A stretch of DNA of 64,000 nucleotides from Candidatus Multivoradales bacterium (GCA_965223155.1 CBDCVR010000013.1:288001-352000); one strand, 5' to 3'; positions 1 through 64,000 are shown, numbered from the stretch's first letter. The notes: generated by a model from the letters alone, not told the origin. Made by a program: numbers and translations.

Positions 1-986
1 TTGTCGGCCATCAGCTCGCGCAAGGTGGGCAGGACGTCCACGATGCTGACCGGGTCCGCGATGCGGCGCGAAGCGAAGCGGCCCGGGAAGTACACCATCA
101 ACGGGATCCTCATGACCTCTTGGTAGAGGCTGGCCCCGTGCTTTCGATCGTCATGGTCGTAGAACTCCTCGCCGTGATCCGAGAGCACGATCACGAGAGT
201 GTTCCGATCCCAGCCGAGCCGCTCGTGCAGGCCGCCAAGGATGGCGTCCACATAGCCGATCTCGCTGTCGTAGCGATCGAGCATGGTCTTTGACCAGCCG
301 CGGCCGCCGCCGGCTCCACGCTCCCAGGCGATCAATCGTCGCAAGTGTTCCCGGCTGCTGCCCTCCCGGAACCACGGTTCGCGGTGGCGATAGGGGCTGT
401 GGGGATCCATGAAGTGGAGGTAGAGGAAGTACTTGCCTCCGTCCAGGATCTCGGATTCCCACTCCTGGACGACACCGTCGAGAACTTTGGCGGCCTTGTA
501 GAGATGCTTCTCGAAGCGTCCGAAGCCGCGAGCGAATCCCGCGGTCTCGTCAATGTTGATGTTGTCGGCAACTCCAAAGGTCCGGTACCCGATGCGCTCC
601 ATCATCTCGGGGATCGTCTCGGCGGCATCCGGAATTCGGTTGTGCGGCGCGCCCGATCGCGTGGACGCCCGAAACCCGGTCCAGAGGCCGTGCTGGACCG
701 GATACAAGCCCGTAAAGAGGGAAGCAGTTGCCGGCGTCGTCCAGCTCGTCGTCGTGTGGGCGCTGTCGAAAACGACGCTCGAAGCCGCGAGTTCCTCCAG
801 ATACGGCCCGGTCTCGACCTCGTCGTTGAAAACCGCGAGGCGATCTGCCCGCAAGGTGTCGATGACCACGAGGACGACGTTGAATTCGGGCTCGGGGGTT
901 TGGCCGAGCGAGCAGCCCAGGCTGGTCAGCAGCGGAACGAGCAGACAGAGGAGGGCACGCCTGAATCGCCGGCCGGTTGCGTTCAC
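1..986 (-). CDS. Sulfatase-like hydrolase, lipoprotein; runs off the left edge of the window
   Basis: Manual translation (not in the ORF track): GTG start, signal peptide ending LGC, NVVLVVIDTLRAD, SWTTPATASLFTGLYP, LSDHGEEF, RIPLM motifs. Confidence 0.85.
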   Translation of the reverse strand, partial: MNATGRRFRRALLCLLVPLLTSLGCSLGQTPEPEFNVVLVVIDTLRADRLAVFNDEVETGPYLEELAASSVVFDSAHTTTSWTTPATASLFTGLYPVQHGLWTGFRASTRSGAPHNRIPDAAETIPEMMERIGYRTFGVADNINIDETAGFARGFGRFEKHLYKAAKVLDGVVQEWESEILDGGKYFLYLHFMDPHSPYRHREPWFREGSSREHLRRLIAWERGAGGGRGWSKTMLDRYDSEIGYVDAILGGLHERLGWDRNTLVIVLSDHGEEFYDHDDRKHGASLYQEVMRIPLMVYFPGRFASRRIADPVSIVDVLPTLRELMAD

Positions 987-1082
987 GCGAGAAGAATACC
1001 AGCGCAGTTCGCAGAGCCGCCGGATCGGCGGGGGGCAGTACTTCCGTCTCCGGTTCCGGCCTTTGGCGCTAGCTCGCTGGGC

Positions 1083-2885
1083 TCAGGTGTCAGACGGAAC
1101 GGCCGGTTCGCCGGCGACTTCGATCCGGGAGTAGGACGCGGCTCGACCAAGCTCGTCGATTACCCCTACGGCTACCTGGTGGCGAGCCGGTCCAAGGTGA
1201 GTCATGACCACAAAGTCGTGCCGAGTGCTCGACTCATCCTCGATCGCGACCTCGATGAGCTTCTCTCGAATTTCCGTCCGTCGCCCCTTCTCGTCCTCGG
1301 CGGCAATCAAGACTCGAAGGAGCGCTCGAGCCGGGTCCTCACCCACGGTCACAAGGCTGCCGATCGGAACCGTGACGCGGATTGGGACCGCTCGCTTGTC
1401 GTTCGGCACCGAATTCGGCGTAGCTGCAGACGGCTCGTCGACGCTTGTGCCGGCAGAACCACCCTCGGCGACCCTCGCCGTGACGCCCAGGTCATTGTCC
1501 TGGAAGCCGAGACGTAGCGATGCCATCAATCGGTCGCCGAGCGCCTCCGATCTGGGCCGGTCGCGGTAGAGCCGGCGGTACCGAAGGCGAGCCTTGGGGT
1601 GGCCGGGGAGCCTCACGCGAAGGCTGTGAGCTCGATCGTCCGCATCTCGACTCGGCGAGAAACCAAGCGAGTAGTGGGAGGAGAAGTTCCTGGCAATTCT
1701 GTTCAGGCGATCCAAAGGACGATTCTCATTGAACACTGCTTCACCTCCGGTCTCGTTGGCGAGATAGTAGAGAGACGACTGGAGGTTGGCCCGGCGGACC
1801 AGGCTTGTCAGATTCGATGGGCGTGTGTGTTGGAAAGCGAACTCGACCGAAGACCCGCGATCAGCTCGCAGGCCGCCGGCGTCGAGCGAATAGATTGTGA
1901 CGCGGTTGGCGTTGGCGCGCGCGGCAATCCGATTCAGGAACGGAGTTTCGTCGAATCGAGTGAGCAGGGGTTGGGCGTCGTAAGCCTTTTCCGGGCAAAT
2001 GTCGGTCAGATAGTTCAGAGCGCCGATTCCCGGTCGCTGCTGGAGTCCCGAACTGACATAGAAGACCGTCTTGCGTCCTGGAAGCCCCCCGAGGGCGCTG
2101 ACGAGCTCACCGAGACCCTCGCCGGACCTGAAAAGGCGATCGGACGACGAGATCGCGTATTGCTCCCAAAGGGCGACCATCTGTTCCCAAGCACACTCAC
2201 AAACGCTTGGACAGGGATTGAATCCGCCCGTCTTTGGCAGGTTGTAGACCTCATAGAGTTCTTGTACGTCGCGGAACAGCCTGGCGTACTCGATGGCGTC
2301 CTGGCGCCCGAAGCTCGACTTGGCCACGGAGGTATCAAGTGCCCGTCGCAGCTCTTCTGCATCCGTAGTAGTGAAGTCCGTCTGAATCCGCAGTCCCACG
2401 TCGTAGGTGGCCAGCAGGATGCGCAAGTGCTCAGGGCGTCGACTCCCGACGAACCTTGCCAGGTCATCGGCAATTCGTTGCCGATCCGAGGGATCGAGGT
2501 TCAGATTGTCGAGGAACAGCACCGCCCAGATTGGTTCGACAGCCTCGCTGGCCTTGTCACGACCGCCCTGGGTTTGAGGGCTCTCGGGCGTAGCGCCGTC
2601 TTCGAATCTAGGACGCTGGCCCGCTCGAAAGTACGTGATCTCGACCGGCCGGCCATCTTCAACGAGCTCGAAGTCGCCAGGTGCAAGGCCCTCGATCGGC
2701 CGTCCCTTCTTGTCGCTTACGAAGACATCGACGTTAACGACCCGAACGTCGACGACTTCGAGAAACGGTTCGGCTGGCGGCGGCTCCCCTTGAGCCCCCA
2801 TTGGCGAAGGCGCCATCAAGCATAGAGCGGCGGCCGTCGGGAGAAGGGCCCGGATCTCTGAACCGACTCGAAGAAGCAACTTCAT
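1083..2885 (-). CDS. VWA-domain protein, acidobacterial VWFA-related type
   Basis: EVVDVRVVNVDVFVSDKKGRPIEGL, LPGRKTVFYVSSG, LANETGG, YSLGFSP motifs; signal peptide. Confidence 0.85.
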   Translation of the reverse strand: MKLLLRVGSEIRALLPTAAALCLMAPSPMGAQGEPPPAEPFLEVVDVRVVNVDVFVSDKKGRPIEGLAPGDFELVEDGRPVEITYFRAGQRPRFEDGATPESPQTQGGRDKASEAVEPIWAVLFLDNLNLDPSDRQRIADDLARFVGSRRPEHLRILLATYDVGLRIQTDFTTTDAEELRRALDTSVAKSSFGRQDAIEYARLFRDVQELYEVYNLPKTGGFNPCPSVCECAWEQMVALWEQYAISSSDRLFRSGEGLGELVSALGGLPGRKTVFYVSSGLQQRPGIGALNYLTDICPEKAYDAQPLLTRFDETPFLNRIAARANANRVTIYSLDAGGLRADRGSSVEFAFQHTRPSNLTSLVRRANLQSSLYYLANETGGEAVFNENRPLDRLNRIARNFSSHYSLGFSPSRDADDRAHSLRVRLPGHPKARLRYRRLYRDRPRSEALGDRLMASLRLGFQDNDLGVTARVAEGGSAGTSVDEPSAATPNSVPNDKRAVPIRVTVPIGSLVTVGEDPARALLRVLIAAEDEKGRRTEIREKLIEVAIEDESSTRHDFVVMTHLGPARHQVAVGVIDELGRAASYSRIEVAGEPAVPSDT

Positions 2886-3105
2886 GAAGCTCACCTTCGC
2901 AATTGATGCAGCAAGCTGCGCGCCAAGTGGGGGCAGTGCGCACGGTCATGGCCTGCTGATTGGTTCTTTGGCCGCAGCAGTGTCTCGGCCTTCGCCGGCC
3001 GTCCTCGAAACGAGACGTGCACAGGCGACAGTCGGTGGTGCGAGTACCCACTTCCGGCCGCTTGCCGCGAAGATGGAGGTCGGGAATCGCGGGAAGAAAG
3101 AAGGT

Positions 3106-3192
3106 TGGTGCGAAAGGGGGGACTCGAACCCCCACGGTATTGCTACCACAAGGTCCTGAACCTTGCGCGTCTACCAATTCCGCCACTTTCGC
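3106..3192 (-). tRNA. tRNA-Leu(CAG)
   Basis: GCGAAAGTGGCGGAATTGGTAGAC...CAAGG-TTCAGGA-CCTTG, long variable arm, GTTCGAGTC, encoded CCA. Confidence 0.97.
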
Positions 3193-3466
3193 AGAACCGC
3201 GGCCGACCGGTGGTCGGCGGGGTCGCTGATTCTAGCCGGTTCGCGGCCGGGCGGCTAGAGGCGTCCGAAACTCCTCGAGGCTTCGATTCGAGTCGCCAGG
3301 CGCCAAGAGTGCGTCGCGATCCGGCTTCGTGATGGTGCCCGTGGCAGCCTGTCGGCCTCACGGAGTCCGTCACCGGGGGACCTGCCGACAAGTACCTCCC
3401 GAGTAGCACCACTGCGCCCGCGGCAAGGCAGCGACAAATGCCCCATAATGCGGACGAGCCGAGTTG

Positions 3467-5965
3467 ATGAGCGAACGATTTCCCAGTCTTCCCGCCGGAG
3501 CCGAGGGCGTGGTGCGTGCCGACCTTCTGGACTTCCTCACGGAAGCCGGCCGCAAGGGAAGGGCGCGGGCCGATGTGGACGAGTGGGCGCGCCGGTCCGG
3601 GGCGCCGGATCTTGCGAAGGAAGCGCTCGACGTCCTGCTGCGCCAAGGCGAGGTGATCGAGTGGCGCCGGCGTCTGCTGGCCTTGCGCCATACCGATTGG
3701 CGAGTTGGCACCATCCGCCGCGTCGGAGGCGGCGGCGGGCGCCAGCGACAGGCGGGAGACGGCCGGCGGGGTCCCGGTACCGGGCGGCGTGGCGGAGGCT
3801 CCTCAGCCAGGGGGCGACGCGACTCCGGCACACGGCGCGGTCCAGGGCGTGGCCCTGAGCGGAGCCCAATGCGGGGCAGAAACCGCGGCGGCGGCCGCTC
3901 GGACCGTGGCGCGCTCTTCCTGGGTGGCGCCGGCAGCGAGGCGACACACTTCATCCCGGCCAGCAACCTTCGCGGCGCTCGGGACGGCGACCGGGTCCTG
4001 GTCCGCCCGGCTGGGTCCCGCCGGCGCGGCAGCTCCGGCCCACGTCCGGGCAAGCTGCCCGAAGCGACCGTGGTCAAGGTGCTGGCCCGCGGCCGCTCCG
4101 AGATCGTCGGCTTTCTCCGTGGCGGCGACCGGCTGGAGCTCGTGCCCTTCGACTCGCGCGTGCGCCTCGACGTCGAGCTGCCCGACGGGTCCGAGGCCTT
4201 GGCCGGACGCTTCGTGGCCGCGGTTCTGGCGCCCGAGGCGGAAGCGGCCAGGGGCCGGGTGCCGGTCACCTCTCTAGACGACCTGGGCGATCCGACCGAA
4301 GCCGGGACGGACGTCCGGGTGGTGCTGCGCCACTTCGAGATCCCGGAGGTGTTTCCGCCCGACGTTCTGGAGCAAGCCGCCGGATTCCCCGAGACGCCGC
4401 CGCCGCCGGGCCCCGAGCGCGAAGATCTTCGCTCCCTGGTGACCGTGACCATCGACGGCCGGACGGCTCGCGACTTCGACGACGCCATCTCGCTCACCGA
4501 GCGGCCCGACGGCGGGGTTTCCCTGGCCGTGCACATCGCCGACGTCGCCGAGTACGTTACCGTGGGCAGTCCGCTCGACCGCGAGGCCTACCGCCGCGGC
4601 ACGAGCGTCTACTTTCCGGACCGGGCGGTGCCGATGCTGCCCGAGTCGCTGTCGAACGGGTTGTGCTCGCTGAGACCGGGCGTCGAGCGTTTCACCCTGA
4701 CTGCCTTCCTGGAGCTGTCGGCGGCCGGTGAGCTCGAGTCCCGCCGTTTCGCCGAGTCCGTGATCGTCTCGGATCGGCGCCTGACCTACTCCGAGGTCCG
4801 GCGCGTGCTGGAAGAGCCCCAAGACGGCGACCGTGCCGAGTACGGTCCGGTGCTGGAGCTCCTGGAGAGCGCTCGGCGTCTCATGGAGCGCCTTTTCCGC
4901 CAGCGCCTGGATCGTGGCTCGATCGACTTCGATCTGCCGGAAGGCAGTGTGGTACTGGATACCGACGGCGTCACCGTGGGCGTCAAGCCGGGCGAGCGCA
5001 ATGTCGCTCACCGGATCATTGAGGAGCTGATGATCGCGACCAACGAGGCCGTCGCTCGGGAGCTCTCCGGCGCCGAGCTGCCCGCGCTCTACCGCGTGCA
5101 CGACGAACCGGAGCGGGGGCGCTTCGAAGAGTTGCGGTCGTTTCTGGAGCCCTTGGGGATTCCTCTGGAACTCACCGCCGAGATGCTGCATCCAAGCCTG
5201 TTACAGGAGGTGTTGCGAGCCGTGGAAGGACATGACGAGGAGCCGTTCGTATCAACTCTGGTGCTCCGTGCCATGAAGCGGGCCTACTACGACCCCGATT
5301 GCCGTGGACACTACGCCTTGGCATCGCCCGCGTACTCTCATTTCACCTCGCCGATTCGGCGCTACCCGGATCTCCTCGTGCACCGCGAGCTCAAGCGCTG
5401 GCTTCGCGCCCGGTCCGACGAAGACCGCGAGGAGCGCCGACGGCGGCTGCCGGCAATCGCCGAGTCCACCAGCGCCACCGAACGGCGGGCCGAGCGAGCC
5501 GAGCGGACGCTGCTTCAATGGAAGATCGTGCGCCTGCTCGAAGAACGGACCGACGAGGTCTTTCGGGCGCGAGTGACCGGCGTTCAACCGTTCGGACTCT
5601 TCGTCCAGTTGGATGACTACTTCGTGGACGCGCTCCTGCCGGTCGCGGAGCTGACCGACGATTTCTACACCTACGAGGAAGAACGCCACCGGCTCGTGGG
5701 GCGCTCGGGAAAGACCTATCGTCTGGCGGATGCGGTGGACGTGCGTCTGATCGACGTTGACGTCGTCGGCCGGCGGTTGGTCGTTGCTCCCGCCGCGGCC
5801 AATGTCGAGCCTCGAGACAAGACGCAACGCTCCGGCAAGCAAGGCGAGCCCGCCAGCTCATCTGATCGCTCATCTGCCTCGGCCGACCGCTCGACGGATC
5901 GCGCTGGGCGGTCCAGACGGAGACCCAGATCGCGCGGCAAAGGCGGGAAAGGGAGGCGGCGATGA
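3467..5965 (+). CDS. rnr: Ribonuclease R
   Basis: TIDGRTARDFDDAIS, HFTSPIRRYPDLLVHR, C-terminal S1 domain and basic tail. Confidence 0.95.
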   Translation: MSERFPSLPAGAEGVVRADLLDFLTEAGRKGRARADVDEWARRSGAPDLAKEALDVLLRQGEVIEWRRRLLALRHTDWRVGTIRRVGGGGGRQRQAGDGRRGPGTGRRGGGSSARGRRDSGTRRGPGRGPERSPMRGRNRGGGRSDRGALFLGGAGSEATHFIPASNLRGARDGDRVLVRPAGSRRRGSSGPRPGKLPEATVVKVLARGRSEIVGFLRGGDRLELVPFDSRVRLDVELPDGSEALAGRFVAAVLAPEAEAARGRVPVTSLDDLGDPTEAGTDVRVVLRHFEIPEVFPPDVLEQAAGFPETPPPPGPEREDLRSLVTVTIDGRTARDFDDAISLTERPDGGVSLAVHIADVAEYVTVGSPLDREAYRRGTSVYFPDRAVPMLPESLSNGLCSLRPGVERFTLTAFLELSAAGELESRRFAESVIVSDRRLTYSEVRRVLEEPQDGDRAEYGPVLELLESARRLMERLFRQRLDRGSIDFDLPEGSVVLDTDGVTVGVKPGERNVAHRIIEELMIATNEAVARELSGAELPALYRVHDEPERGRFEELRSFLEPLGIPLELTAEMLHPSLLQEVLRAVEGHDEEPFVSTLVLRAMKRAYYDPDCRGHYALASPAYSHFTSPIRRYPDLLVHRELKRWLRARSDEDREERRRRLPAIAESTSATERRAERAERTLLQWKIVRLLEERTDEVFRARVTGVQPFGLFVQLDDYFVDALLPVAELTDDFYTYEEERHRLVGRSGKTYRLADAVDVRLIDVDVVGRRLVVAPAAANVEPRDKTQRSGKQGEPASSSDRSSASADRSTDRAGRSRRRPRSRGKGGKGRRR

Positions 5966-6039
5966 GGGATCGAAAGTCTGGCCGCGAAAGCTGGAATCCG
6001 GCTGCTGGCGAGGCCAGGCGCGTTGGTAGACTCTCGCCC

Positions 6040-6546
6040 ATGAGTCGTTGGCGCGCGCGGTTTCGGACGTCTCTCGTCGGCCCTCTAGCTCTGCTGGCGC
6101 TGGGCGTGGTCGTGATTGGCGGTCTTGGCGGCTGCCGTTCGGCCACCGAGACCGCGGCCGCCGACCGGGCCGAGATTCAGGCCATGCTGGAGGAGTTTCT
6201 GCCGGTCCTGGGCCGGGCCTATGCCGAGCGCGACGCCTTGGCGGTCACCCCCTGGGTGGCGGAGAAGGAGATCGCCCGCATCGGCAAGCGAATCGAGGAG
6301 CTCTCCGACACCGGCCAGGTCTTCGTGCCGACCTTTCGCCAGCTCACCATCGAGGACGTCAACTCCTGGAACAGCTCCAACGCCTTCGTCACCACTGTCG
6401 AGGTGTGGGACTTGCGCAGCGAGGCCCTGGGCAGCGGCCAGGTACTGACCGAAGTAGCCGGCCAGGTGAACCGGGTCAAGTACCAATTGAAGTACGACGG
6501 GGGCCGCTGGCGGATTCTGTACCGGACCATCACCGAGCAGGAGTGA
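6040..6546 (+). CDS. Hypothetical lipoprotein
   Basis: Hydrophobic signal ending LGGC; plausible codon usage; start estimated. Confidence 0.65.
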   Translation: MSRWRARFRTSLVGPLALLALGVVVIGGLGGCRSATETAAADRAEIQAMLEEFLPVLGRAYAERDALAVTPWVAEKEIARIGKRIEELSDTGQVFVPTFRQLTIEDVNSWNSSNAFVTTVEVWDLRSEALGSGQVLTEVAGQVNRVKYQLKYDGGRWRILYRTITEQE

Positions 6547-6696
6547 CGCGGTGAGCTGGGGGGCAGGGGCCCGCGGCCGCGGCGTCAAGTGGTCGGAGCT
6601 CGAGCCGAGAGTCCGATCGAGTTGGCGGCCGGGTCGGCGGCCAAGCTGGTGGCCAGGCCGGCAGTCGAGCCGGGCAGGGGAACCCGGGGCGTCGCG

Positions 6697-8079
6697 ATGA
6701 CGGCCGCCGAGCTGGCAGCGTCCGGTCTCGACGATTCCGGCATCGCCAGCGTGGTGGCGATCGTGGGCCGGCCCAACGTCGGTAAGTCAACGCTCTTCAA
6801 TCGCATCGTTGGGCGCCGCCAGGCCATCGTCCACGACCAGCCCGGAGTCACCCGCGACCGCATCACGGCGCGGACCGAGCTCGGTGGCCGCGAAGTGGAT
6901 CTCATCGATACCGGAGGGCTTCAGCTCGCCGAGGACACGATCGGGCTGAACGATCAGGTCTTTCTGGCGATGGAGGAGAGCGACCTCCTCATCTTCGTGG
7001 TGGATGGTAAGGACGGCAGGACTGCCGCCGACGAGCTGGTTCTGGAGCGGATTCGTGGATTCGCGAAACCGGTCATCCTGGCGGTCAACAAGGGCGACAC
7101 CAAGCTCGCCCAGGCCAACGAGGTGGAGTTCTATGCCCTGGGGGTCGCTCCCCAGGTGTTGATCTCGGCCGAACACGGCCTAGGCCTGCCGGATCTGCAC
7201 GAGGCCGCGGCGGAGCTTCTGCCCGAGACCGCGCCGGGTACCCGGGACCCGGACGTGCCGTCCCTCGCCATCGTGGGCCGGCCCAACGTCGGCAAGTCCT
7301 CGCTCCTGAACCGTCTCCTGGGCCGCGACCGGGCGCTGGTTTCGCCCGTGGCCGGCACCACCCGGGATCCGCTCGACTCGATCGTCACCCACGGCGACCG
7401 TCGCTACCGGCTGGTAGACACCGCCGGGATTCGTCGCCGCAGCCAGGTCTCGGACGCTCCCGAGGAGATCGCGGTCATGATGGCCCGCCGGCAGCTCGAA
7501 CGGGCCGAGCTGGCGCTTCTGGTCTTGGACGCGGCCGCCGGGGTCACCACCGGAGACCTGGCGATCGCCGGAGCGGCCTGGGAGATGGGCTGCGGCCTCC
7601 TGGCCGTGGTCAACAAGTGGGACCTGCTGGAGGACGAGATCGTGCGCGCGCGGCTCGAGGACGATTGGGGGCGCCTGGATGAGCTCGCCGCCCGGCCCCG
7701 GCGGGTGAACATCTCGGCCCTGACCGGCCGTGGCATCGACAAGGTCTTTCCGGCGGTCGAGGAGCTCTGGACGGACTTCATCCGCGAGCTTCCGACCGCT
7801 GAGGTCAATCGCCTGCTGCAGCGGGCGGTGACCCGCCATCAGGCGCCGGCCGTCCGCGGCAAGCCCTGGAAGCTTCTGTACGCCACCCAGGTCAAGGCCG
7901 CCCCGCCGACCTTCTTGTTGTTCGCGAACCGGGGCCTGGCGCGGAGCGACACCTACCGGCGCTACCTCGAGAATTTCGTTAGGGCCGAGCTAGGCTGTCC
8001 GGGCGTGCCGATTCGCTTGAAGATCAAGAGCCGGCTCCCGAGAACGGCGCGGTCTGGCCTCCCAGCCGGCGGGCGGTAA
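6697..8079 (+). CDS. der: Ribosome biogenesis GTPase Der/EngA
   Basis: Two GRPNVGKS P-loops, GVTRD/GTTRD, DTGG/DTAG, C-terminal KH-like domain; start estimated. Confidence 0.96.
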   Translation: MTAAELAASGLDDSGIASVVAIVGRPNVGKSTLFNRIVGRRQAIVHDQPGVTRDRITARTELGGREVDLIDTGGLQLAEDTIGLNDQVFLAMEESDLLIFVVDGKDGRTAADELVLERIRGFAKPVILAVNKGDTKLAQANEVEFYALGVAPQVLISAEHGLGLPDLHEAAAELLPETAPGTRDPDVPSLAIVGRPNVGKSSLLNRLLGRDRALVSPVAGTTRDPLDSIVTHGDRRYRLVDTAGIRRRSQVSDAPEEIAVMMARRQLERAELALLVLDAAAGVTTGDLAIAGAAWEMGCGLLAVVNKWDLLEDEIVRARLEDDWGRLDELAARPRRVNISALTGRGIDKVFPAVEELWTDFIRELPTAEVNRLLQRAVTRHQAPAVRGKPWKLLYATQVKAAPPTFLLFANRGLARSDTYRRYLENFVRAELGCPGVPIRLKIKSRLPRTARSGLPAGGR

Positions 8080-8128
8080 GGGCTTTCCGGGCCCCGTGGA
8101 GGGGCGAGGGGGAGTGTGGAATTTGTGG

Positions 8129-8158
8129 TTGCCGGGGCGTTCGGTCCCTCGGTATACT
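8129..8158 (+). promoter_or_regulatory. Putative sigma70 promoter of ihfA-merR
   Basis: TTGCCG-18 bp-TATACT upstream of the ATG at 8198. Confidence 0.45.
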
Positions 8159-8197
8159 TCATGTAGATTCTCAGAGGTACTGCTTTAAGGGTACGCT

Positions 8198-8527
8198 ATG
8201 GCAGGAAACGACGATCCACTCAAGGACCGAAAACACGGAGTCACACGTGCCGATCTCACCGACGCCGTGTACGAGCGTCACGGCGGTCTCACCAAGACTG
8301 AGGCCGCCGAGGTCGTCAACAAGATCTTCGATACCATGAAGACGAACCTCCTCGAGGGCCGCCCGGTCAAGATCCAGAATTTCGGCGTTTTCGAGATCGC
8401 CGCCCGCAAGGGACGAGCAGGGGTCAACCCGGTCACCGGCCGCCGGATCTTCATTCCCGCCCACAAGAGCCTTCAGTTTCGGCCCGCTCCAAAGCTCAAG
8501 GACGCCGTCCAGGAGCCGGAAGAGTAG
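8198..8527 (+). CDS. ihfA: Integration host factor alpha / HU family
   Basis: VKIQNFGVF...GVNPVTG...FRPAPKLK; canonical ihfA-merR-tRNA-Pro order. Confidence 0.85.
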   Translation: MAGNDDPLKDRKHGVTRADLTDAVYERHGGLTKTEAAEVVNKIFDTMKTNLLEGRPVKIQNFGVFEIAARKGRAGVNPVTGRRIFIPAHKSLQFRPAPKLKDAVQEPEE

Positions 8528-8530
8528 TCC

Positions 8531-9154
8531 GTGGCGAAGAAGCTGTACTTCAAGATCGGCGAAGCGTGCAAGCGGCTGGACATCCAGCCCTATGTGCTGC
8601 GCTATTGGGAGACCGAGTTCAGTGCCCTGAGCCCGGATAAGAGCAAGTCGGGCCAGCGGGTCTACTCCGAGGCGGATTTGCGCGTCATCGCCCGCATCAA
8701 GGAGCTCCTCTACGACGAGGGCTACACCATTGCGGGCGCGAAAAAGAAGCTCGAGAAGGAAGACCTGAGCGACCTGCCTCCGGTGGGTGCCAAGGCCGCC
8801 GCCCCCCCCAAGGCGGACACAGAGGACGTGGACGAGCTGGCTTCCGAGGAAGAGGACGGCGCCGCAGCCGACGCCAGGGCCTCCAGCGATGCGAACGACG
8901 AGGCCAAGGCGGCAGCCGAGCCCGAGCCAGCGAAGCCCGGAACCAAAGCTGCCGCCAAGCGGCCCGCGCCGGCCACGACGTCGAGCTCCAAGCCCGCCAA
9001 GAAGAAGACTCCCCCTAAAGCCCCGAAGAAGGCTCCGAAGAAAGCTGCGAAGAAGGCCTCGCCCAAGCCCAGCGCCTCTGAAGCCAAGCTCCGCCGGGGC
9101 GTGCGCGAAGCGCTCAAAGAAGCCCAGGCGCTCCTGGATTCCCTGTCGGACTGA
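8531..9154 (+). CDS. MerR-family HTH regulator with low-complexity acidic and Lys/Ala/Pro-rich linker
   Basis: YFKIGE...YVLRYWETEF...GQRVYS...GYTIAGAKK. Confidence 0.9.
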   Translation: MAKKLYFKIGEACKRLDIQPYVLRYWETEFSALSPDKSKSGQRVYSEADLRVIARIKELLYDEGYTIAGAKKKLEKEDLSDLPPVGAKAAAPPKADTEDVDELASEEEDGAAADARASSDANDEAKAAAEPEPAKPGTKAAAKRPAPATTSSSKPAKKKTPPKAPKKAPKKAAKKASPKPSASEAKLRRGVREALKEAQALLDSLSD

Positions 9155-9204
9155 TATGGAACTTGTGGACATCCAGGCCCAGATACGTGCTAGCTTTCTT
9201 CACT

Positions 9205-9293
9205 GACCGATCCTCCGTTGTATGCGGCTCTGCCGCGGTTCTCCGTTTGAAAGACCCACGGTAACCCGCGGACCTACAACCGGTGGATCGGTC
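9205..9293 (+). ncRNA. Candidate structured ncRNA (long hairpin)
   Basis: GACCGATCC/GGATCGGTC, TTGTA/TACAA, CCGCGG-TT/AA-C-CCGCGG, CCGT/ACGG nested helices; TG-n-TAGCTT extended -10 at 9188-9196. Confidence 0.45.
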
Positions 9294-9479
9294 GTTCCAT
9301 ACTGTCTAGCCGGGCCGCTCTGGCCAGGCTCACCCGTCGAACGAACGGGTCCCCGTTGCGAGGGCCCTCGCCCTGCCGGGCCAGGTCGACCGGCTGATTC
9401 GAGCGAAGCGAACAGCACGCGCGGGAACGCCTTCCGGCTCGACAGGTCCCGGCGCCGTTGGGTAAAGTAGCCGACCGGT

Positions 9480-9556
9480 CGGGACGTGGCGCAGTCTGGT
9501 AGCGTACCTGAATGGGGTTCAGGGGGTCGCGAGTTCAAATCTCGCCGTCCCGACCA
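9480..9556 (+). tRNA. tRNA-Pro(GGG)
   Basis: CGGGACGTGGCGCAGTCTGGTAGCG...CCTGA-ATGGGGT-TCAGG...GTTCAAATC...CCA. Confidence 0.97.
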
Positions 9557-9949
9557 TAACTTCCCTGGCTTCAATAACTTGCAGTGGCCCTAGAATGGGC
9601 CAGATGCGGCCCTTCGATATGGGGCACTGGGTGGGGCACAAAGCGCCCAGTTTCCGCCCGGTTTACTAGGTATTATCGAGCCGATGGCCCGAGTAGTTCG
9701 AAGCGCAGCGGCTGGACGGGCCGAAGAGTCACGGTGCGCGTTGACCACCTGACCGTTGTTCGCGCTGCCACTCCGTCGTCTACCCGCAGCGGCATAGCAG
9801 CCAGACACGTGAGCCAAGAACCCGCAGATGACGAAACCCCACGAGAGGTAGGTGCCAGATGAGATGAGTCGGTCGGTCTCCAGCTGGGACACTGTGCCAG
9901 TTGGAGATAACCAAGGAATCGGCATCAGAGCCGAGAAAGGAGACCGACC

Positions 9950-10963
9950 ATGGAGTATGTTGGCATTGATGTTCACTCGAAGTACAGCGAGGTTTGCGGG
10001 ATATCGGAAGAGGGGGAAGTGACGCTTCGCCGGCGGATTCCGACTACGGAGACAGCCTTGCGCCGGTTCTTCGGTTGTCGTGAGCAGTCGCAGGTGACGC
10101 TCGAAAGCGGCCCGGTGACTCCTTGGGTGTACCGGTTGCTGTGTGAGCTGGGACACGAGGTGACGGTAGTCAACCCGCGGCGGGTGCGGCTGATCGCGGA
10201 GTCGACATTGAAGACCGACGGAATCGACGCCGAGGTGTTGGCTCGATTGAGCCGGTTGGATCTCGACCTCCTGCGTCCCGTGTACCAGCGTACGCGTGAG
10301 GCCCAGGAGCTTCGGGCCAGGCTTCGCGTACGTACGAGCCTGGTCAAAGCCAGGACATCGTTGATCAACGCGGTGCGTGGAACGTTGCGAGCTCAAGGGT
10401 ACCGAGTGCCATCGTGCCCGGCCAAGAGCTTCGTCGTGCGCTACGCATCGATGGGTCTCGACAGTTCTCTTGCGGAAACGATCGATCCTCTGGTGACGAC
10501 GATCGGCGAGTTGACGGATCGGATCAACCGGCTCGAGAAGGAGCTCGTAGCCGAGTCGAGCTCAAACGAGCTGTTGGTGCGGCTTCAGACGGTCCCTGGG
10601 GTGGGCCCCTTGGTGAGCTTGGCCTTCCTGGGTTGGATGGATCGCCCGGATCGGTTCAGAAAGAGTCGAGACGTGGGTGCGTGTTTGGGCTTGAGACCGT
10701 CGCTTCGAAGCTCAGGAGGACACGAGATCCGAGGCCGGATCACACGGGAGGGCGACGCCGAGATGCGAAGGCTTCTGGTTCAAGCGGCTCATGCGGCGTT
10801 GAACTGTCGCAAAGAGTCGTCGCTCAAGAACTGGGCTGAGAGCTTGGTCGAGAGGCTCGGCAAGGGCAAGGCCGTCGTGGCCCTAGCGAGGAAGATCGCA
10901 GTGTTGCTCCATCGGCTATGGGTAACGGGCGATACTTTCCGGGCGTTCCCCCAGGCGGTGTAG
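9950..10963 (+). CDS. IS110-family DEDD recombinase/transposase (A)
   Basis: GIDVH, LESG, KTDGIDA (RuvC-like DEDD), VPGVGP, SSGG, VALARK; RBS AAGGAG. Confidence 0.96.
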   Translation: MEYVGIDVHSKYSEVCGISEEGEVTLRRRIPTTETALRRFFGCREQSQVTLESGPVTPWVYRLLCELGHEVTVVNPRRVRLIAESTLKTDGIDAEVLARLSRLDLDLLRPVYQRTREAQELRARLRVRTSLVKARTSLINAVRGTLRAQGYRVPSCPAKSFVVRYASMGLDSSLAETIDPLVTTIGELTDRINRLEKELVAESSSNELLVRLQTVPGVGPLVSLAFLGWMDRPDRFRKSRDVGACLGLRPSLRSSGGHEIRGRITREGDAEMRRLLVQAAHAALNCRKESSLKNWAESLVERLGKGKAVVALARKIAVLLHRLWVTGDTFRAFPQAV

Positions 10964-10995
10964 AGCCTAGAGAACATCAGGTCGCACCAGAAAGG

Positions 10996-11148
10996 AAGGA
11001 CGGATTGAAAGTTTCGATGACTCCGAGAAAAGGGTTGGAGGCCAGGACTCCGCGTGCCAGATGGGAGCATCGAATCCTCAACGGACGAAAAACTCACCAT
11101 GCACCGGTCCAAGAAAGGACCCGCCAGAGTGCGAATAGAAGCTCGTCC
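10996..11148 (+). ncRNA. Predicted bridge RNA/seekRNA of IS variant A
   Basis: Two internal-loop hairpins; guides AAAGG(GT) 11029-35 and GTGCCAG 11054-60 match the flanks; ATAGAAG 11135-41 matches the IS end. Boundaries approximate. Confidence 0.8.
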
Positions 11149-11270
11149 TGAGGCTCCATCCGAGACCCGAAACACATGGGGAGACGATGACAGACACCTT
11201 GACCGAAACGACCGACTCATAGAAGCCTTTCCGCGAAAGCTAGTCAGTAGTTGACGTTTTCGAAAAGGGT

Positions 11271-11328
11271 GGTGCCTATTCTTGGGGGCACAGTGTCCCA
11301 GCTGGAGACCGACCGACCCATCTCATCT
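11271..11328 (-). mobile_element. Left-end remnant of a related IS1111-type element
   Basis: Reverse complement reads AG-ATGAGATGGGTCGGTCGGTCTCCAGCTGGGACACTGTGCC..CCAAGAATAGGCACC, near-identical to the left ends of A and B. Confidence 0.85.
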
Positions 11329-11352
11329 GGAACCTATCGATGGGAGGTCAGG

Positions 11353-11658
11353 TCAGGAGGAACCCATAATAGAGCTAAGTACCTCTAAGAGAAGGCACGA
11401 AAAGGCTGCCATCAGGAAGATAGACAGTGCGCAGTACAAGACCGACAGGACTGCTAACCAAGGGTCGCCCAACCGAAGTGGTCTGAAGCTGTACATGTAG
11501 CGCCAGAACCGGACGGTCTGCTGGGACGTCATAAAGTTTGAAGGCTTGCCCGCTCGTTGCCACTCATCTTCGTGATATTTCCGAAGTCGCCGCAACAAGG
11601 CCACCCCCACAAACATGGCTGGAAGCATCGCCGCGAAGAAGGCTATCTCAAGGCTCAT
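11353..11658 (-). CDS. Small hypothetical membrane protein
   Basis: 101 aa with two hydrophobic segments. Confidence 0.6.
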   Translation of the reverse strand: MSLEIAFFAAMLPAMFVGVALLRRLRKYHEDEWQRAGKPSNFMTSQQTVRFWRYMYSFRPLRLGDPWLAVLSVLYCALSIFLMAAFSCLLLEVLSSIMGSS

Positions 11659-11685
11659 AGAGGTGGCCCCCCTTGTTCGGACAGT

Positions 11686-13056
11686 GAGTTATCGTCAAAT
11701 GTTGTGTACGGGTGACTCAGGCGGCGATCCGGTTCTTGGGTTCTCCATCAACGAATTTGACACCTCGGACAACGTCGGCGATTCGCTTGTAGCCCTGTAG
11801 CCGCCGCCATCGTTTCTCGGCACTCTGGCTCAGCTTGAAGACCATCGAGAGCATGGTCTCGCGGGAGAGACAACCACGGGTCTTGGCCGTTCGAAGGCGT
11901 ACGGTGGCAAAGGTCGACTCGATCGGGTTCGTGGTCCTGAGATGGACCCAATGCTCGGCCGGGAAATCGTAGAAGGTCAGCAGGACCTTGCGATCCTTGG
12001 CCAGGCAACGCGTCGCCTTCGGGTACTTGGCCCCGTAGGTCGACAGGAAGGCATCGAAGGCTCGCTCGGCAGCCTCGCGCGTTTCGGCCATCCAGACCTG
12101 GTGCAGCGCCTGCTTGGCCTTTGGCTGGACGGCCTTGGGCATCTTGTTCAAGACGTTGCCGGTCTTGTGGACCCAGCAACGCTGGGTCTTGGTGTTGCTC
12201 CAGACCTGAGCCAGGGCCTTCCAGAAGCCCAGAGCGCCGTCACCGGTCGCCAGCTTCGGCTCGATGGCAAGCCCTCGCGCTTCGAGTCCACGCAAGAGCT
12301 CGAGCCAGGAAGCCTCGCTCTCGCGGTAGCCGTCTTCGACGGCGATGAGCTCCTTGGTGCCGTCCTCGGTGGCGCCAATCAGTACCAGCAGGCACAGCTT
12401 CGCGTCGTCCAGACGAGCCTTGGTATGGATCCCATCCGCCCACACGTAGACGTAGCGCTTGGAGGACAAGTCCCGGGTGCGCCAGTCGGTGTACTCCTTG
12501 GCCCAGACTTTCTTCAGACGGCTGATCGTCGCGGCTGACAACCCCGGGGCGTCGGGGCCTACCAGAGCTTCCAGGGCATCGGAGAAATCTCCGGTGGAGA
12601 TGCCGCGCAGATAGAGCCACGGCAGCAGCTCCTCGACGCTCTTGGCCCGTCTGAGATACGGAGGCGCGATCTTCGAGCGAAAGACCAACTCACCTTCACG
12701 ATCCCGAACCCGAGGCACCTTCACCGGCACACCTCCGATTCCCGTCTGGATCTCACGCTCGCGCAGGTAGCCGTTGCGAACCATGCGGCGCCGGCCATCT
12801 TCCGTTTGCTCGCCTCGGTACTCGGCCAGGAAGCTCTCGACCTCGGCTTCGATCGCTTCGCGAAGCAACTCGCGTGAGCCGCGGCGAAGCACTTCGGTCA
12901 AGGCATCTCTCGAACTCTCTGATCGGTCAATCGAAACTACGTTACTCTTGCTCAAGGCGTATCCTCCTTCTTTGAGGGTTTGAATCCGATTTGGAAAACC
13001 GGACTCAGGATACGCCGCCTTCATCTCAACTCATACACAACTTTCGACCATAGCTC
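11686..13056 (-). mobile_element. IS256-family element
   Basis: Imperfect 23-bp TIRs GAGTTATCGTCAAATGTTGTGTA / GAGCTATGGTCGAAAGTTGTGTA; 9-bp TSD TCGGACAGT at 11677-11685 and 13057-13065. Confidence 0.95.
11717..12955 (-). CDS. IS256-family transposase
   Basis: RNGY, VPRVRDR, WADGI, QRCWVHK, RTTNPIES; TTG start with AGGAGGA RBS. Confidence 0.95.
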   Translation of the reverse strand: MSKSNVVSIDRSESSRDALTEVLRRGSRELLREAIEAEVESFLAEYRGEQTEDGRRRMVRNGYLREREIQTGIGGVPVKVPRVRDREGELVFRSKIAPPYLRRAKSVEELLPWLYLRGISTGDFSDALEALVGPDAPGLSAATISRLKKVWAKEYTDWRTRDLSSKRYVYVWADGIHTKARLDDAKLCLLVLIGATEDGTKELIAVEDGYRESEASWLELLRGLEARGLAIEPKLATGDGALGFWKALAQVWSNTKTQRCWVHKTGNVLNKMPKAVQPKAKQALHQVWMAETREAAERAFDAFLSTYGAKYPKATRCLAKDRKVLLTFYDFPAEHWVHLRTTNPIESTFATVRLRTAKTRGCLSRETMLSMVFKLSQSAEKRWRRLQGYKRIADVVRGVKFVDGEPKNRIAA

Positions 13057-13087
13057 TCGGACAGTTCGGCGGCAGTGAATTCGGAGT

Positions 13088-13171
13088 GAATTCGGTGACA
13101 GGATACATATTTCGAGTGTCCCTCTGCGGCCGGATTCTTCCCTTGAAATTGGTATCCTGTCACCGAATTTC
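13088..13171. repeat. Palindromic repeat copy R1 (intact)
   Basis: Perfect 18-bp IR AATTCGGTGACAGGATAC (13089-13106 / 13152-13169) around a conserved spacer. Confidence 0.92.
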
Positions 13172-13179
13172 CCCCCAGC

Positions 13180-13524
13180 GTGGAATCCGATGGATTGCAC
13201 ACTCTCGTAGTGCCGTCGCGGGAGCGGAGCAGCGGTCAGCCTCAGGTCGACTTCTCAGTCGAGTATCCGCCCTGGGACGGGAGCCTTGACGACTCCAGAC
13301 TAGCGCCGCCCCCGGGCGTAAGCGGTGGCGGGATCTGGACGGTCCCTATATTCAAAGCGAACCGCCTGTGGGCTCCAGAACGCGCGGAGTTGGTCGGAGT
13401 GGCGAGGAGCTGGTCGCGGCAGAACAAGGAGCTCGTCTGCGTGCGTATAGAGGAGTGGCTCGCGATCCTTCGGCAAGACGTCGGCGATCTAGCGCCCGCT
13501 ATTGACGCGGCGGCTGGCCAGTAG
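13180..13524 (+). pseudogene. Probable 5'-truncated gene; trypsin-like protease C-terminal part
   Basis: PPGVSGGGIW...LVGVA resembles the GxSGG region; begins right after R1 with no N-terminal half. Confidence 0.4.
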
Positions 13525-13529
13525 CTATC

Positions 13530-14249
13530 TCAGTCCGCGCAGTTGTTGTACCGGAGCGTGTTCGCCTTCCACTCGTCGCGAGCGCTGCACCCGGCAACGT
13601 ACTCCTCAAGAAGGACGCGACACCGCGCTGGCGAGGGCGCGTGAAGGCCTGCCAACGTTGCGATCTCCCCGATCATCTCGTCCTGCGAATGGACCCAGTC
13701 AACTGCTAGAACGTCGGCTTTGGTCTCGACGTCAACGGCTGCTGGCAGGTCGGACCGGAGCGATGAATCGACAACCAAGAGAGCTCCGCGCGGGCGCTTT
13801 TGGCTGAGCTTGTAGGAGTTGATCAACGCACTGCCCATAACCGGGAAGATCGTCATCAGGCCTTCGCCCATCCTGATCACACCATCCGTCGACTTCGCCA
13901 TGACCGAATCGGGGTAGCAGCCCTGTACATCCGCGAAGCCACCCGTCGACAGAGCTGCTCTCGCAACGCCTCCACCGGCGAGAACGTGCCGAAGTACGCC
14001 GATCGCAACGGCGACGGGTTTCCCCAGCGCCTGTTCGCCAAAGCTCGGAACGACTACGAAGCCATCGCCAAGCTGGTGGGCAAACAGGCGATGCGGCTCC
14101 TCCGCGAGGCACATCGCGCCAATGCGGTGAATCGCCTCCATTAGTCGACCAAGGCGCACTAGAGCCTCAGCCTGGTGCATGGCGTACGTATCAGAGAACC
14201 CCTCGAGATCGAGATAGAGGGACCACTTGTCTTCGCCAGTCCGCCACAT
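13530..14249 (-). CDS. Hypothetical protein, class III nucleotidyl-cyclase-like
   Basis: YLDLEGFS, LGDGF, RAALSTG, GSALINSYKL; start set at ATG 14249 because the longer ORF runs into the IS. Confidence 0.6.
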   Translation of the reverse strand: MWRTGEDKWSLYLDLEGFSDTYAMHQAEALVRLGRLMEAIHRIGAMCLAEEPHRLFAHQLGDGFVVVPSFGEQALGKPVAVAIGVLRHVLAGGGVARAALSTGGFADVQGCYPDSVMAKSTDGVIRMGEGLMTIFPVMGSALINSYKLSQKRPRGALLVVDSSLRSDLPAAVDVETKADVLAVDWVHSQDEMIGEIATLAGLHAPSPARCRVLLEEYVAGCSARDEWKANTLRYNNCAD

Positions 14250-14373
14250 TGAGGTCAACGGTTGCTGTGGAATTCGGTGACAGATGAGATGAGTCGGTCG
14301 GTCTCCAGCTGGGACACTGTGCCAGTTGGAGATAACCAAGAATCGGCATCAGAGCCGAGAAAGGAGACCGACC

Positions 14374-15387
14374 ATGGAGTATCTTGGCATCGATGTTCAC
14401 TCGAAGTACAGCGAGGTGTGTGGCGTATCAGAAGACGGTGAGGTGACGGTTCGCCGGCGGGTTCCGACGACCGAGACGGGCCTGCGAAGGTTCTTCGCCA
14501 ATCGGGAACGCTCGCAGGTGACGCTCGAGAGCGGTCCGGTCACACCCTGGGTCTATCGACTGCTGTCTGAGCTCGGCCATGAGGTGATGGTGGTCAATCC
14601 ACGCCGGGTACGTCTGATCGCGGAATCGACCCTGAAGACGGACGGAATCGACGCCGAGATCCTGGCTCGTTTGAGCCGGTTGGATCTGGGTTTGCTTCGA
14701 CCAGTCTACCAGCGCACAGGTGAGGCCCAAGAGCTTCGGACGCGTCTTCGGGTCCGAACGAGTCTGGTGAAGACCAGGACCTCGCTGATCAACTCCGTAC
14801 GCGGAACGCTGCGGGCACAGGGCTACCGAGTGCCCTCATGTCCGGCGAAGAGCTTCGTGGCTCGGTACGCGTCGATGTCGGTCGAAGCCGGCCTGTTGGG
14901 AGCGCTCGAACCTCTGGTAACGACAATCGGCGAGCTGACCGATCGGATCCACCATCTCGAAGACGACCTCATCTCCGAGTCGAGATCAAACGAGCTGGTC
15001 CGTCGGCTGCAGACGGTTCCTGGTGTGGGGCCTCTGGTGAGCCTTGCGTTCGTCGGCTGGATGGATCGTCCGGATCGGTTCGAGAAAAGCCGCGACGTCG
15101 GAGCGTGTCTGGGCTTGAGACCGTCGCTTCGCAGCTCAGGAGGGCATGAGGTCAGGGGCCGGATCACTCGCGAGGGCGACTCGGAGATGCGCAGACTCTT
15201 GGTGCAGGCAGCTCATGCGGCGTTGAACTGTCGCAAAGAGTCGTCACTCAAGAGATGGGCTGAGGGCCTGGTCGAGAGGCTGGGTAAGGGCAAGGCCGTG
15301 GTCGCGCTAGCTAGGAAGATCGCGGTGTTGCTCCACAGGCTGTGGGTGACAGGTGAGAGCTTCCGAGCCTTTCCCAAGGCAGCGTAG
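14374..15387 (+). CDS. IS110-family recombinase/transposase (B)
   Basis: Same motifs as A; 337 aa, closely similar to A. Confidence 0.96.
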   Translation: MEYLGIDVHSKYSEVCGVSEDGEVTVRRRVPTTETGLRRFFANRERSQVTLESGPVTPWVYRLLSELGHEVMVVNPRRVRLIAESTLKTDGIDAEILARLSRLDLGLLRPVYQRTGEAQELRTRLRVRTSLVKTRTSLINSVRGTLRAQGYRVPSCPAKSFVARYASMSVEAGLLGALEPLVTTIGELTDRIHHLEDDLISESRSNELVRRLQTVPGVGPLVSLAFVGWMDRPDRFEKSRDVGACLGLRPSLRSSGGHEVRGRITREGDSEMRRLLVQAAHAALNCRKESSLKRWAEGLVERLGKGKAVVALARKIAVLLHRLWVTGESFRAFPKAA

Positions 15388-15413
15388 AAGAGATAACTAG
15401 ACGACCAACAAGC

Positions 15414-15566
15414 AAGGACGGATTGAGAGGTTCGATGACTCCGAAAGTATCCTTGGTGGCCCCGACACCGTGTGACAGATGGGAGCATCGATTCCTAAAC
15501 GGACGCAAAACTCACCATGCACCGGTTCAAAGAAGAACCCTACAGAGTGCGAATAGAAGCTCGTCC
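15414..15566 (+). ncRNA. Predicted bridge RNA/seekRNA of variant B copy 1
   Basis: Guides GTATCCT (15447-53) and GTGACAG (15472-78) match the target; ATAGAAG (15553-59) and CTCA (15511-14) match the donor junction. Confidence 0.83.
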
Positions 15567-15645
15567 CAAGCCTCGATCCAAACCTAAGGAAAACTACAAA
15601 AAGAAGAAACGAAACTCTTGACGCCAACCGACCGACTCATAGAAG

Positions 15646-15747
15646 GATACATATTTCCTGACGGTTCCGGTGACAGGATACATATTTCGAGGGTCCCTCT
15701 GCGGCCGGATTCTTCCCTTGAAATAGGTATCCTGTCACCGGATTTCC
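15646..15747. repeat. Palindromic repeat copy R2, preceded by the remainder of an IS-interrupted extra arm
   Basis: CCGGTGACAGGATACATATTTCGAG...CTTGAAATAGGTATCCTGTCACCGG; the other half of the extra arm is at 14270-14283. Confidence 0.9.
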
Positions 15748-15771
15748 AGTGGAATTCCGGCTCGGCTCGCG

Positions 15772-17064
15772 TCACCTGATACCGGGGATTCGTACCGCGG
15801 GGATGATCTCGTCGAGCAGGATCTGCTCCGGCATCCAGAAAAAGTCCGGGTCGTTGTACCCGCCGCACAGGATCACGACGAGGAGGTCGAGTGCGGGAAT
15901 GACGTAGATGCGCTGGCCACCATTCCCGGCGGCGGTATGGACCTCCAGCTCGGCGGAGTCCGTGCCGTAAAGATCGTGCCACCAGAGGTATCCGTAGCCG
16001 AATTCGCCGATCTCTTTCTCGCGTCCGGTCACGGCAAGACGCCGCCGCGTCGATTCGCTCACCCAGGATTCGGTCAGGATCTGCTCGCCGTTCCAGCGCC
16101 CGCCGCTGAGATACAGCGAGCCGAACTTTGCGAAGTCTCGCGCTGTCATCCAGACGTTTCCGCCGGGGTCCGAGTTTGTCGCCCAGGGCCGATCGCTCTC
16201 CCACGCGAGCTCGGGCACGGAGTCCCAGTTCGAATAGCTGGCCCATTCGACGTCTCGTATTCCCAGCGGTTCAAAGAGCAGTTCTCGGGCGTAGGCGCCG
16301 AAGGCCTTGTTCGTAGCACGTGCCACCGCGATACCCAGCATCGCGGGCAACCCGGAGTTGTAGTACCACTGCGTACCGGGAGTCGAGGCCATCGAGCGGC
16401 TGAACACGTAGGCTGCCGGGTCGTCGTGCGCAGTCGTTCGCTCTGCGTCGTTCGAAGGGTCGGTGTACGGCACCTCGAACTCGTTCCAGCGGAGCCCGGC
16501 ACTCATCATCAACGCGTGGCGGACGGTGATTGCACGTTTCTCCGGCGTAGCCAGCGAATCTAGTTCCGGGAAGTAGTCGAGCAGCGGGGTGTCGAGCGAC
16601 GGGATCGCTTGGCGATCGAGCGCGATTCCAACGACTGCCGAAGTGATGCTCTTCCCCACGGAGCGCGAGTCGTGCAGCGTGGTCCGGTCGAACTCGACGG
16701 TCACGGTCTCAAAACGCTCTCCATTCCAGCGCTTGTCTTCTCCCGTGAAATACGATTCGTACACGAGTTGGCCGCTCTTGGCGATCAGCACCGCATGGAC
16801 GTTCGGGTACCGCTCGCCCTGGCGCAGCGCTGCGGTCATGGAGTCGAGGCGTGAAACGTCGAGTCCCGCGTCGGACGCGGCACCAACGCCCCATCCATCG
16901 TCGGTCCTGGCAGGCGTCCAGGCGGCCTCGGGCGACGCCGCGGTCGGAGTGGGTGCCGAATTCTCGGTCGTTCCACAGCCCTGGGATGCCAGCAGACAGA
17001 GTGCAACCGCAGTTACCGTCCAGTGTCGGGGTGTCACCGTCGCAAGACGTCTTGCAGCTCTCAT
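15772..17064 (-). CDS. Serine hydrolase, beta-lactamase class C-like family; lipoprotein
   Basis: SVGK (SxxK), YYNS, AAGNGGQ; lipobox SQGC. Resistance function not established. Confidence 0.88.
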   Translation of the reverse strand: MRAARRLATVTPRHWTVTAVALCLLASQGCGTTENSAPTPTAASPEAAWTPARTDDGWGVGAASDAGLDVSRLDSMTAALRQGERYPNVHAVLIAKSGQLVYESYFTGEDKRWNGERFETVTVEFDRTTLHDSRSVGKSITSAVVGIALDRQAIPSLDTPLLDYFPELDSLATPEKRAITVRHALMMSAGLRWNEFEVPYTDPSNDAERTTAHDDPAAYVFSRSMASTPGTQWYYNSGLPAMLGIAVARATNKAFGAYARELLFEPLGIRDVEWASYSNWDSVPELAWESDRPWATNSDPGGNVWMTARDFAKFGSLYLSGGRWNGEQILTESWVSESTRRRLAVTGREKEIGEFGYGYLWWHDLYGTDSAELEVHTAAGNGGQRIYVIPALDLLVVILCGGYNDPDFFWMPEQILLDEIIPAVRIPGIR

Positions 17065-17180
17065 GGTGCCGGTACTCTAGTCCCAGGAGCCAGTATTCCC
17101 AAGGAGAATCTGCGTGTCCTTGACCCTCGGAAGTCGACCATCTGAGAGTCAAACCTCGGACGCGGCGATCTCTTGGCGAC

Positions 17181-17363
17181 AGAACAACGGAGAATGTCCT
17201 GGTCTTCGACTTCGACGGCGGCACGAATCTGGAGAACGCCGACCACTACTTCGGCGCAGCCAAGCTCACTCTGGACGGCGACCACCTCACCAGCGCCTGG
17301 ACCGCCTATGCGGGCAGCGAGAAAGCCGCCGGTATGACCTTTCACCTGGCGCGATCCGAGTAG
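17181..17363 (+). pseudogene. 3' fragment of a hypothetical gene
   Basis: Protein-like frame ENVLVFDFDGGTNLENADHYFG...FHLARSE-stop; no start after the in-frame stop at 17121. Confidence 0.45.
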
Positions 17364-17393
17364 TCCAGGTCGCCAACTCTTCAAGAGAGCAGC

Positions 17394-17429
17394 TAGTCAG
17401 GACGGCGAGATTCGAACTCGCGACCCCCT
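17394..17429 (-). repeat. att-like copy of the tRNA-Pro 3' end, inverted
   Basis: 33/36 identity to 9521-9556 on the opposite strand. Confidence 0.88.
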
Positions 17430-17474
17430 ATGCCCGAAGCCGGAGACCGCTAAAACACCCTTCTCCAGCAGCTC

Positions 17475-18221
17475 CTAGTTGTACAACAGGTAGACCAGTG
17501 CCTGGCCGAGCGGAATCGTCGGCAACACGAGAGCTGCCACCAAGATGAAGATCATCAAGAGTGGTGCGCCCCATCGCACTACCCCGTGCACTCGTCCCAG
17601 CGTCCACCGATCGTAGAACATGACTATTCCCAGGAGTAAAGCCAGTCCACCGAGGCCATAGGCGGCCTCACTGAGCATCGGCGAAGGGCTGATTTGTAGC
17701 GACGGGGACCGACCGATACGCGCAAGCGCCTGGCCCATCATCGCAAGAGATGCGAGCATCATGAGCCTCATGTGAGCCTCACGATTGCGACGGTGCCAAA
17801 CGCCCAACGCGACAAAAGACGCGAAAGCGATTACGAGTATCAGGTTGCCCCACAAGAACTGGCTCGCCCGCTCGACGCTGCCACCGGATTCGCGAAACTC
17901 AAGAACACCGCGGTAGAGAATCGAGAGTCCTGAGAGGACCATCAAGCCGGCGAGAACGGCCCCCAGCCCGCCGAGGCGGCGGTGGAACCGACGTTGGCCC
18001 GCTTGAACTAGAACGCTCTGGACGATAAGCAGAACGAACCACGAGGTGAAGAGGACGCCGTGGAGCTTCGTTCGTAGCGGCAACTCAGGGCTGTTGAACG
18101 CGCCGCGCAGAAAGTACGTGGGCGCAAAGCCGATGATGTTGAGGGCTAGGAGCAGAACGGCGAACCAGAGGACGAACCGCTGAGCGGCCCCGTTGGGCAA
18201 ACTTCCCTGGGTGCTTGGCAT
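17475..18221 (-). CDS. Hypothetical multi-pass membrane protein
   Basis: GFAPTYF, HGVLFTSW, HRRLG, HMRLM; about 7 hydrophobic segments; GGAGGAG RBS. Confidence 0.8.
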   Translation of the reverse strand: MPSTQGSLPNGAAQRFVLWFAVLLLALNIIGFAPTYFLRGAFNSPELPLRTKLHGVLFTSWFVLLIVQSVLVQAGQRRFHRRLGGLGAVLAGLMVLSGLSILYRGVLEFRESGGSVERASQFLWGNLILVIAFASFVALGVWHRRNREAHMRLMMLASLAMMGQALARIGRSPSLQISPSPMLSEAAYGLGGLALLLGIVMFYDRWTLGRVHGVVRWGAPLLMIFILVAALVLPTIPLGQALVYLLYN

Positions 18222-18295
18222 GACTCCTCCTGGTTTTGTCCGCCGGCCATCGTATCCCAGCGCACCCCCAGCCCCCTCCGAGATTCCTACCCTGG

Positions 18296-18389
18296 GTGAA
18301 TTCGGTGACAGGATACGTGAATTCGGTGACAGGATACATATTTCGAGTGTCCCCCTGCGGCCGGATTCTTCCCTTGAAATAGGTATCCT
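18296..18389. repeat. Palindromic repeat copy R3 with tandem left arm; right arm interrupted by IS and completed at 19751-19765
   Basis: GTGAATTCGGTGACAGGATAC x2, spacer, GAAATAGGTATC-CT-[IS]-GTCACCGGATTTC. Confidence 0.9.
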
Positions 18390-18467
18390 TCTATGAGTCG
18401 GTCGGTTGGCGTCAAGAGTTTCGTTTCTTCTTTTTGTAGTTTTCCTTAGGTTTTGGATCGAGGCTTG

Positions 18468-18620
18468 GGACGAGCTTCTATTCGCACTCTGTAGGGTTCT
18501 TCTTTGAACCGGTGCATGGTGAGTTTTGCGTCCGTTTAGGAATCGATGCTCCCATCTGTCACACGGTGTCGGGGCCACCAAGGATACTTTCGGAGTCATC
18601 GAACCTCTCAATCCGTCCTT
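18468..18620 (-). ncRNA. Predicted bridge RNA/seekRNA of variant B copy 2
   Basis: Reverse complement of 15414-15566. Confidence 0.83.
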
Positions 18621-18646
18621 GCTTGTTGGTCGTCTAGTTATCTCTT

Positions 18647-19660
18647 CTACGCTGCCTTGGGAAAGGCTCGGAAGCTCTCACCTGTCACCCACAGCCTGTG
18701 GAGCAACACCGCGATCTTCCTAGCTAGCGCGACCACGGCCTTGCCCTTACCCAGCCTCTCGACCAGGCCCTCAGCCCATCTCTTGAGTGACGACTCTTTG
18801 CGACAGTTCAACGCCGCATGAGCTGCCTGCACCAAGAGTCTGCGCATCTCCGAGTCGCCCTCGCGAGTGATCCGGCCCCTGACCTCATGCCCTCCTGAGC
18901 TGCGAAGCGACGGTCTCAAGCCCAGACACGCTCCGACGTCGCGGCTTTTCTCGAACCGATCCGGACGATCCATCCAGCCGACGAACGCAAGGCTCACCAG
19001 AGGCCCCACACCAGGAACCGTCTGCAGCCGACGGACCAGCTCGTTTGATCTCGACTCGGAGATGAGGTCGTCTTCGAGATGGTGGATCCGATCGGTCAGC
19101 TCGCCGATTGTCGTTACCAGAGGTTCGAGCGCTCCCAACAGGCCGGCTTCGACCGACATCGACGCGTACCGAGCCACGAAGCTCTTCGCCGGACATGAGG
19201 GCACTCGGTAGCCCTGTGCCCGCAGCGTTCCGCGTACGGAGTTGATCAGCGAGGTCCTGGTCTTCACCAGACTCGTTCGGACCCGAAGACGCGTCCGAAG
19301 CTCTTGGGCCTCACCTGTGCGCTGGTAGACTGGTCGAAGCAAACCCAGATCCAACCGGCTCAAACGAGCCAGGATCTCGGCGTCGATTCCGTCCGTCTTC
19401 AGGGTCGATTCCGCGATCAGACGTACCCGGCGTGGATTGACCACCATCACCTCATGGCCGAGCTCAGACAGCAGTCGATAGACCCAGGGTGTGACCGGAC
19501 CGCTCTCGAGCGTCACCTGCGAGCGTTCCCGATTGGCGAAGAACCTTCGCAGGCCCGTCTCGGTCGTCGGAACCCGCCGGCGAACCGTCACCTCACCGTC
19601 TTCTGATACGCCACACACCTCGCTGTACTTCGAGTGAACATCGATGCCAAGATACTCCAT
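18647..19660 (-). CDS. IS110-family recombinase/transposase (B)
   Basis: Translation identical to 14374-15387. Confidence 0.96.
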   Translation of the reverse strand: MEYLGIDVHSKYSEVCGVSEDGEVTVRRRVPTTETGLRRFFANRERSQVTLESGPVTPWVYRLLSELGHEVMVVNPRRVRLIAESTLKTDGIDAEILARLSRLDLGLLRPVYQRTGEAQELRTRLRVRTSLVKTRTSLINSVRGTLRAQGYRVPSCPAKSFVARYASMSVEAGLLGALEPLVTTIGELTDRIHHLEDDLISESRSNELVRRLQTVPGVGPLVSLAFVGWMDRPDRFEKSRDVGACLGLRPSLRSSGGHEVRGRITREGDSEMRRLLVQAAHAALNCRKESSLKRWAEGLVERLGKGKAVVALARKIAVLLHRLWVTGESFRAFPKAA

Positions 19661-19763
19661 GGTCGGTCTCCTTTCTCGGCTCTGATGCCGATTCTTGGTT
19701 ATCTCCAACTGGCACAGTGTCCCAGCTGGAGACCGACCGACTCATCTCATCTGTCACCGGATT

Positions 19764-20576
19764 TCACGGCGGGCCTGAGTGACCCGCATCCGCGAGGTCG
19801 CGGGCCAGCAGCCGACGGACCTCGCCGGGCAGCCGGCCCTGGCCCAGGTCGTGGCAGAGCTCATGGGTCATCTCCAGGCTGCTGAAGAGAGCCTGGCACC
19901 GGATGCAAAGCTCCGAGTCGGGAACCGGGAAGGCCACGCCCCGATCGAGCGCTTCTTGCTTGCCGCGCAAGAGATCCAGGCAGACCGCGCGCGGATGGTC
20001 CGGCGGCGGAGCCGGTTGCCGGGGCAGCAGGGGATCCAGGACCTCGCGGAGTTGGAGCCGGGCGCGCCGCACCCGGGTCTTGAGCGTGGCTTCCTTGAGG
20101 CCCAGCACCTCCGCCACCTCATGGACGGACAGCTCGGCGATGTCCTTGAGGACCAAGGGCAGGCGGTATTCGAGGGGCAACTCGGTAAGCGCGCCGCTGA
20201 GCCGTTCTTCGGCTTCGTGGGCGATCGTGGCCCGGAGCGGATCGTCTCGTGCCAGAGCCGCGGCGACGTCGTCGCCGGACGGCAGCAGCTCTTCCAGCGA
20301 ACGAACGTGCGCCGGCTCGCCGGAGCGCCGGCGGTGCCGGCGGCGGCAGGCTCGAACCGCGATGGTGTAGAGCCAGCTCGTGGGCGCCGAGCGGCCCTGG
20401 AACTGGTCCCATTTCCGGTAGGCGTTCAGAAACGTCTCCTGGAGGAGATCGTACGCCTCGTCCTCGCTGCCGCAGACTCGGAGACCTAATCGGTAGAGCT
20501 TGGCTCCGTAGCGATCCAGAAGCAGCGGGATGGCGTGATCTGCGTCCAGTCCGACCAGCTCGTCGTGTGCCGCCAC
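19764..20576 (-). CDS. ECF sigma factor with C-terminal extension
   Basis: AYDLLQETFL, SWLYTIA, EVAEVLGLKEATLKTRVRRAR; Cys-containing tail. Confidence 0.9.
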   Translation of the reverse strand: MAAHDELVGLDADHAIPLLLDRYGAKLYRLGLRVCGSEDEAYDLLQETFLNAYRKWDQFQGRSAPTSWLYTIAVRACRRRHRRRSGEPAHVRSLEELLPSGDDVAAALARDDPLRATIAHEAEERLSGALTELPLEYRLPLVLKDIAELSVHEVAEVLGLKEATLKTRVRRARLQLREVLDPLLPRQPAPPPDHPRAVCLDLLRGKQEALDRGVAFPVPDSELCIRCQALFSSLEMTHELCHDLGQGRLPGEVRRLLARDLADAGHSGPP

Positions 20577-20691
20577 CTGGCTAGTGTAGTGGGCTGCCGG
20601 GAGCGGGACAAGAAGATCGGCCCGTCGCGGCGGCTTTGGCCGATCCGCACCGTTGCGCTAGCGTCGAGAGGATGCCGGAGAATGGGACCTG

Positions 20692-21675
20692 ATGCCGAAG
20701 AAGCTCGCCGCCGTGGTGCTTGGCGTGGCTCTGGCCCTGGGCCTGGCCGAAGCCGGGTTGCGGGCCGCGGCCGGGCTGGGAGAGGCCGAGGCGGCACCCG
20801 TGTACCGGCCGATCGCGTCGGCGGATCCGGAGGTCTGGTCCGGCCGAACCTACAAGGTGCCCCGAGTGCGAATCCTGGTGGTCGGGGATTCCTTTACCTT
20901 CGGTTGGGGGGTCGGGGAGGAGGATGCCTATCCCAGCCGGCTGGTGCATGCCTTCAACAGCCGCCAGCGCGGGGTCGAGGTACTCTCTGTCAGCCGTCCC
21001 GGTTGGAACGCGCATGCCGAGCTCCAGGAGCTGCCCGCCCTCCTGGACGAGACGCTGCCGGACGTCTTGGTGGTAGGCCACTGCCTGAACGACGCCGAGT
21101 ACTATCCGACCGGCCGGATGTTGGAGGATCGGCCCGAGCTTCGGCCGTGGCGGCCGTCGGGTCTCGAGGCGCGGCTGGCGGCGGCGAGCGTCCTCTACCG
21201 GCGGCTGCGGTTGGCGAGCGACGGTCTGCGCTTGACGCCCCGTCTGCGCGGCTACTACCTGGGTCTGTATGAGGACGCCAAGGGAACCCGCCGCTGGCGG
21301 CGCTCGCTCCGGCTGATGGCGCGCCACGCCCGGGAGCGCGGCATCGCGCCGGTGCTCGCGTCGTTTCCGATCTTCGATTCCGATCTGGACTCGGACTACG
21401 CCTATCGCGGCCTTCACGACATCGTGGTCGATGAAGGGGAGGCCGCCGGGTTCCACGTTCTGGATCTCCTTGCCGCGTACGAGGGCCGGCCGGGCCGGTC
21501 GCTGGCGGTGACTCCCTTCACCGACCCCCATCCGAGCCGGATCGCCCATGCCGTCGCCGCCGAGACCTTGGCCGAGTTTCTGGTGGAGAAGGGGCTCCTG
21601 GCACCGGCGCCGCACTCGCCCTGGTTCGGGGTCGACGAGGCGGGCCAGGCTCCGGAACCGGCCGCAGTCCGTTGA
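20692..21675 (+). CDS. SGNH/GDSL hydrolase
   Basis: GDSFTFG, LND, DPHPS. Confidence 0.85.
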   Translation: MPKKLAAVVLGVALALGLAEAGLRAAAGLGEAEAAPVYRPIASADPEVWSGRTYKVPRVRILVVGDSFTFGWGVGEEDAYPSRLVHAFNSRQRGVEVLSVSRPGWNAHAELQELPALLDETLPDVLVVGHCLNDAEYYPTGRMLEDRPELRPWRPSGLEARLAAASVLYRRLRLASDGLRLTPRLRGYYLGLYEDAKGTRRWRRSLRLMARHARERGIAPVLASFPIFDSDLDSDYAYRGLHDIVVDEGEAAGFHVLDLLAAYEGRPGRSLAVTPFTDPHPSRIAHAVAAETLAEFLVEKGLLAPAPHSPWFGVDEAGQAPEPAAVR

Positions 21676-21811
21676 CCCCCCTGGGGGGCGCTCGTATACT
21701 GCCGTCTCTTTCACGCGTCGGCCCCGCACCGAGCTCGGCGAAACGTCTCGCGGTCTCGATGGGCGGGCGGCCGGCGCGCGAGCGTTCCTTGAGAGACGAC
21801 GGCACGGACTG

Positions 21812-22285
21812 ATGAGCCCCAGACGCAAAGGCCGTGAGTTGGCCATTCAGGCCCTGTACCAGTGCGACCTGGGGAAGGCCGACGTCGAGGAGGCGCTCGC
21901 TTCCTTCCGTCCGGCGGAGTACGGCTCCGACGACGGCGAGGCAGTCGAGACCGAGGACGGCCGGCAGAGCAAGGGCACGAAGCGAGCCTTCGAGTATGCC
22001 CAGCGGCTGGCGCGGGGGGCGACCGAACACAGGGATTCGATCGACGCCTTGATCCGGGAGCAGGCCGAGCACTGGCGCCTGGAGCGCATGCCGGCGGTGG
22101 ATCGGAACATCCTGCGCCTGGCGGTCTACGAGTTTCTGCACGAGCCGGACGTTCCCAAGCTCGTCGTCGTGGATGAGGCCATCGAGCTGGCCAAGAAGTT
22201 CGGGTCGGATGACTCCGGCCGGTTCGTCAACGGCTTGCTGGACGGCCTCCTCAAGAAGCGCGCGTTTCCGGGAGTGATGAGCTGA
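21812..22285 (+). CDS. nusB: Transcription antitermination factor NusB
   Basis: [38 protein letters not shown]. Confidence 0.95.
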
Positions 22286-24756
22286 TGCACTACGACCACA
22301 AGACCGTCGAGGCGAAATGGCAGAAGCGCTGGCAGAAGCGCCGCGTCGCCGAGATCGACCTGTCGGACCCGAAGAACAAGTTCTACATGCTGATGATGTT
22401 CCCGTATCCGTCGGGAGATCGGCTGCACGTGGGGCACGGCCGGAACTACATTCTGGGAGACGCGCTGTACCGGTTTCTGCGCATGCGCGGGAAGCGGCCC
22501 TTGAACCCGATGGGCTGGGACTCGTTCGGCCTGCCGGCCGAGAACGCGGCGATCGCCCGCCAGGTGCATCCCCGGGACTGGACCCTCGGCAACATCGAGG
22601 TGATGACCGAGCAGTTCAAGAAGTGGGGCATCCTCTACGACTGGTCGAAGGAGGTCACCTCCTGCCAGCCCGACTACTACCGCTGGAACCAGTGGCTGTT
22701 CCTGCGCATGCTGGAGAAGGGCCTCGCCTACAAGAAGAAGGCGCCCGTCAACTGGTGCCCGAGCTGCCAGACCGTGCTGGCCAACGAGCAGGTCGCGGAC
22801 GGCCGTTGCGACCGATGCCGGTCCGAGGTCGTCCAGAAGGACCTGGAGCAGTGGTTCTGGAAGATCACGGACTACGCCGAGCGGCTGCTGGCCGGCCTGA
22901 ACGAGCTGGAGGGCTGGCCGGAGCGGGTCAAGGTCATGCAGCGCAACTGGATCGGCCGCTCCGAGGGCGCCGAGCTGGATTTCGAGATTCCGGCGATCGG
23001 GGAGACCTTGACGGTCTTCACCACCCGGCCGGACACCGTCCATGGCGCCACGTTCATGGTCCTGGCCCCGGAGCATCCCTGGGTGGAGCGCTTGCTCGAG
23101 GGCAATCCCGAGGCCGCCGAGGTCTCCGCCTGGATCGAGAAGATCCGCAACACGCCCCGCATCGAGCGCGAGGGCGAGGGGGTGGAGAAGGAGGGCCGGG
23201 ACACGGGTGCCGTCGCCGTCAACCCGGCCACGGGCGAGGAGATCCCGATCTGGATCGCCAACTACGTGCTGCCGGACTATGGCACCGGCTCGATCATGGC
23301 GGTGCCGGCGCACGACGCCCGGGACCTGGCCTTCGCCCGTCAGGAAGACCTGGCGGTGCGCCTGGTCTACGTCCCCGAGGGCGCCGACGTGGCCGAGCTC
23401 GAGGCGACGATCCAGGAGCCGATTCTGCACGACGGCACGATGCGGAACGCTGGGCCCTTCGACGGCCGCGCGGCCGAGTCCGGCGTCATTCCGGACTTCA
23501 TCGCCTGGACCGAGGAGCAGGGCTTCGGCCGAGCCCGGGTCACCTACCGGCTGCGGGACTGGCTCATCTCACGCCAGCGCTACTGGGGAACGCCGATTCC
23601 GGTCGTGTACTGCGAGGGCTGCGGCATCGTCCCGGTGCCCGAAGACGAGCTGCCGGTTACCTTGCCTTACGACGTCGAGTTCACCGGCAAGCGCGGCAAT
23701 CCCCTGGCACGGTCCGACGAGTTTCTGCGCGCGAGCTGTCCCGAGTGCGGCGGCGAGGCCCGGCGCGAGACCGACACCATGGACACCTTCGTGGATAGCT
23801 CCTGGTACTACTTGCGGTATCTGTCGGCCAAGGACGACAGCCAGATCTTCAACGTCGAGACCGCCAAGGAATGGATGCCGGTCGATCAGTACATCGGCGG
23901 CATCGAGCACGCGATCCTGCATCTGCTCTACGCGCGCTTCGTCTGCCGGGTGCTCTTTGATTTCGGTCTGGCGCCGGTCGAGGAGCCGTTCCGGAACCTC
24001 TTCAATCAGGGGATGATCACGCGCTACGCCGAGGCCAGCGGCCGGATCGAGAAGATGTCGAAGTCGCGTGGCAACACGGTATCGCCCGATGAGCTGATCG
24101 AGGAGATGGGAGCCGACACCGAGCGGGTCTACACGCTCTTTCTGGGTCCGCCCGAAGACGAGGTCGAGTGGAACGACGAGGCGGTCTCGGGCGCCTATCG
24201 ATTCCTGAATCGGACCTGGCGCCTCCAGGAGCGGCTGGCCGAGGTGCCGCCCAACGGCCTCGACGATGCATCACTCGAGCGCGCGGTCCATCAGACCATC
24301 GAACGGGTCACCCGCGATCTCGAGAAGTTCAAGTTCAACACCGCGATCGCGGCTCTGATGGAGCTCATCAATGCCCTGTCCAAAGCGATCGAGACGAGTT
24401 CGGCTTCCAAGCGAGTCTGCGACGAGGCCTACGACGTCCTGATCCGGCTGCTGCATCCGATGGCGCCGCACCTGACCGAGGAGCTCTGGGAGCTGCGCGG
24501 GCATCCCGACTCCCTGCTCGAAACCGACTGGCCGAGCTTCGACGCCGCCAAGCTTGAAACCCAGTCGGTGACCCTGGTGATCCAGATCGACGGCAAGCTG
24601 CGCGACCGGATTACGGTGGCCGCCGACGCCGGCGGTGACGAGATCCGGGAGCTGGTCTTGGCGAACGAGACCGTACAGCGGTACCTGGAGGGAAGGGATC
24701 CCGCCAAATTCATCCACGTTCCCGGTAGACTGGTGAACCTGGTAACGCCCCGTTGA
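22285..24756 (+). CDS. leuS: Leucyl-tRNA synthetase
   Basis: [27 protein letters not shown]. Confidence 0.98.
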
Positions 24757-24757
24757 G

Positions 24758-25339
24758 ATGCCCAGAGACGTTGTAGACGAAAGGCCCCGAATGCGCCTGA
24801 CCTCGAAGTTGACCTCGAACCTGGCCTCGAACCTGGCCGCCGTGCTGGTGGTGGCTTCCATGCTCGTCGGCTGCGGTTACGCCCTGGTCGGCAAGACCAG
24901 CTCGCTGCCTGAAGACATCCAGGAGATCTACGTCGAGGCCCTGGTCAACCAGACCCGCCGCGCGCAGCTCGAACAGGTGCTGTCCCGAGCCATCGCCGAT
25001 GAGTTCGTCAAGCGCCGCAGGTTCGTGATGGTGAGCTCGGCGGCCGAGGCCGACGCGGTTCTGGGGGGCACGGTCACGAGCTTTTCGGCGCGCCCGGTAT
25101 CGTTCGCCGGCACCGAGGGACGGGCCCGTGAGTTCGAGATCGTGATCGGGGCGAAGATGCGCTTTACCCGAACCGACAACGACGAAGTGCTCTGGAAGCA
25201 GGACGCCTATCAGTTCCGCGAGCTCTACGAGGCCGACATCTCGGCGGAAGAGTTCTTCAGCCGCGAAGACCAGGCGATCGAGGAGGTCGCGGTGAAGTTC
25301 GCCGAGACTCTCATCATCGACGTCCTCGAAGGGTTCTAG
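24758..25339 (+). CDS. lptE: LPS assembly lipoprotein LptE
   Basis: Lipobox VGCGY; follows leuS; start may be later. Confidence 0.8.
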   Translation: MPRDVVDERPRMRLTSKLTSNLASNLAAVLVVASMLVGCGYALVGKTSSLPEDIQEIYVEALVNQTRRAQLEQVLSRAIADEFVKRRRFVMVSSAAEADAVLGGTVTSFSARPVSFAGTEGRAREFEIVIGAKMRFTRTDNDEVLWKQDAYQFRELYEADISAEEFFSREDQAIEEVAVKFAETLIIDVLEGF

Positions 25340-25460
25340 CCGGAGCTTCGAAGAGCGCCTAGCGCCCGGGCCCGCATCCAGCGGCCGGGGAACGCGCGCC
25401 CCCGCTCGGAGGCTGCGTACGTACGGTGTCTCGCTACGATCGAGCGAGGCGGTTCGAAGA

Positions 25461-25721
25461 CTAGAGCTTGGCGACCGCTTGCGTCAGGCGGGACTTGGTG
25501 CGGGCGGCGGCATTCGCGTGAATGACGCCCTTTTGCGCGGTGGAATCGATGAGGGACAGGGTGCCGGGCAGGAGCTCGGCGGCACGGTCCTTGTCGTTGG
25601 CTTCGATCGCCTTGCGCAGGGTCTTGACCGAGGTGCGCATGCGCCCCTTGAGGGAACGGTTGCGCTCGCGATTGGTTTCGGCCTGGCGGATTCTCTTTTC
25701 GGTGGACGGATTGTTGGCCAT
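25461..25721 (-). CDS. rpsT: 30S ribosomal protein S20
   Basis: MANNPSTEKRIRQ...KGVIHANAAARTKSRL. Confidence 0.95.
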   Translation of the reverse strand: MANNPSTEKRIRQAETNRERNRSLKGRMRTSVKTLRKAIEANDKDRAAELLPGTLSLIDSTAQKGVIHANAAARTKSRLTQAVAKL

Positions 25722-25851
25722 AGCGGATTCTCTTGATCTGGGTGATCTCGGTGATCGGGGCGAAACTTTGTGTTTGGGAAGGCGCTCTACGGGACGGCCC
25801 GCTAGCGCTCGCGGACTCTAGCGCGGGCGGGGAAACGGCGTCAAGAAGGCG

Positions 25852-26724
25852 TCAGCCGGCGTTGATCCCGAGGGATTGCAGGCGCTGGCGAGCCAGGTTG
25901 GCTTCGTCGGACTGCGGATACTGCCGGACCACGTTGCGCAGTTGCACCACGCCCTGCTCGCGCTGGCCCACCTCAAGGTAAGCGTACCCCTTCTTGAGGA
26001 TCGAGCTCGCGGTCTTGTCGCTGCGCGGATACTTCTTGAGGATGCCGTCGAACTCGGTGATGGCCTGGGAGTACTTGCGCTGGGAGTAGAGCGATTCGGC
26101 GATCCAGTAGGCGGCGTTGTCCGCGAGCTCGGTCTCGGGAAAGGAGCTGAGATAGGTGCGAAACGCCCGGATCGCCAAGTTGTAGTTGCCGCTCAAATAG
26201 TCATGATAGGCCGACTGGTAGAGTTCCTGGGGATTCTGCGGCGGGGTGGTCGAGGGTGCGATCGTGGACGGGCCGGCCAGCGCTCCGCCCAGAGCGCTGC
26301 GCACCGCTTGCAGCTCCTGCAGTGTCGCGGTGGTCTGCTGCGACAGTTGCGCCAGGCGGTAGTTTGTATCGCCGAGGTTGGCCTGAAGCTGCTCGATCTG
26401 AGCGGAAAGCTGCTCGAGGCCGACCATCATGTCGGCTTCGGATTTCAGAAGCTGCGCGCTCTGGGTTGCGACCTCGTCGCGGAGATCGGCCACCTCCTCC
26501 TTGCTCGAGCTCTGCTGCTGGAGCTGGAGGACCTGTCGCTGGACGTCCGAGATCTGGGCGCTCAAGCCTTCGATGTCGCTGGACGACACGCACCCGGTGA
26601 CGACGAGCACCGCCGCCACTACGGTCAGGAGGTGCGATCGGGACCCGTTCAGGTTCGACCGCGTCGCGCGAATCGAAACCGTGCTTGGCTCAACCGTCTT
26701 TGTTCCAACCGGGCGCCCCACCAC
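25852..26724 (-). CDS. cpoB: Tol-Pal associated TPR protein CpoB/YbgF
   Basis: Coiled coil plus TPRs (LADNAAYWIAE); downstream of pal; start uncertain. Confidence 0.9.
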   Translation of the reverse strand: MVGRPVGTKTVEPSTVSIRATRSNLNGSRSHLLTVVAAVLVVTGCVSSSDIEGLSAQISDVQRQVLQLQQQSSSKEEVADLRDEVATQSAQLLKSEADMMVGLEQLSAQIEQLQANLGDTNYRLAQLSQQTTATLQELQAVRSALGGALAGPSTIAPSTTPPQNPQELYQSAYHDYLSGNYNLAIRAFRTYLSSFPETELADNAAYWIAESLYSQRKYSQAITEFDGILKKYPRSDKTASSILKKGYAYLEVGQREQGVVQLRNVVRQYPQSDEANLARQRLQSLGINAG

Positions 26725-26735
26725 TTGCGACGCTC

Positions 26736-27308
26736 CTAGCGCCGGCCGGTGATGACGAAGCGGGCGCGTCGGTTGAGCTGCCAGCAGGACTCGCTGGCCT
26801 CCATGCAGGTCGGCTTTTCCTCACCGTAGGTGATCGTGTTCAGGCGATCGCCCGAGACCGAGAGGGACCCCAGGTAGTTCTTGGCCGCGTTGGCCCGCCG
26901 GTCGCCCAGGGCCAGGTTGTATTCGTTGGTGCCGCGCTCGTCGCAGTGGCCCTCAACGTTGAAGACGAACTCGGGATAGGCGGCCATGAACTCGGCGTTC
27001 TGGCGCAGCCGGTCGCGCGCGTCCTGGCTCAGCTCGTACTTGTCGAAGGCGAAGTAGACATCGCCCAAGAGGCCGCGGCGCTCGGCTTCGAGCTGTGCCT
27101 CGACGATGTCTTCGGGCAGCGCATCCGGGCTCTCGTCGTCGGCCGTCGGCGGGGCCGGCGCCGGAGTAACGGTCTCAGCCGGCTCTTCGCTCTCTTCGAT
27201 GTCCATGGTCGGGGCCGCCGGAGGTTCCTCCTTGGGGCCGCACGCCACCATTGTGACGATGGTTACGAGGGCGAGAGTCCAAAGCAGGGCCGTCCATTTG
27301 CGGTTCAT
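26736..27308 (-). CDS. pal: Peptidoglycan-associated lipoprotein
   Basis: EGHCDERGTNEYNLALGDRRA; lipobox. Confidence 0.95.
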   Translation of the reverse strand: MNRKWTALLWTLALVTIVTMVACGPKEEPPAAPTMDIEESEEPAETVTPAPAPPTADDESPDALPEDIVEAQLEAERRGLLGDVYFAFDKYELSQDARDRLRQNAEFMAAYPEFVFNVEGHCDERGTNEYNLALGDRRANAAKNYLGSLSVSGDRLNTITYGEEKPTCMEASESCWQLNRRARFVITGRR

Positions 27309-27371
27309 CGCGATCTCCTTTTGCGCTAGCCTTAGATGCAAAGTAGGACTGAAAACTCCATAATCCATCGG

Positions 27372-27401
27372 ACTTTAGCAGAAAAAATTTCGGCCCTGCA
27401 A
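27372..27401 (-). promoter_or_regulatory. Putative internal promoter for pal-cpoB
   Basis: TTGCAG-18 bp-TAAAGT with TG extension in an AT-rich gap. Confidence 0.45.
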
Positions 27402-27418
27402 TAGGTTTCGATGTTTGT

Positions 27419-28795
27419 TTAGTTCAAATATCCGGACCAGGCCGGGGCCCAGTTGTTGCCCGTCCGGGTGAGTTGGCGGCGGCCGCCGCCGTCCAGATCC
27501 ATGGTGAAGATCTGGTACTCGCTGCCGGCCCGGCTCGACAGCAGGGCCGAGTACGCCAGCTTGCGGCCATCGGGAGAAAAGGTGGGGGACTCGTGACTGC
27601 CGGGAGCTCCTTCGGTCAGAAAGCGGGTTTCCAGCGTCACCAGGTCGGTGATGGCGATGTCGAACGAGTTGTCGGACCGCCGCGAAGAGTGGGCGATCTT
27701 GGTGCCGTCCGGGCTCCAGGAGGCGCCGTCGTTGTAGTTGCCCAGGAAGGAGACCCGCCTCAAGTCCGCGCCCTCGGCGCTCATGACGTAGATCTGGGGA
27801 CTGCCGGAGCGGCTGGAGGTGAACGCGATGTCCCGGCCGGTCGGACTCCACGACGGGTTGGTGTCGATCCCGCGTGAGTTGGTCAGCCGCCGGAGATCAC
27901 TGCCGTCCCGCTTGCAGGTGAAGATCTCGGTGTTGCCGCCGCCGATTGCGCGCGTGAACACCAGACGCCCGCCGTCCGGAGAGTAGGACGGCGAAGCGTT
28001 GAATCGGCCATCGGTCACCACCGGTCCCTTGCGGCCGGTGCGGAGCTCCACGACGTGGAGACCGGGGGTTCCGGTGAGATACGAGACGTAGGAGATGACG
28101 TCGCCCGCGGGGCTCCAGGCGGGCGACATCGACAGAGTGCGGTGGGCGGTGATCTGACGCTGGTTGTGGCCGTCGAAGTCCATGAGAAAGATCTCGCGCC
28201 CGCCCGCGTCGGCTCGATCGCTGTGGAAGGCGATGGCCGTGAGGCCGACGCCGCGCTTGCCGGTGAAGTAGAAAACGATCTCATCGGCGAAGGTATGGCC
28301 GATCCGGCGGGCCAGCTCGAAGCCGCCGCGATAGCGCTTGCCGAGCACCGCTTCGGCGCTCTCCAGGCCCCAGACGCGGCCTTCGAGGACGATGCGGCCC
28401 GGCTCTTCCAGGATCTCGCTCTCGAGCAACAACTCGTTGCCCAGCGATCGATACTGGCGGTAGTCGGAGAGGGGGTCGCCGCTCAGGTCGAGGACGGCGA
28501 GCTGCTCGGGGCCCTGAAGGATGAAGACCCCTGAGGTCTCGAGATCGGAGCGCAGGACGTCGAGCATCTCGGTCGCGGCCTCGCGCGCGGCGGGCGAGAG
28601 GGCGGAAAGGCCTTCCGGATCCGGAACCGCGAGCCGTAGCCGCCCGCGTGCGGTGCCGTCGATGACGACGGTGATGTCGTCTCCAGGCGGCAGCGGCTCT
28701 TGGGCTTGGAGGGTGACCAGGGCCGGCAGCGCCAGGAAGGCGCTGACGATGACGGCGGCGCCGAGAACGGTGCGCGCGCGTTGATTTCGGATCAT
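27419..28795 (-). CDS. tolB: TolB
   Basis: N-terminal domain plus PD40 repeats (PAWSP, PSYSPDG). Confidence 0.93.
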   Translation of the reverse strand: MIRNQRARTVLGAAVIVSAFLALPALVTLQAQEPLPPGDDITVVIDGTARGRLRLAVPDPEGLSALSPAAREAATEMLDVLRSDLETSGVFILQGPEQLAVLDLSGDPLSDYRQYRSLGNELLLESEILEEPGRIVLEGRVWGLESAEAVLGKRYRGGFELARRIGHTFADEIVFYFTGKRGVGLTAIAFHSDRADAGGREIFLMDFDGHNQRQITAHRTLSMSPAWSPAGDVISYVSYLTGTPGLHVVELRTGRKGPVVTDGRFNASPSYSPDGGRLVFTRAIGGGNTEIFTCKRDGSDLRRLTNSRGIDTNPSWSPTGRDIAFTSSRSGSPQIYVMSAEGADLRRVSFLGNYNDGASWSPDGTKIAHSSRRSDNSFDIAITDLVTLETRFLTEGAPGSHESPTFSPDGRKLAYSALLSSRAGSEYQIFTMDLDGGGRRQLTRTGNNWAPAWSGYLN

Positions 28796-28831
28796 GTGGG
28801 ACTTCCTCAGGCTGGTGAAAGGGACACGGGC

Positions 28832-29608
28832 TCAGCGGACGATGAGATTTACGCCCAAGGAGCTCTTCTCGTAGCTTTGGGGCAGCGGCGGCAGCGGCGA
28901 GGCAAGGCTCACCGCCCGGAACGCGGCCAGATCGAACGCCGCGTTGCCGGACTCGGAGACGATGTCGATGTCGATCAGCTCGCCGCTACGGGTCACCCGG
29001 AAGTGGATCATGCACTCGGTCCCGGGGCTGGCCGCGGGGCGCACCCAGCGGCTGCCGATGAGAGCGATCATCTGGTCGATGTAGTAGCCGTAGCGGAAGC
29101 TGGGATCGTCCAGGGTGGCTTCCGAACTTCCGAACGGAGAGGTTCCCAACGCGGTGCCGTCGAGTCCGCCGCGGCGCTGGGTGGGCGCGGACGGCCGGTC
29201 GTCCCTGGATGCGGTCGAGTCGGAGGATCTCGTAGTCCGCTCCGGGGCCGGATCGGACCGGCGCGTGGAGGGCTCCAGGGAGAGCGCCGGCTTGGGCTCG
29301 GGCTCGTCCGGAGTCTCGGTCTCGGCCACCGCGGGCTTCGGCTCCTCAGGCTTGGGGCGCTCGGGCGGTCGTTCGGTGGCCGGCGGCGCGGTCGGGCTGC
29401 CCAGGGCCTTGGCCGGGACGATCATCACCTTGGTGTACTGGATCGGCGGCTTGTTCTTGGCGGCCAGGGCGGGCGCCAGGGCGATGGCGCCGCCGAGGCC
29501 GACGTGGACGATCCCGGCCAGGATACCCGCGGTCATGCCGCGGCGGCGCTGGCTCTTGCGGCCGGCGGCGCTACGGCTTGCGAGGATCTCGTCGACCCGA
29601 TCGCGCAC
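28832..29608 (-). CDS. TolA/TonB-family protein
   Basis: TM anchor, Pro-rich linker, ESGNAAFDLAAFRAV...PLPPLP. Confidence 0.85.
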   Translation of the reverse strand: MRDRVDEILASRSAAGRKSQRRRGMTAGILAGIVHVGLGGAIALAPALAAKNKPPIQYTKVMIVPAKALGSPTAPPATERPPERPKPEEPKPAVAETETPDEPEPKPALSLEPSTRRSDPAPERTTRSSDSTASRDDRPSAPTQRRGGLDGTALGTSPFGSSEATLDDPSFRYGYYIDQMIALIGSRWVRPAASPGTECMIHFRVTRSGELIDIDIVSESGNAAFDLAAFRAVSLASPLPPLPQSYEKSSLGVNLIVR

Positions 29609-29610
29609 GG

Positions 29611-30030
29611 CTAGAGCCGATCCTCCGTGACCAGGCCCACTTGGGTAATCCCGCCTTCGTTCAGGACCGCCAGCACGTCCATGACGTTGCCGTAGGGCAG
29701 ATCCCGGTCGCCCTTCAGAAACACGCTCTCGCCGGCGCGTTGCTCGAGAATGGGCGTCAAGCGCTCGATCAGCTGGGTCGGATGAATGGGCTCGTCTTCG
29801 ACGAAAACGAGTCCCTCGCGGTTGACGGACAACACCAGCGGATCCTCCACGTTCATGGGCAGGATGTCGGCGTTGGCTTCGGGCAGATTCACTTCGATGC
29901 CTTGGTGCAACATCGGTGCCGCGATCATGAAGATGATGAGAAGCACCATCATGACGTCCACGAGAGGAGTGACGTTGATCTCCGCCAGCAACGGATCTTC
30001 GTCGCCGGCGGGCATGAGACTGAAAGCCAT
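29611..30030 (-). CDS. tolR: TolR/ExbD
   Basis: EINVTPLVDVMMVLLIIFM. Confidence 0.92.
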   Translation of the reverse strand: MAFSLMPAGDEDPLLAEINVTPLVDVMMVLLIIFMIAAPMLHQGIEVNLPEANADILPMNVEDPLVLSVNREGLVFVEDEPIHPTQLIERLTPILEQRAGESVFLKGDRDLPYGNVMDVLAVLNEGGITQVGLVTEDRL

Positions 30031-30056
30031 TGCGGAGCCTCGCTTTCCGGTCCGGG

Positions 30057-30854
30057 CTACGTGAAGTTGCGTTCGGCCAGATTGATGAATTCGAGCAGGA
30101 AGTCTTCCATCTCCACGCGCATCTGGCGGACGCGATTGGCGAAGTAGTTGAACCCGATCAACGCCGGGATCGCCGCGGCCAGTCCGGCCGCGGTGTTGAT
30201 CAAGGCCTCGGCGATGCCGGGTGCCACCGTCGCCAGGGAGGTCGAGCCGGTTACGCCGATGTCGCGGAAGGCGATCATGATGCCCCAGACCGTTCCGAAG
30301 AGGCCGATGAACGGGCTGGCCGCCGCCGTCGTGGCGAGGAAGCTCGTGCCGCGGCTGAGAACGGTCTGCTCGACCGAGATCGCCCGGCGCAGGCTGCGGC
30401 GGAGGCTTTCCAAGGAGCGAATCCGGTAGCCGCCCGAGGCGGCTCCCGCGGCGTCGGCTCCGGCTGCCTTGATCTGGCTGTCGAGCTCCGCGTAGCCCGC
30501 TTGAAAGAGACCGACGAGCGGAGAAGCGCTGAGCCGCGAGGCGGCGGAGTTGACCTCGCTGAAACGCTGGCTCGAGCGGAAGGCCTCCATGAACTCGGCG
30601 GTCTGGGCCGAGACCTTGCGAAACTGAGCCGCCTTGCCGAGCATGATCGCCCACGAGCCTATCGACATTCCCGCCAGGATCAGGAACACCAGCTTGGCGA
30701 TCGGCCCGGAGCTCCAGAAGAGCTCGAAAATCGAGGGCGCGCCGGCGTGGCCGGAGGCGCCGGCAGGGCCCGCCTGAGCCATCAAGGCAAGCTGGGCCGG
30801 CACCGCGAGTCGGGCCAGCGGAGGCAGGAAGAATGTGCTCTCGAACGCAACCAT
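30057..30854 (-). CDS. tolQ: TolQ/ExbB
   Basis: SPFIGLFGTVWGIM, VAPGIAEAL; start uncertain. Confidence 0.92.
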   Translation of the reverse strand: MVAFESTFFLPPLARLAVPAQLALMAQAGPAGASGHAGAPSIFELFWSSGPIAKLVFLILAGMSIGSWAIMLGKAAQFRKVSAQTAEFMEAFRSSQRFSEVNSAASRLSASPLVGLFQAGYAELDSQIKAAGADAAGAASGGYRIRSLESLRRSLRRAISVEQTVLSRGTSFLATTAAASPFIGLFGTVWGIMIAFRDIGVTGSTSLATVAPGIAEALINTAAGLAAAIPALIGFNYFANRVRQMRVEMEDFLLEFINLAERNFT

Positions 30855-31032
30855 CGCGGGCGCGCACAAGGTAGCACGCTCTCCGGGTTTCGTCCACGCG
30901 CGCACTGGCATTTCCGTTCTTGACCGGAACCCGGCGCCCTAATAGGGTCATGACTCCACGCGAGCCGCCGTCCGCCGTCCGGTTCCGGGCGCTCGGCGCG
31001 GCTCACCAAGGCAGAGAATCGAGAGGTTGACC

Positions 31033-31818
31033 ATGAAGATTGGTGTCTGCGTCAAGCAGGTTCCGGATACCGAGGCGAGGTTGCGCTTGCGCAAGGACGG
31101 TCTCGGCATCGACGAGGAAGACCTGCCATTTGTCGTCAACGAGAGCGACGAGTTCGCTCTGGAAGAAGCCCTCAAGATCGCCGAGGCGATGAACGGAGAA
31201 GTGATCGTGTTGAGCCTGGGTCCGGCGCGTGTGCGCGAGGCCCTGCGCAAATGCCTGGCGATGGGCGCGAGCCGCGCCGTGCATCTGGATGACGAGGCCT
31301 TTGCCGGCGGTGATGCCCTGGCCAACGGCCGGGCTTTGGCCGCCGCCATCCGGGCCGAGGCCTGCGATCTGGTGCTGACCGGCTCGCAGTCGGATGACGT
31401 CGGCTACGGCGCCACCGGTTCGGTCGTTGCCGCCGAGCTCGGTTGGGCCCATGCCTGGCTGGTGATGGGGGTCGAGATGGAGGAGGGCTCGGTCAAGGTC
31501 GTCCGCGAGATGGAGAGCGGCGTCAACGAGGTCGCTCGCCTGGCCCTGCCGGCGGTGATCGAAGTGCAGGCCGGTATCAACCACCCGCGTTACGCCTCGC
31601 TCAAGGGCATCATGCAAGCCAAGAAGAAGGAGATCGCGAGCCGCACGCCCGCCGATCTCGGACTGGAGCTCGATCGCGTGGGAGCCGCCGGCTCCCGGTT
31701 GGAGACGCTGGGGGTCTTCTTTCCGGAATCAGGGGAGGGTGCGGAGATTTTCGAGGGCGAGGCCGCGAGCTCGGTGGCGAGCCTGGTGGACCGGCTCCAG
31801 GAAGCGAGGGCACTGTAG
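31033..31818 (+). CDS. etfB: Electron transfer flavoprotein beta
   Basis: CVKQVPDT, PRYASLKGIMQAKKK. Confidence 0.95.
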   Translation: MKIGVCVKQVPDTEARLRLRKDGLGIDEEDLPFVVNESDEFALEEALKIAEAMNGEVIVLSLGPARVREALRKCLAMGASRAVHLDDEAFAGGDALANGRALAAAIRAEACDLVLTGSQSDDVGYGATGSVVAAELGWAHAWLVMGVEMEEGSVKVVREMESGVNEVARLALPAVIEVQAGINHPRYASLKGIMQAKKKEIASRTPADLGLELDRVGAAGSRLETLGVFFPESGEGAEIFEGEAASSVASLVDRLQEARAL

Positions 31819-32793
31819 ATGAGTGGCAAGATCTGGGTGGTCGTCCAGACCCGGGGCGACGACGTACATCCGATGGCTCTCGAAACTCTGGTCGCGGGCC
31901 AGAAGCTGGGGGCCGAGCTCGGACTCGAGGTCGAGGCCGTGGTGCCCGCTGGCGACGATGTCGCGGCGAATGCGCTCGCCGACTGGCAGCTTGCCGGCGT
32001 GCGCGGCCTGACCGGTGAAAGCCTCGCAGCCTACACGCCGGGTGGCTTCGTGGGCGCTCTCGCCGCCGCCGTGGCGGCGGAGACTCCGGCCTACCTCCTC
32101 TTCCCGCACACCTACCAGTCAGTTGATTTTGTGCCTCGCCTGGCGCAGGCGGTGGCCGGAGCGCTGGTGCCCGAAGCGATCGGTTTTCGGGTCGAAGATG
32201 GCGGCCCGGTCTTCCGGCGCCCGGTCTTCGGTGGCAAGCTCCAGGCCGACGTCCGGGCCACCGGCGCTCCCGTGCTGGTCACCGTGCAGTCCGGAGCGTT
32301 TTCGGTCAAGGAGAAGGCGGCCGGGGCGGCCGAGGTCTCGGCACTGGATTTCGCCGCCGCGGCGAAACCCGATCGCGAGATTCTGGGGGTCGAAGAAGTC
32401 GCCGGGGAACAGGTCGATCTGTCCGCGGCCGAGCGCGTGATCGCGGTCGGCCGGGGGATCGGCGGCGAGGACAAGATGGCGATCGTGGAAGAGCTGGCCG
32501 AAGTGCTGGGCGCCGAGATTGGCGCCTCGCGTCCGGTGATCGACAGTGGCTGGCTGCCACGGGACCGTCAGATCGGCTCGAGTGGGCAGACGGTGGCGCC
32601 GAAGCTCTACGTCGCGATCGGGATCTCGGGCGCGATCCAGCACCTGGTCGGCATGAAGGGCTCCCAGACGGTCGTCGCGATCAACAAGGACGCCAGCGCC
32701 CCGATTTTCAGCGTTGCCGACTACGGCATCGTGGGCGACTTGCACGAAGTGGTGCCGGTGCTCTCGAGCGCCATCCGCGAAGCCAAGGGCTAG
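31819..32793 (+). CDS. etfA: Electron transfer flavoprotein alpha
   Basis: [24 protein letters not shown]. Confidence 0.95.
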
Positions 32794-32907
32794 GGTCTGG
32801 CCACACAACCCCGTCTACACAGCCGGGTAGGCGCTGCCGGGCGGGATCGTCTCGACCGGCAGAATGCCCAGGGTGCGATGGGTGCGATGGGGGGTGCGGT
32901 GAGACGG

Positions 32908-33801
32908 TCAGGCCGGAGATTCGGTACCGGCGGCTCGCCGGCGCCGGATCTCGAACAGGGTCACGGCGGCGGCGACCGTGACATTCAAGGACTCGACCGG
33001 CGCGGCTAACGGGATCGAGACCGCGATGTCCGCCAGGGCGCGAGTGTCGCTCGAAAGGCCCTGTCCCTCGGCGCCGAGGAGAAGGAGCAACGGGCCCTCG
33101 AGAGGGGCTTGCCAAAGTGGCGTTCCGGCGTCGCCGGCAAGTGCTAGCAGCCTCGGCCTGGGCGATCCCGAAGCCTCGACCAAGGAGACTGCTTTCTCGA
33201 GTCCGGGAACAGGGAGCGCCGGGATACGGAGCAGGCTTCCCGCCGAGGCGCGAAGCGCGCGTGGGTGGTTGGGGTGGGCGCAACCCGGTCCGAGGAAGAG
33301 CTCGCGGCAGCCGGCAGCCTCGGCGGTGCGGGCGATGGCGCCGAGGTTGATCGGGTCCTGAATGCCATCGAGATAGAGGGAGATCAGTTGGGTATCTGAC
33401 TTCACGTCGGCAGGCCTCGCATCGGCGGGGCCCGAGGCGGTTCGCGCCGAAGCCCCGCCTCGAGGCAGCTCGGCGATCGCCACGATGCCGGTGGGATTCG
33501 TCGTTTGGGCAAGCTCGCGGAAGAGGCCGCGAGTGATGACCAGGACTTCGCGGTCGATCTGGAGCAGCAGCCGGCGCCCGGCCGCCGACTCCTGGAACTC
33601 GGCAGTGACCAGCACCTCCTCGAGCGGGATGTCCGCGGCCAGCGCCTCCTCGATCAGGTGGACGCCCTCCAGGAGGGCGATACGGTCGCGGCCAGCTTTA
33701 CTTCGCAGGAGCCGGCGAATAGCCTTGATGCGTCGGTTGTTCCGGCTAACGATCACGTCGATCTCGAGATCCAGGGCGCCCGGATGCCCGGCGCCGTTCA
33801 T
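32908..33801 (-). CDS. TrmH/SpoU-family RNA methyltransferase
   Basis: IQDPINLGAIARTA, GAEGQGL, ESLNV. Confidence 0.92.
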   Translation of the reverse strand: MNGAGHPGALDLEIDVIVSRNNRRIKAIRRLLRSKAGRDRIALLEGVHLIEEALAADIPLEEVLVTAEFQESAAGRRLLLQIDREVLVITRGLFRELAQTTNPTGIVAIAELPRGGASARTASGPADARPADVKSDTQLISLYLDGIQDPINLGAIARTAEAAGCRELFLGPGCAHPNHPRALRASAGSLLRIPALPVPGLEKAVSLVEASGSPRPRLLALAGDAGTPLWQAPLEGPLLLLLGAEGQGLSSDTRALADIAVSIPLAAPVESLNVTVAAAVTLFEIRRRRAAGTESPA

Positions 33802-33819
33802 CGTGTCCAGCCAAGACTA

Positions 33820-34494
33820 ATGCACCGTGCCGCTCCGGAAACCGCGAACGTCCCAGGTGCGCCGGGAGAGGTGGCGGTAGCGGTGGCGAGCGCATCATCG
33901 GCGGTACTCCTCGGCGTCCGGGACGGTTTCGCTCGCGCTCTTCGTGCCGCGTTCCACCGAGAGGTGGCGCTGGCCGTGGTGCCGCATCCGGAAGCCGATC
34001 CCTCGGTCGGTGACGCGGAAGCGAGCGCCGGCCTCGGGCTCCCGTTTTCGGACACCGAAACCCTGGTTCGCGCCCGCGGCGCGGCTCGATCTCTGGCGAG
34101 CCGGCTGGGGTCCGAGTACGGGTTTCATGTTGGTGTCGAGGGAGGCTTCCACACGCTCGAACTGGAAGGCAACCAAGGCGAGCGCGAGACGCACACGTTC
34201 ATCCATTGCTGGGCGGCGGTGTGCGGGTTCGGGATCGAGTCGGGCTCTGAGCGGCCGCTCATCGAAACCTACGGCTCCAGCGGCTCTGTGCAGATTCCCG
34301 AGCAGGCCGATAGCCCGGAAGCGGGCCGACTGGACAAGCTCCTGGCCGAGCCGGCCAAGCGCCGTCACGGCGGCATCTTGAGCGGCCTTACCCGGGGCGC
34401 CGAGACCCGCCGCACTGCGGTCAGCCAGGCGGTCTTGCACGCGCTCTCCACCCAGTTCTTTCGGCTCTTGGGAGGGCGTCTGGCGGAGCGCTGA
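33820..34494 (+). CDS. DUF84/YjjX-like protein, divergent
   Basis: PFSDTETLVRARGAA, VGVEGG, GILSGLTRGAETR resemble the inosine/xanthosine triphosphatase family. Confidence 0.6.
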   Translation: MHRAAPETANVPGAPGEVAVAVASASSAVLLGVRDGFARALRAAFHREVALAVVPHPEADPSVGDAEASAGLGLPFSDTETLVRARGAARSLASRLGSEYGFHVGVEGGFHTLELEGNQGERETHTFIHCWAAVCGFGIESGSERPLIETYGSSGSVQIPEQADSPEAGRLDKLLAEPAKRRHGGILSGLTRGAETRRTAVSQAVLHALSTQFFRLLGGRLAER

Positions 34495-34575
34495 CGTGCT
34501 AGGATCCGGCTTTCGCCCGGGTCCGGGCCGGGTGCCCTCCGGCCGCCCATCACAACCTCCAGCAGGAACCTCTCC

Positions 34576-35742
34576 ATGGCAAACGAACTTCGCTTGTTTT
34601 CGTCCGAATCCGTGACCGAAGGCCACCCCGACAAGGTGGCGGATCAGATCTCGGATGGCATTTTGGACGCCGCCCTCGAACTGGATCCCAAGAGCCGAGT
34701 CGCTTGCGAGACTCTGGTCTCGACCGGCTTGGTGCTCATGGCCGGTGAGATCACCACCGGCGGAATCATCGACTACGCGGGCATTGCCCGGAAGGTGGTC
34801 GAGGACATCGGCTACACGGATCCGACCTACGGATTCGATTTCGACAGCTGTTCCGTCTTGAGCTCGATTGATCCGCAGTCGGGCGACATCGCCATGGGTG
34901 TGGACACTGGCGGGGCTGGCGATCAGGGCCTGATGTTCGGCTACGCCTGCCGCGAGACGCCGCAGCTCATGCCCCTTCCGATCATGCTGGCTCATGCGTT
35001 GACCGAACGCCTGGCCGACGTGCGGCGCTCGGGCGAGGTGGCGCACCTGCGGCCCGACGGCAAGAGCCAGGTCACGGTCGCCTACGACGAAGCCGGAAAT
35101 CCGGTTCGTGTCCACACGGTCGTGATCTCGACCCAGCACGATCCCGAGGTCACCAACGAAGAGCTCCGGCGGAATCTCATCGAGCACGTTATCCGGCCCT
35201 CGATTCCCGCCGAGCTGCTGGATGACGACACCATCATCCACATCAATCCCACCGGCCGGTTCGTGACCGGTGGTCCCAAGGGCGATTGCGGCCTGACGGG
35301 GCGCAAGATCATCGTCGATACGTACGGCGGCGTCGGCAGCCACGGTGGCGGAGCGTTCTCCGGCAAGGACCCGACCAAGGTCGATCGGTCGGCATGCTAC
35401 ATGGCGCGCCACATCGCCAAGAACCTGGTTGCCGCCGGTCTGGCCGACCGGGTTTCGGTTCAGCTTGCCTACGCCATTGGCGTGGCCGATCCGGTGTCAG
35501 TGCTCGTCGACGGTTTCGGTACCGAGACCGTGCCCACCGCCCATCTGGAAGCCGCGGTGCGCGAGGTCTTCGAGCTGACCCCCGCGGGCATCATCGCTTC
35601 CCTGAATCTCCGGCGGCCGATCTACCGCAAGACCGCCGCCTACGGCCACTTCGGCCGAGAGCTGGACGAGTTCACCTGGGAAGGGACGGGCGCGGCCGAG
35701 AGCCTCAAGGAAGCCGCCGGAGCGGCGACCGTTACCGCCTAG
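34576..35742 (+). CDS. metK: S-adenosylmethionine synthetase
   Basis: [26 protein letters not shown]. Confidence 0.98.
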
Positions 35743-35935
35743 GGCCGTTCCAGCGAGCGCACGTGTAGGCGCGGGGCGCTCCTCCGCCCGCTTGAGTTGC
35801 CATGGTTCCGCTGTAGCAGCAAGCCATGGGCGCGCGGCCGGTGCCTTGTCGGGTGAGGACTCGATGCGTGCCGGCGTTCGCGCTGGTGGTGGTTGGAGCC
35901 TGGCCGTGGCCGCCGCGGCGAGCCTCACCCGCCGG

Positions 35936-36397
35936 CTAGTGGTGATGCGGATTGTTGCCGTCGGCGTCCAGCTCCTGCCAGCTCTTGCCGTACTTCAGGA
36001 CGTCGTGCTTGAGGAGATCGAACTCGGCCTGGCGCTCGGTGGGCCGAGCGTCCCGGAACACCGTGTCGCACTTGTAGCAGACCACGGACATGGGCAGTCG
36101 GTAGTAGAGCCACAGATCGACCAGCCCGAGACTGATGAGAGACAAGCCGTAGGTCCAGGGCACGAAGGCCGCGCCCAAGGCCACTAGAGCGCAGCCGGCG
36201 CCGCGGTTGACGTCCCGCTGGCAGTAGAGGTGTTCCGAGCCGCAAAGCGTGCAGTTCTGGAGGCGCTCGCCGTCGGCCGGCTCGCCTTCGAGCGGGCGTT
36301 CAGCGGAGCAATTGGGACAGACCAGCGAGTCGGTCGACGCGGCCAGCTCGGTCTTGTACGGATACCCGCAGGGGCGGCACTGGGTCCGGATCCTCAT
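35936..36397 (-). CDS. Zn-ribbon membrane-anchored hypothetical protein
   Basis: Four CxxC pairs and two hydrophobic segments. Confidence 0.7.
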   Translation of the reverse strand: MRIRTQCRPCGYPYKTELAASTDSLVCPNCSAERPLEGEPADGERLQNCTLCGSEHLYCQRDVNRGAGCALVALGAAFVPWTYGLSLISLGLVDLWLYYRLPMSVVCYKCDTVFRDARPTERQAEFDLLKHDVLKYGKSWQELDADGNNPHHH

Positions 36398-36452
36398 CAG
36401 TTGCCGTCTCGTCCTCGCGCTTGGCTCGGGTAGCTCCGCTGGCTCAGATAGC

Positions 36453-37268
36453 TCAGATCGGAACGCCCACAGTCAGCGTGAGGTAGAGGGCGGTGATCTC
36501 GCCGATGAACGTGCCGACCACCAAGACATACAAGATGCCGGTGGCGGACTGGTTTGAGCGCTGGCGGGCGCAGTGGAGCGAAAGCACGGCCAGGACCACT
36601 GGGATCGCCAAGCCCCAGAAGAGCCGGAACCAGAAGAACATGCCCTGACCGGCGAATCCGGTCAACAGGCGCATGGGGTGGGGGTTCGTCATCGCCTCGA
36701 CGGTCGCCGCCGCGCCCAGGCTGGCTCCGACCGCGACCGTGCGCAGGGCAACGATCGCCAGCAGGATCCAGCAGAAGGTGACCAGGTAGCGAAATGTGAG
36801 CCTGGGCGCGATCAGGTACCAGTGGCCGAGGAGCATGGTGACGAGCGACCAGCCCAGGGTCAGGGCGCTCAGGGCCAGACCGATCGCCAGAAGCCAGGAG
36901 CGGCCGGGCAGCGGAGTCAGCGCGTGCAGCGATCCGTGCCCGGCGGCGAGCAGAGCGGCGGTGGAAGCGACCAGGGATACGAATGCGGCGACCCGCCCCG
37001 CTCCCCAGCGCTCGCGCCAGATGCAGGCGTAGTAGCCAAAAGCCGCGACCAGCGCCGCCACGAGGGCCGTGTGACCCAAGGTGCTCAGCTCTCCGAAGTA
37101 GGGGAGGGGCTTGGCAAAGACCACGGTCACGGCGAGGCCGAGGAGCCCCAGGACGACGAGCGCGTTCATCTGGAAGTAGCCGCGTCCCAGGTCGTCTTCT
37201 GGGATCCAGAAGAGGGTCGATAGGGAGCCCGCGGAAGTCGCCAGGAGGAAGAGGAGGAAGACCGCCAT
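36453..37268 (-). CDS. Conserved multi-pass membrane protein
   Basis: MLLGHWYL, QSATGILY; about 8 hydrophobic segments. Confidence 0.75.
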   Translation of the reverse strand: MAVFLLFLLATSAGSLSTLFWIPEDDLGRGYFQMNALVVLGLLGLAVTVVFAKPLPYFGELSTLGHTALVAALVAAFGYYACIWRERWGAGRVAAFVSLVASTAALLAAGHGSLHALTPLPGRSWLLAIGLALSALTLGWSLVTMLLGHWYLIAPRLTFRYLVTFCWILLAIVALRTVAVGASLGAAATVEAMTNPHPMRLLTGFAGQGMFFWFRLFWGLAIPVVLAVLSLHCARQRSNQSATGILYVLVVGTFIGEITALYLTLTVGVPI

Positions 37269-37429
37269 GAGCCGGTGGATCTTACCTCCATTTCCGGGGG
37301 GTAGAGCGCGGGGCGAAGTCTCCCGAGGAAACGGCCCAAAGGCCGATCCTGGGATTGATAGCATCCGGCGGCCCGGAGGGACCCAGCCGCTTGCGTTTCC
37401 GATCTTGCCGCCAGCTTCCAGTTGCCCCG

Positions 37430-38806
37430 ATGCTGGCGCTCGGGTTGTGCGCGCTGGTCGTTCCCGGTTGCCGGAACGCCAATGAGGCCGGCGCTCGGCG
37501 TCCGAACGTTCTGCTGGTCACGATCGACACCTTGAGTTTCCGAGAGGTCGGGTTCCTGGGTGGAGGAGAGGCGACACCGAATCTGGACCGATTCGCGAGC
37601 GAGAGCGTCGTCTTCCGGAACGCCTACTCGACGAGCTCGTGGACGCAACCCGCGATCGCCTCTATGTTCACCGGGCTTTATCCAACCCGGCACGGCATCG
37701 ACCAGGTGTTCGAAGCATTGCCCGAAGAGGCCGGGACTCTGGCCGAAAGCCTGTCCGAGGCCGGCTATCGCACCGCCGGAGTGGTCAGCAACTTCCTGCT
37801 ACGACGGGAGTTCGGACTGGCCCAGGGTTTCGCCGGCTGGGAGCAGGAACCCAGCCGCCTGGTCGGAGGCCGATCGTCGCCGGAGGTGACCGACCGCGCG
37901 ATTCATCGGCTCAGAAACGCTCCTCGGGACGCTCCCTGGTTTCTCTACGTCCACTATATGGATCCTCACTTCCCATACCTCCCGCACACGGAGTTCGACC
38001 GCTCCTCGGGCTACGAAGGGGCTCTGGCTCCGACCACGTCGCGCAAGGACCTGAAGCGCCTGCTGCCCGAGCTCGAAGCGGCCGACTACGAGTACCTGCG
38101 GAACCTTTACCGGGAGGAGGTCGCCTTCACCGATCATCACCTAGGCCGGCTGCTGGAGGCTCTGGACGGATCCGGTGCCGCGGAGGACACTCTCGTGATC
38201 ATCACCTCGGACCACGGCGAGGAGTTCTTCGAGCACGGCTGGTTCGAGCACATCCGAACCCTGTACGACGAGCTGGTACGGATGGTACTGGTAGTCCGCT
38301 GGCCGGGAACGCCGGCCGCGGTCGTCGAGGACCCGGTTTCCGTGGTTTCGGTCCCAGCCACGGTCCTGGAGGCGGCGGGAGTTCGCCCCGAGTTTCGCTT
38401 CGATGGCCGCCCGCTGCCACGCGGTCCGCGCCCGCGCTCTTCAGACCCAACTGTACCGATCGCACCGGACCGCCCCGGCCGCGCCTTCCTGGAGGTGGAC
38501 TTCGTGCCGACACCGCACATGGGCGATGCCTTCGATCCGATCCTGAACGTCTCCAAGACCGGGCTCGTGGTGGATGGTCTGAAACTGGTGCGCGATCTCA
38601 AGGTGGGGCGCTACGAGCTTTTCGACCTGGCTCGCGACCCCTTCGAGACCGACAACCTCTATCCCGGCCACGCCGCGGCCAGCGATCTCGTCGCCGAGTT
38701 GTCGGCCTGGGAAGCGTGGAAGGACGCGAGCGCCGGCGCGAGCCAGGAGGTCGAGTTAGACCAGCAGGGGCTCGACGCGCTTCGGAAGCTGGGCTACGTC
38801 GAGTAG
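37430..38806 (+). CDS. Sulfatase-like hydrolase
   Basis: PNVLLVTIDT, SWTQPAIAS, HYMDPH, SDHGEEF, LRKLGY. Confidence 0.9.
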   Translation: MLALGLCALVVPGCRNANEAGARRPNVLLVTIDTLSFREVGFLGGGEATPNLDRFASESVVFRNAYSTSSWTQPAIASMFTGLYPTRHGIDQVFEALPEEAGTLAESLSEAGYRTAGVVSNFLLRREFGLAQGFAGWEQEPSRLVGGRSSPEVTDRAIHRLRNAPRDAPWFLYVHYMDPHFPYLPHTEFDRSSGYEGALAPTTSRKDLKRLLPELEAADYEYLRNLYREEVAFTDHHLGRLLEALDGSGAAEDTLVIITSDHGEEFFEHGWFEHIRTLYDELVRMVLVVRWPGTPAAVVEDPVSVVSVPATVLEAAGVRPEFRFDGRPLPRGPRPRSSDPTVPIAPDRPGRAFLEVDFVPTPHMGDAFDPILNVSKTGLVVDGLKLVRDLKVGRYELFDLARDPFETDNLYPGHAAASDLVAELSAWEAWKDASAGASQEVELDQQGLDALRKLGYVE

Positions 38807-38820
38807 GTCGAGCAAGACCA

Positions 38821-41277
38821 CTACGTCTCGACGCCGAGGAAGGTATAGAGCGACAGGAGGACGAAGGCCAGGGCCGGGGTCCACACCGCCAGCGGCGCGG
38901 GTAGGGCGCCGGTTTCGCCCAGGGTGGTGCAGAACGCCACCGTGGCCATGAAGATCATGCCCAGGATGAGGCCGATGCCGACGCCGTAGAGGGCTCCCTT
39001 GCGGCCCAGGCGGAACGCGAAGGGCAAGGCCACCAGCGCCATGACCGCGAAGGTGGCGGGCCGGCTGACCTTGGATTGGAGCTGGGTTTTCAAGTCGGGC
39101 ACCGCTTGACCGCTGGATTCGAGCTCGCCGATGTAGCGTTTGAGAGCGGGGTAGGAGAGGGTGTCCGGAGTTCGGATCTCGGACTCGAAGAACTCCGGCG
39201 ACTCGGGGAAGTCCACGATGACCGGCCGGTCGAAGCGTTGATAGGTGGTGGTCTCGAGCCCGTCGAAGGAGCGGATCCAGGTGTCGTGAAAGAGCCAGCC
39301 GTCGCCGACCCAGCGCGCTCGCTCGGAGTAGAGACGGCTTTCCAGACGGTGATTCGAGTCGAACTCGAAGACCTGGAGCTTGTGCAGCTCTTTGCGCTCG
39401 CCGTCGTAGTTCAGGTAGTTGTAGATGTAGCGGTCCTGCCCGAAGAGCCAGTTGCGATCGCCGCGCCGGTAGGTCCGGACCACCTTCTTGCCGCGAATGA
39501 CGTCGTTCAACTGGGCGGCCCGCTGATTGGCGGCGGGCAGGATGCGTTCTTGCACCCAGGCTCCCAGAACCGAGATCACCAGGGCCGCGGCCAGGGCCGG
39601 CAGCGCCAGGCGGTACAGGCTCACTCCGGAAGCCTTGGCTGCGACCACCTCGTTGCGCTTCGCGAGCACGCCGAAGACCGCCAGCGTGGTCAGGAGCACC
39701 GAGATCGGGGTCACCTCGTAGGCGATCTGGAGAGACTGGTACTTGAAGTAGTCGAGCACCACCTCGAGCGGCACGTTGTTGTCCAAGATCTCGTCGATGA
39801 GTTCGGTCAGATTCGAGACCGAAAAGACGGCCAGGGCCGAGAGCAGGACCAAAGCAAACGTGCTGGCGAAGTGGCGGATGACGTAGCGGTCGAGCCGGTT
39901 CGGAAAGCGCATGGTCCAGCGGGGGAGACGGAGCACGACGCCGCCGTTGGCCGCATCTTCAGGGGCCGCCCCGGAAGGGCCTTCGGAACCCGGGGAGGCC
40001 ATGGAAACCGTGGAATCCAGGGTCCGGCGGGCCGCCTGCCGGGCCCGTTGGCGGCGGCTGGCACGCCGATCGGCGCGGCGAATGCGCAGGGCGCCGAGCA
40101 GCTTTCCGAAGAGCGGCGCCACCCGAGTCCTCAAGGCCAGGTCCAGTTTCTTGGGCAAGAGCGGCAGGTCGTCATTCTTGCGAAAGAGCAGCACCAGCCC
40201 GAGTGTCGCGAGGACCAGGTTGGGCAGCCACATGGCGAGCCACGCCGGCATGCGGTCGAACCGGGCCGCCTCCTCGCCATTGCTGAGCAGAACGTAGTAG
40301 ACGATGATGACCAAGATCGACAGCGCGAATCCGGTGGCGCGGCCGCCGCGCACCCGTTGGATTCCGAGCGGTACCGCCAAAAGGCCGAAGACCAGGCAAG
40401 CGACCGGGATCGAGAACTTCTTGTGGATCTCGACGTTCGAGAGGTTGCGGAGCTCGTCGGGCAGGTTGGGATCCGTTCGCCGTTGGCGCAGCTCCGAGAT
40501 CGTCAGCTCGCGTAGACCCTTGGTCGCTTGGCGACGGAGATTCAACTCGGCGAGAGGGTCTTCCAGGACCTGATCGACCTCGTCGTAGCGGCTGGTGTCG
40601 TACTGGTCGGGCGTCTGGAAATCCACCTTGTGGCTGACCACGTCCTCGAGCTCCAGAACCAATTGGTGCGGGTTGTCGGGATCGGCACGAATGATGCCGC
40701 GGTCGGCGACGCTGGTTTCGTTGTCGAGCCCGGCTTGAGTCCGGGCGACGAAGACGCCCTCCCAGGGATCAGTGCTTCCCGGTACCGATTCGAAGACGTA
40801 GACGATAAGGCCGATCCATTCCTCGTAGAAGACCCGGGGCTCGACCTGTTCGGCTACCGAACGGGCGATGATCTCGCGTCGCAGCTCCTGGAGGGCGGCG
40901 TTGCCGCGAGGCAGGAGATAGAGGGTTAGGGCCATGTTGATGAGCGTCAGGAAGGCGCCGACCCAGAGGACGGGCTTGAGCACGGCGAAATAGCTGATTC
41001 CGGTCGAGCGCATGGCGGTGAGCTCGCTGTCGCCCGAGAGCCGTCCGGTCGAGACCAGAACCGCGAACAGAAAGGCCATGGGGATGGTCAGGACCACGAT
41101 GTTCGGCAAGGTGGCGACCAAGAGCTTGCCGACCAGCTCGGCGGGCACCCCTCGCCGGATGATCATCTCGGCCGACGAAAACAGGAAGTTCGTCAGGAGC
41201 AGAAAGGTATAGGCCAGAAGACCCAGCGCCAGCGGGCCCGAGATCTCGGAGACGAGGTAGCGGTCGAGTCGCTTCAT
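38821..41277 (-). CDS. Fused LptF-LptG LPS export permease
   Basis: Two tandem YjgP/YjgQ modules, each beginning (R)LDRY; DSELTAMRSTG and RNEVVAAKASG. Confidence 0.9.
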   Translation of the reverse strand: MKRLDRYLVSEISGPLALGLLAYTFLLLTNFLFSSAEMIIRRGVPAELVGKLLVATLPNIVVLTIPMAFLFAVLVSTGRLSGDSELTAMRSTGISYFAVLKPVLWVGAFLTLINMALTLYLLPRGNAALQELRREIIARSVAEQVEPRVFYEEWIGLIVYVFESVPGSTDPWEGVFVARTQAGLDNETSVADRGIIRADPDNPHQLVLELEDVVSHKVDFQTPDQYDTSRYDEVDQVLEDPLAELNLRRQATKGLRELTISELRQRRTDPNLPDELRNLSNVEIHKKFSIPVACLVFGLLAVPLGIQRVRGGRATGFALSILVIIVYYVLLSNGEEAARFDRMPAWLAMWLPNLVLATLGLVLLFRKNDDLPLLPKKLDLALRTRVAPLFGKLLGALRIRRADRRASRRQRARQAARRTLDSTVSMASPGSEGPSGAAPEDAANGGVVLRLPRWTMRFPNRLDRYVIRHFASTFALVLLSALAVFSVSNLTELIDEILDNNVPLEVVLDYFKYQSLQIAYEVTPISVLLTTLAVFGVLAKRNEVVAAKASGVSLYRLALPALAAALVISVLGAWVQERILPAANQRAAQLNDVIRGKKVVRTYRRGDRNWLFGQDRYIYNYLNYDGERKELHKLQVFEFDSNHRLESRLYSERARWVGDGWLFHDTWIRSFDGLETTTYQRFDRPVIVDFPESPEFFESEIRTPDTLSYPALKRYIGELESSGQAVPDLKTQLQSKVSRPATFAVMALVALPFAFRLGRKGALYGVGIGLILGMIFMATVAFCTTLGETGALPAPLAVWTPALAFVLLSLYTFLGVET

Positions 41278-41396
41278 CGCAGGCCGGACTATACGAAAGC
41301 CGGGTACTTGAGGTCAGAACGAGCGGCAGTGAGAGATCGCACAGTCGCTCCGCAAGCAGCATCCATGGAGAAGCTACTCGCGAGGACTAGCGGGCT

Positions 41397-42131
41397 TCAA
41401 CTAGAAGTTTGCCTTTCCGGTCCGGCAGCGCGTTCGCCCCGCCGCCCAGACGCTACGTGTGCGAAATCCTGAAAGCCGATGAACTTGACCGCCCAGAAGA
41501 GAGTCAGGCCGATGAAGAACCAGACATCGAAAAGCCAGACGAAGAGCGGCGACGCGGAGTAGAGGCAGCGGACGGCCAAGGTGTATCGATTCGAAGCGCG
41601 ATTGACAAGGGTGGAAAAGTAGTCGACGGGTTCCCCTTCGCGCTCGGCGACCAGCTCGGGGTCCGCGCCGATCACGAGGTTGAAGTGGCCGAGATGCCGA
41701 AGGGAGGTCATGCAGTACGAGAACGCTACGGCGAAGACAAGAATCAGCAAGAACAGCTTGACCGCCTGGGCGTCTGGGTGTTGGGACCACCGCACGGGTT
41801 CGGTGATCGCTTCGCTGAAGTGCGGATACCGGATCAGGACGTTCGCCGTTACGCCCATGAGAATCAGGGCGGAGGAAGCCAGCAAGGAGTTGACCATGGT
41901 CAGATTCCTGGTCTGCTGGGCCGCCGCGATGATGTCCCGACGCTCGAGGATCCCCTCGATCCACGAGCGCCGAAAGGCGTCGACACGCGCTTTCGCGGAG
42001 TGTCTCGGAAACAGTCGCATCAGCGAGGGATAGACGGAATGGTAGACGGGAAAGACCAGCAAAAAGAGAATGAGGCCTAGCGTGTCGAGAGGGTTCTCGA
42101 AGAGGGCAAACCAGTGCAGGGTCGTGCGCAT
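41397..42131 (-). CDS. DUF599-like membrane protein
   Basis: RRSW, AAQQTRNLTMVNSLLASS pattern; hydrophobic segments. Confidence 0.75.
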   Translation of the reverse strand: MRTTLHWFALFENPLDTLGLILFLLVFPVYHSVYPSLMRLFPRHSAKARVDAFRRSWIEGILERRDIIAAAQQTRNLTMVNSLLASSALILMGVTANVLIRYPHFSEAITEPVRWSQHPDAQAVKLFLLILVFAVAFSYCMTSLRHLGHFNLVIGADPELVAEREGEPVDYFSTLVNRASNRYTLAVRCLYSASPLFVWLFDVWFFIGLTLFWAVKFIGFQDFAHVASGRRGERAAGPERQTSS

Positions 42132-42322
42132 AGAAAGCCAAGTGTATAGGGATCCTTGGCGTAGAAGACACAAGCTGCTCGCCCCACGTTGAGTCCGATA
42201 AGATAGATTATGTCAACTTCAGCCCCAATCGGATGCTGGCTCCGCCTTCCGGCTTATGCCCTGCCGCACCATTCTGGATAGGCACCCCCTCCCCTGGGCA
42301 CACGGGCCAGTCCCACACGCGT

Positions 42323-42911
42323 CTACGAATAGAGATCGCCGGACAGGTAGCGCAGGCCGGAATCGACGATCACGGTGACGACGATCTTGCCCGGTCCGAG
42401 AGCGCGTGCTCGCTCCAGTGCGGCCCACACGTTCGCTCCGGAAGTGCTGCCGCCGAGAATCCCTGTTGACCTGGTCTGGCCAAAAGGTGCCCGGCTCCCC
42501 GACGAAGTCTCGCGTGCGGGCGATCATGCGATCGATGACGCCGGCAGTCAGGATCCCACCCTCGGCCGGCACAATCTCCACTGTGGCGCCGAAAGCGCGC
42601 ATGGTTTGGAGCTTTTCGGCCGAAAAGCCGTCCGAGGACACGAAATACGCACGATAACCCCGCTGGGCGCAGACCATAGCCAGGGAACTCCCGGTGCTGC
42701 CGCCTGTGTACTCGATGACTCGACCGCCGGCTGCCAGCTCGCCTCGGCTCTCGGCTCCTCGAATCATGGAGAGCGCCATGCGGTCCTTCATGCTGCCGGT
42801 GGGATTCGCTCCTTCGAGCTTGACGTATACGCTCGCCGACTCCGGCCCGGCCAGCCGTCGCAGCTTCACCATGGGCGTGCTGCCGATGCTCTGGAGTCGT
42901 CCGCCGCTCAC
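42323..42911 (-). pseudogene. Cysteine synthase (CysK/CysM family) with internal deletion and frameshift
   Basis: KLEGANPTGSMKDR...WPDQVN jumps at about 42464 to out-of-frame GILGGSTSGANV...DSGLRYLS-stop. Confidence 0.85.
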
Positions 42912-42965
42912 TTGAAGTCCCTGGTGCCGCGCGCGTCGACCGGTGCGGACGGCTTCCCCGTCCGC

Positions 42966-43841
42966 TTAGGACTCGTCTTCGCTCTTCAGCCGATCCAGAA
43001 TCGTTTCGAGCGCCTGGATCACGTCCGCCTTCTCCACGTCCTGCTGCCGGAACTTGAGCGACACCCGGAAGTTCTTGTCCGGGTCGCGGAAGGTGAAGCT
43101 GGGGGTGGACGGACCGCCTCGTCTCTGCGGCTGGCGCTTCCGGGCCCGCACCTGGTCCCGGAGCCCCTCGCGGTCGATCTCACGGGCGGCAAAGGCTTCG
43201 ACGAGATGGATCTGGTCGGCTTCGGAGGCGCCGGCCTTCTCGATCTCGAGGAGGACCGACTTCGTCGTCACCCCCAGGGCATCAGCGGCGTCCCGCACAC
43301 GCTGTCCGAGCTTCAAGAGCTGAAGGCTCTCGGTCACCGAGCTCCGCGACTTGCTGATCGCGGAGGCGATTTGCTCGTGGGTATAGCCGTGGATCTCCCC
43401 CAACGCACGGTAGCCTTCGGCTTCCTCGAACGGAGTCAGGTCCTTGCGCTGGAGGTTTTCGATGAGAGCGATCTCCAGGGCTTCGTCTTCCTCGACGTCC
43501 ATGATGATGGCAGGGATCTCGTCACTCTCCAGAGCCTGGGCGGCCTGGAACCGGCGCTCGCCGGAGATGATCCGGTAACGTCGGCCGTGGCGAGCTTCCA
43601 GCTCCTCCAGAGGCCGGACCAGAATCGGCTCCAAGACACCCTTGTCCCGGATGGATTCGACCAGCTCGTGCAGGTCTCCCATCGTGCTTCGCGGCTGGTT
43701 GGGGTCGGGCTCGATGGCCGACATCGGCAGCATGCGGCCGATGCTTTCGCTCGGCGTGCGCTCGACCAGCTCGTCAACGAAATGTTGGTCGTGCCGCATC
43801 TTGACGCGGAGCGGCAGGCCGCGCTTGCTGGTTTCAGACAC
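42966..43841 (-). CDS. parB: ParB/Spo0J-family protein
   Basis: PNQPR, SGERRFQAA, ENLQRKDL, HTH. Confidence 0.9.
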   Translation of the reverse strand: MSETSKRGLPLRVKMRHDQHFVDELVERTPSESIGRMLPMSAIEPDPNQPRSTMGDLHELVESIRDKGVLEPILVRPLEELEARHGRRYRIISGERRFQAAQALESDEIPAIIMDVEEDEALEIALIENLQRKDLTPFEEAEGYRALGEIHGYTHEQIASAISKSRSSVTESLQLLKLGQRVRDAADALGVTTKSVLLEIEKAGASEADQIHLVEAFAAREIDREGLRDQVRARKRQPQRRGGPSTPSFTFRDPDKNFRVSLKFRQQDVEKADVIQALETILDRLKSEDES

Positions 43842-44592
43842 GGCTCAGAACCTCCTCGGACAGCTTGTAGTACTCGAAGGCCCCGCTCGAGCGGGGCGAA
43901 AACGTGAAGATCGATTCCCGGTAGGCCGGGCTCTCTTCCAGCCGGACGCTCTTCGAGATGACGGTATCGAAGAGCTTCTTGCCGAAAACCTGCGAGACCT
44001 GCTCGCGAATGTCCCTGGAGAGCTTGGTGCGCTTGTCGAAGAGGGTCAGCACCGCCCCCAGAAGCTGAAGCTGGGGGTTGGTGCGGTACTTGATCTTGTC
44101 GATGGTCTCGAGCAGGTCGTCCGTGCCTTCGAGCGCGTAGTAGCTCGACTGGATCGGGATCAAGACGTGGGTCGCGGCCGCGAGCGCGTTGACCGTGATG
44201 ATTCCCAGCGTCGGGGGCGTGTCGATGACGATGTGCTCCCAGCGCCGGCGAACGGGCTTGATCGAGTCCTTGAGACGGTAGAAGCTGTCGATCTCGCCCA
44301 TGAGCTTGGCTTCCACCTTGGCCAGGCTGATTGAAGCCGGGGCGACCCAGAGGTTCGAGACGCTATCGACCTCCTGCACGACCTCGGGAAAGCCGATGTC
44401 CGGATCGGTCAGGACGTGGTAGACGGAGCGTTCGGTGCCGTCGAGATCCAGAAATGACAGGGAGCTGTTGGCCTGCGGGTCCAAGTCGATCAGCAGGGTT
44501 TTCTGCCCCTTGGAAGCGAACGCCGCGGCCAAGTTGATGGCGGTCGTGGTCTTCCCCACCCCGCCTTTTTGGTTGGTAATCGCGACGATCAT
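43834..44592 (-). CDS. parA: ParA/Soj-family ATPase
   Basis: NQKGGVGKTT, DLDPQAN, DTPP. Confidence 0.93.
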   Translation of the reverse strand: MIVAITNQKGGVGKTTTAINLAAAFASKGQKTLLIDLDPQANSSLSFLDLDGTERSVYHVLTDPDIGFPEVVQEVDSVSNLWVAPASISLAKVEAKLMGEIDSFYRLKDSIKPVRRRWEHIVIDTPPTLGIITVNALAAATHVLIPIQSSYYALEGTDDLLETIDKIKYRTNPQLQLLGAVLTLFDKRTKLSRDIREQVSQVFGKKLFDTVISKSVRLEESPAYRESIFTFSPRSSGAFEYYKLSEEVLSRV

Positions 44593-44744
44593 CCGTCGGG
44601 CGCAGTGTATGGAACCGGCCCGAACGGGTCAACTGGCAATAGGCGCGACTGCGTGGGCGCTCGAACGGGCTCGGTCGTGCCAATGTCGGCATGCCGACAT
44701 TCGAGCCAAGCCGCTGACCCGGAGGGACTTGCGGCTTGCCGGGA

Positions 44745-45257
44745 CTACATTTCGTACTTGCCGAAGTCCTCGGGCTTGGCTTCTTCGAGCCACTTCTTGA
44801 GACGCTCTTCGTCGGCGACGCGCTCGCTCAAGCCTTCGACTTGGGCCTTTTCGAAGACGTCTTCGTCCACGAAGAGCGGCGCGTCGGCTCGCAGCGCAAG
44901 GGCGATGGCGTCGGACGGGCGAGAATCCACGGTGCGGGCCCCGAACGACCCGTCAAGGTGGATTTCGGCAAAGAATGTGCTGTCTCGAAGATCGGTCACG
45001 ACGACCTTCGAGACCGAGGCGTCCACCTCCACAAGCAAATTGCGCAGCAGATCGTGAGTCAGCGGCCGGGGCGCATCGACGTCTTCGAGGAAGAGGGCAA
45101 TTGCCTGGGCCTCGAAGACGCCGATCCAGATCGGCAAATAGCGCTCGCCGTCGGCGTCATGGAGCACGACGATCGGGAGGTTGCTGCTGGGATCCAGCAT
45201 CAGGCCGCGAACCTCGACCAGGACTCGATCGTGGGAGCTGCCGCCGTCGTCGGTCAT
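44745..45257 (-). CDS. Bifunctional nuclease family (DUF151)
   Basis: LPIWIG, RPLTHDL, DSRPSDAIALA. Confidence 0.92.
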   Translation of the reverse strand: MTDDGGSSHDRVLVEVRGLMLDPSSNLPIVVLHDADGERYLPIWIGVFEAQAIALFLEDVDAPRPLTHDLLRNLLVEVDASVSKVVVTDLRDSTFFAEIHLDGSFGARTVDSRPSDAIALALRADAPLFVDEDVFEKAQVEGLSERVADEERLKKWLEEAKPEDFGKYEM

Positions 45258-45317
45258 GCCCGGGCATTGTGCGACGGGGCGGCGTCTCGGTCAAGCGAGC
45301 GCGCCTCAGGACAGTGG

Positions 45318-46739
45318 TCAGCAGGCGATGACGGCAAGCGCCGGTGCAGGCCGCTCGCTCAAGCGGCCAATCAAGCTGTGCGGCAGCGCCTGCTCGATGC
45401 GCACCGGCACGATCTCGCCCACCGGGATGGCGCTTCCTCCGTCGAGGGGAAAGTGCGCGACCCGATGGCAGGGAGTCCGTCCGGTCTGGGTGCCCGGGCG
45501 CTTGCCCCAGCCGGTGACCAGGACCTCCAGGGTGGAGCCGACGAGCGCCTGGTTCAGTCGGAGCTGGATCGGTTCCTGGGCCCGGAACAGTTTCTGGAGT
45601 CGGCGATCCGCGACCTCGGCCGCGACCGGAGGCCCCAGCTTGGGGGCCGCGGTTCCCGGACGGGGCGAGTACTTGAAGGCGAAGATGGAGCTGAACTCGA
45701 GCTCGTGGACCAGGGCCAGGGTGCGTTCGAACTCGGCTTCAGTCTCCCCCGGAAATCCCACGATGAGGTCGGTCGAGAGCGCCAGGTCCGGCCGAGCCGC
45801 GCGCAGGTCCGCCACCAGCTCCCGGTAGCTCTCGATGGTGTAACCCCGTCCCATCCGGTGCAGGACCTCGTTCGAGCCCGACTGGACGGGCAAGTGGAGA
45901 TAGGGACTGATATTGGCGTGGCGGCCCACCTGCTCCACCATGCGCGGCGTGAAGTCGCGTGGGTACGAGGTGACGAAGCGCAGGCGGTCGACACCCGGAA
46001 TGGTGGCCACCCGGTCCAGGAGATCCGCGAAGTCGCCGGCGCCGTCGGGATCGACCCAGTGGTTCACGGTCTGGCCCAGGAGCTCGATCTCCCGGAAGCC
46101 GAACTCCACCAGGTGCCGAACCTCGGCGAGTACGTCGCTCATGGTCCGGCTCAGCTCTGGACCCCGCGTCTGGGGCACGATGCAGAACGTGCAGTTCTTG
46201 TTGCAGCCCTCGATGATCGTAACCATGCCCTTGAAGGAGCCGTCCCGGGCAATCGCATTCAGGTCGTAGTCGCGATCCTCGGGAAAGCCGACCGCCACCA
46301 CCCGCTCGCCGGCACGGCGGCGGTCCAGCACGTCCAGAATCTCCCCGACCCGGGCGGGACCCAGGACGAAGTCCAGATCGGGCACTCGCCGCAGGGCACG
46401 CTCCCCCGCCTCCTGGGCGACGCATCCGCACAGGCCGATGGCGAGGTGCGGCCGATCGGCCTTCAAACGCCGGTACTCGCCCAGCCGGGAATAGACCTTC
46501 TGCTCGGCCTTCTCGCGGACGCTACAGGAATTGAGCAGGATGAGATCGGCATCGGCCGGGGCGCGCGTCGGCAGGAATCCCGCCTCCATCAGCTTGCCCG
46601 CCAGGCGCTGGCTGTCGAGCTCGTTCATCTGGCAGCCCCAGGTCTCGACGAAAAAGCGCCGGCCGCTACTCGGGACCGCGTCCGACGGAACCTGGTCCGA
46701 TTCGGGGCTGGCCGGGCGAGCCTGCTGGTCAGTCTCCAT
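45318..46739 (-). CDS. miaB: tRNA methylthiotransferase MiaB
   Basis: GCQMN, CNKNCTFC, IVGFPGET, TRAM domain. Confidence 0.95.
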   Translation of the reverse strand: METDQQARPASPESDQVPSDAVPSSGRRFFVETWGCQMNELDSQRLAGKLMEAGFLPTRAPADADLILLNSCSVREKAEQKVYSRLGEYRRLKADRPHLAIGLCGCVAQEAGERALRRVPDLDFVLGPARVGEILDVLDRRRAGERVVAVGFPEDRDYDLNAIARDGSFKGMVTIIEGCNKNCTFCIVPQTRGPELSRTMSDVLAEVRHLVEFGFREIELLGQTVNHWVDPDGAGDFADLLDRVATIPGVDRLRFVTSYPRDFTPRMVEQVGRHANISPYLHLPVQSGSNEVLHRMGRGYTIESYRELVADLRAARPDLALSTDLIVGFPGETEAEFERTLALVHELEFSSIFAFKYSPRPGTAAPKLGPPVAAEVADRRLQKLFRAQEPIQLRLNQALVGSTLEVLVTGWGKRPGTQTGRTPCHRVAHFPLDGGSAIPVGEIVPVRIEQALPHSLIGRLSERPAPALAVIAC

Positions 46740-47709
46740 CGGGATCCTCGGCGATCGTCGGCTCCCCCACGACGTGTTCCCTGGGCTTCGGAGCGGAGGT
46801 GACCGCCTCCACCTCGAACTCGGGTTCGAGCTCACGGCCTTCCCGCAGCCAACCCGGCAGCGCTCCTGCCCGGCGGCCTTCCTCGAGAATCTGCCCGACG
46901 GCGCGCTCGAACTCCAGGGCCGCGCTTCGCGCCTCTTCCAGCCGGTCCAGAGCTCGATCCCACTGCGGCTTGATGCGTCGATCCCGGTAGTAGGGATCGT
47001 CCTCTTCGTAGAACTGGGTGCGCAGCTCGGTAATGCGCCGCTGGAGATGCAGGATTTCTTCCGCCGCGTTGTGCCAGTTGGTCCGGGCCTCCAGGATTCG
47101 ACGGCGCCAGAATTGCTCGACCGTCTCCGGGTCGCCGGGCTCTGCCGAGGGTCCGGTTGCGGCGCTCTCGGACTCGCCTTGGGCCGGAGTGCCGTCGGGC
47201 GCCGCATCCGAGCCGGCCACGGCGCCGCCGACGGTCATTTCGGTCAACTGGCCCTTCGACCAGTTCTTCAGATTCTTGTCGGTGATGACCGCGATCTGCT
47301 CACTGCTCCCCTTGCGCCGTTCGCGTTCGGCTCTGGCTGCTTCGACCAGGGCGCGCCGCCGATCCTGGGCGGGCATCTCGGTGGCGCTGTCCTCCAGGAC
47401 CACGGTCTTGGCATCGGAGACCGAGGCGGCCGCGGCCTCCGAGGCCGAGCCCGAGCTCGATTCGGAGCCCGAATCCGAAGGCGTGGTGGCGGTTCGAGTG
47501 CCATCGGACGCAGCAGGGGCCGGGCTCTCAGATGCGGCCGCCGCCGTTGCCGGGTCGGTGGGCGGCGCGGTCGAGGCCATGGTCTGGGGCGGCAGGCGGT
47601 CGGTCTTGGGCTGGCTGGCGCAGCCGCTGATGCCGGCCCAGAGCATGAGTGCGCAAACGGCGGCCACCAGGGACGGCGCAATCTGAACTGGGTTGCACGA
47701 GGTTGCCAC
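46729..47709 (-). CDS. Hypothetical lipoprotein with coiled coil
   Basis: Lipobox ISGC, VITDKNL, GALPGWLR; start uncertain. Confidence 0.65.
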   Translation of the reverse strand: MATSCNPVQIAPSLVAAVCALMLWAGISGCASQPKTDRLPPQTMASTAPPTDPATAAAASESPAPAASDGTRTATTPSDSGSESSSGSASEAAAASVSDAKTVVLEDSATEMPAQDRRRALVEAARAERERRKGSSEQIAVITDKNLKNWSKGQLTEMTVGGAVAGSDAAPDGTPAQGESESAATGPSAEPGDPETVEQFWRRRILEARTNWHNAAEEILHLQRRITELRTQFYEEDDPYYRDRRIKPQWDRALDRLEEARSAALEFERAVGQILEEGRRAGALPGWLREGRELEPEFEVEAVTSAPKPREHVVGEPTIAEDPDGD

Positions 47710-47714
47710 GGCGT

Positions 47715-49490
47715 TCAGCCTCCGGGGCTTGGGTCCGGCAGGGCTCGCACCGTATCCGGGATCAGGGGCTTCAGGCATTCTAGAACCTCGTCGGCGGTGG
47801 CGGCGTCCAGCAGATCGTCCCGAGCGGCTTCGAGGCGGTGGATCTCGCCGGCGCGAATCGCGCTCTTGACGTCCGGGATGGCGCACGGATTGAGCGACAG
47901 CCTGCGGATACCGAGTCCGGCCAGCAGCAACGCCGCCCGGGGTTCCGAAGCCATCTCGCCACAGACCGAGACGTCGATGCCGGCCCGCTCCCCTGCCTCG
48001 ACGACGAATCGTACCATGCGCAAGATCGCCGGATGGAGGGGCTGGTAGAGGTACGAGACGTCTTCATTATTGCGATCGACCGCCATCGAATACTGGATCA
48101 GATCGTTGGTTCCGATGGCGAAGAACGACACTTCGCGGGCCAATTCCGGAGCCAGCCAGACCGCGACCGGGACTTCGATCATGACGCCCAGCTCGAAGTC
48201 GAGGGAGTGTTCGATGCCCTGGCGCTTCAGAGCGGCGGCCTCCTCGGCGATCATCGCTCGGAAGGCCCGGATCTCGTCAACCGTGGCCACCAGCGGCACC
48301 ATGACCCGCAGCGGTCCCCGCGACGCCGCCCGCAAGAGCGCGCGCGTCTGGACCGCGAAAATGTCGGGCTGAGAGAGCGTCAGCCGGATGCCGCGCATGC
48401 CCAGCACGGGATTTTCCTCGACGCGATGGACAAGCTCCTGAGCCAGTTTGCGGCCGCCCAGGTCGAACGTCCGCACCGTGACCGGCCGCGGTGCCATTGC
48501 CGTCAGCATGCGCTCGTAAAGCTCGACGTGCTCGTCCTCGGACGGGATCTCAGGGCTCTTCTCGATGTACAGGAACTCCGACCGGTAGAGGCCGATGCCC
48601 TCGGCCCCGAACTCTCGAGCCTCGTCGATCTCTTCTGGGAGGTCGATGTTGGCGGCGAGCTGGACCACGACGCCGTCCTCGGACTCGGCTCGCAGCGATC
48701 GGGACTCGACGGCCTTGGCCCGGCGTGCCCGCCGACGGGTCTCGCCGGCTCGGTAGGCCTCGCGGGCGGCGCTTCGTGGGTGGAGGACGACCTGGCCCGT
48801 GTCGCCGTCCACGATCAGCGGATCGTCGTCGATGACGCGCTCGGTCAGGCCCTTGAGGCCCGCCACCATCGGGATGTGGAGGGAGCGCGCGATGATCGCG
48901 GTATGCGACGTCCGGCTGCCGGTCTCGATGGCAAAGCCGATGACCCGCTCCCGGCCCAACCGCACCGCTTCGGAGGGCGTCAGGTCGTGGGCGACGATCA
49001 CCATCGCCTCCTGGAGCTCCGAGAGATCGTGGTGATCGATGCCGGCGAGCGCCCGCTGTAGGTACCGGGTCACGTCCCAGACGTCCTCGCTACGCTCGCG
49101 CAGGTGAGCCACGTCCAGCGCGCGAAACTGCTCGGCGATCTCGTTGGCGGTCTCATGAACCGCCCACTCGGCATTGACCTGCTCGGAGCGGATCCGGCTC
49201 GCGATGCGGCCGGTGAAGGCGTCGTCGGCGAGCAACAGGGCGTGCGCGTCGAAGATCGCGGCCATCTCGCTTCCGGCCTCGGCTTCGGCCTTGCGGCGAG
49301 TCTTTGCGAGGTCGGACTGGGCCTTGGCCACGGCCTCGCCGAAGCGAGCGAGCTCGGCCTCGAGCTTGCCGGGCGAGAGCGGCAGCCGGAAGACCTCGAT
49401 CTGGTGGGGAGCGATGCACACGGCACGTCCCATTGCGGCTCCGGGCGCCGCGGCCAGGCCTTGAACGATCTCCTCCTGGGCCCGCGCCAC
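47715..49490 (-). CDS. ptsI: PTS enzyme I
   Basis: SHTAIIARS, GLYRSEF, IGTNDLIQY, CGEMA. Confidence 0.95.
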   Translation of the reverse strand: MARAQEEIVQGLAAAPGAAMGRAVCIAPHQIEVFRLPLSPGKLEAELARFGEAVAKAQSDLAKTRRKAEAEAGSEMAAIFDAHALLLADDAFTGRIASRIRSEQVNAEWAVHETANEIAEQFRALDVAHLRERSEDVWDVTRYLQRALAGIDHHDLSELQEAMVIVAHDLTPSEAVRLGRERVIGFAIETGSRTSHTAIIARSLHIPMVAGLKGLTERVIDDDPLIVDGDTGQVVLHPRSAAREAYRAGETRRRARRAKAVESRSLRAESEDGVVVQLAANIDLPEEIDEAREFGAEGIGLYRSEFLYIEKSPEIPSEDEHVELYERMLTAMAPRPVTVRTFDLGGRKLAQELVHRVEENPVLGMRGIRLTLSQPDIFAVQTRALLRAASRGPLRVMVPLVATVDEIRAFRAMIAEEAAALKRQGIEHSLDFELGVMIEVPVAVWLAPELAREVSFFAIGTNDLIQYSMAVDRNNEDVSYLYQPLHPAILRMVRFVVEAGERAGIDVSVCGEMASEPRAALLLAGLGIRRLSLNPCAIPDVKSAIRAGEIHRLEAARDDLLDAATADEVLECLKPLIPDTVRALPDPSPGG

Positions 49491-49492
49491 GC

Positions 49493-49762
49493 TCAGGCTC
49501 CTTCTCCGAAGCGGCCGTCGATGAGGGTCGCGATGGCGGCCATCGCTTCCCCCTCGTCGCGGCCATCGCAGCGCACCGTGACCGAGCTACCCTGGGCTGC
49601 CGCCAAGAGCAAGACGCCCAGAATGCTCTTGGCATCGACCTCTTGTCCGTCCTTGGCGAGGGTGATGTGGGCGTCGAAGCGGCCGGTGGTATGGACGAGT
49701 TTGGCGGCCGCGCGAGCGTGAAGACCCAGCTCGTTGACGATCTCGAGGGTGCGTTCGATCAC
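49493..49762 (-). CDS. ptsH: HPr phosphocarrier
   Basis: GLHARAAA, DAKSILG. Confidence 0.95.
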   Translation of the reverse strand: MIERTLEIVNELGLHARAAAKLVHTTGRFDAHITLAKDGQEVDAKSILGVLLLAAAQGSSVTVRCDGRDEGEAMAAIATLIDGRFGEGA

Positions 49763-50205
49763 GGCCGCCCCGGCTCCGCGGGGTCTGTCTTGCCGGCTCT
49801 ACCGCCACTGCCGGTTTCGACGCCCGGGGCGCGACACACACTGGCCCGTCCCTTGGATTCGAGCCAGGAGGCCAGCTCGTCGACCGACTTGTCGTCACAG
49901 CCTGGGCAACAGAGGCGCACCGCCATCGGCACATTGACTCCGGCCAGAACCGCGACTTTGCCTGGCGCCACGAATTCGCTGGCGACGTTAAAGGGCGTGC
50001 CGCCCGGGACGTCGGTCAGGATCAGAAGGCCCTCGTCGGCGTAACGCTCGACCAGTCCGGCGAGGGTCTGCCGGATTGCGGAACGAGTCGCTTCCCAATC
50101 CAGCTCCACGACTTCGAGAGGCTCGCCGTGGCCGGTGATGCGGGCGGCGGCCGCGGCCAGGGCCCGGCCGAAGCCGCCCTGGGCCAGAACCACGGTATGG
50201 ATCAC
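49759..50205 (-). CDS. PTS mannose/fructose-type IIA-like protein
   Basis: LTDVPGGTPFN, GVNVPM; the usual N-terminal (T/S)HG reads AQG here. Confidence 0.8.
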   Translation of the reverse strand: MIHTVVLAQGGFGRALAAAAARITGHGEPLEVVELDWEATRSAIRQTLAGLVERYADEGLLILTDVPGGTPFNVASEFVAPGKVAVLAGVNVPMAVRLCCPGCDDKSVDELASWLESKGRASVCRAPGVETGSGGRAGKTDPAEPGRP

Positions 50206-51080
50206 GACCGGGCTTCCCGGCCCTCGCGACGGGCGATGTCGCGGTGATTGAGTTGCACCGGCCAGTTCGCGGCGCGCAGGCGCGAAGCGAGCCATTCTGC
50301 CGTGGCCACCGAGCGATGACGGCCGCCCGTGCAGCCAACGGCTAGGGTCAGATAGCTTCGGTTCTCGCGGCGGTACTTGGGCAGTACCCAGGCCACGAAG
50401 TCGTCCATCCGCCGGCAGAGCTCGCCGAACTCGTCCTCGGCCTCCAAGAAGTCGCGCACCGGGGCGTCGGCTCCGGTCAGCTCCCGCAGGCCGTCTACGA
50501 AGTGCGGATTGGGCAGGAAGCGGACGTCGAAGAGGAGATCGGTTCCCTTGGGGATCCCGAACTTGAAGCCGAAGCTCACGACCGAAACCGTCAAGCGGCC
50601 GCGGCCGTCGGGTCCGACCGCGGCGTACTCGCGCAAGACGTGCTGGCGCAGGTCGTGGACCGACCACTCGCCGGTGTCGATGACGAGATCGGCCCGCGCC
50701 CGCAGCGGAGCGAGGAGCTCGCGCTCTTCCCGGATGCCGTCGATGACCATCCGATCGAGGGCCAGAGGATGAGGGCGGCGGGTCTCCGAGAAACGCCGCA
50801 CCAGGACGTCGTCCGACGCCTCGAAGAAGATCAGGACGGCGGAGTCGATTTGGTCCAGGACGGCCGGAAAGTCGTCCAGAAAACCCGGCGAGCGGACGTC
50901 AGCCACGATCGCAATGCGGTGCCGCTCGGGAGCCAGCTCGGCGCGCTTCTCCACCAGCTGCTCGACCAGCGCCGGCGGCAGGTTGTCGACGCAGTAGTAG
51001 CCAGCGTCTTCGAAACACTTAGCGGCCGTGCTTTTGCCCGAGCCCGAGAGGCCGGTAATCAGAACGATCCGGTCGCTCAT
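50202..51080 (-). CDS. rapZ: RNase adapter RapZ
   Basis: GLSGSGKS, TRRPHPL, DVRFLPNP, GCTGGRHRSV. Confidence 0.95.
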   Translation of the reverse strand: MSDRIVLITGLSGSGKSTAAKCFEDAGYYCVDNLPPALVEQLVEKRAELAPERHRIAIVADVRSPGFLDDFPAVLDQIDSAVLIFFEASDDVLVRRFSETRRPHPLALDRMVIDGIREERELLAPLRARADLVIDTGEWSVHDLRQHVLREYAAVGPDGRGRLTVSVVSFGFKFGIPKGTDLLFDVRFLPNPHFVDGLRELTGADAPVRDFLEAEDEFGELCRRMDDFVAWVLPKYRRENRSYLTLAVGCTGGRHRSVATAEWLASRLRAANWPVQLNHRDIARREGREARS

Positions 51081-51087
51081 CCCGTCC

Positions 51088-52098
51088 TCAACTTTCGGGT
51101 TTCTCGGCGCTGGAGCTTGCCGCGGGCTCGGCCGACCGCTCGCTGCCACGCGAATCGCGCCCACCGGTCATGGCCTCCTCGAGCCGTCGGGCGAACTCCT
51201 GAGCGGAGTTGTGACCCTGTAACTTAAGAACATGATTGCGAGCGGCAACCTCGACCAGGATCGACAAGTTCCTCCCCAGAGCTACGGGCATCTTGATGTA
51301 CGGCACCGGTGTCTCCAGGATGTGGTGCACGGACTCGTCCAGGCCCAGCCGGTCATAGGCCCGGGTCTCGTCCCAGGACTCGAGCTCGATCACCAGGTCG
51401 ATCGACTTGCGCTCGCGCACCGCCGCGAGACCGAAGAGATCCTGTACGTTGACGATGCCCAGCCCGCGCAGCTCCATGTGATGATGCAGCGGCCCCTCGG
51501 ACGAGCCCAAGAGCTCGCCCCGCGGGTAGCGCTTGACCGTGACGCGGTCGTCGGCGACCAGGGAGTGCCCTCGAGTGATGAGGTCGAGGGCGCATTCGCT
51601 CTTGCCTACCCCGCTCTCGCCGATCAAGAGCACGCCCAACCCGTAGACGTCCAGGAGCACGCCGTGGACGAAGGTCGAGGGCACCAGGTGTTCTTCCAGG
51701 AAGTTGCTGACGCTCTTGATGACGGTCGAGGACAAGGCCGTAGATGACATCACAGCCCGGCGATGCTCGCGGCAGGCCTCGATGAGGCCCGGAACCGGCT
51801 CGAGGCCCTTGGTGATGATGAAGACCGGCACTTCCAGTCCAGCGATCGAGTCCAGGCGCTCGGCGCGGGTTTCGGCATCAAGAGTCTCCAGGAACCTGAT
51901 CTCGCTCTCGCCGACGATCTGAACCCGGCCGGGTTTGATGTAGCGATAGAAACCGGCGAAGGCGAGGCCGGGCTTCTGCACCCGGGGATTCAGGATACGA
52001 GCGTCCAGCACGTCCTCGCCGCAGACGACGGAGAACTCGAGGCGAGCCAGATCGCTGCCGAGCAGCTCGCGAACCAAGACGTGGGAGTTTCCCGCCAT
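51088..52098 (-). CDS. hprK: HPr kinase/phosphorylase
   Basis: GESGVGKSE, LVADD, ELRGLGI. Confidence 0.95.
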   Translation of the reverse strand: MAGNSHVLVRELLGSDLARLEFSVVCGEDVLDARILNPRVQKPGLAFAGFYRYIKPGRVQIVGESEIRFLETLDAETRAERLDSIAGLEVPVFIITKGLEPVPGLIEACREHRRAVMSSTALSSTVIKSVSNFLEEHLVPSTFVHGVLLDVYGLGVLLIGESGVGKSECALDLITRGHSLVADDRVTVKRYPRGELLGSSEGPLHHHMELRGLGIVNVQDLFGLAAVRERKSIDLVIELESWDETRAYDRLGLDESVHHILETPVPYIKMPVALGRNLSILVEVAARNHVLKLQGHNSAQEFARRLEEAMTGGRDSRGSERSAEPAASSSAEKPES

Positions 52099-52133
52099 GG
52101 CGGTATTCTCTCAGAGGCGGCGGGCCGCGGCGC

Positions 52134-52583
52134 TCAGGAATCGCCCAGGCGCGCGAAGATGGCCTCGACCGAAGTCTCTTCCAACAGAGCCTCGACGTGG
52201 CCGTCGTCCTGAACCCAGCGCGAGATCGCCGCCAACGACTGTAGATGAGCGGCGGGCTTCTTCTCGGGCGCGAGCACCAGGAAAACCAGCCGGACGGCCT
52301 CGCCGTCGGCGGCGTCGAAATCGACTCCGGTACGGTGAAGGCCGACGCAGAGAATCACCTCGTCGAGCTCGCGCAGCCGGCAGTGCGGGACCGCGACTGC
52401 TTTGCCGATGCCGGTCGTGCCGAGTTCCTCGCGCTCGCGTAGCTTGGCGCACAGAAGCTCGGTCTTGGTGGCGAGTCCGGCTTCGGCGACGCGCGCAGCC
52501 AGGGCTTGAAGCAGCGAGTCGCGATCGGTCCCCGGGAGGTCCGGGAAAATCAGCTCCTGCCGGGTCAGAGATTGGAGAGTCAT
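52134..52583 (-). CDS. ptsN: PTS IIA nitrogen-regulatory protein
   Basis: REELGTTGIGKAVAVPH; rpoN operon context. Confidence 0.9.
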   Translation of the reverse strand: MTLQSLTRQELIFPDLPGTDRDSLLQALAARVAEAGLATKTELLCAKLREREELGTTGIGKAVAVPHCRLRELDEVILCVGLHRTGVDFDAADGEAVRLVFLVLAPEKKPAAHLQSLAAISRWVQDDGHVEALLEETSVEAIFARLGDS

Positions 52584-52614
52584 CGCTGGAGACGGGTCCG
52601 GGAGGCGCCGCGCG

Positions 52615-53172
52615 CTACCCTTCGGGCGCGATCAATCCGTAGTTCTGATCGTGCCGCTTGTAGAGCACGTGGACGCGGTCGGACTCGGCGTCGCGATAGA
52701 CGACGAAGTCGTTCCGCGAGTCTCGCAGGGCCAGGGACGCTTCTTCGAGGCTCATCGGCTTGATCGGAAACTCGGCTGACTTGATGACGCGGGGCTGGCC
52801 GTCGCCGGCGAGAGACTCCGCGGCGAGAACATCCACGGGCCAGGCGCTTTCGGTCAGGCGGGCCTTGGCCTTGCCGCCGCGCCGCTTCTTGCCCTTGGCC
52901 TTCTCGCGCGAACGCCGGGCCTGCTTTTCAACCTTGTCCACGGCCTGACGGATCGCCTCCTTCAGGTCGCCAGTCTCCTCTTTGGCGTGGAGCGATCCGA
53001 AGCGGTGGCTCGCATGCACCTCGGCGGTCTTGCGATGCTCCTCGTCTTCGAGAGTGAGGCGGATCTCGATCGGCTCCTCCAGAAACCGGGCCACCTTGCC
53101 GAGGCGGCGCTCGGCGTAGGCGCGGAGCTTGTCTTCCAGGTCGAAATGACGGGCGGCGAATTCGACGTTCAT
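52615..53172 (-). CDS. hpf: Long ribosome hibernation promoting factor
   Basis: RaiA domain plus KPMSLEEA...VLYKR..YGLI. Confidence 0.9.
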   Translation of the reverse strand: MNVEFAARHFDLEDKLRAYAERRLGKVARFLEEPIEIRLTLEDEEHRKTAEVHASHRFGSLHAKEETGDLKEAIRQAVDKVEKQARRSREKAKGKKRRGGKAKARLTESAWPVDVLAAESLAGDGQPRVIKSAEFPIKPMSLEEASLALRDSRNDFVVYRDAESDRVHVLYKRHDQNYGLIAPEG

Positions 53173-53221
53173 CAGACTTTGGGTCTCCCGAGTAGGTTGG
53201 TGAATTGGGGTCCGCCTCCGG

Positions 53222-54670
53222 TCAGAAGATCTTCTTTCGCTGGGTCGAGGACGGGATCATCAACTCGTCCCGATACTTTGCAACCGTTCGACGGGCGATA
53301 TTGATTCCCTCGCGCTTCAAGATTCGAGTCAGCTCACTGTCGGACAGCGGGCGCTCCGTGTCTTCGTTCTCAATCAGGCGCTGGATCTTGCGCTTGACGG
53401 TGAGCGACGAGATGTCGGCGCCGTACTCGCTCTCGATTCCCGAGTGGAAGAAGAACTTCATCGGGAAGACGCCGCGAGGGGTGTGGATATACTTGTTGGA
53501 AACGACGCGGCTGACCGTGGACTCGTGCATGCCGATGTCGTCGGCCACGTCACGCAGCACCATCGGGCGCAGCCGCTCGATGCCGTGGTCTAGAAAGGCC
53601 CGTTGCTGCTTGACGATCGACTCCGCCACCTTGTAGATGGTGCGCTGTCGCTGGTCCAAGCTCTTGATCAGCCAGAGCGCCGAGCGCAGCTTCTCCTTGA
53701 GGAAATTCTTGGCATCGACCTGCGACTTGTCGGCCTGAAACGAGCGAAGCATGCGCCGGTAGGCGTGGCTCACGCGTAAACGCGGCAAGCCGTCGTCGTT
53801 GAGCTGGATGACGTACTTGCCGGAGACCTTGAGGACGTAGACGTCCGGCTCGACGTAGTCGGCGCGCTCTACGCTGAAGGCCCGGCCGGGCCGGGTGTCC
53901 AGGGTCTTGACCTGATCGACCACCGGCCTCAGCTCTTCGAGCTCGATCTCGAGCGCCTTGGCGATGGCCGGGAACTGCCGCTTCAGGAACAGGTCCCAGT
54001 GGTGCTCGACGACGACCCGCACCAGGGATTCTTCGGGCTCGCCGGTGTGGTCGAGCTGGGCCAGGAGGCACTCGCGGAGTGTCGACCAGGCGACACCCGG
54101 CGGATCCAGCCCGCGCACCAGCTCCAAGGCCTCGGCCACCTCCTCGGGGGAGTAGGGCTCCACCCCGATCAGGCCGTCGCCCATCTCGCGAATCTCCTCG
54201 GGCGTCGCCACCAGGAAGCCATCCGGACTCAGGTTGCCAACGATCAGCTCGGCGATCTCTCGAGCTCGGGGCGCGAGCTCCAGCATGTGGAGCTGCCAGA
54301 GCAAGTGGTCGTAGAGATCCGGCTCGTTGCGAAGGGTGTTCTCGAGGGGCGGGGCCTCCCGGACCTCGGGCCGGCTGTCCGACGGCAGCCCCGGCCCAGC
54401 GTCGAGGTACTCGCTGAAGTAGGCCTCGATATCGATGTCGTCGAGCGGATCGGACTCTTCTTCGGCTTCTTGGTCCTCCTCGCCTTCCTCGGCCGTGGGA
54501 CCTTCCTCGAACTCGCCTTCTTCCAGAACCGGATTCTCCACCAGCTCTTGGGTGATGGTGTTCTGGAGCTCCAGCCGCGTCATTTGCAGCAGCTTGATCG
54601 CCTGCTGCAGCGACGGCGTCATGACCAGCTTCTGCGCTAGTCGGAGCTGAAGCTTTTGTTCTAAGGCCAT
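53222..54670 (-). CDS. rpoN: RNA polymerase sigma-54
   Basis: LQQAIKLLQ, HESTVSR, ARRTVAKYR. Confidence 0.97.
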   Translation of the reverse strand: MALEQKLQLRLAQKLVMTPSLQQAIKLLQMTRLELQNTITQELVENPVLEEGEFEEGPTAEEGEEDQEAEEESDPLDDIDIEAYFSEYLDAGPGLPSDSRPEVREAPPLENTLRNEPDLYDHLLWQLHMLELAPRAREIAELIVGNLSPDGFLVATPEEIREMGDGLIGVEPYSPEEVAEALELVRGLDPPGVAWSTLRECLLAQLDHTGEPEESLVRVVVEHHWDLFLKRQFPAIAKALEIELEELRPVVDQVKTLDTRPGRAFSVERADYVEPDVYVLKVSGKYVIQLNDDGLPRLRVSHAYRRMLRSFQADKSQVDAKNFLKEKLRSALWLIKSLDQRQRTIYKVAESIVKQQRAFLDHGIERLRPMVLRDVADDIGMHESTVSRVVSNKYIHTPRGVFPMKFFFHSGIESEYGADISSLTVKRKIQRLIENEDTERPLSDSELTRILKREGINIARRTVAKYRDELMIPSSTQRKKIF

Positions 54671-54709
54671 GGTTCTAGAGGCGTTGTTCGTGAGGCATGG
54701 CGCATCGAG

Positions 54710-55510
54710 CTAGAGGACGAAATCTTCCCCGAGGTAGATCTTGCGGACTTCGGGATCCTGGGACAGCGTGGAGGGATCGCCGGAGCGGAGGATCTCACCG
54801 TTGTTGATGATATAGGCGCGGTCGGTGATCTTCAAAGTATCGCGCACGTTGTGGTCGGTGATGAGGACTCCGATTCCCATGTCGCGCAGATGCCGCACGA
54901 TGTTCTGGATGTCGCGCACCGCGATCGGGTCGATGCCGGCGAAGGGCTCGTCGAGCAGGATGAAGGACGGATCGATTACCAGCGCGCGGGCGATCTCCAC
55001 CCGCCGCCGCTCGCCGCCCGACAGGGCGTAGGCCGGACTACGCCGGACCTTCGCGAGGCCGAACTGATCGATGAGCTGTTCCAGCCGGCCGTGCCGCTCG
55101 GTCTGCGACAGATCGGGGATGGTCTCGAAAATCGAGCGCAGGTTGTCCTCGACCGACATCTTCTTGAAAACCGAAGGCTCCTGCGGCAGGTAACTGATGC
55201 CCTTGCGGGCGCGCAGGTACATGGGCACGGCGGTGATGTCCTCGCCCCCCAGAAAGACCCGCCCCGCATCGGGTCGAGTCACGCCCACCACCATGTAGAA
55301 GACTGTAGTTTTGCCAGCGCCGTTGGGACCCAAGAGCCCGACGATGTCGCCGGCGGCGACGTCGATCGAGACGTTCTGGACGACCGCGCGACCGCTGTAG
55401 ACCTTGCGCAGGTTGCGAGCTCCAAGGGTGGTTCGCCCGTCCTGGGTCTGAGGCGGCGACAGACTGTCCTCGTCGAGCGGCATGGCGGGTGTGAGGTCCC
55501 TATCGCTCAC
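54710..55510 (-). CDS. lptB: LPS export ABC ATPase LptB
   Basis: [25 protein letters not shown]; start uncertain. Confidence 0.95.
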
Positions 55511-57659
55511 GGGTGCCCTCTTCTTCTTGGCTGGATTCGTCGCCGCCGGCCGACTCTGGGCCAACTCCGGATTCGGCCTCGGTGCTGGTGGCGGATTCGG
55601 TCTCGAGGCCCGCGCTGCCCGCGCTCTGGAGCTCGGCTTCGGCGCGTTCGAGGTCGTACACCACGGTCTGGCCGCGCACCACCATGCCGTTGGGCCGCTC
55701 CAGGGTGACCGGCGACCCCGTCACCGTGACGCTCGAGTCTTCGGGCCGGTAGACGGCTTCGCGGCCGCGTACCTTGTGCCCACCCTGGGGGTCGTCGATG
55801 AGTACGTTGGTGCGGCACACCAAGCGATCCAGGTCGGAGTCCTCGCCCAGGAAGACTTCGAGGTCGGAGCATTCCATGAGTCGTCCCGCCTGGCGCATCT
55901 TCGGAGAGTCAGTGTAGTGCACCCTCCCCTGCCGCCGTTGGTACCGAAACTCGCCGGCGGTGACCTCGACCGGAGCGTCGGAGGCGAAGAGGCCTTCTCC
56001 GCTCTGGACTTCTCCTCCGGCCTCCCCTTCGACCGCTTCGGGTGCCGCTGCTGCCACGCCGTTGTCCTCCGGAGCGCCCGCTGCGGCGCCCGCATCCGGC
56101 TCACGAACCAGCACGGTCTTGATCTTGCCGATCCCCGTGAGATCACCGCCCGCCTCCCCCACCAGGCGATTGGCGGTCAGAAAGCTCTCGCCTTGCCAGG
56201 CGCGGACGGCGCCCACGAAGGTGAACTCGCCGTCGGCCCGGCTCCAGGTGGCGTCTTCCGAGGTCAGCTCCACCGGCCGGCGGCGGGACTCGGTTCCGGT
56301 CGATACCAGGGCGACGTCGCCGCCCGGTGGAAATACCGCGCGGATGCCGCCGGAGGCTTCCAGGTCGCCGCTCCGGGCGGCGTACTCGATCGACGGCGCC
56401 GCGAGCTCGCCCTGGGCCGTGTAGACCGATGCCGGCTTGCCCCGGACGGTCACCCGCGAGGAGCTGCCGCCCGTAGCTTCCAGGACATCGCCCGAGGCTT
56501 GCCAGCCGGGCCGGTGGAGATCCACCCGGCCTTCCAGCTCGAGCCGATCGAGGTCTCCCTGCCGGTCGAAGGTGAGGACCGCGTCGGCGCCACAGGTTCG
56601 GCTCAGCTCCACGCCCGGTTGAAAGCTCAGGAACTCGGTCACCGTCACCGGCCGAGCCGTGTTGGCGCGGTGCAGCACGCCGTTCCGAAACCGGGCCACG
56701 ATCCGAGGGGTCACGACCCGTCGCACCCAGCCGGTGTCGTCTTCTTGGTCCAGGCGGGCCAGGCCGCCGGCCGGTGCCTGGATCTCGACCAGCCGGGGCT
56801 CCTCGCCGGCGTCGTCATAGCGTAGCGAGACCTCGGCGCCCAAAAAGCCGATGCGCTGGGTGAAGCCGCGCTCGTCGTCGCGGACCACGAGCCCCTGGAC
56901 GTCCCAGCGCGCGCGCACGAAGGCGGGCTTCGAGCCATCTGCGGACAGGGTCACGGCCAGGCGGCGGCAGGCCATGCGGTCCCGGTCTCGGGCCAGGGTG
57001 ACGCCGCCTTCGGCGTGGATCATTCCGGCCGGCTCGTCGTAGGTAATCCGATCCGCGCGGAGCTCCATCGGTCCGGCGACGCCCTGGAGCTGGACGCGGC
57101 CCGAGAGGACGTAGAGGTCCTTCGTGAGATGGACGTTGAGCTCGCGCGCGCTGCCCGTCAGGCGCCCGTCCACGGCGAGACGTACCGGGCCGCGGCTGGT
57201 GAGAAAACGGCCCTTGCGGGTGAGATCGAAACGCCGGCCGCGGAGCTCGACGCCGTTGGTCCCGGTCAGGACCACGTTGCCCTCCACGACAGCGGTCTTG
57301 GTCTCGGTGCGGTAGGTGCCGCTCTCGGCGGTGAGCTCGTAGACGTCGCCCGAGTCCCGCTCCACCTTGATGCGGATTCCTTCGAGCGTGGCGATGTTCT
57401 GCTTGTCGGTCACCACCCGGTCGGCCGAGATATGAAACAGGCGTTGGTCGCCGTCCGTGACCTCGTAGTCGAAGCCCTTGCCTGAGGTCAGAATGTCGGC
57501 GATGCCGTCGAGCGGCGACTCGGCCGGGGTGTCGAGCGACGAAGGCGTGGCCAGCCGCTTCGAGATGAAGAGGGTTACGACAATGCCCAGAAACAGCGCC
57601 AGGGCCAAGAGTAGCCCGCGCCGGATGAGCTGAATCGGCCGATATCCGGTGCCACCCAC
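55500..57659 (-). CDS. Large LptC/LptA (OstA-repeat) protein
   Basis: N-terminal TM then repeated beta-jellyroll-like segments; directly upstream of lptB. Confidence 0.75.
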
Positions 57660-57668
57660 CGATGCATT

Positions 57669-59384
57669 CTAGCTCGCGCTTCCCGCCGGCCGGGCATCCA
57701 CCAGTTCGACCGCCGGCCGCCCCAGAAAGCGGTCCATCGTGAGGCGGCCCAGGATCTCGAACGGGCGCTCGAAGGTCTCGCGCCGATCCGCCCAGCGCCA
57801 GGCGGTGACGTCCACCCACGCTCCCGCCGCCGAGCGGGCCCGCAGACCCAGGTGCCCCGAGCCGAACTCCCGGGGCGCGCCGGGCAGCTCGAGCGGCCCC
57901 AGGTGGAAGAGCGGCCGCCGGTTGCCGACACCGAAGGGCTCCAGCCGCTCGACCTCGGCCACCAGCTCGGGAGTCAGCTCTTCCGGCTGGAGATGCTCCT
58001 CGAAGACGTGCTCGCGAACGAGCTGCTCGGGGTCCCAGGCGGCCGCGCCCTCCAAGATCGCCGCGTAGACCGCCTCCAGCTCGGCGGCCGGAAGGGAGAG
58101 CCCCACCGCCTGGGAGTGGCCTCCGAACCGATCCAGGCGCTCTTCGTAGCCCATCAGGAAGTCGTGGAGGTGCACTCCCGGTACGCTCCTCCCTGATCCG
58201 GTCGCGACCTCGCCGTCCAAGTTGAGCAGAACCGTCGGCCGGTGGAATTCCCGTGCGATCCTGCCGGCGGCGATGCCCAGGACCCCCTTGTGCCAATCGG
58301 GCGACCAGGCCATGAGGAAGCGGGGCACGCCCGCCGTCGCTTCTCCGTCTCCCTCGCCTCCCTCCACGACTGCCGCGCGGGCCTCTTCGACGACCCGGAG
58401 CTCTTCCTGGCGGCGCTCGTCGTTCCATGCGTTGAGACGCTCGGCCACGGCGCGGGCACGGGCGGCATCCCGCGCCAGCAGCAGCTCCAGCGCCGCGTCG
58501 GGAGCGTCCATCCGTCCGGCGGCATTGAGCCGCGGCGCCAGCCGGAAGCCGACATCCGAGGCGCGAATCGGAGCGCTGACGTTCGAAACCTCCAGAAGCG
58601 CCTTGAGGCCCGGTGAGCGGGCGGTCTCGAGGGCGCGCAGTCCCAGGGCCGCGATCGCCCGGTTCTCTCCGGTCAGCGGCACGAGGTCCGCGATTGTGCC
58701 CAGGCAAGCGACCCGCAGAAGGACGCCCGGATCGACCGGTCGCTGTGCCGCTTCCGCCAGCGCCAGAGCCAGCTTGAAGGCCACTCCGGCACCGCAGAGC
58801 TGACCGTAGGGATACTCGCAGCCGGGCTGATGCGGGTTGATCAGAACCACTCGCGGGTCGAGCGGTTCTCCGGGAAGGTGGTGGTCGGTGACGATCACCG
58901 CGATGCCTTCGGCCAGGGCGGCGCCGGCCGCTGCATGCGACTTGGTGCCGCAGTCGGCGGTCACCAGGACGCGGACTCCTTCGGCCGCCGCCCGCTCGAC
59001 ATGAACCGGCTGGAAGCCGTAGCCCTCGGCCATGCGATGCGGCAGGATCGGTATCGAGTCGATGCGGCAGGCCCGGAACACCGCGGTCAGAATCGCGGTG
59101 GCGCTCACCCCGTCGGCGTCGTAGTCGCCGACGATCGCCACCCGCTCGCCAGCGGTCCGGGCCGCCAGCAGCCGTTCGACGGCGGCATCGACCCCGAGCA
59201 AGAGCCGTGGGTCGTGGAGATCCTCGGTCGCCGGCTCCAAGAAGCGCCGGACGGCCTCTGGATCTTCGATGCCTCGCCGTGCCAGGAGGCGCGCCAGCCG
59301 CGGGGAGAGGTCGGCGTCGACCAGAGCTTCGAGCTCCGACGACGGCACCGGCGGAGCTTCGCGCCAGCGCGCCCGAACGCTCAA
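57669..59384 (-). CDS. recJ: ssDNA exonuclease RecJ
   Basis: GDYDADG, TDHH, GTIAD, PRLNAAGR, GGH; TTG start overlaps the accA stop. Confidence 0.95.
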   Translation of the reverse strand: MSVRARWREAPPVPSSELEALVDADLSPRLARLLARRGIEDPEAVRRFLEPATEDLHDPRLLLGVDAAVERLLAARTAGERVAIVGDYDADGVSATAILTAVFRACRIDSIPILPHRMAEGYGFQPVHVERAAAEGVRVLVTADCGTKSHAAAGAALAEGIAVIVTDHHLPGEPLDPRVVLINPHQPGCEYPYGQLCGAGVAFKLALALAEAAQRPVDPGVLLRVACLGTIADLVPLTGENRAIAALGLRALETARSPGLKALLEVSNVSAPIRASDVGFRLAPRLNAAGRMDAPDAALELLLARDAARARAVAERLNAWNDERRQEELRVVEEARAAVVEGGEGDGEATAGVPRFLMAWSPDWHKGVLGIAAGRIAREFHRPTVLLNLDGEVATGSGRSVPGVHLHDFLMGYEERLDRFGGHSQAVGLSLPAAELEAVYAAILEGAAAWDPEQLVREHVFEEHLQPEELTPELVAEVERLEPFGVGNRRPLFHLGPLELPGAPREFGSGHLGLRARSAAGAWVDVTAWRWADRRETFERPFEILGRLTMDRFLGRPAVELVDARPAGSAS

Positions 59385-60334
59385 GTCTCGGTCAGAAAGC
59401 CGATCCTGCGGAAGCGCTCGTAGCGCTCGGCCAGCAACCGGTCGCTCGGCGTGCCATCCAGGTCGGCAAGCGCTTCGGCGATCGTGCCGCCCACGTTCTG
59501 GATCGCCTCGCTGGAGTTGGCGTGGGCTCCGCCCAGGGGCTCGGGGATGACGCCGTCCACCACGCCCAGCTCGAAGATGTCGGGCGCGGTCAAGCGCAAG
59601 GCCTCGGCGGCGGTCTCCTTCTTGTTCTGGTCCTTCCAAAGAATCGCGGCACAGCCTTCGGGCGAGATCACCGAATAGACCGAGTACTCGAGCATGTAGA
59701 CCCGGTCGCCGATGGCGATTCCCAGGGCCCCGCCGCTGCCGCCCTCGCCGGTGATCGTGACCACGATCGGCGTCTCAAGAGCCGCCATCTCCACCAGGTT
59801 GCGGGCGATGGCTTCAGCCTGGCCCCGCTGTTCCGCGCCCAGGCCGGGAAAGGCTCCGGGAGTGTCCACGAAACACAGGATCGGAAGATGGAAGCGTTCG
59901 GCCAGGTGCATCAGGCGCAAGGCCTTGCGGTAGCCCTCGGGCCGGGCCTGTCCGAAATTGCGTTGAATCCGAGACTTGGTGCTGCGCCCCTTTTGGTGTC
60001 CGACCACCGCGACCGAGCGGCCCATGAAGCGCGCGAAGCCGGTCACGATCGCCGGATCGTCCGCAAAGGTACGGTCGCCGTGGATCTCCACCCAGTCGCT
60101 CATCAGCGTTTCGACGTAGTCGAGGGCGTGCGGACGCTCGGAGTGCCGCGCGACCAGGGTCTTTTCCCAGCGGGAGAGCTTCCGGTAGACCTCCTGCGTG
60201 GCCTTGTCGAGCTTGACCCGCAGCCGGCCGATCTCGCGCTGGCGGCCGGCGGCTTCGGGATAGGACTCCAGCTCTTCGATGCGGCTCCGGAGCTCCACCA
60301 GCGGCGCTTCGAAGGGAATCTCGGGCGTGCGCAT
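59381..60334 (-). CDS. accA: Acetyl-CoA carboxylase carboxyltransferase alpha
   Basis: DTPGAFPG, GEGGSGGA, SVISPEGCA. Confidence 0.97.
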   Translation of the reverse strand: MRTPEIPFEAPLVELRSRIEELESYPEAAGRQREIGRLRVKLDKATQEVYRKLSRWEKTLVARHSERPHALDYVETLMSDWVEIHGDRTFADDPAIVTGFARFMGRSVAVVGHQKGRSTKSRIQRNFGQARPEGYRKALRLMHLAERFHLPILCFVDTPGAFPGLGAEQRGQAEAIARNLVEMAALETPIVVTITGEGGSGGALGIAIGDRVYMLEYSVYSVISPEGCAAILWKDQNKKETAAEALRLTAPDIFELGVVDGVIPEPLGGAHANSSEAIQNVGGTIAEALADLDGTPSDRLLAERYERFRRIGFLTET

Positions 60335-60383
60335 GGGCTCGCCAACGTAGCAAAGCCCCGGCCCGGGCGCAACGAGGCGGCCC

Positions 60384-63092
60384 TTACAAGAGCTCCAGAG
60401 GATCCACGTCCAGGATGATCTCGCTCGGACTGCGCTCGGGCACGGCCTCGCGCGCCAACCGTTTGAGAGCCGATGCCGACCGGCCCCGGATCAGGATCTG
60501 GAAGCGCCACTTGCCCCGGAGTCGCTCGAACGGCGCCGGTGCCGGCCCGGCCAGCCGGATTCCCGCCTCGGGCTCCCGCCCGGCCAGGACTCCCAGATCG
60601 TTGGCCAGACGCTCGGCGGTGGCCGCTCCCCGCTCGCGCCGGGCGTCCCGGATCAGGAGTTGGATCATCCGGGTGTAAGGCGGATAGTGAAAGATACGGC
60701 GGAAGCGCATCTCCTCGGCGGCGAATCCGGCATCGTCGTGGCTCAGGGCGGCGCGGATGCCGTAGTGGTCGGGATGGTAGGTCTGGACCACGACCCGGCC
60801 GGGCCGATCACCCCGTCCGGCGCGGCCGGCGAGCTGGGTCAGGAGGTTGTAGGTGCGCTCCACCGCCCGGAAATCCGGGAAGCTGAGATAGGTGTCGGCC
60901 TGAAGCACGGCGGCCAGCGCCACCTTGGGAAAGTGGTGGCCCTTGGCGACCATCTGGGTGCCGATCAGGACCTGGGCGTCGCCGCGGCCGAAGCGCTCCA
61001 GCACCGCAGGCACGCCACCCGGGCTTCGCACCGTGTCGCGATCCAGGACCGCCGTCTCGATCTCCGGGAAGAGCTCGCGGAACTGCTCATCCACTCGCTC
61101 GGTACCGCTGCCGATGGGCTCCAGGGCGGGCTCGGAGCAGGCCGGGCAGCGCTCGGGCCGGGGACGCTTCGAGCCGCAATAGTGGCACTGCAACTCGCCG
61201 AATCGCTTGTGGAAGGTCCTGGGCAGGCCGCAGTCGTCGCAGCGCAGATCCTCCCCGCACGCTCGGCACAGCAACACCGGCGAATAGCCGCGGCGGTTGC
61301 GCAGCACGATCGCCTGGTCTCCCGCCCGGAAGGCGTCTTCGAGGGCGGCCATCAGGGGCTCCGAGATGTGGATCTCACCGGGCCGCCGCGGGCCCTCGAC
61401 CGTTCTCAGATCCACGACCTCGGCCTCGGGCAGCCGCCCTACCCCCACCCGCTCGGTCAGCTCGAGCTGCCTGAGGCGCCCGCGCTGGAGATTGAGCCGG
61501 CTCTCCAGACTGGGCGTGGCCGAAACCAGAACCACCGTCGCCGCGGAATCCCGCCCGCGCCACAGGGCCACGTCCCGAGCGTTGTACCGGGGTGTCACTT
61601 CCTGCTTGTAGGCGGTGTCGTGTTCTTCATCCACGACGATCAGGCGCAGGTTCTGGACCGGCGCGAAGATCGCCGAGCGCGGTCCCAAGACCAAGCGCGC
61701 GGAGCCGGCGCGGAGGCGTTCCCACTCCTGCTGGCGCTCGCCCGGACTCAACGCCGAATGAAGGATCGCGGCGTCGGTTCCAAAGCGCCGGCGCAGGGTT
61801 TCGGCGAGCGCCGGGACGAGCGCGATCTCGGGCACGAGAATGATGGCCGAGCCGCCCTCGTCCAAGACCGCCTGGACCGCGCGCAGGTAGACCTCGGTCT
61901 TGCCGCTGCCGGTCATGCCGCCGAGAAAACAAGGCGCGAACTCGCGTCGTCCGACCGAATCGACCAGGGCCGTGGCGGCCAGGTCCTGATCCGGCCGGAG
62001 CACGATCGGCGCCGGCGGCTTGGTCGCCATGCGGTGGTGGTCGAGATCCAGGCGGGCCACCTGCGTGAACGTGCGCACGGCTCCCAGCTTTGCCAGACGC
62101 CGAAGTACCGACGGCGAGCAACCCAGCTCCTCTTCCAGCTCGCTCCGCAGCATAGGCCGGCCGGCCGCGGCCAGGTGCTCGATCGCCCGCCGACCCGGGC
62201 CGGAGCGTCCCGCCTTTTCGAGCAGCGACTCCTTCGAGCCAGGCCCCAGCTCGACCGCGGTCACGTAGCGAGCTCCCGAGGTGCGCGATTCGGCAACCGT
62301 CAGCCAACCCCGGCTGCGAAGGGTCTCCACCGTTCGATAGAAGTCCGGGTCCGCCAGCGCTGCCTCGAGCTCGCCCAACGTCGAGCGGCCGGCCTGGGTC
62401 AGGGCCTCGAGAACGGTCCGTTCCGCCTCGCTCCGGCCGCGGGCAAGAGCTCCCCGGTCGGTCAGCCAGATTCGTTGATTGCCCCACCCTTCGAGCCGGC
62501 TGGGCAGCATGGCTCGGAAGACCTCGCCCGGCGCCGCCAGGTAGTAATCGCTGACGAAGCGGCCGAGATCCAAGAGCTCGGCCGGCAGCACCGGCGCTTG
62601 GTCGACCATCGCCTCGATCGGCTTCAGCCGACCCTCGAGCGCGGGATCCACCCGGTCGTGCCGTTCGACCACCAGACCGGTCAGGCGCCGCCGGCCCAGG
62701 GGCACCCGCACCCGGGCTCCGGGCAGCGCCCGGTGGCGAAGCGAGGGCGGCACCAGATAGTCAAGCGGCTCGGGCAACGGCGCCGGCACTGCCACGGCGG
62801 CCAGGGCACCGGTGCCCGGGTCGATGGGGTTCGAGTCTGTCCGACTCAGGTCTGTCGCGCTCGGGTCTGTCGGACTCGGGTCTGTTCGACTCGGGTCTGT
62901 TCGACTCGGGTCTAGCCGATCTGGGCCTATCCGGCTCGGGTCTGTCCCACCTGGTTCTGTCCGACCTGGGTCGTCTGTCGGGCTCCGTTCCGGCGAGCTC
63001 GGGTCGTTCGGACGAGCCTCCCCCGCCCCGCTTCCCTCCGCGTCGTCGAGATTCAGATCGGCCTGGCCGCGCTGGTCGGATTCCTCAGACAC
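60384..63092 (-). CDS. priA: Primosomal protein N'
   Basis: GSGKTEVY, DEEH, Cys cluster, GTQMVAKG, GRAGRG; start estimated. Confidence 0.95.
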   Translation of the reverse strand: MSEESDQRGQADLNLDDAEGSGAGEARPNDPSSPERSPTDDPGRTEPGGTDPSRIGPDRLDPSRTDPSRTDPSPTDPSATDLSRTDSNPIDPGTGALAAVAVPAPLPEPLDYLVPPSLRHRALPGARVRVPLGRRRLTGLVVERHDRVDPALEGRLKPIEAMVDQAPVLPAELLDLGRFVSDYYLAAPGEVFRAMLPSRLEGWGNQRIWLTDRGALARGRSEAERTVLEALTQAGRSTLGELEAALADPDFYRTVETLRSRGWLTVAESRTSGARYVTAVELGPGSKESLLEKAGRSGPGRRAIEHLAAAGRPMLRSELEEELGCSPSVLRRLAKLGAVRTFTQVARLDLDHHRMATKPPAPIVLRPDQDLAATALVDSVGRREFAPCFLGGMTGSGKTEVYLRAVQAVLDEGGSAIILVPEIALVPALAETLRRRFGTDAAILHSALSPGERQQEWERLRAGSARLVLGPRSAIFAPVQNLRLIVVDEEHDTAYKQEVTPRYNARDVALWRGRDSAATVVLVSATPSLESRLNLQRGRLRQLELTERVGVGRLPEAEVVDLRTVEGPRRPGEIHISEPLMAALEDAFRAGDQAIVLRNRRGYSPVLLCRACGEDLRCDDCGLPRTFHKRFGELQCHYCGSKRPRPERCPACSEPALEPIGSGTERVDEQFRELFPEIETAVLDRDTVRSPGGVPAVLERFGRGDAQVLIGTQMVAKGHHFPKVALAAVLQADTYLSFPDFRAVERTYNLLTQLAGRAGRGDRPGRVVVQTYHPDHYGIRAALSHDDAGFAAEEMRFRRIFHYPPYTRMIQLLIRDARRERGAATAERLANDLGVLAGREPEAGIRLAGPAPAPFERLRGKWRFQILIRGRSASALKRLAREAVPERSPSEIILDVDPLELL
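62818..62982 (-). repeat. Degenerate 15-bp tandem repeat encoding DPSRT-like pentapeptides
   Basis: GGGTCTGTTCGACTC-type units, about 10 copies. Confidence 0.85.
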
Positions 63093-63156
63093 CTGCCGAG
63101 CGTAAACCAAAGTCCTGGGATTCCGTCGGTGACTCCTGCCGCCGTAGCCGTCTCGT

Positions 63157-63272
63157 CCACGCCGCCTTGACCGGGTCCGAGCCTCCGGGCGCCTAGCCAC
63201 CTGGATTCGCAAGCCGTCTGGCTTCCGTACAGGTGTAGCCATGGGTTCTCGGCTCCGGCCGTCGAGCGTTGG
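63157..63272. ncRNA. Candidate rod-like structured RNA
   Basis: Nested helices ACGC/GCGT, GAC/GTC, GAGCC/GGCTC, CACCTG/CAGGTG, AAGCC/GGCTT with a central bubble. Confidence 0.35.
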
Positions 63273-63315
63273 GGCTCTTCGCGAACTCGGTGGCTTGGGC
63301 CGGCCGGCGGGCCAG

Positions 63316-63346
63316 AAAAAAGGGCCGCCCACGAAGGGCGGCCCTG
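63316..63346 (-). terminator. Rho-independent terminator of carD
   Basis: AGGGCCGCCC-ttcgt-GGGCGGCCCT followed by a T-tract on the minus strand. Confidence 0.85.
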
Positions 63347-63379
63347 CTCGGCTCGTTGTGCGCTAGGCGCAACTGGTCG

Positions 63380-63901
63380 TCAAACGGCCTCGGCGGACGC
63401 CTCCCCGTTCTTCTCGAGCGCCGTCACCAGCGCCTTCTCCACCTGCTTGTCCGCGGCCTCCTCGTCAATCTTCTTGACGTGGGCGACCTCGCTGACGATG
63501 AAGTACTTGGCGCGCTCGTACATCTTCTTCTCGCGGAAGGAGAGGCTCTTCTTGGTGCTCACCAGGCGCAGGTTCTTTAGCACCTGAGCGACCTCGATCA
63601 GCTCGCCGGTCTTCATCTTGTCCAGATTCTGCTTGTAGCGGCCCTTCCAATCCTTGTAGGTGTCGATGTGGCCGTCCCGGAGGGTCTTGAAGAGACTCCG
63701 GATCTCCTTCTGCTGGCAGAGAGGCCGAAGGCCCACGAGATCCAGGTTGGCCTTGGGAACCATGACCTTGGAGTCATTCGAGAGCAGCCGCAGGTAGTAG
63801 TAGGTCTGCTGCTGGCCGTCGATCTCGCTGTCTTCGATCTTCTCCACCACGGTGACACCGTGATTCGGATACACCACTTTCTGTCCAATTCGAAATGCCA
63901 A
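63380..63901 (-). CDS. carD: CarD/CdnL-family transcription regulator
   Basis: FRIGQKVVYPNHG, KVMVP, GLR, WKGRY; TTG start. Confidence 0.92.
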   Translation of the reverse strand: MAFRIGQKVVYPNHGVTVVEKIEDSEIDGQQQTYYYLRLLSNDSKVMVPKANLDLVGLRPLCQQKEIRSLFKTLRDGHIDTYKDWKGRYKQNLDKMKTGELIEVAQVLKNLRLVSTKKSLSFREKKMYERAKYFIVSEVAHVKKIDEEAADKQVEKALVTALEKNGEASAEAV

Positions 63902-64000
63902 AATTCTGAGTCTCCCTTGGTTCGGTTCGCTTGACGCGGATGCCGGTGAGCGGAAAGCCGTGGCCGGCCCTGTCACCACACCCGTAAGTCGCATAAAACC

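Follow-up and report, generated by a model that had tools for sequence, protein, structure and literature searches.

Closely related IS1111-group elements in one genome carry different predicted target guides that match their different insertion sites

The elements and their transposases

The window, a stretch of 64,000 nucleotides from Candidatus Multivoradales bacterium (GCA_965223155.1, CBDCVR010000013.1:288001-352000), carries three copies (n=3) of one IS1111-group (IS110 family) insertion sequence, termed A, B1 and B2, together with a fragment that is probably the leftover of an older insertion. Positions are counted from the first letter of the window.

9859-11225, + strand: IS copy A, 1367 bp, including the right-hand core AG at 11224-25
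9866-9875, pairing with 11209-11218: subterminal inverted repeat of A, 10 bp
9950-10963, + strand: transposase A, 337 aa, with DEDD_Tnp_IS110 and Transposase_20 domains and the motif GLRPSLRSSG (GL-P----SG)
11287-11336, - strand: inverted left-end fragment of A/B type, 40 nt, with 10 nt of the A-type left target TAGGTTCCAG still attached
14284-15645, + strand: IS copy B1, 1362 bp, including the right-hand core AG at 15644-45
14291-14302, + strand: left subterminal inverted repeat GAGTCGGTCGGT of B1, 12 bp, with its partner at 15627-15638
14374-15387, + strand: transposase B, 337 aa, 86% identical to transposase A
18388-19750, - strand: IS copy B2, 99% identical to B1, inserted into a palindromic repeat whose right arm it interrupts

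The whole genome contains 15 copies of B, 14 full and one split by another IS, and two copies of A plus one left-end fragment. The second A copy (A2; G000:C15:372322-373687) is identical in sequence to the copy in the window (A1), and the reading frame is intact in both. The RNA gene has no orphan copies here: the search of the genome yielded just these full copies, the split copy and the left-end fragment. Consistent with the similarity of proteins and ends noted in the original prediction, the A and B transposases share 290 of 336 residues, the left ends are identical at 90 of 91 positions, and the final 17 nt of the right ends, CGACCGACTC through the core, are the same. The inverted repeat GAGTCGGTCGGT begins 7 nt from the left end; on the right, 5 nt and the core separate it from the end. 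Codon differences between A and B comprise 125 synonymous and 47 non-synonymous changes, indicating that both are under selection.

Both proteins match Pfam families PF01548 (86-88 bits) and PF02371 (74-75 bits) and the NCBIfam model NF033542, "IS110 family RNA-guided transposase" (245 and 241 bits; cut-off 140). ISCro4 and IS621 are their relatives of known structure (E about 1e-10). GLRPSLRSSG lies at residues 246-255 in both, in a putative catalytic-serine region; a C-terminal GL-P----S(t)G motif with the catalytic-serine region has been described for the IS1111 group (PMC11187229). All traits of that group were found, namely a DEDD (RuvC-like) N-terminal domain with a PF02371 C-terminal domain, the motif, a length within 330-350 aa, subterminal repeats of 7-17 bp, and non-coding DNA that is longer 3' of tnp (258-262 nt) than 5' of it at the left end (90-91 nt). 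The proposed sizes, a 337-aa recombinase and a 12-bp target, are ordinary for IS1111, whose transposases are stated to span 330-350 aa (PMC11187229), rather than compact.

Insertion sites in the genome

The elements lie in two families of palindromic repeats, represented in the window as follows.

11226-11281: remainder of the ~66-nt palindromic repeat hosting A1, the left arm of which begins at 9849-9858
13093-13172: intact palindromic repeat, 80 nt, each arm containing the B target GGTGACAGGATAC
15668-15747 and 18324-18387: further copies of the 80-nt repeat, the latter cut by B2

On the left, B1 and B2 are bordered by GGTGACAG and A by GGTGCCAG; on the right, B1 and B2 are followed by (AG)GATAC and A by (AG)CCTTT. 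The insertion contexts that had been proposed, GTGAC-AG-GATAC for B and GTGCC-AG-CCTTT for A, were confirmed at all coordinates. Throughout the genome, the left flank GGTGACAG is present at 15/15 B copies, and the bases to the right of the core are GATAC in 14 copies and GATGC in one, placing all 15 in GGTGAC-AG-GAT(A/G)C. Both A copies lie in GGT(G/T)CC-A(G/C)-CCTTT, with A1 at GTGCCAG|AG-CCTTT and A2 at GTTCCAG|AC-CCTTTTC. Only the 2-nt core is common to both junctions of an insertion, and there is no conventional target duplication (15/15 B, 2/2 A).

Pre-insertion sites were found as empty or uninterrupted paralogues, which carry a single core. Uninterrupted paralogues of the A1 repeat (G000:C4:9446 and C14:185512) read GGTKCC-AC-CCTTT, and empty paralogues are known for both A sites. 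Unoccupied GTGACAGGATAC sites number 17, compared to 0.48 expected. The palindromic 80-nt repeat with the B target is abundant, and element B has reached 15 copies; the palindromic repeat with the A target is rare, and element A has 2.

The target-binding stem-loop and the core of A

Two stem-loops are predicted downstream of each tnp gene. The first contains the target guides.

11014-11073, + strand: predicted target-binding stem-loop of A, outer stem TCGATG-A-CTCC / GGAG-CATCGA
11025-11036, + strand: A target loop, 5' strand GAGAAAAGGGTT (reverse complement ACCCTTTTC)
11037-11051, + strand: A target loop, inner hairpin
11052-11063, + strand: A target loop, 3' strand GCGTGCCAGATG
15432-15491, + strand: predicted target-binding stem-loop of B
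15443-15454, + strand: B target loop, 5' strand GAAAGTATCCTT (reverse complement AAGGATAC)
15455-15469, + strand: B target loop, inner hairpin
15470-15481, + strand: B target loop, 3' strand GTGTGACAGATG

The scaffold TCGATGACTCC-[12]-GGWG-N7-CWCC-[12]-GGAGCATCGA is found in both A and B, and the internal loop of this stem-loop carries both halves of the insertion site of its own element. The loop motifs quoted originally are in place (GTATCCT at 15447-53 and GTGACAG at 15472-78 in B; AAAGGGT at 11029-35 and GTGCCAG at 11054-60 in A), and when all genomic copies were compared with their own loops, 15/15 B and 2/2 A copies matched. The 60-nt domain contains 13 differences between A and B (counted by eye), of which eight fall in the two 12-nt loop strands, two form one compensatory pair, two are in the apical loop and one is at the 3' edge. 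The guides differ by six bases in the 5' strand and two in the 3' strand; of the latter, the C-to-A change that turns GTGCC into GTGAC is the only one within the 7-nt match. The compensatory stem changes that had been claimed are real, with GGAG/CTCC replaced by GGTG/CACC and GGTCC/GGACC by GGTTC/GAACC.

The A loop was initially described as matching its site at 7/7 and 6/7 positions, with the mismatch in the core. The mismatch exists, but it is not noise: the empty paralogous A sites read GGTKCC-AC-CCTTT (2/2), and it therefore reflects a real difference between donor and target cores, with AC, the core of the native target, matched by the 5' loop strand and AG, that of the donor, carried by the 3' strand. 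In the 5' target strand, the base beside the core corresponds to the donor (A) and not to the target (C), which in our reading is expected at a handshake position.

Given that its two guide strands specify different cores (AG vs AC), that it is present in only two copies and that IS621 strongly prefers matched cores (PMC11208160), A could be viewed as a decaying or mis-aimed copy instead of a second functional guide state. We consider this unlikely. The A copies are mutually identical with an intact reading frame, and their substitutions relative to B are mostly synonymous. The nearest relative of A elsewhere (G341, 4 copies) shares the AG/AC arrangement, with AG and AC both occurring at its right junctions. 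A-type target repeats are themselves rare, with three sites in the genome matching GT[GT]CCA[GC]CCTTT.

The donor-binding stem-loop and the right end

11083-11148, + strand: predicted donor-binding stem-loop of A, outer stem GGACG/CGTCC, further stems GCAC/GTGC and GGTCC/GGACC
11199-11204, + strand: TTGACC, conserved, 19 nt ahead of the final base of the right end, a candidate -35 box
15501-15566, + strand: predicted donor-binding stem-loop of B, its loop strands the same as those of A but for one distal base

The second stem-loop was assigned as the donor loop because it matches the element's own ends. In A, the 5' loop strand AAAAACTCACCAT matches left-end positions 2-5, and the 3' strand GAATAGAAGCT includes ATAGAAG, which is the right end plus the core. 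The fit of the 5' strand to the left end is imperfect (5/7; core 1/2). Among relatives, the 3' strand tracks the right end in ATAGA and ATGGA clades (4.94/5; 2/10,000 shuffles as high) and the 5' strand tracks left-end positions 2-5 (TGAG, TGGG or TTGG; 4.39/7; 1/10,000 shuffles as high), though these tests contain few independent events since the supporting variation is largely clade-wise. TTGAC occurs at a fixed spacing from the right end in 36/38 elements, and a -10-like GAAGAT arises only across joined ends. A promoter scan of the + strand of the linear element yielded nothing, and no circle junction was present in the contigs examined.

Stem covariation and strand

In an alignment of relatives that had been fitted to the model, compensatory (both-sided) changes occur at 16 of 28 stem pairs, and 93.9% of cells are paired, compared to 78.8% in shuffles and 32-48% when partners were slid. 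An independent MAFFT/RNAalifold analysis recovered the outer stem, with 4/9 pairs compensatory. Single-sequence folds modestly beat shuffles (z -1.4 to -1.8), and an Rfam search gave no match at E up to 1. A look-up of RNA runs for this organism listed none.

Stem covariation of this kind fits RNA and single-stranded DNA alike, and fold stability gives the sense strand no advantage: the antisense fold is more stable in 16/19 elements, the isolated target hairpin is better on the sense strand in nine, worse in nine and equal in one, and the isolated donor hairpin is better in none, worse in 18 and equal in one. One interpretation is that these segments act as DNA, as single-stranded or extruded right-end hairpins resembling the subterminal guides of IS200/IS605, or that an antisense transcript is the functional one. 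Several observations make this very improbable. Experimentally characterised relatives use RNA from this region, and it co-purifies with the transposase (PMC11187229); NCBIfam places the protein in an RNA-guided equivalog. The partner of the left guides in IS621 is the bottom strand and that of the right guides the top strand (PMC11208160); for all four guides, this rule is obeyed only by the tnp-sense strand. The stems contain more G-U than A-C cells (21 and 9; 21 and 18 when the terminal pair is included). A sense-strand guide RNA is the preferred reading.

Guide and target covariation across relatives

The guide-target covariation that had been anticipated holds over 23 guide types. With covariance-model extraction, which gave a complete target loop in 33/41 hits, these 23 types from other genomes match their cognate flanks at 6.39/7 positions on the left and 7.29/9 on the right, compared to 4.03 and 4.15 in deranged pairings, and 0/10,000 derangements reach the cognate values. 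A strict regex rule found the target loop in 39/55 insertions, and the 19 guide types with both flanks score 6.45/7 and 7.16/9, compared to 4.01 and 4.05 in deranged pairings (0/20,000 as high). Right flanks fit poorly in L032 (3/9), L049 (5/9) and one copy of L035 (5/9), and those of G341 match at only 6/9.

That the likeness of loops to flanks is a historical by-product, from captured target pieces or mis-set ends, with the protein itself reading palindromes, is suggested by the location of both targets in palindromic repeats that a protein could recognise and by the single guide, equivalent to one event, shared by the B copies of this genome, but it is extremely improbable given that the ends are set by 15 B copies with differing outer flanks and by uninterrupted sites, that the same two loop positions match in 23 guide types with mutually unrelated targets, and that 86% identical proteins with the same donor loops have sites that differ exactly as their loops do.

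A guide RNA for each element

A and B are very probably paralogous IS1111-group IS110 elements, each with its own target-guiding seekRNA/bridge RNA. By analogy with characterised relatives, the right-end region would be made as RNA and bound by the recombinase, and the chemistry of strand exchange would be shared with them. Each element encodes a 337-aa DEDD/serine recombinase, which would be followed on the same strand by a seekRNA/bridge RNA of ~135 nt with two stem-loops. In the target loop, the 3' strand (GUGAC-AG in B, GUGCC-AG in A) would represent the left half and core in sense and pair with the bottom strand, and the 5' strand (GUAUC-CU in B, AAAGG-GU in A) would complement the core and right half on the top strand. 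In the donor loop, the 3' strand AUAGA-AG would represent the right end and core in sense, and the 5' strand would complement the first bases of the left end. We propose that the element is excised as a circle in which the right end, AG core and left end are joined, probably completing a junction promoter; TTGACC in the right end is the candidate -35 box, and GAAGAT over the joint (GA|AG|AT) would be supplied only in the circle. The RNA-recombinase complex would then recombine the circle junction with a matching genomic site at the 2-nt core. Retargeting from one state to the other would redirect the element between GGTGAC-AG-GATAC (B) and GGTKCC-AC-CCTTT (A) while keeping the donor loop and IS ends.

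If this reading is correct, A and B constitute a natural orthogonality experiment: the ends are the same, the donor loops are nearly identical and the recombinases are 86% identical, and 17/17 insertions are at the site matching the element's own loop. We tentatively raise the possibility, itself somewhat doubtful, that the guide RNA acts essentially in cis and that a bridge-type recombinase tolerates a donor core AG with a target core AC. Cis action, if true, could mean that the RNA is loaded on recombinase from the same transcript, or that excision needs flanks matching the same RNA. In the A lineage, the two strands of one target loop would each read a different core.

Comparison with known systems

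ISPpu9/ISPpu10, ISPa11 and IS4321-type elements, like A and B, enter repeated palindromes site-specifically (REP sequences or transposon inverted repeats for the former), with copy number set by repeat abundance. The target sequences of A and B differ from theirs, and ISPpu9 has extra ssr9 copies, whereas orphan RNA-gene copies are absent from the A/B genome.

As the original prediction recognised, the mechanism class is known; seekRNA and bridge RNA were published in 2024 (PMC11187229, PMC11208160), and bridge RNAs have been predicted family-wide in IS1111 right ends (Durrant et al. 2024, PMC11208160). In IS621, as in A and B, target and donor internal loops each have bottom-left and top-right strands, the 2-nt core (CT on the other strand) lies within the pairings, the target is a palindromic repeat and, in our reading, the 5'-strand base beside the core fits the donor in a handshake-like manner (PMC11208160; Hiraizumi et al. 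2024, PMC11208158). Unlike IS621, A and B have the RNA in the right end and not the left, a reversed order of target strands and long subterminal repeats, their similarity to the solved protein reaches only E 6e-10, and the two target strands of the A lineage carry different cores (PMC11208160, PMC11208158).

The closest precedent is the "natural re-direction" between the close IS1111 relatives ISEc11 and ISXne4 (Siddiquee et al. 2024, PMC11187229). In both pairs, the transposase is of the DEDD type and 330-350 aa long, the inverted repeats are subterminal, a long non-coding region lies 3' of tnp, and a single folded RNA, a predicted one in A and B, contains two short matches to the target, the one to the top strand lying 5' of the one to the bottom strand; in both, the stem is kept while the target-matching bases and sites have changed (PMC11187229). 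In A and B, by contrast, both states are in one genome and protein identity is 86% instead of 72%, the pairs being likened by description, and the retargeting is smaller, involving one base of the 7-nt match in the left half and five in the right half (PMC11187229). The A/B pair therefore adds a natural example to a mechanism described in 2024, in which neither the mechanism nor the re-direction is new.

Two forms of one insertion sequence

Reading positions 9600-15900, listing ORFs and searching for repeats revealed one type of insertion sequence, present in the window as three copies:

9859-11225, + strand, insertion sequence A (copy A1)
14284-15645, + strand, insertion sequence B, copy B1
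18388-19750, - strand, insertion sequence B, copy B2

B1 and B2 are 99% identical in DNA sequence, compared to about 81-83% for A and B. Each copy consists of a left end of 90-91 nt, an ORF of 337 aa and a non-coding right part of 258-262 nt, with subterminal inverted repeats of 12 bp in B and 10 bp in A. The A and B proteins are identical at 290 of 336 positions, share the motif GLRPSLRSSG, and match Pfam PF01548 (DEDD_Tnp_IS110) and PF02371 as well as NCBIfam NF033542, "IS110 family RNA-guided transposase" (241-245 bits; cut-off, 140). The solved structures closest to them by sequence are those of ISCro4 and IS621 (E about 1e-10). On all sequence-level criteria, the A and B copies belong to the IS1111 group of the IS110 family. 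The motifs quoted in the original prediction were all found in place when the sequence was read.

The left ends of A (9859-9949) and B (14284-14373) are identical at 90 of 91 positions, compared to 80% identity in the ORFs and 64% in the region past the second right-end stem-loop. This exceeds the conservation of left ends among other close relatives, which suggests that the left ends are under very strong constraint or that A and B have undergone gene conversion in this genome. The RNA fold predicted for the B1 left end (14284-14385) has an energy of -45.5 kcal/mol, compared to -27.0 for shuffled sequences (z = -6.0), and the same holds for A (9859-9961). A predicted long-range stem joins the left subterminal repeat (GGTCGGTCTCC) to the Shine-Dalgarno and start region (GGAGACCGACC-ATG), with compensatory changes in 4 of 9 pairs across 22 relatives. 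Such a stem may keep tnp from being translated on read-through transcripts.

Insertion sites and their neighborhood

Across the genome (15 contigs, 4.0 Mb), we found 14 full B copies, one B copy split by another insertion sequence, two identical A copies (A1 and A2) and one 40-nt left-end fragment. The left flank is GGTGACAG in all 15 B copies, and the sequence past the right core, the AG dinucleotide at the junction, is GATAC in 14 and GATGC in one; removing copies with the same 12 + 14-nt flanks leaves 10 distinct flank pairs. The unoccupied 12-mer, GTGACAGGATAC, occurs at 17 further sites in the whole genome compared to 0.48 expected, mostly within a family of 80-nt palindromic repeats.

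A1 lies between GGTGCC-AG and AG-CCTTTCC, and A2 between GGTTCC-AG and AC-CCTTTTC. Two uninterrupted paralogues of these sites, GGTGCC-AC-CCTTT and GGTTCC-AC-CCTTT, lie in a palindromic repeat of about 66 nt that is rarer than the 80-nt repeat of B. Since both read AC, the native core of the A target is AC and the core of the element's own junction is AG. The 5' strand of the A target loop (the first right-end stem-loop), whose reverse complement is ACCCTTTTC, matches the native site in A2 at 9 of 9 positions, and the donor core is found in the 3' strand, GTGCCAG. The same arrangement of cores is found in the genome holding the nearest relative of A (G341, four copies), where right junctions read AC or AG. 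The core mismatch noted in A by the original prediction is thus present, yet it is not a mere mismatch: because the paralogues read AC and G341 shares the arrangement, it is a stable trait of the lineage. The abundance of the B target repeat and the rarity of the A target repeat fit the copy numbers of 15 and 2.

Insertion sequences and palindromic repeats crowd the region 9850-19760, next to a tRNA gene (9480-9553, 60.8 bits) some 300 nt upstream of A1; the 3' part of this gene has a 34-nt inverted copy at 17396-17429. Between A1 and B1 lies an IS256-type element (11686-13056, - strand) with an ORF of 435 aa encoding a Mutator-family transposase (PF00872), flanked by the 9-bp direct repeat TCGGACAGT at 11677-85 and 13057-65; the same element, with an 8-bp repeat, splits the B copy on contig C7. 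The 40-nt left-end fragment (11287-11336, - strand, A/B type) is inverted, lies 61 nt past the right end of A1 and remains joined to TAGGTTCCAG, which corresponds to the left half of an A-type target; it resembles a scar left by an older insertion and a subsequent deletion. In a contig of sequencing run X2, 11241 is joined to 11685 with 969 other letters between, so that sample has a different arrangement between A1 and the IS256-type element (11241-11685). B1 is inserted in the upstream region of an ORF without a Pfam match (13530-14258, - strand, about 242 aa), as the start of this ORF is about 25 nt from the B1 left end.

Covariation of guides and targets

Among 401 genomes searched, all belonging to the host's class, 52 contained relatives, the window's own genome included. 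A single-protein search for related loci gave only two, one further relative came from a named MAG, and additional copies were added to the set. The right-end scaffold is recognizable down to about 40% protein identity, with widely different loop strands.

Of 55 distinct insertions, 39 yielded a target loop under a strict automatic rule; these represent 21 guide types, and both flanks were available for 19. Guides matched their cognate flanks at 6.45 of 7 positions on the left and 7.16 of 9 on the right, compared to 4.01 and 4.05 for deranged pairings, none of which scored as high in 20,000 trials. A covariance model, for which A, B and two close relatives served as the seed, gave 41 matches, 33 of which had a complete target loop, and these represent 24 guide types. 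Covariation of guide and target across copies, which had been set as a check, holds over the 23 types with both flanks: cognate scores were 6.39 and 7.29, compared to 4.03 and 4.15 when deranged, and 0 of 10,000 derangements scored as high. This test is slightly conservative, as one locus (L020) was scored with a wrong left flank (3/7) in place of its true flank, CGGTGACAG. In the single-base guide examples, GAGCCAG, GTCCCAG, GTACCTG and GACGCCGAG, each guide adjoins exactly its own left flank. Misfits occur at loci L032 and L049, in one copy of L035 and in the right half of G341. Sites, motifs and covariation together confirm that the loops of A and B match their own targets, and the reading of A and B as two guide states retargeted through the loop is supported at this level.

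Three loci in G341 differ in structure. L052 (G341:C4:804136-806743) is cut directly after the target loop domain and lacks the second stem-loop and right end, and L053 and L055 have right flanks identical for >100 nt and different left flanks. This pattern suggests rearrangement between copies.

Stem-loops and the donor loop

Folding prediction places two stem-loops in the right-end regions of both A and B. Of the stem cells in an alignment of 35 distinct sequences, fitted to the model, 93.9% are paired, compared to 78.8% in shuffles and 32-48% with slid partners; 16 of 28 stem pairs have changes on both sides in this alignment, which leans towards the model fitted. The outer target stem also emerged from an independent MAFFT/RNAalifold run, 4 of its 9 pairs being compensatory, and sequence comparison showed that both compensatory stem changes originally named between A and B are real.

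Sequence matches identify the second stem-loop as the donor loop. The 3' strand, ATAGAAG, equals the right end plus the core, and becomes ATGGAAG in a clade whose right end reads ...CATGGA-AG. The 5' strand tracks left-end positions 2-5 (TGAG, TGGG, TTGG). Cognate scores were 4.94 of 5 for the 3' strand and 4.39 of 7 for the 5' strand, with only 2 and 1 of 10,000 shuffles as high; the donor-loop changes behind this test are few and clade-wise. The donor strands of A and B are the same except for one distal base.

The proposed guide RNA and element circle

An Rfam scan of 9000-16500 (E up to 1) returned no bridge RNA family, only a tRNA and a chance miRNA-like match to a palindromic repeat. In 16 of 19 elements the folding energy was more favorable for the antisense strand, leaving assignment of the sense strand by this measure unsupported. 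Three other lines of evidence favor the sense strand. In IS621, left guides pair with the bottom strand and right guides with the top strand (PMC11208160), a rule that all four guide strands satisfy on the sense strand only. G-U compared to A-C stem cells, read on the sense strand, number 21 and 9, or 21 and 18 with the terminal pair. For other IS1111 members, RNA from the downstream region is described as co-purifying with the transposase and being required for movement (PMC11187229). By analogy, the right end would encode a sense-strand guide RNA, and this is the weak point of the reading.

In 36 of 38 elements, TTGAC precedes the final base of the right end by 19-20 nt. A spacer of 17-18 nt from TTGAC leads to a -10 position at GA/AG/AT, which is formed only by the joint of right and left ends. 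An element circle joining these ends would complete a junction promoter, TTGAC/GAAGAT; junction promoters are known in the IS110 family, one reportedly described by Prosseda et al. in 2006. A promoter and terminator scan of B1 gave none on the + strand. Contigs of four DNA runs over 9600-16000 contained neither a circle junction nor an empty site; their summed depth was higher over B, and loose ends occurred at ~14270 and ~15655.

Comparison with known systems

Siddiquee et al. 2024 describe a downstream seekRNA in IS1111 elements, the order of the two target matches and, explicitly, "natural re-direction" between ISEc11 and ISXne4 (PMC11187229). Durrant et al. 2024 predict right-end bridge RNAs in 93% of IS1111 elements and show complementarity of the loops to target and donor (PMC11208160). 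The A and B elements therefore belong to a known type. RNA-guided target choice, family-wide covariation and natural re-direction were already published in 2024, and the novelty of A and B is modest. The literature searches made here found no account of this particular element, and the supplementary tables of the 2024 papers, which cover hundreds to thousands of elements, may include its clade.

A and B stand out in that both states occur within a single genome and are separated by a small retargeting step, that they share the donor loop, and that the A lineage has a split core. The two have scaffold, ends and donor loop in common and differ in eight loop bases and in their target repeats; about two dozen related guide/target pairs come from uncultured-type genomes. 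As a thoroughly documented pair of natural guide states of one IS1111-type recombinase, A and B could provide a compact system for testing loop swaps, tolerance of core mismatches, and use of the RNA in cis or in trans.

Follow-up and report, generated by a model that had tools for sequence, protein, structure and literature searches.

Palindromic repeats of the TIRtron kind as the target of an IS1111-type insertion sequence in a Candidatus Multivoradales bacterium

Results

Repeat units and insertion sequences at the locus

The window, by which we mean the whole 64,000-nt stretch of Candidatus Multivoradales DNA that was analysed (GCA_965223155.1 CBDCVR010000013.1:288001-352000), contains three palindromic repeat units, R1 to R3, two copies of the insertion sequence IS-B and a relative of that element, IS-A. 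Window positions of the 12-mers given below are coordinates of this contig (C13) minus 288000. The features are as follows:

9859-11225, plus strand: IS-A, a relative of IS-B with the target GGTGCCAG^CCTTTCC
13086-13172, no strand assigned: R1, an intact 84-bp-type unit, an inverted dimer of the TIR core, both core sites empty
14269-14283, plus strand: left half (…GAATTCGGTGACAG) of an extra left-arm copy, forming the left flank of IS-B copy 1
14284-15645, plus strand: IS-B copy 1, 1362 bp, IS1111-type, IS110 family (from 14 full-length copies, Pfam and NCBIfam)
15434-15489, plus strand: putative target-binding loop of a seekRNA/bridge RNA
15664-15747, no strand assigned: R2, an intact 84-bp unit, both core sites empty
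18296-18316, plus strand: 21-nt sequence GTGAATTCGGTGACAGGATAC, an extra tandem copy of the R3 left end, core site empty
18317-18387, no strand assigned: left arm, spacer and inner right arm of R3
18388-19750, minus strand: IS-B copy 2, which interrupts the R3 right arm and has 99.93% identity with copy 1
19751-19765, no strand assigned: outer right arm of R3, CTGTCACCGGATTTC, overlapping the ECF sigma stop codon

A preliminary description of this DNA had reported three co-oriented palindromes of about 84 bp, and a direct-repeat search recovers them in that orientation, as segments at 13093-13172, 15668-15747 (96% identical) and 18324-18403 (83% identical, because this segment extends into IS-B), spaced by 2575 and 2656 nt. 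The inverted arms proposed for the units are likewise present, at 28 nt per arm with 89-93% complementarity (89% for the R1 arms, 13089-13116 and 13142-13169) and 21-25 nt between them, and the spacer agrees with the consensus given earlier. Folded as single-stranded DNA, R1 and R2 reach -23 to -28 kcal/mol (z about -8), which 0 of 200 shuffled sequences equal. All six empty copies of the 12-mer GTGACAGGATAC that had been listed are found, at 13095, 13152, 15670, 15727, 18305 and 18326, and the two sites said to be occupied by IS-B are so occupied. Copy 1, composed of a transposase ORF (14374-15387) and a non-coding region (15388-15645), is inserted inside the extra left-arm copy, 22 nt upstream of R2, and the right half of that arm, GATACATATTTCC, follows directly after the element at 15646-15658. 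Copy 2 differs from copy 1 by a 1-nt indel.

The three copies lie 3' of minus-strand genes, where they mark intergenic gaps in a variable, IS-rich stretch adjoining tRNA-Pro. The gene arrangement described earlier is confirmed here on three points: about 25 nt separate the end of R2 from the stop codon of ORF 15772-17064 (minus strand), the stop of the ECF sigma ORF 19764-20576 (minus strand) runs into the right arm of R3 (19751-19765), and every called ORF between 13530 and 21846 is on the minus strand. The truncated gene said to abut R1 did not find confirmation, ORF 13180-13524 at that place having no match in Pfam or NCBIfam; on its other side, R1 is separated by 30 nt from an IS256-like element (11686-13056).

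Genome-wide distribution of the core site

Across the assembly, the empty 12-mer is present 17 times compared with 0.24 expected, and together with the 15 sites occupied by IS-B this amounts to approximately 32 core sites in the genome. Units of the 84-bp type number only seven, three in the window and one each on contigs C15, C14, C2 and C7. Among 24 further genomes of this family, 16 contain the 12-mer, a tally that takes in the unpublished genome G005, while none of the 41 genomes searched has a match to the reversed control; core copy number across the genomes of one family ranges from 0 to 69. A literature search with the 12-mer on both strands returned only unrelated eukaryotic papers. 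Elsewhere in this genome, core sites adjoin the genes for LepA, NAD-dependent DNA ligase (LigA) and O6-methylguanine methyltransferase (Ogt), as well as transporter and mobile genes.

IS-B and its guide-like segments

IS-B belongs to the IS1111-type elements of the IS110 family and is active. The assembly holds 15 copies, 14 of them full-length and at least 99.9% identical, and the transposase contains PF01548 and PF02371 (DEDD transposase) and scores 241 bits against NF033542, 'IS110 family RNA-guided transposase', for which the cut-off is 140. The element has a subterminal inverted repeat of 13-14 nt (GAGTCGGTCGGT...), terminal extensions beyond it of 5/5 or 7/7 nt, depending on how the repeat is drawn, and 258 nt of non-coding DNA downstream of the transposase ORF versus 90 nt upstream. 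The left flank is GGTGACAG in 15 of 15 copies, and the right flank is GATAC in 14 and GATGC in the remaining one. Occupied sites on C7 and C11, two variant contigs, have empty counterparts at C14:366086 and C14:574430, and in neither of these empty/occupied allele pairs is there a duplication, with 1 nt of ambiguity. The earlier proposal of a landing pad holds for the 12-14-nt core and fails for the 84-bp unit, since 9 of the 15 IS-B copies are at other core sites.

Within the putative target-binding loop, GTATCC (15447-15452) is the complement of the right half-target as read on the top strand, and GTGACAG (15472-15478) is identical to the left half-target; further downstream, ATAGAAG (15553-15559) repeats the right end of IS-B. 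The order of the two guide-like segments (top-strand complement 5' of bottom-strand match) is the published IS1111 seekRNA order (PMC11187229). Candidate guides covary with the target among four elements, IS-B and three close relatives. IS-B pairs GTATCC / GTGACAG with the flanks GGTGACAG^GATAC, and the G004_C181 element pairs GTAACC / GTGACAG with GGTGACAG^GCTAC. IS-A, 82% identical to IS-B in DNA and 86% in protein, has guide segments that differ in line with its target; it and the G002_C32 element carry AAAGGG or AAGTGGG / GTGCCAG, with the flanks GGTGCCAG^CCTTT or CCCACTT. The guides of IS-A and of the G004 element each have 1-3 mismatches with the observed flank. In the putative seekRNA stems, 11 pairs are invariant, one of five inner pairs is compensatory, and variation falls in the two unpaired segments; the predicted fold is no better than that of shuffled sequences (z -0.7).

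The suggestion that an RNA-guided IS1111-type element exploits the repeat thus gains support from a target shared by all 15 copies and from guide-like segments that, at the level of sequence, match the target and covary with it. By analogy with published IS1111 work, an RNA from the downstream non-coding region of IS-B would pair with GGATAC on the top strand and GTGACAG on the bottom strand, and this pairing would guide the DEDD transposase so that the circular IS enters between GACAG and GATAC with no target duplication.

The arms are terminal inverted repeats of a Y1 transposase family

Each arm of a unit is a copy of the terminal inverted repeat (TIR) that belongs to a RAYT-like Y1/HUH transposase family of the TIRYT/TIRtron kind. 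The family had previously been termed an unclassified REPIN/MITE-like element; REPIN/MITE-like it is, while 'unclassified' no longer applies, as TIRs of this kind are published. The Y1 transposase gene of genome G014 has inverted exact 12-mers on both sides, that of G032 has 1-3-base core variants on both sides, and those of G015, G004 and G012 have such variants on one side. At Y1 loci from named MAGs (44 of 55 loci, comparing 200 nt upstream with 250 nt downstream of the gene), an inverted repeat of at least 13 nt surrounds the gene in 32 of 44, compared with 0 of 42 for a downstream window that was shifted as a control; G[GT]GACA lies within 27 of these 32 long inverted repeats, and the exact 12-mer is present at one named-MAG locus, L084. 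The closest named loci belong to MAGs labelled Acidobacteriota or Thermoanaerobaculia. Moreover, the core variant dispersed in a genome is the variant flanking its own Y1 gene (36 of 37 matches in G032, 13 of 19 in G004).

The Y1 protein matches Y1_Tnp in Pfam and covers profile positions 3-146 of 146 of the NCBIfam REP-associated tyrosine transposase model (E 5e-19), at a score of 68.6 bits that is below the equivalog cut-off of 80; its sole sequence match in the PDB is TnpArep (4ER8). No HTH domain could be recognised in its C-terminal extension (about 95 residues), Y1_Tnp being the only Pfam match at E<=1. Repeat and gene do not track each other genome by genome. A Y1 ortholog could be detected in only 7 of the 24 family genomes, and neither G010 (69 copies; 89% complete, about 290 contigs) nor G022 (16 copies; 99% complete, 5 contigs) yielded one. 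In G015, which has the gene, the only core copies are the two flanking it.

In the genome studied here, the Y1 transposase is represented by two remnants only. One (C14:366127-366258) encodes the N-terminal ~44 residues and lies about 35 nt after a core site; the other (C14:1236909-1237019) encodes the C-terminal ~36 residues and is followed by an inverted variant core. The preliminary description had advised a search for a linked RAYT/HUH transposase or tyrosine recombinase, and it is the former that these remnants adjoining core sites provide; PF00589 has no match in the window, and its seven matches in the genome are all elsewhere. The geometry of the 84-bp unit is that of TIRtron arms in which the gene is replaced by a spacer of 21-25 nt, and we propose that the palindrome is a REPIN-like dimer, two inverted copies of a ~28-nt TIR with the core CGGTGACAGGATAC. 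Such units would fold as single-stranded hairpins and be copied in trans by the Y1 transposase, as in the REP/RAYT and IS200/IS605 systems. Because only two transposase remnants are left here, the core sites, roughly 32 in number, probably form an orphan population that has ceased to multiply. Despite the lack of an intact Y1 transposase in the genome, identity among R1-R3 and the C15 copy is 96-97%, and this likeness needs recent loss of the transposase, import of the island or another route of copying.

Discussion

Taken together, we consider it likely, with a probability of about 0.8, that the locus records the interaction of two known kinds of mobile DNA, REPIN-like TIR dimers and the RNA-guided IS1111-type element IS-B. 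The repeat predates IS-B and does not depend on it: no IS-B-like transposase is detected at E<=1e-20 in G010 (69 core copies), G014 (18), G022 (16) or G007 (9).

A different view would be that the palindromes are kept mainly by a host function such as termination, mRNA stabilisation or protein binding, the link with the transposase being secondary. Strong hairpins are in keeping with this, as is the position of the units, from a few to about 25 nt past stop codons and often between convergent genes (in G010, in G022 and here), and the 12-mer is conserved across genera while adjacent bases vary. However, a host function leaves unexplained both the inverted pair around transposase genes and the agreement of the dispersed variant with the variant at the genome's own gene, and the wide range of copy number within one family is as expected for mobile DNA. 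We therefore regard it as an unlikely principal cause, bearing in mind that a host role and a mobile origin can coexist.

The idea, put forward in the preliminary description, that the repeats partition accessory genes as cassettes is unsupported, and we consider it very improbable that they are recombination sites, attC-like or other, bounding genes that are gained and lost as units. The agent would be a site-specific recombinase or, in a cargo-carrying TIRtron, a Y1 transposase that works on the outer arms of a dimer pair, arms that do have the geometry of the TIRs around a transposase gene. The regular arrangement in the window, with copies in one orientation at distances of 2575 and 2656 nt, all of them on the 3' side of minus-strand genes, would fit cassettes, and a polysaccharide cluster of G032 has five dimers in five successive intergenic gaps, 1.1-1.8 kb apart, as G004 has two dimers 1.2 kb apart; in G032, however, the genes between dimers are on both strands. 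The window has no recombinase gene, and reading of the units bears out the earlier remark that the attC end motifs RYYYAAC/GTTRRRY are absent. The proximity of other core sites in this genome to lepA, ligA, ogt and transporter genes also speaks against cassettes.

Comparisons among genomes bear on the cassette idea from both sides. The genes between the window copies were not found in four genomes of the same genus, by DNA search of the whole genomes and by tblastn of the tRNA-Pro and LeuRS regions only, a result that counts in favour of the idea. However, the tRNA-Pro to LeuRS intervals of G001 and G002, and the partial stretches available for G003 and G004, contain none of these genes and no core site (at most one mismatch), and no second context was found for a gene-plus-repeat unit. 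Gain or loss of genes as repeat-bounded units was not seen in the genome comparisons made. The beta-lactamase-family gene has no relative among the genome contigs searched, and the spacer pattern has 0 matches in the genome and metagenome contigs searched.

It is least probable that the IS1111-type element itself, rather than a Y1 transposase, makes or spreads the core sites as footprints, carried flanks or recombinase products. Such an origin would account for the presence of IS-B in five of the seven 84-bp-type units and 22 nt from a sixth (R2), for the location of both transposase remnants at IS-B target sites, and for a tandem duplication of the left flank that also occurs at another target (G002_C32, AAAAGGTGCCAG twice). 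Against it, the core-rich genomes G010, G014, G022 and G007 have no IS-B-like transposase, Y1 transposase genes are flanked by the core across phyla, and insertion adds nothing to the site when empty and occupied alleles are compared. A MITE of a DDE transposon was rejected, as a check for target-site duplication found no direct repeat at the ends of the seven units, and the IS256-like and IS110-type elements have other ends.

Comparison with known systems

TIRtrons consist of a RAYT-like Y1 gene (the TIRYT) flanked by TIRs that share the motif GGGGWSAS (Di Nocera et al. 2013, PMC3733652), given as GGGG[AT][CG]A[CG] for TnpA_Y1 subclass 2.1 (Quentin et al. 2018, PMC6006769). Their TIRs are dispersed as singles, dimers and clusters (PMC3733652; PMC6006769), and an acidobacterial group has been described (PMC3733652). 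The present family resembles them in having, in relatives, a RAYT-like Y1 gene between inverted repeats of about 20 nt, and in TIR copies that occur here as singles, dimers and clusters. The motif in this genome is GGTGACAG, which agrees with GGGGWSAS at 7 of 8 positions (T for G), and relatives have GGGGACAG or GGTGACAG. The family differs in that this genome retains transposase remnants only and that Pfam reveals no C-terminal HTH, whereas subclass 2.1 transposases have an HTH-like C-terminal extension (PMC6006769).

With the REPIN-RAYT system (Bertels and Rainey 2011, PMC3116915; E. coli TnpArep, 4ER8), the units share inverted repeats with a spacer, a long hairpin and an intergenic location, and the Y1/HUH transposase gene is flanked by the same repeats and matches both the family model and TnpArep. 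Common to REPs and REPINs in general are the over-represented short palindrome, its inverted doublets and the fold (z about -8). By contrast, outside the 84-bp subfamily the spacers here vary by locus and are not copied as a single unit, and the NCBIfam score is below the cut-off. REPs have the tetranucleotide GTAG at one end (PMC3733652), which had been noted as missing from these repeats; the reverse-complement core indeed begins GTAT in this genome, and the G004 variant has GTAG.

Integron attC sites are similar in being imperfect palindromes with a variable centre, located 3' of co-oriented genes, and in being known targets of IS1111 elements. In contrast to them, the present units lack RYYYAAC/GTTRRRY ends and have no integrase gene in the window; their copies are spread over the genome next to housekeeping genes, and the associated enzyme is a Y1 transposase.

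Homing of IS1111 elements to repeats by means of a seekRNA/bridge RNA has been described for ISPpu9 at P. putida REPs and for ISKpn4 and ISPst6 at attC (PMC11187229; PMC12288879), and ISPa11 targets the REPs of Pseudomonas aeruginosa (PMC11187229). IS-B has apparent terminal extensions of 5/5 (or 7/7) nt, as opposed to the usual 7 nt left and 3 nt right (PMC11187229), and its target is a TIRYT-type TIR, not a GTAG REP or attC. Like these elements, it encodes a DEDD transposase, carries its inverted repeats subterminally and has its long non-coding region after tnp, where two segments match the target in the order reported for the group. It also shares with them insertion with no target duplication, a target within a palindromic repeat and natural retargeting among close relatives. 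The locus thus adds a further instance of two element types known from the literature.

Palindromic units and core sites in the source genome

Reading of 12900-20000 together with a repeat search bore out three co-oriented palindromic units, R1-R3, each carrying the 12-mer core GTGACAGGATAC in its arms:

13086-13172, palindromic unit R1
15664-15747, palindromic unit R2
18317-18387 plus 19751-65, palindromic unit R3, split by an IS

The 28-nt arms are 89-93% complementary with 21-25 nt between them, the asymmetric spacer agrees with the earlier consensus, and the six empty copies of GTGACAGGATAC and the distances from the repeats to adjacent stop codons are as the preliminary description had placed them. 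Folded as single-stranded DNA, R1 and R2 reach -23 to -28 kcal/mol (z about -8), equalled by none of 200 shuffles. At the place where the preliminary description had set a truncated gene against R1, ORF 13180-13524 has no family match in Pfam or NCBIfam, and 30 nt separate the other side of R1 from an IS256-like element (11686-13056). An Rfam search (E<=1) over 8000-22000 returned tRNA-Pro, two chance matches under the gathering score, and nothing else.

Across the whole assembly (4.0 Mb, 15 contigs), 17 empty copies of the 12-mer are present versus 0.24 expected. BLAST with the unit recovers seven 84-bp-type units: the three in the window, C15:971261-971333, C14:361108-361178, and one on each of the small contigs C2 and C7. 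In five of the seven, one arm is occupied by the IS1111-type element IS-B. The remaining core sites have different surroundings and occur as doublets with other spacers (C14:561682/561738, C15:702795/702884) and as singlets. Because the 25-nt spacer pattern has no match in genome_contigs or metagenome_contigs, the 84-bp subfamily has been seen only in the source assembly, with a partial match in the related genome G007.

IS-B occupancy of the core and its putative guide segments

The preliminary description had read the units as REPIN-like repeats that an RNA-guided IS makes use of, which our results sustain, or as a partition of genes into cassettes, which they do not. The window holds two copies of IS-B:

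14284-15645, + strand, IS-B copy 1, 1362 bp, within an additional copy of the left arm, 22 nt ahead of R2
18388-19750, - strand, IS-B copy 2, in the right arm of R3

There are 15 copies in the assembly, 14 of them full-length with identity of at least 99.9%, and the fifteenth, on C7, is broken by an IS256-like element inserted within it. The left flank is GGTGACAG in 15/15 copies and the right flank GATAC in 14/15 (GATGC in one); six lie in the 84-bp family or in the half-site beside R2, and nine at other core sites. C7 and C11 hold occupied alleles of sites that are empty on C14 (366086, 574430), and the occupied and empty alleles show that insertion adds no duplication, one G being ambiguous. 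Identity between these small contigs and the main ones is 94-99.8%, and the small ones are therefore probably co-assembled strain variants.

The transposase ORF (tnp, 14374-15387) matches PF01548 and PF02371 and scores 241 bits against NF033542, 'IS110 family RNA-guided transposase' (cut-off 140). IS-B has subterminal inverted repeats of 13-14 nt, with 90 nt of non-coding DNA upstream and 258 nt downstream of tnp; Siddiquee et al. (2024, PMC11187229) describe subterminal inverted repeats with short upstream and long downstream non-coding DNA as features of the IS1111 group, whose seekRNA is coded downstream of tnp. In the downstream region of IS-B, a conserved stem surrounds an internal loop that has a hairpin within it. 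On its 5' side this loop carries GTATCC (15447-15452), the complement of the top strand of G|GATAC, and on its 3' side GTGACAG (15472-15478), identical to the left half-target; ATAGAAG (15553-15559) repeats the right end of IS-B. We aligned this region with those of three relatives (protein identity to IS-B 85-87%).

Putative guide segments and insertion sites of the three relatives of IS-B
IS-A, 9859-11225, 82% DNA identity to IS-B: segments AAAGGG and GTGCCAG; site GGTGCCAG^CCTTTCC
G002_C32: segments AAGTGGG and GTGCCAG; site GGTGCCAG^(C)CCACTT
G004_C181: segments GTAACC and GTGACAG; site GGTGACAG^GCTAC

The consensus fold has 11 outer pairs that are invariant and five inner pairs of which one is changed on both sides, and nearly all variation falls in the two segments left unpaired. 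Each of the guides of IS-A and G004 has 1-3 mismatches to its own flank. Folded alone as RNA, the putative seekRNA region does no better than shuffles (z -0.7), so that the good comparative evidence that IS-B is programmed for the core comes from covariation, not from fold energy. The putative guide segments of four close IS elements track their targets, including variants of one repeat family, which would make them a clean natural example of RNA-guided retargeting.

The repeat in related genomes and its link to a Y1 transposase

Within the same family, 16 of 24 other genomes contain the 12-mer, as do 2 of 16 from the order's other families, tallies that include the unpublished genome G005; the reversed 12-mer, used as a control, occurs in none of the 41 genomes. 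The 69 copies in G010 are mostly inverted pairs 33 or 54 nt apart, situated a few bases past stop codons, with spacers that vary by locus. Only the source genome, G002, and G004 have IS-B-like transposases with 85% identity or more, and none was found at E<=1e-20 in G010, G014, G022, or G007; we therefore take the repeat to be older than IS-B and independent of it.

A PF01797 search located in G014 a Y1 transposase gene between two inverted exact 12-mers, and orthologs in other genomes are flanked by close variants of the core:

G015 ortholog, flanked by GTGACAGGAAAC
G004 ortholog, flanked by GTGACAGGCTAC
G032 ortholog, flanked on both sides by GTGACAGTTTAC
G012 ortholog, flanked by GGGACAGGTTAC

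The variant dispersed in a genome is the one that flanks its own Y1 gene (36/37 pattern matches in G032, 13/19 in G004). RAYT-like genes that lie between long terminal inverted repeats (TIRs), not between GTAG REPs, have been named 'TIRYT' and 'TIRtron' (Di Nocera et al. 2013, PMC3733652). Relatives of the Y1 protein lie at 55 loci in public species genomes, whose MAGs are labeled Acidobacteriota, Thermoanaerobaculia, Planctomycetota, various Proteobacteria, and others. Among the 44 loci taken in (11 with truncated matches, L114, L125, and L129-L137, were left out), 32 have an inverted repeat of at least 13 nt with one arm in the 200 nt upstream of the gene and the other in the 250 nt downstream, versus 0/42 in a control with the downstream window shifted 600 nt further. 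G[GT]GACA lies within 27 of these 32 inverted repeats, and the exact 12-mer is found at locus L084. The protein contains a Y1_Tnp domain, covers the whole NCBIfam REP_Tyr_transpos profile at 68.6 bits (under the cut-off of 80), and has E. coli TnpArep (4ER8, E 7e-5) as its sole PDB sequence match; Pfam detects no HTH domain in its C-terminal extension of ~95 residues.

Transposase remnants in the source genome

The PF01797 search of the source genome gave one intact Y1 gene only, an IS200-like one (C14:32014-32367), which we rejected as the partner of the repeat because the repeat does not flank it. With ten RAYT-like proteins as queries, tblastn found two remnants:

C14:366127-366258, N-terminal remnant of ~44 residues with a stop at its end, beginning ~35 nt past core site 366086
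C14:1236909-1237019, C-terminal remnant of ~36 residues, directly after an IS-B copy and core and followed by an inverted variant core

With genome completeness estimated at 98.7%, we infer that the repeat population here is orphaned, which would document a genome where a repeat has outlived its own transposase. Two observations fit this less well, namely the 96-97% likeness of the 84-bp units and the lack of a detectable ortholog also in the dimer-rich genomes G010 (89% complete, about 290 contigs) and G022 (99% complete, 5 contigs), a dimer being two inverted TIR cores with a spacer. The core site at the N-terminal remnant (region C14:366086-366260) is occupied by IS-B on the variant contig C7, and the region of the C-terminal remnant (C14:1236879-1237050) directly follows an IS-B copy.

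The accessory stretch between tRNA-Pro and LeuRS

The stretch that begins at tRNA-Pro (9480-9556) and stops just short of LeuRS (22285-24756) has a G+C of 0.56-0.64, lower than the 0.64-0.71 of its surroundings. The stretch contains IS-A, a solo IS end, the IS256-like element, both IS-B copies, and a tRNA-Pro-like fragment, together with an unknown ORF, a PF00144 serine hydrolase, an ORF without family matches, and an ECF sigma factor with an unknown neighbor. ORFs 13180-13524, 13530-14339, 17475-18224, and 20581-21846 have no Pfam or NCBIfam match, and the beta-lactamase-family gene has no relatives in genome_contigs. In the same genus, tRNA-Pro and LeuRS share a contig in G001 (6.3 kb interval) and G002 (15.5 kb), with contents that differ from the source; in G003 and G004 they are on separate contigs, and partial stretches were compared. 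The stretches fetched from these four genomes contain none of the genes named above (tblastn) and no core site with at most one mismatch, so that, by this comparison, those genes are accessory.

An inverted 36-nt copy of the 3' part of tRNA-Pro (34/36 identical) lies at about 17400-17440 (-). The IS-B copies on either side of it are inverted relative to each other and could have flipped the segment holding it. Contig C4, which carries a PF00589 integrase and repeats 47 nt of the tRNA end, resembles a variant form of the tRNA-Pro locus. A lone piece of the left end of a similar IS, in inverted orientation, is found at 11287-11330, 60 nt downstream of IS-A, which has a second copy at C15:372322; the IS256-like element (11686-13056, -; Transposase_mut, PF00872) has more copies on C14, C15, C11, and C7. 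Logan contigs from four sequencing runs are short and end at the repeats. In run X3, one of them (low depth of 3.6, shorter side 53 letters; joint 15747 / 19767) links an uninterrupted right arm, across 22 other letters, to the ECF sigma gene's end, and its left side fits R2 and R3 equally; this joint may represent an IS-free R3 in a variant strain. At C15:950000-978000, several 1-4-kb segments recur with 85-97% identity in the neighborhood of two IS-B copies and an 84-bp unit, and C2 and C9 carry them too.

The proposed role of the repeats as cassette borders, and flank duplications

The proposal that the repeats delimit gene cassettes found no support: the stretch does differ among genomes of the genus where they could be compared, but the comparison gave no breakpoints bounded by repeats and nothing that links gene gain or loss to the repeat ends, and the window has no PF00589 gene. 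Elsewhere in the source genome, core sites adjoin LepA, NAD-dependent DNA ligase, an Ogt-type methyltransferase, transporters, and hydrolases, and also lie beside mobile or defence-like genes. What does fit the cassette picture is an array in G032 (L146, C1:664000-676000), where five dimers of that genome's variant, at 1.1-1.8 kb from one another, fill five gaps in a row between the genes of a polysaccharide-type cluster (Acyl_transf_3, GT4, GT2 with methyltransferase), although the genes there are on both strands.

A further feature is tandem duplication of 8-18 nt that adjoin the core's left half or reach into it. For the source genome, 11 of 34 rows have it (two rows are IS-A sites, and two duplication matches are allelic duplicates) versus 142 of 5000 random places, and so do 11 of 53 sites at selected loci of G010, G014, G022, G007, and G004. 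The extent ranges from, for example, a 15-nt unit present twice to a 14-nt unit present five times in G010. A different IS target in G002 has a similar flank duplication.

Examples of flank duplications
Window: 13075-13096 (R1), 18296-18337 (R3)
Elsewhere in the source genome: C14:361173, C14:303512, C15:702884, C15:715743
Relatives: L015 (G010); L019 and L020 (G014)

In its most mechanistic form, which we regard as very improbable, the cassette reading would make the genes between two dimers the cargo of TIRtrons. The outer arms of two dimers are laid out like the TIR pair that encloses the Y1 transposase gene; therefore, a TIRYT acting in trans could move the intervening gene, excising and reinserting it as single-stranded DNA, and the flank duplications would have been left by the core being cut and rejoined repeatedly. 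Were this true, the arrays with one dimer per gap (in the source genome and in G032), the placement in variable regions, and the flank duplications would belong together, as parts of a cassette system driven by an HUH transposase, not by an integrase.

Comparison with known systems

A literature text search with both strands of the 12-mer gave unrelated eukaryotic papers only; the closest published descriptions are those of TIRYT elements. Di Nocera et al. (PMC3733652) report a common TIR motif GGGGWSAS, TIR families arranged as singles, dimers, and clusters, and an acidobacterial TIRYT group with sharp limits. According to Quentin et al. (2018, PMC6006769), TIRYT corresponds to TnpA_Y1 subclass 2.1; their form of the motif is GGGG[AT][CG]A[CG], and they also note HTH-like extensions at the C terminus. 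The core, GGTGACAG here and GGGGACAG in many relatives, agrees with the motif at 7 or 8 of 8 positions, whereas the extension of the present clade is without a Pfam HTH. Since the arms of the 84-bp unit share the geometry of a TIR pair, the GGTGACAG ends pointing outward and the gene being replaced by a short spacer, the unit is best seen as a REPIN-like or MITE-like miniature of a TIRtron.

The published description (2013, 2018) rests on few genomes; here the repeat is found across a bacterial family and tied to a transposase clade, and the many additional TIRtron loci with a common core help define transposase recognition. On the IS side, Siddiquee et al. report REPs as the target of ISPa11 and attC as that of ISKpn4 and ISPst6; to these is added, in a poorly studied lineage, an IS1111-type element that appears to home to TIRYT-type element ends. 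Both partners, the TIR repeats of TIRYT/TIRtron elements and the repeat-homing IS1111 elements with seekRNAs, are of described kinds and form no new kind of system; what adds interest is the retargeting series, the apparent survival of the repeat beyond its transposase, and the tendency to tandem duplication left of the core.
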